Positions 1 to 32,000 of a DNA stretch of 32,000 nucleotides are shown in pieces. The notes below the pieces were generated by a model. That model was not told the DNA's origin. It saw only the letters and a list, made by a program, of their open reading frames with translations, and ran no database searches. A program made the translations under genes and the position numbers. Each line of letters begins with the position of its first letter. Within the stretch, counting starts at the first letter, position 1. The DNA is from Novilysobacter ciconiae. Lineage in GTDB: Bacteria > Pseudomonadota > Gammaproteobacteria > Xanthomonadales > Xanthomonadaceae. Location of the stretch: the NCBI RefSeq assembly GCF_015209725.1, contig NZ_CP063656.1, positions 2,483,328-2,515,327 on the forward strand, read 5' to 3'.

Positions 1-1074
1 CATCAGGTGCTCGGCGCGCTCCTTGGGATCGGCCAGCAGCTCGGCCTCCAGCGCCTCGTCCTCGGCCGGGGTGGCGCCGCGCGGTCGCGTGCCCGCGATC
101 GGGCGGACCGTCACCATGCCCTGCCCGGCCTCGTCAAACTGCAGGCGCACGAGGATCTCCGGCGAGGAGCCGACCACCTGCATGTCGCCCACGTCGAGGA
201 AGTACATGTAGGGCGACGGGTTGAGTGCCCGCAGCGCGCGGTAGACGTCCACCGGCCGCGCCTTGAACGGGACGCTCAGGCGCTGGCTGAGGACGACCTG
301 GAAAATGTCGCCATCGAGGATGTACTGCTGGGATTGCTCGACGGCCTTGATGAAGCCCTCGCGGGTGAAACCGGAGACGAAGTCCGCCTCGTCCAGCCCG
401 TAGGAATCCAGGGTTTCCGGATACGCGGTGCCGCTGTTGCGCAGGCGGTGGACCAGCTGGTCCAGGCGCCGGTTGGCGCGCGCCCACGCCTGCGGTTCGG
501 ACGGGTCGGCATGCACGATCAGGTAGAGCCGGCCCTTGAGGTTGTCGAACACCGCGACTTCCTCGCTGAGCATCAGCAGGATGTCGGGGGTGCCCAGCTC
601 GTCGGTCTTGGCCTCGCCGTCCGCGCCGGGCCCGCCCAGCCGTGGCTCGATGTACTGGATGCACTCAAAGCCGAACCAGCCGACCAGGCCACCGGTGAAT
701 CCGGGCAGGCCGTCGATGCGCGGCACCGAGTGTTGCGAGCGCAGGCGCTCGACCTCGGCGAACGGATCGGCCACATCGCGCGCCTCGACCAGCTCGCCGT
801 GCTCGGTGACATACAGGGTGTTGCCGGCAAACGCGTACACGCGACGCGCCGGTAGGCCGATGATCGAATAGCGCCCGAAGCGCTCGCCGCCTTCGACCGA
901 TTCAAACAGGTAGGTGTGCGGCCCGTCGGCCAGCTTCAGGTACACCGACAGCGGCGTGTCCAGGTCAGACAGGACCTCGCGCACCACCGGGATGCGGGTG
1001 TGGCCGTCAGCGACGTGCTGCTGGTATGGCTGGTGCTGCGGACTGTCTGGGGTGGAACTGTCTGGCGGGGACAT
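1..1074 (-). CDS. trpE: anthranilate synthase component I, 5' portion (3' end lies beyond the left edge)
   Basis: Absent from the ORF track because there is no stop inside the window. My reverse-strand translation from the ATG (complement of 1072-1074) reads MSPPDSSTPDSPQHQPYQQHVADGHTRIPVVREVLSDLDTPLSVYLKLADGPHTYLFESVEGGERFGRYSIIGLP... and stays open to position 1. Further on it contains GFTGGLVGWFGFE, SPYMYFLD and SSPEILVR, a typical TrpE motif set. Confidence 0.85.
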   Translation of the reverse strand, partial: MSPPDSSTPDSPQHQPYQQHVADGHTRIPVVREVLSDLDTPLSVYLKLADGPHTYLFESVEGGERFGRYSIIGLPARRVYAFAGNTLYVTEHGELVEARDVADPFAEVERLRSQHSVPRIDGLPGFTGGLVGWFGFECIQYIEPRLGGPGADGEAKTDELGTPDILLMLSEEVAVFDNLKGRLYLIVHADPSEPQAWARANRRLDQLVHRLRNSGTAYPETLDSYGLDEADFVSGFTREGFIKAVEQSQQYILDGDIFQVVLSQRLSVPFKARPVDVYRALRALNPSPYMYFLDVGDMQVVGSSPEILVRLQFDEAGQGMVTVRPIAGTRPRGATPAEDEALEAELLADPKERAEHLM

Positions 1075-1238
1075 GCGGCATTTCCTGGGGATGCGACGGA
1101 TCGGGAACGACGGCGACAAGCGACCATCGCCAACCGGTGTCGGCATTGCGGAAATGCAGGTTCGCCCTTGGAGTCATCGCGCTACTGTAGCGGTTCGGGG
1201 GCCGGGACGCGACGGGATGGCGCGCAATCAAGCGGTCC

Positions 1239-2720
1239 CTATCCGGCACTCCCGGCCAACTGGCGCCGCGCACGCGTGGGGGTGTCCGGTGCGATCGCCG
1301 GGATTCGGATGACCAAGTCGGTCCCCTCGCCGGGGGCACTGCTGACATCGATCCTCCCGCCGGCGTCGCCGACCATCGAGGAGACCAGGGCAAGGCCCAG
1401 GCCGGTGCCTTCTCCACGCGCCTTGGTGGTGAAGAACGGCTCCAGCACCTGGCGGCGAACGGGCTCGCTCATGCCGATACCCGTGTCGGAAAAACGGATC
1501 CGCGCGTGCCCGTCGCTGGCAGTCACGGAGATGCTGAAGTGCCCGCCCTCACGCATGGCGTCGCCGGCATTGGCGGCGATGTTCAACACCATCAACTCAA
1601 ACTGTGCCGGATCGAACCGGATATGGACCGGGACAAGCGGCCCTTCGATATCGATCGCGATGTCGGGGCTCAGGAGTTGCCGCAACACCGGCCGGAGGTC
1701 ATTGACCGCAGTTGCCACGTCAATCGTTTCCAGGGAGCGGGCATCCGCGCGCCCGAAGTCGAGCAAGCGGGTGGCGACCGCGGCGGCCCGACGCGATGCG
1801 CCATCCACACCCTGCAGTGCTTCACGCATGGCAGCCGGCTCCGCACTCTGCAGCCCTTTCCCGGCGTATCCCTGCACCAGTCCGAGCAGATGGTTGAAAT
1901 CGTGCGCCAGTCCGCTGGACAGTCGTCCCACCACCTCCATCTTGCGGGCGTGGACGAGCTGGTCCATCACGCGCTCTCGCTCACGGATTTCCGCCTCCAG
2001 CTGCTCGTTTGACACCACAAGTTGATCGCTGCGGAGCTTCTCAGCGGCAAGGCTCTCACGCAGCGCTGTCGCGGCCCGGTCCACCACGGCCGTGATGAGC
2101 ACGAACATCAGACCGCTGATGATCCCGTCGGTGACCATCCCGCTCGCGGGCTCGCCGGCCATGACGTCCACCCGCACGCCGAGCGCGAACGCACCCAGAA
2201 CGGCGAGACACATCGTCCAGACGGCGGTCCGGCCAATCATCAACCCGGTGGTGACGATCCAGACGGTGAGCAACGGGTGCTCGAACCGGTTGCCTGTGAA
2301 ACCCACGCTTGAGTGGGACACCAGCATCAGCACCGCCGTCACCACCATCAGCTGCCTGACTGCCCACTGGAACCTGCCGGTACGCACGAGATAAAGGCTG
2401 AAGCCCGCCAGCGCATAGAAGCCCATGCTCAAGGCAAAGCCGAGCGTCTCGTCTTCGCGCCACGGGACGTCTTTGAGCAGGCTGAACCGGTACGCCCAGA
2501 TCGGCGGTGCCGTGCCGAGAATGACCAGCATGACCACCTGCAGGACCGGAGCGTTGCGCCGGTCGACCGGGTCGGCCACAGGCACGTCGCGAAGCCATCG
2601 CATCAACGCTTGCCACGGCGGCAGTCGGGCAGACCTCACGGAAACAGGCTCAGACGTTGCAACAGGTTCCATGAGCGGCTCGGATGGCAGTGGATGCGGC
2701 GAGCGCCTGCGTCGCGCCAA
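1239..2720 (-). CDS. membrane-bound sensor histidine kinase (multi-TM N-terminal region, HisKA + HATPase_c)
   Basis: 493-aa ORF. Several hydrophobic helices in the first ~200 aa, then a coiled linker. H-box SSGLAHDFNHLLGLV, N-box MVLNIAANAGDAM, G-boxes FSDTGIGM and GTGLGLALV. Start is uncertain: 2720 is a TTG, and in-frame ATGs occur at 2672 and 2603. Confidence 0.85.
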   Translation of the reverse strand: MARRRRSPHPLPSEPLMEPVATSEPVSVRSARLPPWQALMRWLRDVPVADPVDRRNAPVLQVVMLVILGTAPPIWAYRFSLLKDVPWREDETLGFALSMGFYALAGFSLYLVRTGRFQWAVRQLMVVTAVLMLVSHSSVGFTGNRFEHPLLTVWIVTTGLMIGRTAVWTMCLAVLGAFALGVRVDVMAGEPASGMVTDGIISGLMFVLITAVVDRAATALRESLAAEKLRSDQLVVSNEQLEAEIRERERVMDQLVHARKMEVVGRLSSGLAHDFNHLLGLVQGYAGKGLQSAEPAAMREALQGVDGASRRAAAVATRLLDFGRADARSLETIDVATAVNDLRPVLRQLLSPDIAIDIEGPLVPVHIRFDPAQFELMVLNIAANAGDAMREGGHFSISVTASDGHARIRFSDTGIGMSEPVRRQVLEPFFTTKARGEGTGLGLALVSSMVGDAGGRIDVSSAPGEGTDLVIRIPAIAPDTPTRARRQLAGSAG

Positions 2721-2997
2721 CCTCGAAGCGCCATAGGCTAGCGCGGCCGCGCGATGCGGTCATCCGTTGCCGTTCGGGCTTGCACGCCGCGGCACCCTTT
2801 CAGTCGCCCGCGGCGTTCGCCTTCCCCGTAAGTAGCTGCCGACCCGGTTGATGATATTGAAAAAGACGTCGTATCCGGGGCCCACGGTCATACCGCGCTG
2901 CTCGGCGTATACGGCATGCTCGGCATGGGCACCCGAGCCGGTCGCCAGCGTGCTGGAGACCGCGCGGAGGTGTGACAAATGGCCGGACAAAACGGAA

Positions 2998-3016
2998 GGG
3001 CAGCGCAAGCCGCCCC
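2998..3016 (-). terminator. candidate hairpin terminator downstream of the OmpA_C-like gene
   Basis: GGGCAGC (2998-3004) / GCAA loop / GCCGCCC (3009-3015), with one G:U pair, located 18 nt past the stop at 3034. On the minus strand it is followed by an interrupted T-run (TTCCGTTTTG). T-rich sequence also follows on the plus strand. Confidence 0.35.
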
Positions 3017-3033
3017 GTTCTTGTTTCGCCGTA

Positions 3034-3909
3034 TCAGTGCGTTCCGGCCACCCGGATCTCCACCCGTCGATCAGGTTTCAGGCATTCGATCAGCTCGGCC
3101 CGTGGCAAGGACCGGTCGCAGCTGGTGACCGGCTCCGAAGAGCCGCGCCCGGCTGCGGTGATGCCGGCTCCGGGCAGGCCCTGTTCGACCAGCAACTGCC
3201 GGACCGTTGCCGCCCGCCGTTCCGACAGCGCCTGGTTGTAGCTATGGCTGCCCAGCCTGTCGGCGTGGCCGACGACGGTGATTTGCTCCGCTCCCGAGCG
3301 GGACAGCTCCTGTGCCAGTGCGGCGATCTCTTCCTTCCCCTGCGGGAGGATGTCCCGTGGACGCGAACCGTCAAACGCGAACAACGCATCGGCCGACAGG
3401 GTATGCACTGCCGGTGCGGCCGTGGAAACAACCGGGTCCGGCCCAACAACCGGGTCCGGCCGGTCATTCAATGCGTCCAGACAGGCCGACCCATCCCAAT
3501 GCATCGAGTCGACCACGTAGTTTCCGTTGGCGCGCTCGTAGTTGACCTGGTACTGGCAGGTGACGTGGGTGTCGACCCCGGTCCGGAAGTTGAAGACGTA
3601 GTCCCAGCGCGAGACACCGGCGACCCCCTCACTGAAGTGCGGATTGCCGAGCAGTCGTCTGACTTGGCTCTTCCCGAGTCCACGCCCCATCTGACGCAGG
3701 TTGTCGACGTTGACGAAGTCGCCATTCCGGATCCGGCTGCGGGAGGCCTCCGGAAAATCGGTATCGCCCACCACGCCCTGCACCGGCATCACCGCTGTGG
3801 AGGGAAGCCCCACATCCTGCGCCAACGCCCCGGCCGGGACAGACAACAGCGCACAAACGGCGGTAGCGAGGGCTCCGCGAAGCATGTTCCTGATTACCAT
3901 GTGTGTCAT
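3034..3909 (-). CDS. periplasmic OmpA_C-like peptidoglycan-binding protein with a BamE/SmpA-OmlA-like N-domain; TpgA-like partner of the upstream trimeric autotransporter
   Basis: The track ORF 3034-3996 is over-extended. Probable start is ATG at 3909 or 3900 (AGGA lies 9 nt before the 3900 ATG). Signal peptide MVIRNMLRGALATAVCALLSVPAGALA. BamE-like segment LGKSQVRRLLGNPHF...WDYVFNF. OmpA_C motif VVGHADRLGSHSYNQALSERRAATV. It lies 64 nt downstream of the adhesin stop on the same strand. Confidence 0.85.
   Translation of the reverse strand: MTHMVIRNMLRGALATAVCALLSVPAGALAQDVGLPSTAVMPVQGVVGDTDFPEASRSRIRNGDFVNVDNLRQMGRGLGKSQVRRLLGNPHFSEGVAGVSRWDYVFNFRTGVDTHVTCQYQVNYERANGNYVVDSMHWDGSACLDALNDRPDPVVGPDPVVSTAAPAVHTLSADALFAFDGSRPRDILPQGKEEIAALAQELSRSGAEQITVVGHADRLGSHSYNQALSERRAATVRQLLVEQGLPGAGITAAGRGSSEPVTSCDRSLPRAELIECLKPDRRVEIRVAGTH
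3427..3462 (-). repeat. in-frame 18-bp tandem duplication (17/18 identical) in the inter-domain linker of the TpgA-like gene
   Basis: AACAACCGGGTCCGGCCC (3427-3444) is followed directly by AACAACCGGGTCCGGCCG (3445-3462). On the coding strand this encodes the PDPVVGPDPVV linker. Confidence 0.8.
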
Positions 3910-3973
3910 TCCTGATTTGTTCCGATTGGATTCGCTGCCAGCCTTCCGTTTGTTTCGGAAGGCCGGCGCTGCG

Positions 3974-6900
3974 TCACTTCCCGCCCAGTACGCCACTCAC
4001 GCCGACGTAGCCGCCGGTGCCTTCGCGGTTGGACGAGAAGCCGCCCTCCAGGCTCCAGCGTCCGTTGTCGGCGGTACGCCGCAGGCTGACGCCGACAGCG
4101 CCTTCACCCTTGTAGGCTCCGAAACCTGCGTAGTAAGTCGTCGCCCCGGCCACGTAAGGCGCCTGCCGCATCGACATTGCGGTCGCGATGCCGGCGTTGA
4201 GGTCACGCTCGAGCCCGTCGATCCGCTGGCCCAGGTCCCACACATCCCCGTGGATCTGGCTGAACCGCTGATCGGTGTAGTTGTTCGCGGTAATTACCGC
4301 GTGATCCACACCGGCACTGAGCTGGTTGACGTTGACGGCGTCGTTGCCGGCCACGCCCGGAGCGACCCCACTGATGGTGCGGTTGCCGACGTTGACCTCG
4401 CCCGACGAGTTGCTGGTGCCCACGTAGGCCGCGTCGTAACCGGACTGGGCGCCCACGGTCGTCGCCGACCCTTGGCCCAGCGCCACGCTGTTGTCGTGCG
4501 TGGCCTTTGCGCCTTGGCCGACCGCGGTGCTGTTGGAACCGGCGGCCACGGCGTGGTTACCCAGCGCGGTGCTGTTGTCACCGCTGGCGTCCGCGCCGCT
4601 GCCGCCGGCCGCAGAGTTGGCTCCGGTCGGGGTCGGCGGGACGATCGGGGCTTCCTGGCTGACCTGGAACGGACCGGTCGAACCCTCCTCCAGGTTTGTC
4701 ACACGGCTGCTGTTGTCGACGATGTTGGAGGCCAGGTCGTTGAGCTGGCCCACGTTGGCCGCATCGGTGTCAGCCACACCCGCCGCGACGTTGCCGATGA
4801 CCTGGCCGCCGGCATCAACGCCATCGGTGGTCACACTCGGGCCACCCTCGATCACCAGGCCCGTATCGCCCAGGTGCACGTCGTCGCCCACGTGCACGCC
4901 GTCGGTATCGACCACGGTGTCGCCGGCAGTGAGGCTGTCGACGTCCAGGTCACGGTTGAGGGTGATCTCGATCTGGCCGCGGTTGTCCGCGCCCGTCTGG
5001 GCTACGGTGATGTTCTGGTCGCCGGTGAAGTTCACCGTGCCGTTGGGGCCGATGTTGGCGTCATTGCCGTTGGCATCGGTCGCCGTCCAGCCCGCGTTGG
5101 CGGCCTCGTTCGCCGATCGGATCGCATCGTCAATATTGTCGTGACCGGTGCCGCCGATGTCGCTGGTGGTGATGGTGCCGTCCGGGTTGAGCCCGGCGTT
5201 GCCACCAATCACGTTCACGATCGACTGACCCATCCCGTGGAGCTGGCTGCCGTTGATGGCATCCGTGCTGGTGGCACTGACATCACCCGCCGCCACGTTG
5301 GTGATTACCAAGGTGCCCGCGTCGATACCGCTCATTGTCACGCTTGGCCCGCCATTGATCACCAGGCCGGTGTTGCCGAGGTGCACGTTGCCGCCCACCG
5401 CAACGCCGGCGGTGTCGATAGCGGTATCGCCAACGGTGACGCTGTCCACGTCGATATCACGGTTAAGGGTGACGGCGATCACACCGTCCTGGTCATCGCC
5501 TGTCTGGGCGACGGTGATGTTCTGGTCACCCTGAAAGTCCACCGAACCGTTTGGCCCGATATTGACCTGGTCGACGCCGGAACCGGTCAAATTCCACCCC
5601 GCGTTGACCGTCTGGTTTACAAGAACAAGTTGCTCCTCGGTCGCCGCACGGCCGGAACCATCGGCGAACCCCGGATAGTTGATTGTCTGGTTCTGCAGGC
5701 CACTGATCGTACCGGCGTTACCGCTGATCAGGATCGGACTGGCGCCGCCCACCACGATGACATCGCCCCCGATGGTGGTCGTGCCCGCTGTGTCGGTCAC
5801 CGCGACGGTGCCCGCACCCACAACGGTACTGTTGCCGTCGGCGTCGCTCACCGACGCGCCATCCGCGGTCAGGCTCGCCACCTTGCCGGCGCCATCGTCC
5901 ACCGCCAGACCATCGTTGTTCACCACGGTGTCGCCGGTGGTCAGGCTGCCGTCCGAGCCCAGGTCGATGTTCTCGGCCAGGTCGAAGGTGACGTCGTTGC
6001 TGTCGTCGGCCTTGGTGATGACGATGTTGCCGTCGGCGTTGGTCAGGTCGACCGAATTGCCAGTCGGGCTGTTGACGCCCACGTTGGTGGCGTTTGCCCC
6101 CTGAGCGCTGACATTCCAGCCAGAGTTGGCTATGCCATGGACCACTCGAAGCTGGTCTTCCGTCGCCGCCTGGCCGCTGGTGTAGTTGTTAGGGTCGAAC
6201 GTGGTGTTGGTCAGCCCGCCGATGGTGCCGGCGTCGCCGTTGATCACGATCGGGTTGGCCCCACCCACCGAGATCTCGTTGCCACCGATCGTCGTTGTGC
6301 CGGCAGCGTCGGTCACCGCAATCGCACCGGCACCCACGGTAGTGTTGTTGCCTGCGCCGTCATCAACCGCCAGACCGTCGTTGTTCACCACGGTGTCGCC
6401 CGTGGTCAGGCTGCCGTCCGCGCCCAGGTCGATGTTCTCGGCCAGGTCGAAGATGAGGTCGGTGCCGTTGCGCGCGATGACGATATTGCTGTCGGTGTTG
6501 CTGAAGTCGACCGAACCGCCTGGTGCTACGTTGGCGCCCGTCACCTCGCCGTTTGCCCCTACCGCCCAGCCTTGCGCGGCGTACTCGATCGCGTCATGCA
6601 CCGTGCCCTTTCCGGTGCCGCCGACATTGCTCATCGTGACCTGATGCGTGTCGGGATCGAATACCGCGTTGCCGCCCAGCACGTCGGCAATCGAGTCGCC
6701 TGCGGCATCCAGGTCATCGGCCAGCGATTCCAGCGCCATGTTGGTGCCGTGCAGCTGGCTGCCGTTGATACCGTCGGTGCTGGTGGCGCTGATGCGGCCC
6801 GCTGCAAGGTTGGTGAGAGTGCGCTCGGCACCCGCGGCGCCAACACTGACGGTCGCCACCGGGGTGGTGCCGGCGAAGTTGTAGGTGTTTTTGTCGACCG

Positions 6901-9900
6901 AAATGCTGGCGGTACCGATGGGCGCTGCGGTGATGGCACCGCTGCCCAGCGCGACCGAGCCGGCATGCGACGCCTGCGCGCCCTGGCCGAATGCGGAAGC
7001 GTTCCGGGCCGAGGCGCGTGCGCCGGATCCGACCGCGAGCGCATTTTCCGCCGTGGCGCTGGCGTCCTGACCGAACGCGGCCGCGTTTTCCGCGCTGGCG
7101 CGTGCGCTGGAACCTATTGCCAACGCATCTTCTGCGGAAGCCTCGGCAGCGTCGCCAATGGCGGTAGCCGATTCATCGGTTGCGCGGGCCTCCACGCCAA
7201 TCGCCAACGCATGGTAGTTGTCCGCCAGCGTGTTCTGGCCGATGGCGACGCCGCCCATGTTGCGGCGCGGCTGGAGGTTTGCAGGGTCGTTGAAACCGGA
7301 CACCGCGCCCGTGCCCATGGCGATGCCGTCATTGGCCCAGCCGGTGGCGCCGGTTCCATTGGCAATGGCGTTGGCGCCGCTAGCCCTTGCGTCGGTGCCA
7401 CTGGCCTGCGCACTTGCCCCGCTCGCGCTGGCTCGGGTACCCAACGCCGTGGCGTCACTCGCCGTCGAATGCGCGCCACTGCCCTGGGCAATGCCCCGGG
7501 GTGCATTCACCAACGAGTCCTTGCCGATGACAATGCCTTCGACCGCGGTCGACGACGATTGGGTGCCGATGACGATCGAGTTATCGACTGCCGGGCCACT
7601 GGCTTGGCGGTTGGTATAGGAATCCCGACCGATGACGATCGAATTCTGGTCACGGCTCTCCACGTGCGTGCCGATGGCGATACCACTTTCGCCGAGTGCC
7701 TCGGACTGCGAGTTGCCGATGGTGGTCGAGTTCTTGCCCAGGCCCTTGATGTTGTGGCCCAGCACCACCGCGGAATCACCTTCGGCGCCAGCCTGATGGC
7801 CGATGGCGATCGAGTCGCGGTTCTTGGTCGTTGCGTCCGGGCCGATCGCGACCGAGTCAACGGCGGCAGCATCGGCGCCGTTGTTGTTCTTGTTGCCCTT
7901 GTCGATGCCGCCGTCATTGATGCTGACGTAGTTCAGCATGTTCTGGTCGATCTGGTCCTGGAGATTGGCGATGACCCCGCCGGCAAAGTCGATGTCGCTC
8001 AGGTCGATGCCCGACACGGCCTGCTTCAACTGGCGGACGTTGACTGCATCGGTGTCATTCGCACCGTCTTCCACATTGACTATTCGGCGCGTGAACGAGG
8101 CGCCGCTCTGGCTGCTGCCGACGGAGACGGCACTGCCGTTGAACGTCCGGTTGGTAAACTCACTGCTCCCCGACACGTCGCTCTGGGTCGCCCACGAGTT
8201 GAGACCCAAGGCGACGAAATTGCTGTCCGCATGGGCGTTGGGGCCGATGGCCGTTCCTGTCCCAAGCGCCGTGGTCTGCCGCCCCAGCGCGACGCCGGTG
8301 TTGCCGGCAGAGGCGTTGAAGCCGACTGCCACGCCTTCGGTCTGCGCTCGGGCTGACTGACCAATGCCGACGGCGCGATTCGAAGTTACCCCGCTGTTCG
8401 CGTCCAAGCCGATGCTGACGTTCTCCTCACCGGCAATGCCCACACCCGCGCCACGCCCCATGGCCACGTTGTCGTCGCCATCCACGTTGCTGCCGGCGCC
8501 ATCGCCCATTGCCACGTTGAACTGGCCGGCCACGTTCTGGCCGGACTGGTTGCCAATCGCGATGTTGTGGGATTGATCGCCAGGCAGGACCTGGCCGGTG
8601 CCCTGCCCCGCGGCATTACCGATCGAAATGTTGTTGGTCGCTGCGGCCACCGCATCCTGGCCCAGCGCCACTCCCCCGGCACCGCCCGCTGCTGCTCGTG
8701 CGCCCAGCGCCGTGGCATTGGCACCGCCAGCGTTGGCATTGTCACCGAGTGCCACCGAGCTGTTGCCCGTTGCCTCACTGTCACGGCCGATGGCAATTGC
8801 GGCTTCGCCTCCGGTCAGCTCACCCCCAGCTGTCGCACCCTGCCCGATCGCGATGGCACTTTCAGCGCTTGCGGTGGTGGCCGCACCGTCACCGGCTGCG
8901 AAGCTGCTGACGCCTTCCGCCACGGTGTTGGGCCCGATGGCGATGGACTCATCGCCCATGGCCTGGGAGTCAGGCTGTGCCGAACGGGCGCGGAAATAGC
9001 GGACGCCACCGGCACCTTCTTCGATGAACAGGTCGAAGATCTGCTTGCCGGAGACCGCGTCGCTGCTGGTCGCCGTCAGGGCGCCCTCGGCGAGGCCGGT
9101 AATCCGCAAGCCACCGGCGTCAATCCCTGAGGCGGTGACGCTGGGACCGCCGCTGCTGAAGGTCAGCCCGGCATTATTGAGGGTCGAATTGCCTGCCGTG
9201 ATGCTTGTTACCGTCAGATTCTCGTCGAGCGTGACGGTCACCTTTCCGTCGTCGTCAACGCCGGTGAGCGCCACGCTGATATTGCCGTCGCCCTGGAAGG
9301 TCACGGTGCCACCGGGCCCGATATCGGTAGTAGTGGCTCCGTCGCTGATGATCCAGCCTGCTGCATCGGCAGCAATCTGCGCGGCAGCCGCGGCAGCCGC
9401 CGCGTTGGTCGCCGTGGACTGAGCGACCGAAGCTGCGGTGCTGACGGTGCTGAGCTGGCCGAAGTTCACCGCGTGGTGGCTGGCGGTGCCACTGGCCACG
9501 CCGGTGATCACCTTGCCGCCGGCATCAATCCCTGCGGCGGTCACGCTGGGGCCTGCACTGATGGTGAGGCCGGTGTTGTCAAGCACGACATTGCTGCCGA
9601 TCGCCACACCGCTGCCATCCACCCGTGTGTCGCCAATCGTGACACTGCCATCGACACCGAGATCAATATCGTCGTCGAGGGTGATCTCAATGACGCCGGC
9701 GTCATCGGCTCCCGCCTGCGCGACATGGATGTTGCTGTCGCCTTGGAACGTCACCGTCCCACTATCACCGATCACGGCGCCGTTGCTGCCGTCGGTCACG
9801 GTCCAGCTCGGCGCATGCTGGGCAAACGCCGGCATGCCAGCCAATGCCGTCAGACCCAGCACTAATCCGATCGCCAAGGCAAGCGCGCCCGGTCGCCGTC

Positions 9901-10018
9901 CACTTGCGGCGGTGCCGTCGTGCAACGTGCCTGCACCGCCGCCGCCCTTGGCGAGCTCCGAAGCCACTACCATCCGGCCCAGCTTCCTGCTCCAAACTTT
10001 GCTATGGATCTTGTTCAA
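3974..10018 (-). CDS. trimeric autotransporter adhesin (YadA/XadA/Hia class), 2014 aa
   Basis: N-terminal extended signal peptide region MNKIHSKVWSRKLGRMVVASELA. Long run of YadA-head-type repeats (SIAIGxxAxAxG...). At least seven neck-type motifs (DAVNVRQL, DAINGSQLHG, DAANVGQL, DAVNVNQL). C-terminal YadA-type membrane anchor ...GIATAMSMRQAPYV...GFGAYKGEGAVGVSLRR...WSLEGGFSSN...GVSGVLGGK. Start codon is TTG, preceded by GAGAGGA 7 nt upstream. Confidence 0.93.
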   Translation of the reverse strand: MNKIHSKVWSRKLGRMVVASELAKGGGGAGTLHDGTAASGRRPGALALAIGLVLGLTALAGMPAFAQHAPSWTVTDGSNGAVIGDSGTVTFQGDSNIHVAQAGADDAGVIEITLDDDIDLGVDGSVTIGDTRVDGSGVAIGSNVVLDNTGLTISAGPSVTAAGIDAGGKVITGVASGTASHHAVNFGQLSTVSTAASVAQSTATNAAAAAAAAQIAADAAGWIISDGATTTDIGPGGTVTFQGDGNISVALTGVDDDGKVTVTLDENLTVTSITAGNSTLNNAGLTFSSGGPSVTASGIDAGGLRITGLAEGALTATSSDAVSGKQIFDLFIEEGAGGVRYFRARSAQPDSQAMGDESIAIGPNTVAEGVSSFAAGDGAATTASAESAIAIGQGATAGGELTGGEAAIAIGRDSEATGNSSVALGDNANAGGANATALGARAAAGGAGGVALGQDAVAAATNNISIGNAAGQGTGQVLPGDQSHNIAIGNQSGQNVAGQFNVAMGDGAGSNVDGDDNVAMGRGAGVGIAGEENVSIGLDANSGVTSNRAVGIGQSARAQTEGVAVGFNASAGNTGVALGRQTTALGTGTAIGPNAHADSNFVALGLNSWATQSDVSGSSEFTNRTFNGSAVSVGSSQSGASFTRRIVNVEDGANDTDAVNVRQLKQAVSGIDLSDIDFAGGVIANLQDQIDQNMLNYVSINDGGIDKGNKNNNGADAAAVDSVAIGPDATTKNRDSIAIGHQAGAEGDSAVVLGHNIKGLGKNSTTIGNSQSEALGESGIAIGTHVESRDQNSIVIGRDSYTNRQASGPAVDNSIVIGTQSSSTAVEGIVIGKDSLVNAPRGIAQGSGAHSTASDATALGTRASASGASAQASGTDARASGANAIANGTGATGWANDGIAMGTGAVSGFNDPANLQPRRNMGGVAIGQNTLADNYHALAIGVEARATDESATAIGDAAEASAEDALAIGSSARASAENAAAFGQDASATAENALAVGSGARASARNASAFGQGAQASHAGSVALGSGAITAAPIGTASISVDKNTYNFAGTTPVATVSVGAAGAERTLTNLAAGRISATSTDGINGSQLHGTNMALESLADDLDAAGDSIADVLGGNAVFDPDTHQVTMSNVGGTGKGTVHDAIEYAAQGWAVGANGEVTGANVAPGGSVDFSNTDSNIVIARNGTDLIFDLAENIDLGADGSLTTGDTVVNNDGLAVDDGAGNNTTVGAGAIAVTDAAGTTTIGGNEISVGGANPIVINGDAGTIGGLTNTTFDPNNYTSGQAATEDQLRVVHGIANSGWNVSAQGANATNVGVNSPTGNSVDLTNADGNIVITKADDSNDVTFDLAENIDLGSDGSLTTGDTVVNNDGLAVDDGAGKVASLTADGASVSDADGNSTVVGAGTVAVTDTAGTTTIGGDVIVVGGASPILISGNAGTISGLQNQTINYPGFADGSGRAATEEQLVLVNQTVNAGWNLTGSGVDQVNIGPNGSVDFQGDQNITVAQTGDDQDGVIAVTLNRDIDVDSVTVGDTAIDTAGVAVGGNVHLGNTGLVINGGPSVTMSGIDAGTLVITNVAAGDVSATSTDAINGSQLHGMGQSIVNVIGGNAGLNPDGTITTSDIGGTGHDNIDDAIRSANEAANAGWTATDANGNDANIGPNGTVNFTGDQNITVAQTGADNRGQIEITLNRDLDVDSLTAGDTVVDTDGVHVGDDVHLGDTGLVIEGGPSVTTDGVDAGGQVIGNVAAGVADTDAANVGQLNDLASNIVDNSSRVTNLEEGSTGPFQVSQEAPIVPPTPTGANSAAGGSGADASGDNSTALGNHAVAAGSNSTAVGQGAKATHDNSVALGQGSATTVGAQSGYDAAYVGTSNSSGEVNVGNRTISGVAPGVAGNDAVNVNQLSAGVDHAVITANNYTDQRFSQIHGDVWDLGQRIDGLERDLNAGIATAMSMRQAPYVAGATTYYAGFGAYKGEGAVGVSLRRTADNGRWSLEGGFSSNREGTGGYVGVSGVLGGK
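5901..5987 (-). repeat. near-identical intragenic direct repeat, copy A (pairs with 6366-6452)
   Basis: Hand alignment gives 84/87 identical bases with 6366-6452. It is part of a ~465-bp tandem module encoding DLAENIDLG(A/S)DGSLTTGDTVVNNDGLAVDDGAG. Confidence 0.85.
6366..6452 (-). repeat. near-identical intragenic direct repeat, copy B (pairs with 5901-5987)
   Basis: Same alignment as copy A; the three mismatches are at 6377, 6401 and 6421. Confidence 0.85.
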
Positions 10019-10156
10019 TCTGAATTCCTCTCAGTGATTCGAAATAGGGATGCGAGAGCCCGCTGTACGAAACGCTGCGCCATGCGTGGAGTCGCCGCTG
10101 GCCCAACTCAAATGGGAGAGCGGGGCTACCTGGATAAACACCATTACGCTCGCCCT

Positions 10157-10182
10157 GTTTTCGTCACGGCGCGCACGAAAAC
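10157..10182. promoter_or_regulatory. 8-bp inverted repeat in the long region upstream of the adhesin
   Basis: GTTTTCGT (10157-10164), 10-nt spacer, ACGAAAAC (10175-10182), about 140-165 nt upstream of the adhesin start. Related ACGAAA(A)C words recur at about 10067, 10323 and 10347. Confidence 0.3.
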
Positions 10183-10416
10183 GCCCGTCCCGGCGAGCCG
10201 GAAGGCCCGCAGAATGTCCGGTAAATAGGGTCGGCTCGGCTGCGCGTGGAAACTACGCGCACTCAAAGTCGCTGCAAAACGCAAACCCACCCGATTGGGG
10301 GCGCAGCATATAGACGGGCGTCACGAAAAACACTCGCGCTTCATTGCGAAACACGAAGCGTTGGATATAAAGCGAAAGCTTTTGAAATTAAACGAAAGGC
10401 GGTGCCGTTGGGCCCG

Positions 10417-11130
10417 CTAGCCCAACAGGACGTATCCCACGCCACGAACGTTTTGAAGGGGCAACGACTCTCCCTCCGCGGCAGCCTCGGCTTTGCGACG
10501 GAGCCGGAACACCAGCATTTCCAGTCGTTCTTCTTCGAAATCGCTGATCTTCGCCGTTAGGCCCTCGATGATGCGTTTGCGCGGGACGACCTGCCCCGAA
10601 GCGTCCAGCAATATCCGTAGCAGCTCGCGCTCGGCAATAGAGAGCTTGACGGTCGAATCGTCGGGCGTGAGCAAACGCCAGCGATCAAGGTCGAATGTCC
10701 ACCCGCCCACACGGGGCAACTGGGGAACGGTCGGCGTATTGACCGGCTCGGTGAATGCCCGGCGAGCGACGCTCCGCAGCGTGGCCACAAGAACAGCGGG
10801 ATCCACAGGTTTGGTCAGATATGCGTCCGCGCCCATTTCAAGGCCATGCACCTTATCGGCCGGCGCATGGCGGCCGGTCAGAAGAATCATTCCCGCGTGG
10901 GTCACACCGCGTAGATGACGCACGACGTTGAATCCGTTCTCGTCGGGAAGACCCACATCGACAACGAAAAAGTTGAATTGCTGGGTCAGCATGGCGCGGT
11001 ACATCTCCAACGCGCTTCCCGCCGCAGCGACGTGGAACCCCGCTTGCGTCAGCGCCGGGACAATAACTTGTTCGCGCAGCTCGAGGTCGTCCTCGACGAC
11101 CATCACCCAGGGTTTGACCGAACTATCCAT
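10417..11130 (-). CDS. OmpR/PhoB-family winged-helix response regulator
   Basis: 237-aa ORF. Receiver domain VMVVEDD...FFVVDVGLPDENG...TKP. C-terminal trans_reg_C-like LSIAERELLRILL...VFRLRRK...VRGVGYVL. SD GGAGCAAGGA lies immediately upstream of the ATG. Confidence 0.9.
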   Translation of the reverse strand: MDSSVKPWVMVVEDDLELREQVIVPALTQAGFHVAAAGSALEMYRAMLTQQFNFFVVDVGLPDENGFNVVRHLRGVTHAGMILLTGRHAPADKVHGLEMGADAYLTKPVDPAVLVATLRSVARRAFTEPVNTPTVPQLPRVGGWTFDLDRWRLLTPDDSTVKLSIAERELLRILLDASGQVVPRKRIIEGLTAKISDFEEERLEMLVFRLRRKAEAAAEGESLPLQNVRGVGYVLLG

Positions 11131-11182
11131 TCCTTGCTCCAGCCTCTCCCGGGGCGTTCGTGGGCGGGCGCACTACGTTAAC

Positions 11183-11198
11183 AGGCGCGATCGCGCCT
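11183..11198. promoter_or_regulatory. perfect 16-bp palindrome in the divergent response-regulator / hemN intergenic region
   Basis: AGGCGCGATCGCGCCT is its own reverse complement. On the minus strand it fills the 17-nt spacer between TTGCAA and TGTTAA, 53-68 nt upstream of the response-regulator ATG. Confidence 0.35.
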
Positions 11199-11280
11199 AG
11201 TTGCAAGATTAATGGGGGCGATGACCTCCCACTAGCGGCGCTCGCGTGGCCGGACGACCGTGGATGCGGCACGGCCGCGT

Positions 11281-11294
11281 TTGACCCCGATCAA
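11281..11294 (+). promoter_or_regulatory. FNR/CRP-family box upstream of hemN
   Basis: TTGACCCCGATCAA (9/10 match to TTGAT-N4-ATCAA). -10-like TAGCCT at 11317-11322, 32 nt centre-to-centre. hemN ATG at 11330. Confidence 0.65.
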
Positions 11295-11329
11295 GGCGCA
11301 CCCCCGCGGCCGTCGATAGCCTGAGCGTC

Positions 11330-12721
11330 ATGTCCAGTCCCCTCCAGTTCGACGCGTCGCTGTTGCAGCGCTACGACCGGCCCGGTCCGCGGTACACCTC
11401 GTACCCGACCGCGCCGCAATTCTCCGCTGAGTTCGGTGAGGAGGCGCTGCGCGAGGCCATCCTGGCCAGCAATGGCGATCCGATCCCGCGCCGGCTGTCG
11501 TTGTACGTGCACGTGCCGTTCTGCATGAGTCCGTGCTTCTACTGCGGCTGCAACCGGATCATCACCCGCGACCTGGCGCGTGGGGAGACTTACCTGGTCC
11601 GGCTGTACCGCGAGATCGCGATGACGGCGGCGATGTTCGACCGCGACCGCGAGGTCATCCAGCTGCACTTCGGCGGTGGCACGCCGAACTTCCTCTCGCC
11701 GGCGCAGCTGGGCGAGGTGGTGGACTCGCTGCGCAGCCATTTCCATTTTTCCGACTCGCCCAAGCGCGACCTCTCGATCGAGCTGGACCCGCGCTTCGTC
11801 AAGCCCGCCGACATCGCCGAACTGGCCGCGATCGGCTTCAACCGCGCCAGTTTGGGCGTGCAGGACTTCGACCCGGCCGTGCAGCAGGCCGTCAACCGGA
11901 TCCAGTCGGTCGAGGAGACTGTCGCGATCATCGATGCCTGTCGTCAGAGCGGGATGCGCTCGGTCAACGTCGACCTGATCTACGGCCTGCCCAAGCAGTC
12001 GCTGGAGGGCTTCGCCGAAACGCTGGACACGGTCATCACGGTGCGCCCCGACCGGCTGGCCGTGTACAGCTACGCCCACCTGCCCGACCTGTTCAAGGCC
12101 CAGGGCCAGATCAATGCCGAGGACCTTCCCTCGCCAGAGGTCAAGCTGGGGCTGCTGCAGCTGGCGATCGAGAAACTCACCGATGCCGGCTATTCCTATG
12201 TCGGCATGGACCATTTCGCGCTGCCCGAGGATGACCTGGCCACTGCCCAGGACCGCGGCGGACTGCACCGCAACTTCATGGGCTACACCACCCATTCCGA
12301 TACCGACCTGATCGGGCTGGGCGTCAGCGCCATCAGCCATATCGGCGACAGCTTCAGTCAGAACCCGCGAGACCTGCCGAGCTGGCAGATCGCCTTGGAC
12401 GAGGGCCGGCTGCCGGTGTTCCGCGGCATGCGCCTGAGCGAGGACGACCAGCTGCGCGCCGACGTCATCCAGCGCCTGATGTGCCAGGGCGAGATCCCCA
12501 TCGACCCGCTGGAGCGGCGCTACCTGATCGACTTCCACGACTACTTCGCCGACGCGATCGCCCAGCTGGAGCCACTGGTCGCCGACGGGCTGGTCAAGGT
12601 GGAGCCGTCCCGCATCACCGCAACGTCGCGCGGACGCCTGTTGCTGCGTAACATAGCGATGTGCTTCGACCACTACCTGACCCAACCGACCGCCTCGCCC
12701 CGCTTCTCCCGCGCCATCTAG
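11330..12721 (+). CDS. hemN: oxygen-independent coproporphyrinogen III oxidase (radical SAM)
   Basis: 463 aa. N-terminus LLQRYDRPGPRYTSYPTAPQF is the classical HemN signature. Radical-SAM cluster motif CMSPCFYCGC. HFGGGTPN is present. Confidence 0.95.
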   Translation: MSSPLQFDASLLQRYDRPGPRYTSYPTAPQFSAEFGEEALREAILASNGDPIPRRLSLYVHVPFCMSPCFYCGCNRIITRDLARGETYLVRLYREIAMTAAMFDRDREVIQLHFGGGTPNFLSPAQLGEVVDSLRSHFHFSDSPKRDLSIELDPRFVKPADIAELAAIGFNRASLGVQDFDPAVQQAVNRIQSVEETVAIIDACRQSGMRSVNVDLIYGLPKQSLEGFAETLDTVITVRPDRLAVYSYAHLPDLFKAQGQINAEDLPSPEVKLGLLQLAIEKLTDAGYSYVGMDHFALPEDDLATAQDRGGLHRNFMGYTTHSDTDLIGLGVSAISHIGDSFSQNPRDLPSWQIALDEGRLPVFRGMRLSEDDQLRADVIQRLMCQGEIPIDPLERRYLIDFHDYFADAIAQLEPLVADGLVKVEPSRITATSRGRLLLRNIAMCFDHYLTQPTASPRFSRAI

Positions 12722-12779
12722 ACGCGGCGTGGTGGCGCGCGTGAGCCCGACCGCGTTCCCGCGCCAGGACGCGACCACG

Positions 12780-13493
12780 ATGGCGGACGACGGCGATGAG
12801 CTGACGTTCTGCTCGACCTGCGCGTTCTCCCAGGCCTGCCTGGCCGAGGGCATGGACAAGCGCTCGCTGATGGACCTGCACGTGCTCGTCGAGCACGTCG
12901 GTCCCTTCCACGCCGGCGAGCACATCTTCCGCGAGGGCGACCCCTTCGAGGCGATCGCCGCGGTCCGCGCCGGCACGGTCAAGACCTACATGATCGACCG
13001 CGACGGCCGCGAGCACGTGCTCGGCTTCCACCTGCCCGGCGAGGTCATCGGCCTGGACGCGATCGACGGCGAGACCTACCCGTGCAACGCGGTCGCGCTG
13101 GATACGGCGATGCTGTGCCGGTTCTCGTTCCCGAAGATCGCGGTGCTGGCGACCAAACTGCCGGGACTGCAGCGCCACCTGTTCCGGCTGCTCAGCCGCG
13201 ACATCGGCCGCGCCGCGCTGCTGGCCGGCGACTGGTCGGCCGACCAGCGTATGGCGGCGTTCCTGATCGGCCTGTCGCGGCGGCTGGCGGCGCGTGGCTT
13301 CTCGGCGCACCGCTTCCAGTTGACGATGGCGCGCACCGACATCGCCAACTACCTGCGCCTGGCACCCGAAACGGTCAGCCGCGTGCTGCGCCGCTTCCAG
13401 AAGGACGGCCTGCTGATGGTCGATCGCCGCGAAGTGGAACTGCTGGACCGCGACCAGTTGGCCGCGCTCGCCGACCCGATCCTGCACCGCTGA
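12780..13493 (+). CDS. fnr: FNR/Anr-type oxygen-sensing Crp/Fnr-family transcription factor
   Basis: N-terminal Cys cluster FCSTCAFSQAC (C-x2-C-x5-C) plus a central Cys in YPCNAVAL. cNMP-binding-like fold. C-terminal HTH RTDIANYLRLAPETVSRVL. The ATG at 12780 is preferred over the track's GTG at 12729 by analogy with the spacing of the Anr/FNR N-termini. Confidence 0.9.
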   Translation: MADDGDELTFCSTCAFSQACLAEGMDKRSLMDLHVLVEHVGPFHAGEHIFREGDPFEAIAAVRAGTVKTYMIDRDGREHVLGFHLPGEVIGLDAIDGETYPCNAVALDTAMLCRFSFPKIAVLATKLPGLQRHLFRLLSRDIGRAALLAGDWSADQRMAAFLIGLSRRLAARGFSAHRFQLTMARTDIANYLRLAPETVSRVLRRFQKDGLLMVDRREVELLDRDQLAALADPILHR

Positions 13494-13740
13494 GGCACCG
13501 CCTCCGCGCGTGCGTTTTCCCGAAGTGGATCACGCAACGCAACTGAACCACGCACGCCGGTCGCACTATGCGAGCGGCGGGGTTGCGCCTGCGCCGGCCA
13601 CACGGCACCGTTGGGCGCGGGAAGAAAGGACGCTGTGCCCGAACTCCCGATCCACGCGCGGTTTTCAATCCGCTGCAACGGGCGTCCGGGCTTGCTGGAC
13701 GTGAGCGGAGGCGAACGCGCGTGGATCGTGGGTTGGGTGC

Positions 13741-13754
13741 TTGATCCAGGTCAA
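13741..13754 (+). promoter_or_regulatory. FNR/Dnr-type box upstream of norB
   Basis: TTGATCCAGGTCAA. -10-like CACTAT at 13777-13782 (32 nt centre-to-centre). norB ATG at 13810, preceded by GGGAGAAG. Confidence 0.65.
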
Positions 13755-13809
13755 CGAGACCTGAACTCCGACTGGCCACTATGACGGCCATTATCCGGGA
13801 GAAGCATCG

Positions 13810-16107
13810 ATGGAACCAAAGAGCGTGCAGATAACGAGGCGACTATGGCTGGGCCTGGGGGCCCTGCTCATCGTCAGTTTCGGAATCATGTTGTGGATCG
13901 GCAAGGACCTGTACCAGACGGCGCCGCCGATGCCCGAGCAGGTGGTCACCGAAAGTGGCGAGGTGCTCTATACCAGGGCTGACATCGAGGCCGGACGACG
14001 CGTCTGGCAGGAGATGGGCGGTCAGCAGAGCGGCTCGATCTGGGGCCACGGGGCGCTCGTCGCTCCCGACTGGTCGGCCGAGTGGCTGCACAAGGAAGTC
14101 GTGGCGATGCTCGACATCCGCTCGCGGATCGAGTTCGGCATGCCCTACGAGCAGCTCAACGAGAGCGAGCAGGCCAAGCTGCACGCGGAGATCAAGCCCG
14201 AGATCCGGGCCAACACCTACGATCCCCAGACCGGCTCCATCGTGGTCAGCGACGAGCGCGCGCAGGCGATCTCGCAGGTCGCCGCGCACTACATGAGCGT
14301 GTTCTCCAACGATCCGGCCACGCATGAACTGCGCGAGGCCTATGCGATCCGCGAGAACCCGGTGCCCGACGAGAACAGCCGCCGCCTGATGACCGGCTTC
14401 TTCTTCTGGGCCTCGTGGGCGACCGTCACCAACCGGCCCGACGACGTCAAGTCCTACACCAACAACTTCCCGCACGAACCGCTGGTGGGCAACGTGCCCA
14501 CGTCCAGCAGCTTCATGTGGTCGATGTTCTCGATCCTGTTCATGATCGCCGGCATCGGCTTGCTGTCGTGGCACTACGCCGCGTATCACGGCAAGGAAAA
14601 GCCGCTGGCGCCGCCGTCCCAGGATCCCGCGCGGGCGATCGTGGTGACCCCGTCGATGCGCGCCACCGCCAAGTACTTCTGGCTGGTGATGGCGCTGTTC
14701 CTGGTGCAGATCCTGATGGGCGCCACCACCGCGCACTACCAGGTCGAGGGCCAGGAGGCCTACGGGTTCGCCCTGTCCGAGTGGCTGCCGTATGCGGTCA
14801 CCCGCAGCTGGCACACGCAGCTCGCGATCCTGTGGATTGCGACCGCGTGGCTGGCCACCGGCCTGTACCTGGGGCCGGCGATTTCCGGGCATGAGCCGAA
14901 ATACCAGAAATTCGGCGTCAACTTCCTCTTCATCAGCCTGATCATCATTGTCGTGGGCGCGTTTGCCGGCCAGTGGATGGCGGTGATGGGCAAGCTGGGC
15001 AAGATCCCGAACTTCTGGTTCGGCCACCAAGGCTGGGAATACGTCGACATCGGCCGCTTCTGGCAGATCTACCTGTTCATCGGCCTGATGCTGTGGCTGA
15101 CCCTGGTCGGTCGCGCCCTGTGGCCGGCGATGCGGGCCAAGAACCAGACGTCCTCGATCGCGGGCCTGCTGTTCCTGTCCACCGTGGCCATCGGCATCCT
15201 CTACGCCGCCGGCCTGATGTGGAAGGAAAACACCCACATCTCGATCGTCACCTACTGGAAGTTCTGGATCGTCCACCTTTGGGTGGAGGGCTTCTTCGAG
15301 GTGTTCGCCGTCGCGGTGATCAGCTTCATCTTCGTCAAGCTCGGCCTGGTGCGCGGGCGCTCGGCGACGATCAACGTGCTGTTTGCGACCATCGTGTTCA
15401 TGGCCGGCGGCGTGCTGGGCATGTTCCATCACCTGTACTTCGCCGGTGTCACCACCGGGGTGATCGCGCTGGGTGCGAGCATTTCCGCGCTGGAAGTGGT
15501 GCCACTGGCCTTGATCGGCCTGGAGGCGCACGAAACCTGGAAGAGCAGCCGCGCCACGCCATGGATGCAACAGTACAAGTGGCCGATCATGTTCTTCCTG
15601 GCGGTCAGCTTCTGGAACCTGATCGGTGCGGGCCTGCTGGGCTTCCTGATCAACACCCCGCTGGCGTTGTTCTACATGCAGGGCACCAACCTGACCGCCG
15701 CCCACGGCCATACCGCGCTGTTTGGCGTGTACGGCATGCTCGGCATCGGCCTGATGCTGTACTGCCTGCGTGGCCTCAAGCCGGACCTGGTCTGGCGCGA
15801 GGGCCTGCTGCGCAGCGGCTTCTGGGCGCTCAACATCGGCCTGCTGCTGATGATGACGCTGACCCTGCTGCCGATGGGCGTGCTGCAGCTGGAAGCCAAC
15901 CTGGAGAACGGCTACTGGTACGCACGTTCGGCCGAGTTCATGACCCGTCCGATCATCGACGTGCTGGTCTGGCTGCGGGTGCCGGGCGATACGGTCTTCG
16001 CTGCCGGTGCCTTCATGATCGCGCTGTTCGTGCTCTCGCTGTGGCTGGGGCCACGGCGGGCACGCGAGCCGATCGCCGGCGTGCTGGAGACCGAGTCGAG
16101 CCTCTGA
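13810..16107 (+). CDS. norB: quinol-dependent nitric oxide reductase (qNOR / NorZ-type long NorB)
   Basis: 765 aa. One N-terminal TM helix plus a ~250-aa hydrophilic extension with no CxxCH motif, followed by a 12+ TM heme-copper-oxidase-like core (HHLYF, AHGHTALFGVYGM). This length and architecture are typical of single-subunit qNOR. Confidence 0.9.
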   Translation: MEPKSVQITRRLWLGLGALLIVSFGIMLWIGKDLYQTAPPMPEQVVTESGEVLYTRADIEAGRRVWQEMGGQQSGSIWGHGALVAPDWSAEWLHKEVVAMLDIRSRIEFGMPYEQLNESEQAKLHAEIKPEIRANTYDPQTGSIVVSDERAQAISQVAAHYMSVFSNDPATHELREAYAIRENPVPDENSRRLMTGFFFWASWATVTNRPDDVKSYTNNFPHEPLVGNVPTSSSFMWSMFSILFMIAGIGLLSWHYAAYHGKEKPLAPPSQDPARAIVVTPSMRATAKYFWLVMALFLVQILMGATTAHYQVEGQEAYGFALSEWLPYAVTRSWHTQLAILWIATAWLATGLYLGPAISGHEPKYQKFGVNFLFISLIIIVVGAFAGQWMAVMGKLGKIPNFWFGHQGWEYVDIGRFWQIYLFIGLMLWLTLVGRALWPAMRAKNQTSSIAGLLFLSTVAIGILYAAGLMWKENTHISIVTYWKFWIVHLWVEGFFEVFAVAVISFIFVKLGLVRGRSATINVLFATIVFMAGGVLGMFHHLYFAGVTTGVIALGASISALEVVPLALIGLEAHETWKSSRATPWMQQYKWPIMFFLAVSFWNLIGAGLLGFLINTPLALFYMQGTNLTAAHGHTALFGVYGMLGIGLMLYCLRGLKPDLVWREGLLRSGFWALNIGLLLMMTLTLLPMGVLQLEANLENGYWYARSAEFMTRPIIDVLVWLRVPGDTVFAAGAFMIALFVLSLWLGPRRAREPIAGVLETESSL

Positions 16108-16131
16108 CCGGCCCGACTGCTGACAAGTGAA

Positions 16132-16156
16132 GGGGCGGCTCAGGCCGCCCCTTTTT
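16132..16156 (+). terminator. rho-independent terminator after norB
   Basis: GGGGCGGC (16132-16139), loop TCAG, GCCGCCCC (16144-16151), then TTTTT (16152-16156). Confidence 0.85.
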
Positions 16157-16216
16157 CATGCGCGTGGTTTCATGCGCCTGCTTGTATCTGCACGCTCATG
16201 CAAGCGCGCTCATGCA
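16154..16216 (+). promoter_or_regulatory. cluster of four TCATGC words just upstream of the nnrS promoter
   Basis: TTTCATGCGC at 16154-16163 and 16168-16177. GCTCATGCA at 16194-16202 and 16208-16216. Each pair is spaced 14 bp apart. Confidence 0.3.
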
Positions 16217-16226
16217 CGCCGCCCGG

Positions 16227-16240
16227 CTGACCCAGGTCAA
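16227..16240 (+). promoter_or_regulatory. FNR/Dnr-like box upstream of nnrS (weaker match)
   Basis: CTGACCCAGGTCAA (8/10). It shares the CCAG spacer with the norB and ccoN boxes. -10-like CACACT at 16263-16268 (32 nt centre-to-centre). nnrS ATG at 16276. Confidence 0.45.
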
Positions 16241-16275
16241 TAACGCCAGCACCCATCAAAGGCACACTGACGCCC

Positions 16276-17508
16276 ATGGACAATCATCCCGAACCCAGGC
16301 CCGCTGCGCTCTCGCCGGGCCGACTTGCCATCGCACCGCACCGCCTGATGTTTTTCATCGGCTCGATGAACCTGCTGATCGCCATGGCGTGGTGGGCGGC
16401 CTGGCTGGTGGGTGCCCGTTGGCCCGATCTGGCCATACCGCAGGCACCGCTGCATACCGGCTGGGTGCACGCCTTCGTGATGCAGTACCAGGTGCTGCCG
16501 AGCTTCTTCTTCGGCTTCCTGCTGACCACCTTCCCGAAATGGCTGGGCCTGCCGGACATCGACCGCTGGCGCTACGTGCCCGTCGGGCTGGGCATCTTTG
16601 GTGGCCAGATCGCGACCCTGCTGGGTGCGCTGGGCTGGGAGGCCGGGATCATCGTCGGGGCCCTGATGACCGCCGCTGGCTGGCTCGCCGGCCTGACGGT
16701 GATGGCGCCGCTGCTGTGGCGCGAGAGCGGCACCACCTGGCATGCGCGTTCGTGCTTCGCCGCGCTGTGCCTGGGCTTCCTCGGCGTGCTGGCCTGGGGT
16801 GCCTACGTCCTGGGCGCCTCGCCAATCTGGGTTTTCGCCAGCATCAAGATCGGCAGCTTCGGGCTGCTGCTGCCGGTGTATTTCACCGTGGCGCACCGGA
16901 TGTTCCCGTTCTTCGCCAGCCGGGTCGTGCCCGGTTACCAGCCGTGGCGGCCGATGTGGCTGCTGGCCGCGGCCTGGCCGCTGTTTATCGGCCATTTGCT
17001 GCTGGAGCTGTTTCATTTCTACGGCTGGCTGTGGCTGGTCGACCTGCCCCTGCTGGCGCTAACGGCGACAATGGTGTGGCGCTGGTGGCCACGCGGAAAG
17101 AATCCGGGCCTGCTGTCGGTGCTGTTTGTCGGCCTGTCGTGGTTGCCGCTGGCATTCGCGCTGTATTCGGCCCAGAGCATCAGCTACGCCATCACCGGCG
17201 TGTACTGGCTGGGTCGAGGCCCGGCGCATGCGCTGTTCATCGGATTCTTCGGCAGCATCCTCATCGCGATGGTGACCCGGGTCACCGAGGGGCACGCCGG
17301 CCGGCCGTTGACGATGTATCCGGCGGCCTGGTTCGCCTTCGTCGCGATCCAGCTGGTGGCGGTGATCCGCGTCGCAGCAGAGGTTTTTCCCGACAGCACG
17401 GCCTGGCAGGCAGTCGCCGCGGTGGGCTGGCTGGCCGCCTTCCTGCCCTGGGTCGCCCATGTGGGGCGGATCTATCTGGCCCCACGCTCCGACGGCCGTC
17501 CGGGCTGA
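16276..17508 (+). CDS. nnrS: NnrS-family heme/copper membrane protein (NO-stress associated)
   Basis: 410 aa and about 12 predicted TM helices. The N-terminal APHRLMFFIGS segment, conserved His residues, and overall length and topology fit the NnrS family. It sits directly downstream of norB. Confidence 0.8.
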   Translation: MDNHPEPRPAALSPGRLAIAPHRLMFFIGSMNLLIAMAWWAAWLVGARWPDLAIPQAPLHTGWVHAFVMQYQVLPSFFFGFLLTTFPKWLGLPDIDRWRYVPVGLGIFGGQIATLLGALGWEAGIIVGALMTAAGWLAGLTVMAPLLWRESGTTWHARSCFAALCLGFLGVLAWGAYVLGASPIWVFASIKIGSFGLLLPVYFTVAHRMFPFFASRVVPGYQPWRPMWLLAAAWPLFIGHLLLELFHFYGWLWLVDLPLLALTATMVWRWWPRGKNPGLLSVLFVGLSWLPLAFALYSAQSISYAITGVYWLGRGPAHALFIGFFGSILIAMVTRVTEGHAGRPLTMYPAAWFAFVAIQLVAVIRVAAEVFPDSTAWQAVAAVGWLAAFLPWVAHVGRIYLAPRSDGRPG

Positions 17509-17527
17509 GTCACGCACAGGAAACCCC

Positions 17528-17929
17528 ATGATCGAGTTCTACCCGCAAATCAAAAGCATCCACATCGCCATGGCCATCACCAGCGGGCTGATCTTTGCCC
17601 TGCGCGGAGCCGGCGTGCTGGCCGGCATGCGCTGGCCGCACTGGCTGCCGGTGCGCTGGACCAGCTACACCGTGGATACCGCGCTGCTGACCGCTGCACT
17701 GATGCTGCTGACCATGCTGCCGGGCGCGATGTTCGCCAACGGCTGGTTGACGGTGAAACTGCTGCTGCTCGTCGTCTACATCGTGCTGGGCGTGTTTGCG
17801 ATCAAGCGCGGCCGCACCCGCCTGGCCAAGGCGGGTTTCTACGTCGCCGCCCTTGTCACCTTTGGCATGGTCTATTCGATCGCGCGCGCGCACAGCCCGT
17901 GGGGGTTCCTCAATGCCTTCCTCGGCTGA
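17528..17929 (+). CDS. SirB2-like small integral membrane protein
   Basis: The track ORF 17459-17929 is probably over-extended; the ATG at 17528 gives MIEFYPQIKSIHIAMAITSGLIFALRG... About 133 aa with four hydrophobic helices, SirB-family-like. It starts 19 nt after the nnrS stop. Confidence 0.65.
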   Translation: MIEFYPQIKSIHIAMAITSGLIFALRGAGVLAGMRWPHWLPVRWTSYTVDTALLTAALMLLTMLPGAMFANGWLTVKLLLLVVYIVLGVFAIKRGRTRLAKAGFYVAALVTFGMVYSIARAHSPWGFLNAFLG

Positions 17930-19928
17930 GCGGGCCGCTGCCGCGGGTTCCGGCAACGCCCTGGCCCTCGCCGCCAGCACCCCCGGGGTCGCCGATCCGG
18001 ACCGGCCGATGCTCGATGCGTTGTTCCTTGGCCCCTACGGCGAGAACGACACCCTGCTGGAAAAGCTCGTCGTGGAGTTCCTGCGCGACCACGTCTACTG
18101 GCGGCGCAACTTCCACCCCGAAGACCCGCCGGCGATCCCGACCCACGCCGCCCAGCATCCCGACTACAAGGCGTTCGAGTCGCGCCTGCGGCGGGAACTG
18201 CACCAGCTCTCCGCCTCGCTGAAGCGCTCGGTGCCCTTCCACAGCCCGCGCTACATCGGCCACATGGCCTCCGACCTGCTGCTGCCCGGCCTGGCGGCGC
18301 AGATCCTCACCCTGCCCTACAACCCCAACAACGTCAGCGAGGACGCGGCCCCCGTCACCATCGACCTGGAAGTCCAGGTCGGGCTGCAGCTGGCGCGGAT
18401 GCTCGGCTACCCCGATGACACCGACCGCCCCGACTGCGCGTTCGGCCACCTGACCTCCGGCGGCACCGTCGCCAACTACCAGGCGCTGCGCCTTGCCTTG
18501 GCACTGAAGGCGTTTCCGGTCGCCCTGCGTGCCGCCCAGGTGCCGGGTTTGGCGCTGCCGGCCGATGACTGGGAGGCATTCAACCTTGGCCCGGACGCCG
18601 GCATCGAGCTGCTCGGCCAGTGGCAGCTCTGGCTGGCCGGGCAACCCGCGCGCGATCGCCGGCGGTGGCGCGACGCGGTGCAGACCCAGCGCCTGGAGCA
18701 TCTGGGGATGGTGGAGTTCTTCGCCCGCCACCGTGACCTCAAGGTGCCGCTGGTACTGGCCCCGATCACCGCCCACTACTCCTGGAGCAAGGGCCTGAAG
18801 CTGCTCGGCCTGGGCCGGGAACAACTGCGCCTGTTGCCGGAAAAAGGCATGCGTCTGGATGCGCAGGCGCTGGAGCAGACCCTGGAGCAGTGCCGGCGCG
18901 AGCGCCAGCCGGTGCTGATGACCGTCGCCGTGCTGGGCACGACCGAGTACGGCACCGTCGACCCGGTGGATGCGGTGGTCGACCTGCGCGATCGGTTCCA
19001 GACCCTGGGGCTGGGCTTCAGCGTGCACGTCGACGCCGCCTGGGGCGGCTACCTGGCGACCCTGTTCCGCAACCCCGACGGCAGCCTGCGGGGCATCGAC
19101 GAGGTCCGCGCCGGCTTCGCCCATTTTCCCCAGCCCGAAGTGCACGCCGCGTTCGCCGCACTGGGCCGCACCGACTCGGTCACCGTCGACCCGCACAAGC
19201 TGGGCTACCTGCCCTACGGCGCCGGTGCGTTCATCTGCCGCGACCACCGCGCCACCGCGCTGCTGGCGGAGGCTGCCGACTACGTCTTCCACGACACCCG
19301 CGCCACCGACTACCTCAGCCGCTACCGCCGACTTGGCCAGTTTGTCCCGGAAGGCTCCAAGTCCGGGGCGGCCGCCGCGGCGGTGTATGTCACCCACAAG
19401 GTGCTGCCGCTGGACCACGCCAACTTCGGTCGCCTGCCGCGGCAGACGGTGCTTGCCGCCGAAGCGTTCCACGCCCGCGCCGAACGCCTCGCCGTGGAGC
19501 TGGATGGCATCGCCCGCGTCACCGTGCCTTTCGCGCCCGACAGCAACCTGGTGTGCGTGGCCATCAACCCGACCGGCAACGCGGACCTCGCACGGGCCAA
19601 CGCCTTCGTCCGCCGCCTGCACGATGAGCTGCGCGCCGACGCCAGCCAGCCCCTCCAGCTCAAGCAATTCTTCGGATCGATGACGACCCTGCGCCCGGAG
19701 GCCCTCGGCGAGACGGAGATGAACCGGATCCTGACGCAGTTGCAGCTGGACCCTGCGACACTGGTCGATGACGACGAGGACACCGATGCCGATCGGCTGG
19801 TGATCCTGCGTCACACCCTGATGAACCCGTATCTGATCGATCACGAGAACGGCATCAGCTACATCGACCTGTATCTGGCACACCTGGGCCGAAGGATCCG
19901 GGCGTTGCTGGGGAGCCCAAGCCCATGA
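17913..19928 (+). CDS. group II PLP-dependent amino-acid decarboxylase, long Enterococcus-TyrDC-like form
   Basis: LDALFLGPYGENDTLLEKLVVEFLRDHVYWRRNFHPEDPPAI and PRYIGHMASDLLLPGL resemble, from memory, the N-terminal region of bacterial tyrosine decarboxylases. Also FGHLTSGGTVANYQAL and the PLP-lysine motif SVTVDPHKLGY. Start at ATG 17913 overlaps the sirB-like gene by 17 nt; ATG 18009 is the alternative. Confidence 0.8.
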   Translation: MPSSAERAAAAGSGNALALAASTPGVADPDRPMLDALFLGPYGENDTLLEKLVVEFLRDHVYWRRNFHPEDPPAIPTHAAQHPDYKAFESRLRRELHQLSASLKRSVPFHSPRYIGHMASDLLLPGLAAQILTLPYNPNNVSEDAAPVTIDLEVQVGLQLARMLGYPDDTDRPDCAFGHLTSGGTVANYQALRLALALKAFPVALRAAQVPGLALPADDWEAFNLGPDAGIELLGQWQLWLAGQPARDRRRWRDAVQTQRLEHLGMVEFFARHRDLKVPLVLAPITAHYSWSKGLKLLGLGREQLRLLPEKGMRLDAQALEQTLEQCRRERQPVLMTVAVLGTTEYGTVDPVDAVVDLRDRFQTLGLGFSVHVDAAWGGYLATLFRNPDGSLRGIDEVRAGFAHFPQPEVHAAFAALGRTDSVTVDPHKLGYLPYGAGAFICRDHRATALLAEAADYVFHDTRATDYLSRYRRLGQFVPEGSKSGAAAAAVYVTHKVLPLDHANFGRLPRQTVLAAEAFHARAERLAVELDGIARVTVPFAPDSNLVCVAINPTGNADLARANAFVRRLHDELRADASQPLQLKQFFGSMTTLRPEALGETEMNRILTQLQLDPATLVDDDEDTDADRLVILRHTLMNPYLIDHENGISYIDLYLAHLGRRIRALLGSPSP

Positions 19929-21076
19929 GTCCCGACGCATTCCATCCAGGCAATGACTTCCTCCCGGCCAGCGCGGCCAGGCCGCCGGCCACCGTCTGTG
20001 ACAGCGCGACGATGCGCAGCTGGACCGCGCGGGCCCTGTTGTGCCTGCGCCAGGAGGCGGCGCGTTCGGCGGACACCCACCTGCTGCGGCTGGAGTTTCC
20101 CGGCTTCCCGGGCATCGAGTTCTACTTCAAGGACGAGGCGGCGCATCCCACCGGCAGCCTGAAGCATCGGCTGGCCCGCTCGCTGTACCTGTATGCGCTG
20201 TGCAATGGCCGGCTCAGCCCGGGCCAGCCGGTGGTGGACGCGTCCTCGGGCAGCACCGCGATCTCCGAGGCGTGGTTCGCACGACTGCTCGGCCTGCCCT
20301 TCACCGCGGTGATGCCGACCGCGACCGCACCGCGCAAGATCGCCGACGTGCATGCGCTGGGCGGCCACTGCGACCTGGTCGACGATCCCGCGCAGGTGCA
20401 CGAGCGCGCCGCCTGGCATGCCGCCAACGGCGCGTGCCACCTGGACCAGTTCGGCCTCGCGGAGCGCGCGACGGACTGGCGCGGCAACAACAACATCGCC
20501 GAGTCGATCATCGGCCAGCTGGCCTGCGAGCCGCACCCGCAGCCGGCGTGGATCGTCTGCGGCGTCGGTACCGGCGGCACCTCGGCAACGATCGGGCGCT
20601 ACATCCGCTACCGCGCGCTGGAGACCGGCCTGTGCGTGGCGGAACCGGCCGGCAGCGCCTTCGTGCACGGCTGGCGCACGCGCAACCGCAGCGCGATCGC
20701 CAGCCAGCCGACCGCCGTCGAAGGCATCGGCCGGCCGAGGGTGGAGCCGGGCTTCCTGTTCGAGGTGGTGGACGAGGTGATCGAGGTGGCCGACGCCGCC
20801 TCCGTGGCCGCGATGCACCTGCTGGAAGAGCAGCTGGGCCGTCGCTACGGCGGCTCGTCGGGGACCAACCTGGTAGCGTGCCTTGAACTGGCTGCGCGGA
20901 TGCGCGCCGCCGGCGAGCGCGGCAGCATCGTCAGCCTGTTGTGCGATCCCGGCGAGCGCTACGACCAGACGCTGTACGACCCGGCGTGGCTGGCCGAGAA
21001 CGGCATCGACCCGGCCCCGGCGCAGGTCGCGTTGCGCGCCACGCTGGCCAGCGGCGAATGGCATCCGACCAGCTGA
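19925..21076 (+). CDS. PLP-dependent cysteine-synthase/CBS-fold (beta-replacement or beta-elimination) family protein, function unknown
   Basis: 383 aa. PLP-lysine region KDEAAHPTGSLKHRLA, SSGSTAIS, glycine loop GVGTGGTSATIG, and SSGTN near the C-terminus. The ATG overlaps the decarboxylase stop (ATGA at 19925-19928). Confidence 0.8.
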   Translation: MSPDAFHPGNDFLPASAARPPATVCDSATMRSWTARALLCLRQEAARSADTHLLRLEFPGFPGIEFYFKDEAAHPTGSLKHRLARSLYLYALCNGRLSPGQPVVDASSGSTAISEAWFARLLGLPFTAVMPTATAPRKIADVHALGGHCDLVDDPAQVHERAAWHAANGACHLDQFGLAERATDWRGNNNIAESIIGQLACEPHPQPAWIVCGVGTGGTSATIGRYIRYRALETGLCVAEPAGSAFVHGWRTRNRSAIASQPTAVEGIGRPRVEPGFLFEVVDEVIEVADAASVAAMHLLEEQLGRRYGGSSGTNLVACLELAARMRAAGERGSIVSLLCDPGERYDQTLYDPAWLAENGIDPAPAQVALRATLASGEWHPTS

Positions 21077-21094
21077 CGGCGGCGCGCCACTATT

Positions 21095-21137
21095 GGGCCG
21101 GTTCAGGCCGGCCCGGGCCGATCAGAGCCCGGGCCGG
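21095..21137. terminator. GC-rich overlapping hairpins between convergent genes (candidate bidirectional terminator)
   Basis: GGGCCGG (21095-21101) pairs with CCGGCCC (21108-21114). CCCGGGC (21112-21118) pairs with GCCCGGG (21127-21133). No clear U-tract follows. Confidence 0.35.
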
Positions 21138-21148
21138 TGTCGAAGCAC

Positions 21149-21769
21149 TCAGTGCGCGACGTGCTCCCCGCCGGTCTTCGCATCGCTGAATTCCGGATCG
21201 TCGAACAGCCGCGGATAGTCCGCCAGCGCCGCGCTCATGTCGGCAACCGGTGCCGGATCGGCCGGATCGGCGTGGAGGGCTTCGGCCCCCGCCATCAGCC
21301 GGGCGAGGACGCCGTGCAGGGCCACGTCGGGCTCCGCCTCCAGTTTGCAGTTGGCGAACATGTACGCCGCCGCCTCGTCCACCTGGGTGGCCAGCTGATC
21401 GACCTGGGTATCGTTCAGGTGTCCCATCTGGTGGTGATGCAGGCCGGCCATCGCCTCGCGCATGCGGCGCATGCCTTCCATCAGCGGCGCGTCGGGCTCC
21501 CATTTGACGTGGTCGGCCGGGATCGGCATCACCGCTGCTTCGGGGTGATGGTCGGCATGGGCGTGGGTGTCGCGCTTTTGGGTGTCGTGCGCGTGGGTGT
21601 CTTGCGCGTGGCTGCCATGCGCTTGCGCCGCCGCCGTCTCAGGCTTGGCCTGCTCGTGCTCGGCGTGGCTGTGCGTCTTGTCCTGCGCCTGGGCGGCCGA
21701 CGGCGCGATTGCCGCGCCGAGTCCGATCGCGGCAGCGAGCGCAACGGCCAAAGTGGTCTGTGTCTTCAT
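21149..21769 (-). CDS. secreted histidine-rich protein of unknown function (possible periplasmic metal-binding protein)
   Basis: The track ORF 21149-21982 is over-extended. AAGGAG lies 9 nt upstream of the ATG at 21769. Signal peptide MKTQTTLAVALAAAIGLGAAIAPSAAQA. Then a His-rich tract HSHAEHEQ...HGSHAQDTHAHDTQKRDTHAHADHH, and later HHHQMGH. The gene starts 32 nt downstream of fabB. Confidence 0.7.
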   Translation of the reverse strand: MKTQTTLAVALAAAIGLGAAIAPSAAQAQDKTHSHAEHEQAKPETAAAQAHGSHAQDTHAHDTQKRDTHAHADHHPEAAVMPIPADHVKWEPDAPLMEGMRRMREAMAGLHHHQMGHLNDTQVDQLATQVDEAAAYMFANCKLEAEPDVALHGVLARLMAGAEALHADPADPAPVADMSAALADYPRLFDDPEFSDAKTGGEHVAH

Positions 21770-21801
21770 ACGATCCATCTCCTTGAAAAACGGGGGCGCA
21801 A

Positions 21802-23037
21802 TCAGACCCGCGCGAACACGAGGCTGGCGTTGGTACCGCCGAAACCGAAGCTGTTGGACATCACCGTGTCCAGCGTCGCATCGCGGCTTTGCTGCACGAT
21901 CGGGAAGCCTTCCACGCGCGGGTCCAAGGTGTCGATGTTGGCCGAGCCGGCCATGAAGCCCTCGCGCATCATCAGCAGGCAATAGATCGCCTCATGCACG
22001 CTGGCGGCGCCAAGCGAATGGCCGCTGAGCGCCTTGGTCGACGAAAGCGGCGGCACGTCGTCACCGAACACGGTGCGGATCGACTGCAGCTCGACCACGT
22101 CGCCGACCGGCGTGGAGGTGCCGTGGGTGTTGAGGTAGTCCACCTTGCCGACCGGGGTGCCGTGGATGCCGGCCATGGCCATCTGCATGCAGCGCACCGC
22201 ACCCTCGCCCGAGGGGGCGACCATGTCGACGCCGTCGGAGGTCACGCCGTAGCCAACCAGCTCGGCAATGATGTTCGCGCCGCGGGCGACGGCGTGCTCG
22301 TACTCCTCCAGCACCAGCATGCCGCCACCACCGGCGATGACGAAGCCATCGCGGTCCGCGTCGTAGGGACGCGAGGCCTTTTCGGGAGTGTCGTTGCGCT
22401 TGGTCGACAGTGCGCCCATCGCATCGAACTGCGAGGTCATGCCCCAGTGCAGCTCCTCGCCGCCGCCGGCAATGATGATGTCCTGCGCGCCGTGGCGGAT
22501 CAGGTCCGCCCCGGCGCCGATGCAGTGCGCTGAGGTCGCGCAGGCAGCGGAGATCGAATAGCTCAGGCCGCGGATACCGAACGCGGTCGACAGCGTCGCC
22601 GACACGGTCGAACCCATCGTGCGCGGCACCATGTACGGGCCCACCTTGCGCACGCCGCGGTTGCGCAGCAGGTCGCCGGTCTCGATCTGCCACTGCGGCG
22701 ATCCGCCACCCGACCCGGCGATCAGCCCGGTGCGCACGTCGCGCACCTGCTCGTCGCTGAGGCCGGCATCGGCAATCGCATCGCGCATCGCGACGTAGGC
22801 GAACCCGGCCGCGTCGCCCATGAAGCGCTTCACCTTGCGGTCGATCTCCTCGGTGAGATCGATCTGCGGCTCGCCGGCGACCTGGCTGCGCAGGCCCAGT
22901 TCGGCGTACTCGGGAATGAAGCGGATACCCGGGGTGCTGCTGCGCAACGCCGCGGTCACGCTGGTCTGGTCGTTGCCCAGGCAGGACACGATGCCCATGC
23001 CGGTCACCACCACGCGCCTGTTTGCCACACCGCCCAT
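21802..23037 (-). CDS. fabB: 3-oxoacyl-ACP synthase I
   Basis: The track ORF is over-extended; ATG at 23037 gives [22 protein letters not shown]. Active-site [44 protein letters not shown]. It starts 2 nt after the fabA stop. Confidence 0.92.
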
Positions 23038-23039
23038 GC

Positions 23040-23555
23040 TCAGAACCCCTCCGTCGAGGTGAACAGTCCCACCCGCAGGTCCGAGGCCACGTAGATCTCG
23101 CGCCCGTCCACCAGGGTGCGGCCGTCGGCGATCACCAGTTCCAGCTTGCCGCGCATGACCCGGCGGATGTCCAGTTCGTAGGTCACCAGCTTCGCATCGG
23201 GCAGCACCTGGCCGCTGAACTTCACCTGGCCCACGCCCAGCGCGCGACCGCGGCCGGGGGCGCCCAGCCACGGCAGGTAGAACCCGCACAGTTGCCACAT
23301 GGCGTCCAGCCCAAGGCAGCCGGGCATGACCGGATCGCCCTCGAAGTGGCACGGGAAGAACCACAGGTCCGGGCGGATATCCAGCTCGGCGCGCACGAAA
23401 CCCTTGCCGTACTTGCCACCCTCGGTGCTGATCTCGGTGATGCGATCGAACATGAGCATCGGCGGCGCCGGCAGTCGCGCGTTGCCGGGGCCGAACATCT
23501 CGCCGCGGGCGCAGGACAACAACTGCTCGCGATCAAAGGAAGAAGGTCGATTCAT
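23040..23555 (-). CDS. fabA: 3-hydroxydecanoyl-ACP dehydratase/isomerase
   Basis: ATG at 23555 gives a 171-aa protein [39 protein letters not shown]...[24 protein letters not shown], the FabA signature. Confidence 0.92.
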
Positions 23556-23612
23556 GTAGTCACACAGCGCAGGGGAAACCTTGGATTCTGCCGGTTTGGC
23601 GAAACAAATGTG

Positions 23613-23626
23613 TTGACCGGCATCAA
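23613..23626 (-). promoter_or_regulatory. FNR-type box upstream of fabA
   Basis: TTGACCGGCATCAA (9/10). On the minus strand a -10-like CAGAAT (complement of 23585-23590) lies 32 nt centre-to-centre from the box. The box centre is 64.5 nt upstream of the fabA ATG. Confidence 0.5.
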
Positions 23627-23635
23627 TGCACTCCG

Positions 23636-23653
23636 CCGTACGTATCCGTACGT
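23636..23653. promoter_or_regulatory. direct repeat CCGTACGT-N2-CCGTACGT (10-bp phasing) in the fabA-nirK intergenic region
   Basis: CCGTACGT at 23636-23643 and again at 23646-23653. Further ACGTG cores occur at 23772-23776 and 23801-23805. Confidence 0.25.
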
Positions 23654-23823
23654 GACCGCGACGCGGTGCGGCGGAGCGACCGCACCGGCGACATGCGCCC
23701 AGCCGGTCCTTGCGGGTCACTTTACGCTCGCGCACCGGGTTTGCCAGCGAAGCGGCGAGGAACACGCTGCCACGTGACCCCGGTCAAGAACCGGGCGGAT
23801 ACGTGCGTCCCACGGGTGCAAAT

Positions 23824-23837
23824 TTGATCCGGATCAA
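23824..23837 (+). promoter_or_regulatory. perfect FNR/Dnr-type box upstream of nirK
   Basis: TTGATCCGGATCAA (10/10), with its centre 116.5 nt upstream of the nirK ATG. Only a weak -10-like GACGCT is present at 23859-23864. Confidence 0.7.
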
Positions 23838-23946
23838 ATTACCCGGCGCGCTTGCTGCGACGCTAGCGCGAACCCGGCGTCGAGCCCTCCAACTCCAGCG
23901 AACTCGCGACGCCCCATCATCCATCGTCCAGCACAGAGAGCCCTGC

Positions 23947-25470
23947 ATGAAGCGCAAGACCATCTACGTGATACCGCTGCTGGCGGCTCTGGCATTGGCA
24001 TTGCCAGGCTGCGACCGCTCCGGCCCCGCCACCGACAACGCGTCCGCCGGCGCCAGCCAGGACAGGATCGTCGGCTCGCGCAAGGGCGACTTCGGTCCGC
24101 CGCAGGGCGAGCCGGTCAACGCGATCCTGACCAGTCCGCCGATGGTGCCGCCGGCCACCGGGCGCACCGCGCCGGCCAAGGTGATCGTCGAGCTGGACGT
24201 GATCGAGAAGGTCATGCCGATCTCCGAGGGCGTGGACTACACCTTCTGGACCTTCGGCGGCACCGTGCCGGGCAGCTTCATCCGCGTGCGCCAGGGCGAC
24301 ACGGTCGAGTTCCACCTGCGCAACATGCCCGACAGCAAGATGCCCCACAACATCGACCTCCACGGCGTCACCGGTCCGGGCGGCGGCGCCGCATCCAGCT
24401 TCACCGCGCCCGGCCACCGCACCCAGTTCACCTTCAAGGCGCTCAACGCCGGCCTGTTCGTCTACCACTGCGCAACCGCGCCGGTCGGCATGCATATCGC
24501 CAACGGCATGTACGGCATGATCCTGGTCGAGCCGCCGGAGGGCCTGCCCGAGGTCGACCGCGAGTACTACGTGATGCAGGGCGATTTCTACACCACCGGC
24601 AAGTACCGCGAGAAGGGCCTGCAGCCCTTCGACATGGAAAAGGCGATCGACGAGAACCCGACCTACGTCCTGTTCAACGGCTCGGAAGGCTCCACCACCG
24701 GTGACAACTCCCTGACCGCGAAGGTCGGCGAGACCGTGCGCATGTACGTCGGCAACGGCGGCCCCAACCTGGTGTCGAGCTTCCACGTCATCGGCGAGAT
24801 CTTCGACAAGGTCTGGTACGAGGGCGGCACCAACTACCAGGAAAACGTGCAGACCACGCTGATCCCGGCGGGCGGCGCGGCGATGATGGAGTTCCACCTG
24901 GAAGTCCCCGGCAGCTACGTGCTGGTCGACCACAGCATCTTCCGCGCCTTCAACAAGGGCGCGCTGGCGATCCTCAAGGCCGACGGCCCGGAGAACAAGG
25001 CGATCTACTCGGGCCTGGAAGTCGACGAGATGTACATCGGCGATCGCGCCGGCGACAGCCTGGGCGCGGTGGCGGTGGCGGCCAAGGCCGAGGCCAGCGG
25101 CGAGCTGACCGTCGAGGAGCAGATGGCGGCGGGCAAGGAACTGTTCATGGGCACCTGCTCGACCTGCCACCAGGGCAACGGCGAGGGCATGGCCGGCGTG
25201 TTCCCGCCGATCGCGGCCTCGGACTACATCAAGGCCGATCCGAAATCGCTGCCGCGGGTCATCCTGCACGGCCTGCAGGGCAAGGTCACCGTCAACGGCG
25301 AGGACTACGACTCGATCATGCCGCCGATGAATCAGCTCACCGACGACGAGGTGGCCAACATCTCCACCTACGTGCTCAACAGCTGGAACAATCCGGGCGG
25401 CAAGATCAGCAAGGAAGAGGTTGCCGAAATCCGCAAGCAGAAGCCGGCCAACGCCTCGGCGGGCCACTGA
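23947..25470 (+). CDS. nirK: copper-containing nitrite reductase with a C-terminal class I cytochrome c domain (three-domain NirK); possible lipoprotein
   Basis: The track ORF starts too early. ATG at 23947 gives [22 protein letters not shown] (lipobox-like LPGC). Type-1/type-2 Cu ligand motifs [10 protein letters not shown] and [18 protein letters not shown]. About 110 extra C-terminal residues carry the heme-c motif CSTCHQ and a distal IMPPM. Confidence 0.92.
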
Positions 25471-25471
25471 C

Positions 25472-26248
25472 GTGATCCGCGTGATCGCCGCCGCGGTACT
25501 GGTGGCCAGCCCCTTCGTCGGCGCGCTCGCCGGCGAAGGGAGCTACCTGCCGATACCCTCCGGCCGGTTTGCCAGCGCGCTGAACTACGAAGACGCGCCC
25601 GGCAAACAGCCGGTCGCGGCCTACTCGATGATGCGCACCCCCGTCACCAACGCCGAGTACCTGGCGTTCGTGAAGGCCAACCCGAAGTGGCAGCGCGGCC
25701 GCGCCCCGACCGTCATGGCCGAGAAGCGCTACCTCTCGCACTGGGTCGGTCCGCTGGAGCTGGGCGATACCGCCAAGCCGGACCAGCCTGTGGTGCAGGT
25801 CAGCTGGTTCGCCGCCGATGCCTACTGCGCGGCCCAGGGCGCGCGCCTGCCGACGTGGACGGAGTGGGAGTACGCCGCGGCCGCCGATGAGACGCGGCGC
25901 GACGCCCGCAGCGACCGCATCTGGCGCGAGCGCATCCTGCGCTGGTACTCGCGTCCCTCCAACACCGCCCTGCCCCGCGCCGGCCTGCAACCGGCCAACG
26001 TCTACCGCGTGCAGGACCTGCACGGGCTGGTCTGGGAGTGGACCGAGGATTTCTCATCGATGCTGATGGACGCCGACAACCGCAACCAGGGCGACGCTGA
26101 CAACGCGCGCTTCTGCGGCGCCGGCGCGCTGTCCATGAACGACCGTGACAACTACGCGGTACTGATGCGCGTGGCGATGCTGTCCTCGCTCAGCGCCGAG
26201 GCGACCACCGCCAACCTGGGTTTCCGCTGCGTCAAGGACACACCATGA
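25472..26248 (+). CDS. nirV: NirV-type FGE-sulfatase (SUMF1) domain protein
   Basis: GTG at 25472, 1 nt after the nirK stop, gives the signal-like VIRVIAAAVLVASPFVGALA. The alternative TTG at 25421 would add an RR-containing N-region. FGE-family motifs PVVQVSWFAADAYCAAQGARLPTWTEWEYAA and GLVWEWTEDF. Its position downstream of nirK matches known nirK-nirV pairs. Confidence 0.8.
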   Translation: MIRVIAAAVLVASPFVGALAGEGSYLPIPSGRFASALNYEDAPGKQPVAAYSMMRTPVTNAEYLAFVKANPKWQRGRAPTVMAEKRYLSHWVGPLELGDTAKPDQPVVQVSWFAADAYCAAQGARLPTWTEWEYAAAADETRRDARSDRIWRERILRWYSRPSNTALPRAGLQPANVYRVQDLHGLVWEWTEDFSSMLMDADNRNQGDADNARFCGAGALSMNDRDNYAVLMRVAMLSSLSAEATTANLGFRCVKDTP

Positions 26249-26847
26249 AATCACTGGCCCTTTCCATCGTGCTTGCCGTGCTCGCTGGCGCTACGGTGGT
26301 GACCCCTGATGCGGCCTTTGCCGCCCCACCCGCTGCGCAGAAGGCGCCCCTGCCCGGCAATTCGGTCTACCAGCTGGACGTGCAACTGACCGACCAGGCC
26401 GGCCGCACCAGCGCGTGGCGCGACAGGCGCGGCAAGCCCCAGCTCGTGTCGATGTTCTACACCTCCTGCCAGTACATCTGCCCGCTGATCATCGACAGCG
26501 GAAAGGCGGTGCAGAAGCAGCTCAGCGACGCGGAGCGCGCTCGGCTCGGCATCACCCTGATCAGCATGGACCCGGCCCGGGACACACCGCAGGCGCTCGC
26601 CAAGGTCGCTACCCAGCGCAAGCTCGATCCGGCGCAGTGGACCCTGGCCAGTCCGGCGGCCGAGGACGTGCGATCGGTGGCCGGCGTGCTCAACATCCGC
26701 TACCGCGCGCTGGCCGACGGCGAGTTCAACCACACCAGCGCCCTGGTCCTGCTCGATGGAGAAGGCCGGATCCTGGCGCGTACCGAGAAGATGGGCAGCA
26801 AGCCGGACCCCGAGTTCGTCGAGGCAGTGCGCAAGGCCCTCAGGTAA
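26245..26847 (+). CDS. senC: SCO1/SenC-family periplasmic copper chaperone / thiol-disulfide protein
   Basis: 200 aa. Signal peptide, CQYIC (CxxxC) motif, a downstream conserved His (FNHTSALVLLD), thioredoxin-like length. The ATG overlaps the nirV stop (ATGA at 26245-26248). Confidence 0.85.
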   Translation: MKSLALSIVLAVLAGATVVTPDAAFAAPPAAQKAPLPGNSVYQLDVQLTDQAGRTSAWRDRRGKPQLVSMFYTSCQYICPLIIDSGKAVQKQLSDAERARLGITLISMDPARDTPQALAKVATQRKLDPAQWTLASPAAEDVRSVAGVLNIRYRALADGEFNHTSALVLLDGEGRILARTEKMGSKPDPEFVEAVRKALR

Positions 26848-26852
26848 ACCCC

Positions 26853-26881
26853 GCGCCACCCGGGCCCGCCGCGGGTGGCGC
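26853..26881 (+). terminator. hairpin terminator after senC
   Basis: GCGCCACCCG (26853-26862) pairs perfectly with CGGGTGGCGC (26872-26881) across a 9-nt loop, followed by CTATTTC. It starts 6 nt after the TAA stop. Confidence 0.6.
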
Positions 26882-27157
26882 CTATTTCGCCACAGCCCGC
26901 CGCCGCGCGGGGTGCGCGAGGCTGCGCTTCCTCTGCGCGATCATCTACAATGTCCGTACCTGGCCGCGCGCAGCGCTGGTCTCCAGCGGCGGCAGGAAGG
27001 CGGGCAGTCAACGCGCCCAGCCGGTCCATCACGGCGATGCGGTATGCGTTCCTCCGTGCTGATGCCGGTGCGCGCCAAGACGTGCCACGGACTCATCGGA
27101 AAGTGGTCGGCCCCGGCATCCCGCAGGCACCCCTACCACCGACCACACCCCACCGGA

Positions 27158-27171
27158 TTGATCCAGATCAA
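27158..27171 (+). promoter_or_regulatory. perfect FNR box upstream of ccoN
   Basis: TTGATCCAGATCAA (10/10). -10-like GAAAAT at 27194-27199 (32 nt centre-to-centre). ccoN ATG at 27228, preceded by GAAGG. Confidence 0.75.
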
Positions 27172-27227
27172 GTACCCGACAGCTTGCATTCGGGAAAATA
27201 GGTGCTAACGCAAATGAAGGTCCATTC

Positions 27228-28721
27228 ATGACTGTGCATCACGATGCCATGGCAAGGCCGGGCGCTCCCGGCGTGCCCGAGGCTGCCGCTCCGCGCGGCT
27301 ACTACAACGACAAGGTGGTTCACCAGTTCGTGGTGGCGACAATGTTCTGGGGCATCGTGGGCATGGCGGTCGGCGTGTTCATCGCCGCCCAGCTGTACTG
27401 GCCGGCGCTCAACTTCGACACGCCCTGGCTCAGCTACGGCCGGCTGCGTCCGCTGCACACCAACGGGGTGATCTTCGCCTTCGGCGGCTCGGTGCTGTTT
27501 GCCACCAGCCTCTACGTGGTCCAGCGCACGTGCCATGTGCGCCTGCTGTCGGACAGGCTCGCCAGCTTCGTCTTCTGGGGCTGGCAGCTGGCCATGGTCA
27601 GCGCGGTGATCACCCTGCCGCTGGGCATCACCCAGAGCAAGGAATACGCCGAGCTGGAATGGCCGATCGACATCCTGATCGCGGTCGTCTGGGTGGCGTA
27701 CGGCTGGCTGTTCTTCGGCACCATCGCCAAGCGCAGGGTCAAGCACATCTATGTCGCCAACTGGTTCTACGGCGCCTACATCATCGGCGTGTGCATGCTG
27801 CACATCGTCAACAACCTGGCCATGCCGGCCGGGCTGTTCAAGTCCTACTCACTCTACACCGGCGCCGTGGATGCGATGGCGCAGTGGTGGTACGGGCACA
27901 ACGCGGTGGCCTTCCTGCTGACCGTGGGCTACCTGGCGATGATGTACTACTTTGTCCCCAAGCAGGCCCAGCGCCCGATCTACTCCTACCGCCTGTCGAT
28001 CGTGCACTTCTGGGCGCTGATCTCGGTCTACATGTGGGCCGGCCCGCACCATCTGCACTACACCGCCCTGCCCGACTGGGCGCAGTCGGTGGGCATGGTG
28101 TTCTCGGTGATCCTGCTGGCTCCCAGCTGGGGCGGCGCGATGAACGGCATCCTGACCCTGTCTGGCGTGTGGCACAAACTGCGCACCGACCCGATCCTCA
28201 AGTTCCTCATCGTCGCCATCAGCTTCTACATGATCGCGACCTTTGAAGGCCCGCTGCTGTCGATCAAGACCGTCAACTCGCTCAGCCACTACACCGACTG
28301 GACCGTGGGCCACGTCCACGCCGGCACCCTGGGCTGGGTGGCGATGATCTCCTTCGGCTCGCTGTACTCGCTGTATCCGCGCCTGATCGGTGCCAAGGAA
28401 ATGTTCTCGATCAAGTGGATCGACGCGCACTTCTGGCTGCACACCATCGGCGTGGTGTTCTACATCGCCTCGATGTGGATCGCCGGGATCACCCAGGGCC
28501 TGATGTGGCGGGCGACCAACGCCGACGGCACGCTGACCTACAGCTTCGTCGAGTCGCTGGCCGTCACCTACCCCTACTACCTGGGCCGCCTGCTGGGCGG
28601 GGTGATGGTGCTGGCGGGCGTCTGCCTGATGTCATGGAACATGTGGCGTACGCGCCAGAGCGTGCAGGTTCCTGCTGCACACCCGGTACTGCCGCCGCAT
28701 GCGGCCGAGGCACAGGGCTGA
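27228..28721 (+). CDS. ccoN: cbb3-type cytochrome c oxidase subunit I
   Basis: 497 aa, polytopic. [56 protein letters not shown] are typical CcoN/FixN features. Confidence 0.95.
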
Positions 28722-28731
28722 GGACGAAAAG

Positions 28732-29346
28732 ATGGCTATCGGACACGAAAAAATCGAGAAAAACGTCGGCCTGCTCGCGGTGCTGGTCGCCGTGGCGGTC
28801 TCGCTTGGAGGATTGGCGGAGATCGTGCCGCTGATGTACCAGGCCGAGGCGATCGAGCCGCTGCCCGGCGTGAAGCCCTACCCGGCGCTGCAACTGGCCG
28901 GGCGCGACGTGTACGTGCGCGAGGGTTGCTACAACTGCCACTCGCAGATGATCCGCACGCTGCGCTTCGAGACCGAGCGTTATGGGCACTACTCCCTGGC
29001 CGGCGAGTCGGTCTACGACCGCCCGTTCCAGTGGGGTTCCAAGCGCACCGGGCCGGACCTGGCCCGGATCGGCGGGCGCTACTCCGACGACTGGCACCGC
29101 GTGCACATGGTCGACCCGCGCGCGCTGGTGCCCGAGTCGAACATGCCGGCCTTCCCGTGGCTGGCGAAGAACGAGGTCAGCGGCGCCAAGATCACCCGGC
29201 ACATGAAGGCGCTGCAGCGTCTGGGCGACCCGTACACCGACGAGGAAGTCGCCAGCGCCGCCGAGGACGTCGCCGGCAAGACCGAACTGGACGCCGTTGT
29301 CGCCTACCTGCAGGGCCTCGGCCTGCATGCGCCGCGCGGAGGTTGA
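28732..29346 (+). CDS. ccoO: cbb3-type cytochrome c oxidase subunit II (monoheme)
   Basis: ATG at 28732, with AGGA 7 nt upstream, gives [18 protein letters not shown]... Heme motif [10 protein letters not shown] and [16 protein letters not shown]. Confidence 0.93.
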
Positions 29347-29349
29347 GCC

Positions 29350-29523
29350 ATGCTTTCCGGATTCATCACCGTCTTCCTGATGCTGGTCTTCATCGGCGTC
29401 TGGATCTGGGCCTGGCGCCCGGAGAACAAGGCGTCGTTTGAGGAGACCGCCCGCCTCGCCCTCGAGGACGAACCGGACGACCTTGGCGTCGCTGCCCACC
29501 ATGCAAGGAAACAGGACGCATGA
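29350..29523 (+). CDS. ccoQ: cbb3-type oxidase small subunit CcoQ/FixQ (57 aa; below the ORF-track size cut-off)
   Basis: My own translation: MLSGFITVFLMLVFIGVWIWAWRPENKASFEETARLALEDEPDDLGVAAHHARKQDA. It has a single TM helix followed by a ...F.E.ARL.L.D tail. It starts 3 nt after ccoO, and its stop overlaps the ccoP ATG (ATGA at 29520-29523). Confidence 0.8.
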   Translation: MLSGFITVFLMLVFIGVWIWAWRPENKASFEETARLALEDEPDDLGVAAHHARKQDA

Positions 29524-30446
29524 GCACCAGTTGGTCGTGGTATGTCATTGCCCTGGCGGCACTCAACCTGATCGGTATCGCGTGGCTGCTGTGGTGGACC
29601 TCCAAGCGCCGCCCCGGCGACCCCAAGCCCGAGGAAACCAGCCACTACTGGGACGAGGACATCACCGAGTACAACAAGCCGATGCCGCGCTGGTGGATCC
29701 AGGGCTTCTACATCAGCCTGGTGTTCGGTCTGGCCTACTTCTTCTGGTATGGCGGCCTGGGCAAGTACCCCGGCTTCAGCGGCTGGAGCTCGGCCCAGGA
29801 ACACGCCCAGGACAAGGCCGTCTGGGACGAGACCCTGGCCGAAACCTTCCGTCCCTACGAGGGCCAGCCGATCGACCAGCTTGCCGGTGATCCGGTCGCG
29901 CTCAACCTGGGCCGCTCGATCTTCGCCAACACCTGCGCGACCTGCCACGGCTCCTCCGCGCAGGGCGCCATCGGCTACCCGAACCTGACCGACGACATCT
30001 GGCACTGGGGCGGCGAGCCGGAGACCATCCTGGAGACCATCCTGGACGGCCGCGAAGGCGTGATGCCCGAGTGGGGCAAGGTGCTGACCGGCATGGGCGG
30101 CGAGAACGCGGTCGATTACGTGATCGCCTATGTCCGCGCGCTCGGCACCGCCGACCAGTCAACCCGCAACGACTTCATGGCCGCGCGCGGCAAGAAGCTC
30201 TACGACGGTGTCTGCGTCGCCTGCCACGGGGTCGAGGGCAAGGGCAACCAGGCCCTCGGCGCGCCCGATTTGACCGACGACTACTGGATGTACGGCGACA
30301 GCAAGGAAAGCCTGTACGAGACGATTGCGAACGGGCGCCATGGCGTGATGCCGGCGCACCGTGACCTGCTGGGCGAGACCCGCACGCGTCTGGTCGCTGC
30401 CTACGTGTGGTCGTTGTCCAACAAGCCGGCGGCGACCGCGCCATGA
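29520..30446 (+). CDS. ccoP: cbb3-type cytochrome c oxidase subunit III (diheme)
   Basis: 308 aa. N-terminal TM anchor and two heme-c motifs, CATCHG and CVACHG. Confidence 0.93.
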   Translation: MSTSWSWYVIALAALNLIGIAWLLWWTSKRRPGDPKPEETSHYWDEDITEYNKPMPRWWIQGFYISLVFGLAYFFWYGGLGKYPGFSGWSSAQEHAQDKAVWDETLAETFRPYEGQPIDQLAGDPVALNLGRSIFANTCATCHGSSAQGAIGYPNLTDDIWHWGGEPETILETILDGREGVMPEWGKVLTGMGGENAVDYVIAYVRALGTADQSTRNDFMAARGKKLYDGVCVACHGVEGKGNQALGAPDLTDDYWMYGDSKESLYETIANGRHGVMPAHRDLLGETRTRLVAAYVWSLSNKPAATAP

Positions 30447-30742
30447 GCCGGTACGCGCAGCCCACGCCGATGGACCACCCGCCACGCCCGATGGCGCAGC
30501 GGGTGGGGGCGATCCTGTGGCCGAGCTTTTTCGCCGCCGGAGTCGCCACGATGGTGTTTTTCGCCCTCGTCGATCCCCTGCAGCTGCGCGACATGACCTT
30601 TCCGGAGGTGTCCATCACCTCCGGGCTGGGTTACACGATCGGCTTCTTCATGTTCTGGCTGGCGACCGCGTCGTCAAGCCTCTTCACCTGGCTGCTGCTG
30701 CGGCCGGCAAGCCGGTTCAACCAGTCGTTACCCCCGAAGTAA
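30443..30742 (+). CDS. small two-TM membrane protein of unknown function, translationally coupled to ccoP
   Basis: ATG at 30443 overlaps the ccoP stop (ATGA at 30443-30446). 99 aa: MSRYAQPTPMDHPPRPMAQRVGAILWPSFFAAGVATMVFFALV...LGYTIGFFMFWLATASSSLFTWLLL. The track's 30407 start is an upstream alternative in the same frame. Confidence 0.6.
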   Translation: MSRYAQPTPMDHPPRPMAQRVGAILWPSFFAAGVATMVFFALVDPLQLRDMTFPEVSITSGLGYTIGFFMFWLATASSSLFTWLLLRPASRFNQSLPPK

Positions 30743-30763
30743 ATCCAATACAGGCAGTCTGCG

Positions 30764-32000
30764 GTGAGCAAGAAAATCGACATCGACCTCCTTGACGACG
30801 GCAGCGGAAGCTCCGTCTACGTCAAGGAGCGGAAGGTCTATCCGCGCGATGTCACCGGCCGGTTCGACCGCCTGCGCAAGGCCGCGGTGTTCTGGCTGCT
30901 GGGCATGTACTACGTGTTTCCGTGGCTGCAGTGGGACGGCCACCAGGCGGTCCTGTTCGACCTGCCGGCGCGCAAGTTCTACGTCTTCGGGCTGACCTTC
31001 TGGCCGCAGGATTTCACCTTCCTGGCGATGCTGCTGATCATCCTGGCGATGGTGCTGTTCTTCGTCACCGCCCTGGCCGGACGCATCTGGTGCGGCTACG
31101 CCTGCCCGCAAACCGTCTGGACCGAGGTGTTCCTGTGGATGGAGCGCTGGACCGAGGGCGACCGCGCCAAGCGCATGAAGCTTGATGCCGGGCCGTGGAA
31201 CCGCAACAAGATCCTGCGCAAGGGCAGCAAGCACGCCCTGTGGATCGTGTTCGCGCTGTGGACCGGCTTCACCTTCGTCGGCTTCTTCACCCCGATCGTC
31301 AGCCTCGGCCAGCGCATCTGGCCGTTTGGCTGGAACGGCTGGGAGACCTTCTGGGTGTTTTTCTACGCCCTGGCCACGCTGGGCAACGCCGGCTTCCTGC
31401 GCGAGCAGGTGTGCCGCTACATGTGCCCGTACGCGCGCTTCCAGAGCGCGATGTTCGACCGCGACACGCTGATCATCGCCTACGACCCGATGCGCGGCGA
31501 GCCGCGGGGCCCGCGACGCCGTGGCCTGGGCGACGTGGTCTCGCGCGGCCGCGGGCTGCTCGACAAGGTGCTGGCCTATGAGCTGGTGTTCCGCGCCAGT
31601 GGCCACGACGCCGCCGGCAACGCCATGGAAGTGGCGCGCGCCGATGCCGGGCTGCCCAACGACGCGGAATTTGGCGCCAGCCTGGAGGTCGCCCTGCCGC
31701 GTCCGGATCCCGAGCTGGCCGGCGACTGCATCGATTGCACCCTGTGCGTGCAGGTCTGCCCTACCGGCATCGATATCCGCAACGGCCTGCAGTACGACTG
31801 CATCGCCTGCGGTGCCTGCGTCGATGTGTGCGACGAGGTGATGGACAAGATGGGCTACCCGCGAGGCCTGATCCGCTACTCCACCCAGAACGCGATCGAT
31901 GGCAAGCCGGCCCGCGTGCTGCGCCCGCGCGTGCTCATCTACGCAACGCTGCTGGTGGTCCTGGTCGGTGCCTGGGCGTGGGGCATCGCCGCGCGCAGTC
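30764..32000 (+). CDS. ccoG: cbb3 oxidase assembly ferredoxin-like membrane protein CcoG/FixG (3' end beyond the right edge)
   Basis: Absent from the track because there is no stop inside the window. My translation from GTG 30764: VSKKIDIDLL...VYVKERKVYPRDVTGRFDRLRKAAVFW...GRIWCGYACPQTVWTE...CRYMCPYARFQSAMFD...GDCIDCTLCVQVCPTGIDIRNGLQYDCIACGACVDVCD. These are the FixG Cys motifs. Confidence 0.88.
   Translation, partial: MSKKIDIDLLDDGSGSSVYVKERKVYPRDVTGRFDRLRKAAVFWLLGMYYVFPWLQWDGHQAVLFDLPARKFYVFGLTFWPQDFTFLAMLLIILAMVLFFVTALAGRIWCGYACPQTVWTEVFLWMERWTEGDRAKRMKLDAGPWNRNKILRKGSKHALWIVFALWTGFTFVGFFTPIVSLGQRIWPFGWNGWETFWVFFYALATLGNAGFLREQVCRYMCPYARFQSAMFDRDTLIIAYDPMRGEPRGPRRRGLGDVVSRGRGLLDKVLAYELVFRASGHDAAGNAMEVARADAGLPNDAEFGASLEVALPRPDPELAGDCIDCTLCVQVCPTGIDIRNGLQYDCIACGACVDVCDEVMDKMGYPRGLIRYSTQNAIDGKPARVLRPRVLIYATLLVVLVGAWAWGIAARS

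Follow-up and report, generated by a model that had tools for sequence, protein, structure and literature searches.

Four same-strand genes, nnrS-sirB-DC-PALP, lie behind an FNR/Dnr-type box in the 32,000-nt stretch of Novilysobacter ciconiae DNA analysed here (the window). They encode an NnrS protein, of a haem/copper membrane protein family found in NO-stress regulons, a SirB-type small membrane protein, a group II decarboxylase and a fold-type-II PLP enzyme, the last two being called DC and PALP at both gene and protein level (Table 1). An earlier note on this sequence had proposed a single operon behind the box, and the measurements at all three junctions agree with it. The nnrS stop (TGA 17506-17508) is separated from the sirB start (ATG 17528) by 19 nt, the sirB stop (17927-17929) lies 17 nt into DC if ATG 17913 is its start, and DC and PALP share an ATGA at 19925-19928. 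The sirB/DC overlap depends on the start codon chosen; an alternative ATG at 18009 would leave a 79-nt gap after sirB, and conservation among DC homologues begins only at residue ~34. Sequence features favour ATG 17913: a GGGGG stands 8 nt upstream, G+C content at third codon positions (GC3) is 0.84 across the 32 extra codons, and the N-terminus that it specifies is also kept in Novilysobacter antarcticus.

GC3 is of coding type in all four genes (0.87-0.92). A terminator scan gave hits at chance level only (4 found versus 3.4 expected) and none inside the operon, in line with the earlier claim that no hairpin precedes 21095, and a sigma-70 promoter scan detected nothing. The canonical terminator after norB (63-nt folded stretch, MFE -29.9 kcal/mol, z = -2.4) sets that gene apart from the nnrS operon. 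The hairpin 3' of PALP (74-nt folded stretch, MFE -41.2 kcal/mol, z = -2.4) has no U tract after its stem, lies between the operon and a convergent His-rich gene and is probably a bidirectional terminator. With junctions of +19, -17 and -4 nt, no internal terminator and a terminator on either flank, the four genes are predicted to make up a single transcription unit, and both the operon and its membership in an FNR regulon are well supported.

Table 1. Features of the nnrS-sirB-DC-PALP locus (window coordinates)
Feature	Position	Strand	Details
fnr, Crp/FNR-family regulator	12729..13493	+	cNMP_binding, HTH_Crp_2 and Crp domains
Intrinsic terminator after norB	16129..16157	+	11-bp GC-rich stem, UCAG loop, U tract; canonical
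FNR/Dnr-type box, cTGACCCAGGTCAA / CTGACCCAGGTCAA	16227..16240	.	centre ~42 nt 5' of nnrS ATG
nnrS	16276..17508	+	410 aa; PF05940, 191.7 bits, full length; GC3 0.87
sirB/ychQ-family small membrane protein	17528..17929	+	133 aa; PF04247, 103 bits, full length
DC, TyrDC-like group II PLP decarboxylase	17913..19928	+	671 aa from ATG 17913; PF00282 plus TyrDC C-terminal domain PF21391
PALP, Cds1-family fold-type-II PLP enzyme	19925..21076	+	383 aa; PF00291, 166 bits; PLP lysine in GSLKHR
GC-rich hairpin 3' of PALP (probable terminator)	21100..21146	+	core stem ~12 bp, 21107-21138

The FNR/Dnr-type box and the low-oxygen island

The box has one mismatch to TTGAYN4RTCAA. Eight such boxes occur in the window versus 1.2 expected, a number reached in 0 of 100 shuffles, and others stand upstream of hemN, norB, nirK and ccoN. 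The product of the window's fnr gene scores 204 bits against the PRK11161 Fnr model (cut-off 228), and its translation carries the FNR cysteine pattern C-x2-C-x5-C (FCSTCAFSQAC) with a later Cys in AMLCRF, making it the likely trans-factor for these boxes. The predicted site fits FNR as well as a Dnr/NnrR paralog and cannot distinguish between them; several relatives have a second Crp/Fnr gene.

Around the operon lie hemN, fnr, qnorB (norB), fabAB, nirK-cytochrome c and a cbb3 oxidase. Across about 170 loci sampled for comparative genomics, the cluster is conserved throughout Xanthomonadales within a low-oxygen island of this kind (hemN, fnr, norB, nirK, fabAB, cbb3, often ubiD/ubiUV), so that the expected synteny of the two PLP genes with nnrS and sirB is indeed found in related genomes. 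DC lies no more than ~8 kb from hemN, fnr, norB, nnrS or nirK in 42 of 63 Xanthomonadales loci, and the Rhodanobacter version of the operon is without nnrS and begins at norB. The earlier note knew of no described link between these enzymes and denitrification genes; we likewise found none in the searchable literature, nor any description of the nnrS-sirB-DC-PALP association.

The regulatory site is conserved with the genes. In 25 of 28 orthologous loci, nnrS has the same CTGAY-N4-RTCAA box in the 150 nt before it. A DC gene detached from sirB is preceded by a box of its own in 32 of 41 loci, compared with 1 of 36 for DC directly following sirB (expectation from box density, 0.077), and PALP standing alone has one in 7 of 17. 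Boxes are also found 68 nt upstream of DC in Kangiella, 130 nt upstream in another gammaproteobacterial genome (L088), and upstream of hemN-DC in Natronospira. Judged by these predicted sites, the FNR box tracks the first gene of the unit through rearrangements. What the boxes indicate is a tie to low-oxygen (FNR) control at large, with no specificity for NO or denitrification.

Family assignment of the two PLP enzymes

PALP aligns with positions 1-353 of the 354-position Cds1 model NF052478 at 467.5 bits (equivalog cut-off 600), as opposed to 80-102 bits for the TIGR cysK, cysM and cysKM models and 137 bits for PRK10717 'cysteine synthase A', whose cut-offs are 344-394. Its Asn loop reads SSGSTA instead of TSGNTG. 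The AlphaFold2 model (pLDDT 79) finds CmnB, O-acetylserine sulfhydrylase, CBS and SbnA as top Foldseek matches. Of the original description as a CysK-like enzyme, the fold and the unusual SLKHR lysine context stand; the family is that of the Cds1 desulfhydrase, and assignment as CysK/CysM was rejected on these scores. Sequence comparison makes PALP a divergent paralog of Mycobacterium tuberculosis Cds1, and SLKHR would be a hallmark of the Cds1 family, with GSLKHR verified among its Xanthomonadales members only. A second Xanthomonadales subfamily, with the same catalytic motifs, scores 535-546 bits on the Cds1 model. M. tuberculosis Cds1 has been shown to convert cysteine to H2S and pyruvate, with a Km for cysteine of 11 mM (PMC8389258), which leaves some doubt that cysteine is the true substrate of even the type member. 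Membership of PALP in this family favours H2S release, the second idea of the earlier note.

It is highly improbable that the two genes are housekeeping enzymes placed here by chance, PALP as a second CysM-like cysteine synthase and DC as a catabolic decarboxylase, with no link to anoxia. Homologues are annotated 'cysteine synthase A/B' in sources and the fold is that of CysK, but the CysK/CysM scores and the Asn loop argue otherwise, the FNR box stays with the genes through rearrangements, and the anaerobic context recurs in several gammaproteobacterial lineages.

DC was correctly recognized as a long TyrDC-like member of the group II decarboxylases, which turn amino acids into amines. It aligns over the full length of TIGR03811 at 314 bits, about a third of the cut-off (905), its best solved structure by sequence is Lactobacillus brevis TyrDC (5hsi, 287 bits), and its identity to characterised TyrDCs is about 30%; it does not rank as a TyrDC equivalog. 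The DPHK motif contains Lys429, and K429, H288, D374, T344 and Y435 are conserved. Relative to the L. brevis enzyme (LbTDC), the pocket is predicted to carry N100A, T103L, Y331W, M505L and S586T, all staying hydrophobic.

Homology to TyrDC raises the idea of a role in acid or nitrite stress, with DC consuming cytoplasmic protons under nitrite or free nitrous acid, as CadA, AdiA, GadB and TyrDC do, while PALP detoxifies excess cysteine. Degradative decarboxylases are induced anaerobically at low pH, and the cluster occurs directly after norB in acid-tolerant, denitrifying Rhodanobacter. We regard this as decidedly unlikely: no amino-acid/amine antiporter was found among the conserved neighbours of DC, SirB being the sole conserved membrane partner, and denitrification itself uses up protons.

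Linked and separate occurrence of DC and PALP

PALP lies immediately downstream of DC, with a gap of at most 100 nt, in 42 of 76 loci. Viewed from PALP, DC is immediately upstream in 32 of 66 loci and absent from the locus neighbourhood in the other 34, and about a third of Xanthomonadales DC loci have no PALP nearby. The slot after sirB may hold either gene (both sirB-PALP and sirB-DC occur), and one locus (L164) has sirB-PALP with an ATGA overlap of its own and no DC. A close relative (L091), with ~90% amino-acid identity and the gene order of the window, retains only the last ~45 DC codons, which by sequence comparison are a deletion remnant in an island otherwise kept. In some loci the order of the two genes is reversed, with an unrelated gene between them. 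DC homologues of 45-48% identity occur without PALP in anaerobic gene clusters of four or five other gammaproteobacterial lineages, beside fnr/nrdDG, narK-nnrS-narXGH, narL-narK, hemN/fnr or moaA/moeA/fnr/hemN. A gene missing from such a locus may sit elsewhere in its genome. As far as gene content at the loci can tell, DC and PALP are separable, independent accessory modules, often but not necessarily behind sirB: the cluster as a whole, whose co-occurrence the earlier note proposed to check, is conserved in Xanthomonadales, and at many loci one of its two PLP genes stands without the other.

These arrangements bear on the two-step route first suggested for the pair, in which PALP would use beta-replacement to build a beta-substituted alanine, such as an S-substituted cysteine, and DC would decarboxylate this product to the corresponding ethylamine. 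Beta-replacement is common among CysK-fold enzymes, as the nearest structures (CmnB, SbnA and O-acetylserine sulfhydrylase) recall, the hydrophobic DC pocket could take S-alkyl or S-aryl cysteines, and the high Km of Cds1 leaves room for another PALP reaction. The close spacing of DC and PALP also speaks for such a route, and the ATGA coupling, present in the window and about half of the relatives, would fit a functional pair. As an obligatory route it is not supported and we consider it quite unlikely, given that either gene alone can fill the same slot, that one was deleted in L091, that distant DC homologues keep the anaerobic context without PALP, and that order and adjacency are at times broken.

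Other neighbours raise the possibility of an oxygen-independent supply route, in which DC, with or without a TyrA-like partner, would provide tyramine or a related amine as precursor of something otherwise made only with O2, PALP being an unrelated neighbour. A divergent prephenate-dehydrogenase (TyrA)-like gene immediately follows DC in ~8 Rhodanobacteraceae loci, overlapping it by 4 nt in four (L040, L045, L046 and L053), and follows PALP in 3 more; ubiD comes after PALP in 29 loci, and ubiU/V-like U32 genes do so in 16-20. Such a route would parallel hemN, ubiUV, fabAB and nrdDG of the same islands. In several gammaproteobacterial lineages DC is surrounded by genes for O2-independent replacement functions, and DC standing alone has its own FNR box. 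The proposal is nevertheless unlikely: DC has no conserved downstream tailoring genes beside it and was cleanly lost from a close relative whose island is otherwise intact, and we are aware of no O2-dependent process whose place a tyramine-type amine would take.

A probable low-oxygen unit and its relation to known systems

We lean, with modest confidence, towards nnrS-sirB-DC-PALP being one unit of the low-oxygen regulon that joins NO/anaerobic membrane proteins to two independent PLP enzymes, best read as an 'H2S plus arylamine under anoxia/NO' module. The earlier note had offered such a module as its alternative; the Cds1 match favours its H2S release, the regulatory link being a general low-oxygen one. 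The data establish which families the genes belong to, how the operon is arranged, that the box is conserved and how often synteny holds; the in vivo regulation, the substrates of both enzymes and the physiological purpose we infer as follows. As O2 falls and NirK starts making NO, FNR or a Dnr-like paralog would bind the box, and all four genes would be co-expressed, the last two junctions being translationally coupled. At the membrane, NnrS and SirB would support NO tolerance and anaerobic respiration. The most likely PALP reaction would be beta-elimination of L-cysteine, or of a closely related S-substituted compound, giving sulfide, pyruvate and ammonia; the sulfide might serve Fe-S repair or persulfide chemistry, or its release might lower free cysteine. 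DC, whose predicted pocket is hydrophobic and TyrDC-like, is presumably a genuine PLP decarboxylase and would most likely release an arylethylamine (tyramine-type) and CO2 and consume a proton.

Each component has characterised relatives. NnrS of Vibrio cholerae and Rhodobacter sphaeroides shares PF05940 and likewise belongs to a regulon that responds to NO or to low oxygen (for NorR of V. cholerae, PMC3345576), whereas the window gene has a predicted FNR/Dnr-type box, not NorR control, and is the first gene of an operon that also encodes two PLP enzymes. Pseudomonas aeruginosa SirB2 (PA14_RS04555) and E. coli YchQ belong to the same PF04247 four-helix inner-membrane family as the window protein. 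A sirB2 mutant of P. aeruginosa loses fitness specifically when it respires nitrate anaerobically (PMC12721095), in agreement with the anaerobic context here; that gene is monocistronic beside oprG with reported Vfr/AmrZ control, whereas the window sirB is a hinge gene followed by DC and/or PALP. M. tuberculosis Cds1 (Rv3684) is likewise a fold-type-II PLP enzyme, and its start codon, too, overlaps the preceding gene's stop. Rv3684 follows rv3683, while PALP shares an FNR-box operon with nnrS and sirB, falls under the Cds1 equivalog cut-off and belongs to a separate Xanthomonadales subfamily; given the Km, the reference function is itself soft. With the Enterococcus and Lactobacillus TyrDCs (LbTDC 5HSI/5HSJ, EfTDC 7CWX), DC shares the long (~620-670 aa) group II architecture and C-terminal domain, and the counterparts of PLP Lys392, His241, Asp328, Thr298, Tyr398 and Ser440 are conserved. 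It differs in the pocket, where A295L adds to the substitutions above, and in its setting, where an anaerobic-respiration context with a predicted FNR box takes the place of a tyrP antiporter and an acid-stress operon. CyuA is an Fe-S enzyme that degrades cysteine anaerobically, and CadA and AdiA are anaerobically induced fold-type-I group III/IV decarboxylases. These E. coli/Salmonella proteins offer a functional analogy only, in anoxia-switched sulfide release from cysteine and amino-acid decarboxylation; their families are unrelated to PALP and DC, their regulators are different, and CadA and AdiA have dedicated transporters.

Operon layout and predicted control by an FNR-type box

The genes for NnrS, a SirB/YchQ-family membrane protein, a TyrDC-like group II PLP decarboxylase (DC) and a Cds1-family fold-type-II PLP enzyme (PALP) lie on the same strand between the terminator after norB and the hairpin after PALP, with short or overlapping junctions, and a scan between these two elements found no internal terminator above chance. 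This is the arrangement of a single transcription unit. The 19-nt gap between nnrS and sirB and the ATGA overlap of DC and PALP at 19925-19928, both proposed in an earlier note made from the sequence, were reproduced. Its 17-nt overlap between sirB and DC holds if ATG 17913 is the start of DC, which is the sole soft point among the junctions. The alternative start, ATG 18009, would leave a 79-nt gap after sirB, and homologues of DC can be aligned only from residue ~34; on the other side, the 32 extra N-terminal codons have a G+C content at third codon positions (GC3) of 0.84, are preceded by GGGGG and are kept in Novilysobacter antarcticus. GC3 is 0.87-0.92 for the four genes. A sigma-70 promoter scan gave no sites, which is weakly informative given 67% genomic G+C and promoters that depend on activators.

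Features of the window, with profile scores where available
Feature	Positions	Strand	Remarks
OmpA/BamE-domain protein	3034-3996		downstream of adhesin; unrelated to operon
Trimeric autotransporter adhesin, 2014 aa	3974-10018	-	ESPR signal, YadA head and stalk repeats; unrelated to operon
FNR-type regulator gene	12729-13493	+	C-x2-C-x5-C and a later Cys, the [4Fe-4S] FNR pattern
NorB, quinol-type NO reductase	13810-16107	+
Canonical terminator after norB	16129-16157
nnrS box, CTGACCCAGGTCAA	16227-16240		one mismatch to TTGAYN4RTCAA
NnrS	16276-17508	+	PF05940, 191.7 bits (cut-off 28), full length
SirB/YchQ-family membrane protein	17528-17929	+	PF04247, 103.1 bits (cut-off 30.9), full length
DC, group II PLP decarboxylase, 671 aa	17913-19928	+
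PALP, fold-type-II PLP enzyme, 383 aa	19925-21076	+
GC-rich hairpin after PALP	21107-21138		core stem ~12 bp
His-rich secreted protein	21149-21778	-	no Pfam family; signal peptide MKTQTTLAVALAAAIGLGAAIAPSAAQA, then H-x-H repeats
fabB	21802-23022	-	anaerobic unsaturated fatty-acid synthesis
fabA	23040-23555	-	anaerobic unsaturated fatty-acid synthesis
Three FNR-type boxes	23613, 23774, 23824		shared fabA/nirK intergenic region
nirK-cytochrome c fusion	23947-25470		divergent from fabA-fabB; followed by FGE-sulfatase-domain protein and SCO1/SenC

Eight FNR/Dnr-type boxes (TTGAYN4RTCAA) occur in the window, against 1.2 expected. Apart from the one at nnrS, they precede hemN, norB, nirK and ccoN, and a further one falls in the fabA-nirK interval; together they mark the window as a low-oxygen island. 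The island holds hemN, fnr, norB, the nnrS operon, fabB-fabA, the nirK-cytochrome c fusion, the FGE-sulfatase-domain protein, SCO1/SenC and ccoNOP. The gene for the His-rich protein is just downstream of fabB and convergent with the operon; its listed ORF extends to 21982 and overlaps the 3' end of fabB. Homologues of this protein were found around DC in 31 of 83 loci, and it may be a periplasmic metal (perhaps copper) chaperone for the NirK/NnrS neighbourhood.

A TTGAT-N4-ATCAA-type promoter box conserved across orthologous loci, as in FNR/Anr/Dnr-type regulons, was found at nnrS, where a box lies at most 150 nt upstream in 25 of 28 loci. Where DC directly follows sirB, only one of 36 loci has a box no more than 300 nt from the conserved core of DC, and where DC is detached from sirB, 32 of 41 loci have a box upstream (expectation from locus-wide density, 0.077 per 300 nt). 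Boxes also lie 68 nt upstream of DC in Kangiella and 130 nt upstream in a presumably gammaproteobacterial locus (L088), and in Natronospira one precedes hemN-DC. Solitary PALP genes carry a box in 7 of 17 cases. This distribution, in which the box goes with the first gene, is the strongest evidence that the four genes of the window are co-transcribed from the nnrS promoter, and it makes DC, and less clearly PALP, predicted regulon members in their own right.

Two further features of the nnrS box were observed. In nearly all loci, ~42 nt separate its centre from the predicted ATG downstream (16227-16276 in the window, and orthologous loci), so that a class II FNR geometry (-41.5) would imply either a leaderless mRNA or a true nnrS start at the downstream Met25. 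Its first half-site is consistently CTGAY and not TTGAY, unlike those of the norB and hemN boxes.

Predicted chemistry of the two PLP enzymes

DC matches PF00282 with 85.4 bits (Pfam gathering score 27) and, at residues 535-651, the TyrDC-specific C-terminal domain PF21391 with 32.6 bits (27.2). Its best solved relatives are Lactobacillus brevis TyrDC (LbTDC; 5HSI/5HSJ), a fungal aromatic amino-acid decarboxylase and Enterococcus faecalis TyrDC. The Schiff-base lysine of the D-P-H-K motif (K429, in VDPHKLGY), the histidine that stacks on PLP (H288; LbTDC H241) and the aspartate to the pyridine nitrogen (D374; LbTDC D328) are all invariant in our alignment of DC with homologues. Mapping through the structure-match alignment showed that the counterparts of LbTDC K392, H241, D328, T298, Y398 and S440, among the functional residues described for that enzyme (PMC4904194), are conserved. 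In the substrate pocket Y398, H98, M99, S101 and M588 are kept, and N100A, T103L, Y331W, M505L, S586T and A295L are changes that leave it hydrophobic. The conserved catalytic counterparts and hydrophobic pocket thus predict that DC is able to catalyse decarboxylation, with an aromatic or hydrophobic amino acid as its probable substrate. Its product is most likely an arylethylamine. A role as aldehyde synthase was considered and rejected, since that reaction needs O2 and DC has Tyr at the position of LbTDC Tyr398, where pig DDC has Phe.

DC is nevertheless not a TyrDC orthologue: it aligns end to end with the TIGR03811 equivalog, though at 314.2 bits it does not reach the cut-off of 905.3. The operon contains no permease, and the conserved neighbours at 83 clustered genome loci showed no tyrP-type antiporter either. 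A tblastn search of plasmids returned only homologues of 30-33% identity with no useful context (lactic acid bacterial tdc genes, at ~30%, and decarboxylases of Rhizobium and Aliiroseovarius). In one protein of the DC family in the alignment (P0253, 35% identity) DPHK is replaced by APHT, and the loss of the PLP lysine may have left this relative without catalytic activity.

PALP scores 166.5 bits against PF00291 (cut-off 35), and its AlphaFold2 model (pLDDT 79.3, pTM 0.80) matches CmnB in the PDB (Foldseek E = 1e-21), O-acetylserine sulfhydrylase and SbnA (target-normalised TM 0.74-0.83), and CBS. All top PDB matches have 21-28% identity, and neither sequence nor fold searches of the PDB separate a synthase from a desulfhydrase. 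Assignment as CysK/CysM was rejected on the scores for TIGR01139 (91 bits, cut-off 351), TIGR01138 (80, cut-off 394) and TIGR01136 (102, cut-off 344), as was the PRK10717 'cysteine synthase A' family (137 bits, far below cut-off). The substrate-carboxylate 'asparagine loop' reads A-S-S-G-S-T-A, not T-S-G-N-T-G, and SLKHR takes the place of SVKDR around the lysine.

The best family by far is Cds1, a placement made with the NCBIfam profile NF052478: PALP is collinear with profile positions 1-353 of 354 over its full length, at 467.5 bits against an equivalog cut-off of 600. Five PALP homologues of the DC-linked subfamily score 462-474 bits, and a second Cds1-like subfamily of Xanthomonadales scores 535-546 bits and shares the motifs GSLKHRLARSL, SSGSTA, ERATDWRGNNNIAESI, GTGGTSAT and EGIGRPRVE with PALP. 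Members of this second subfamily, closer to the M. tuberculosis enzyme, also occur no further than 2-3 kb from DC, in some cases on the other strand (L019:4909-6012, -; L069:4835-6037, -; L061:6562-7680, +). Cds1 (Rv3684) of M. tuberculosis forms H2S and pyruvate from cysteine, for which its Km is 11 mM, and conversion of L-cysteine to H2S, pyruvate and NH3 has been demonstrated only for that protein (PMC8389258). By family resemblance, the most likely reaction of PALP is that of Cds1, the release of sulfide from cysteine.

Association and separation of DC and PALP across genomes

Homologues of DC and PALP with at least 74% identity are found throughout Lysobacteraceae and Rhodanobacteraceae, and the window is closest to Lysobacter sp. 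H21R4 and N. antarcticus. We compared 82 loci centred on DC (80 species genomes and two others), scoring partners only at the locus and counting loci with enough flank. PALP is immediately downstream of DC in 42 of 76 loci and anywhere in the locus in 48 of 76; sirB is immediately upstream in 36/73 and nnrS upstream in 27/69. A low-oxygen marker (hemN, fnr, norB, nnrS or nirK) is present in 42 of 63, and of the 54 loci with full flanks 13 lack every partner. Rhodanobacter has the order norB-sirB-DC-PALP, without nnrS. Among 80 metagenome loci centred on PALP, DC is immediately upstream in 32 of 66, and the remainder include nnrS-sirB-PALP and norB-sirB-PALP operons; at L164 sirB and PALP share an ATGA overlap. 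At a metagenome locus with ~90% amino-acid identity to the window and an identical order from hemN to nirK (L091), ~1.8 kb is deleted and DC is a pseudogene remnant of its last ~45 codons between sirB and PALP (L091:6774-7000). Assembly artefacts were considered as the source of loci with one gene missing, and the idea was dropped; these loci turn up repeatedly in isolate genomes (e.g. L040, L045, L052 and L077).

The earlier note had suggested a two-step pathway in which PALP makes a beta-substituted alanine and DC decarboxylates the product. As an obligate route this is disfavoured because DC and PALP are reciprocally independent, each being found without the other, though a missing partner could lie elsewhere in the genome.

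More distant homologues of DC (45-48% identity) keep anaerobic company. DC neighbours fnr and nrdDG in Kangiella (L084), lies in narK-nnrS-DC-narXGH in Microbulbifer (L085), narL-narK-DC in Paraglaciecola (L086) and hemN-DC-fnr in Natronospira (L087), and neighbours moaA, moeA, fnr and hemN in L088; neither sirB nor PALP adjoins it in any of these five loci. Two non-gammaproteobacterial contexts were uninformative. In a 7.5-Mb genome (L089:1339-8980) a thioredoxin gene immediately precedes the DC homologue, which lies near genes for a rhodanese-metallo-beta-lactamase fusion and a YeeE/YedE-type sulfur transporter, a sulfur context and not an anaerobic one.

Other genes are linked to DC or PALP in some lineages. 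A divergent gene for a TyrA-like prephenate dehydrogenase (~260 aa, HPLFGP catalytic motif; L046:9929-10723, L040:9926-10714, L045:9905-10690) is just downstream of DC in ~8 Rhodanobacteraceae loci, and it follows PALP in L031, L037 and L060. In L040, L045, L046 and L053 its start and the stop of DC share 4 nt. Its place beside DC points to tyrosine as the DC substrate and hints that the supply of tyrosine or 4-hydroxyphenylpyruvate is tied to DC; the gene could provide an O2-independent tyrosine route.

In 29 loci (e.g. L001:11070-15306, L049:9949-11463) PALP or DC is followed by a same-strand ubiD gene (691 bits against NF008175, cut-off 788), often with two U32-peptidase genes of the UbiU/UbiV type, known from O2-independent ubiquinone synthesis, behind it (20 and 16 loci). 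A link of DC and PALP to ubiquinone synthesis was dropped, as the block is absent between PALP and the terminator hairpin in the window and no chemistry connects the two enzymes to that pathway.

Possible roles and relation to known systems

The best supported reading is a low-oxygen operon of FNR type that hinges on sirB, with DC, PALP or both as optional modules behind it. NnrS is a member of NO regulons (PMC3345576), and mutation of sirB2 in Pseudomonas aeruginosa leads to NADH accumulation and impairs anaerobic nitrate respiration; ubiquinone-9 does not rescue the mutant (PMC12721095). In anoxic cells, sulfide might be used for Fe-S repair or NO-thiol chemistry, and amine formation might serve proton consumption, scavenging of reactive nitrogen species or precursor supply.

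A bolder proposal, which we regard as unlikely, is that DC belongs, widely conserved and so far unrecognised, to the anaerobic (FNR) regulon of Gammaproteobacteria and has a dedicated role in anoxic or nitrosative physiology. In one version, DC and PALP would clear NO-damaged species from the free amino-acid pool: DC would decarboxylate phenolic amino acids of the 3-nitrotyrosine type, and cleavage of S-nitrosocysteine or surplus cysteine by PALP would, alongside NnrS, keep dinitrosyl-iron formation low. In another version, DC would supply a tyramine-derived molecule needed only without O2. Should DC and PALP prove to be plain tyrosine and cysteine catabolic enzymes, the finding reduces to a regulon annotation.

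The roles of H2S and biogenic amines are poorly understood in nitrogen-oxide-respiring bacteria. Here a compact, conserved and probably FNR-controlled operon places a Cds1-type, probably sulfide-releasing enzyme and a TyrDC-like enzyme directly behind NO reductase, NnrS and SirB in environmentally important denitrifiers (Lysobacter, Thermomonas and Rhodanobacter). It offers a direct genetic handle on the interplay of NO and H2S, on SirB/YchQ function and on a decarboxylase subfamily whose members keep to anaerobic gene neighbourhoods across Gammaproteobacteria, and since its parts are separable, single-gene phenotypes should be readable. Our searches found no literature that ties DC or PALP to nnrS, sirB or denitrification, and among the matches listed for tyrosine decarboxylase, denitrification and Fnr no paper was relevant or mentioned tyrosine decarboxylase. 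DC and PALP are new subfamilies of known families; what is undescribed so far is the operon itself and the tie, across lineages, of a TyrDC-like enzyme to the anaerobic regulon.
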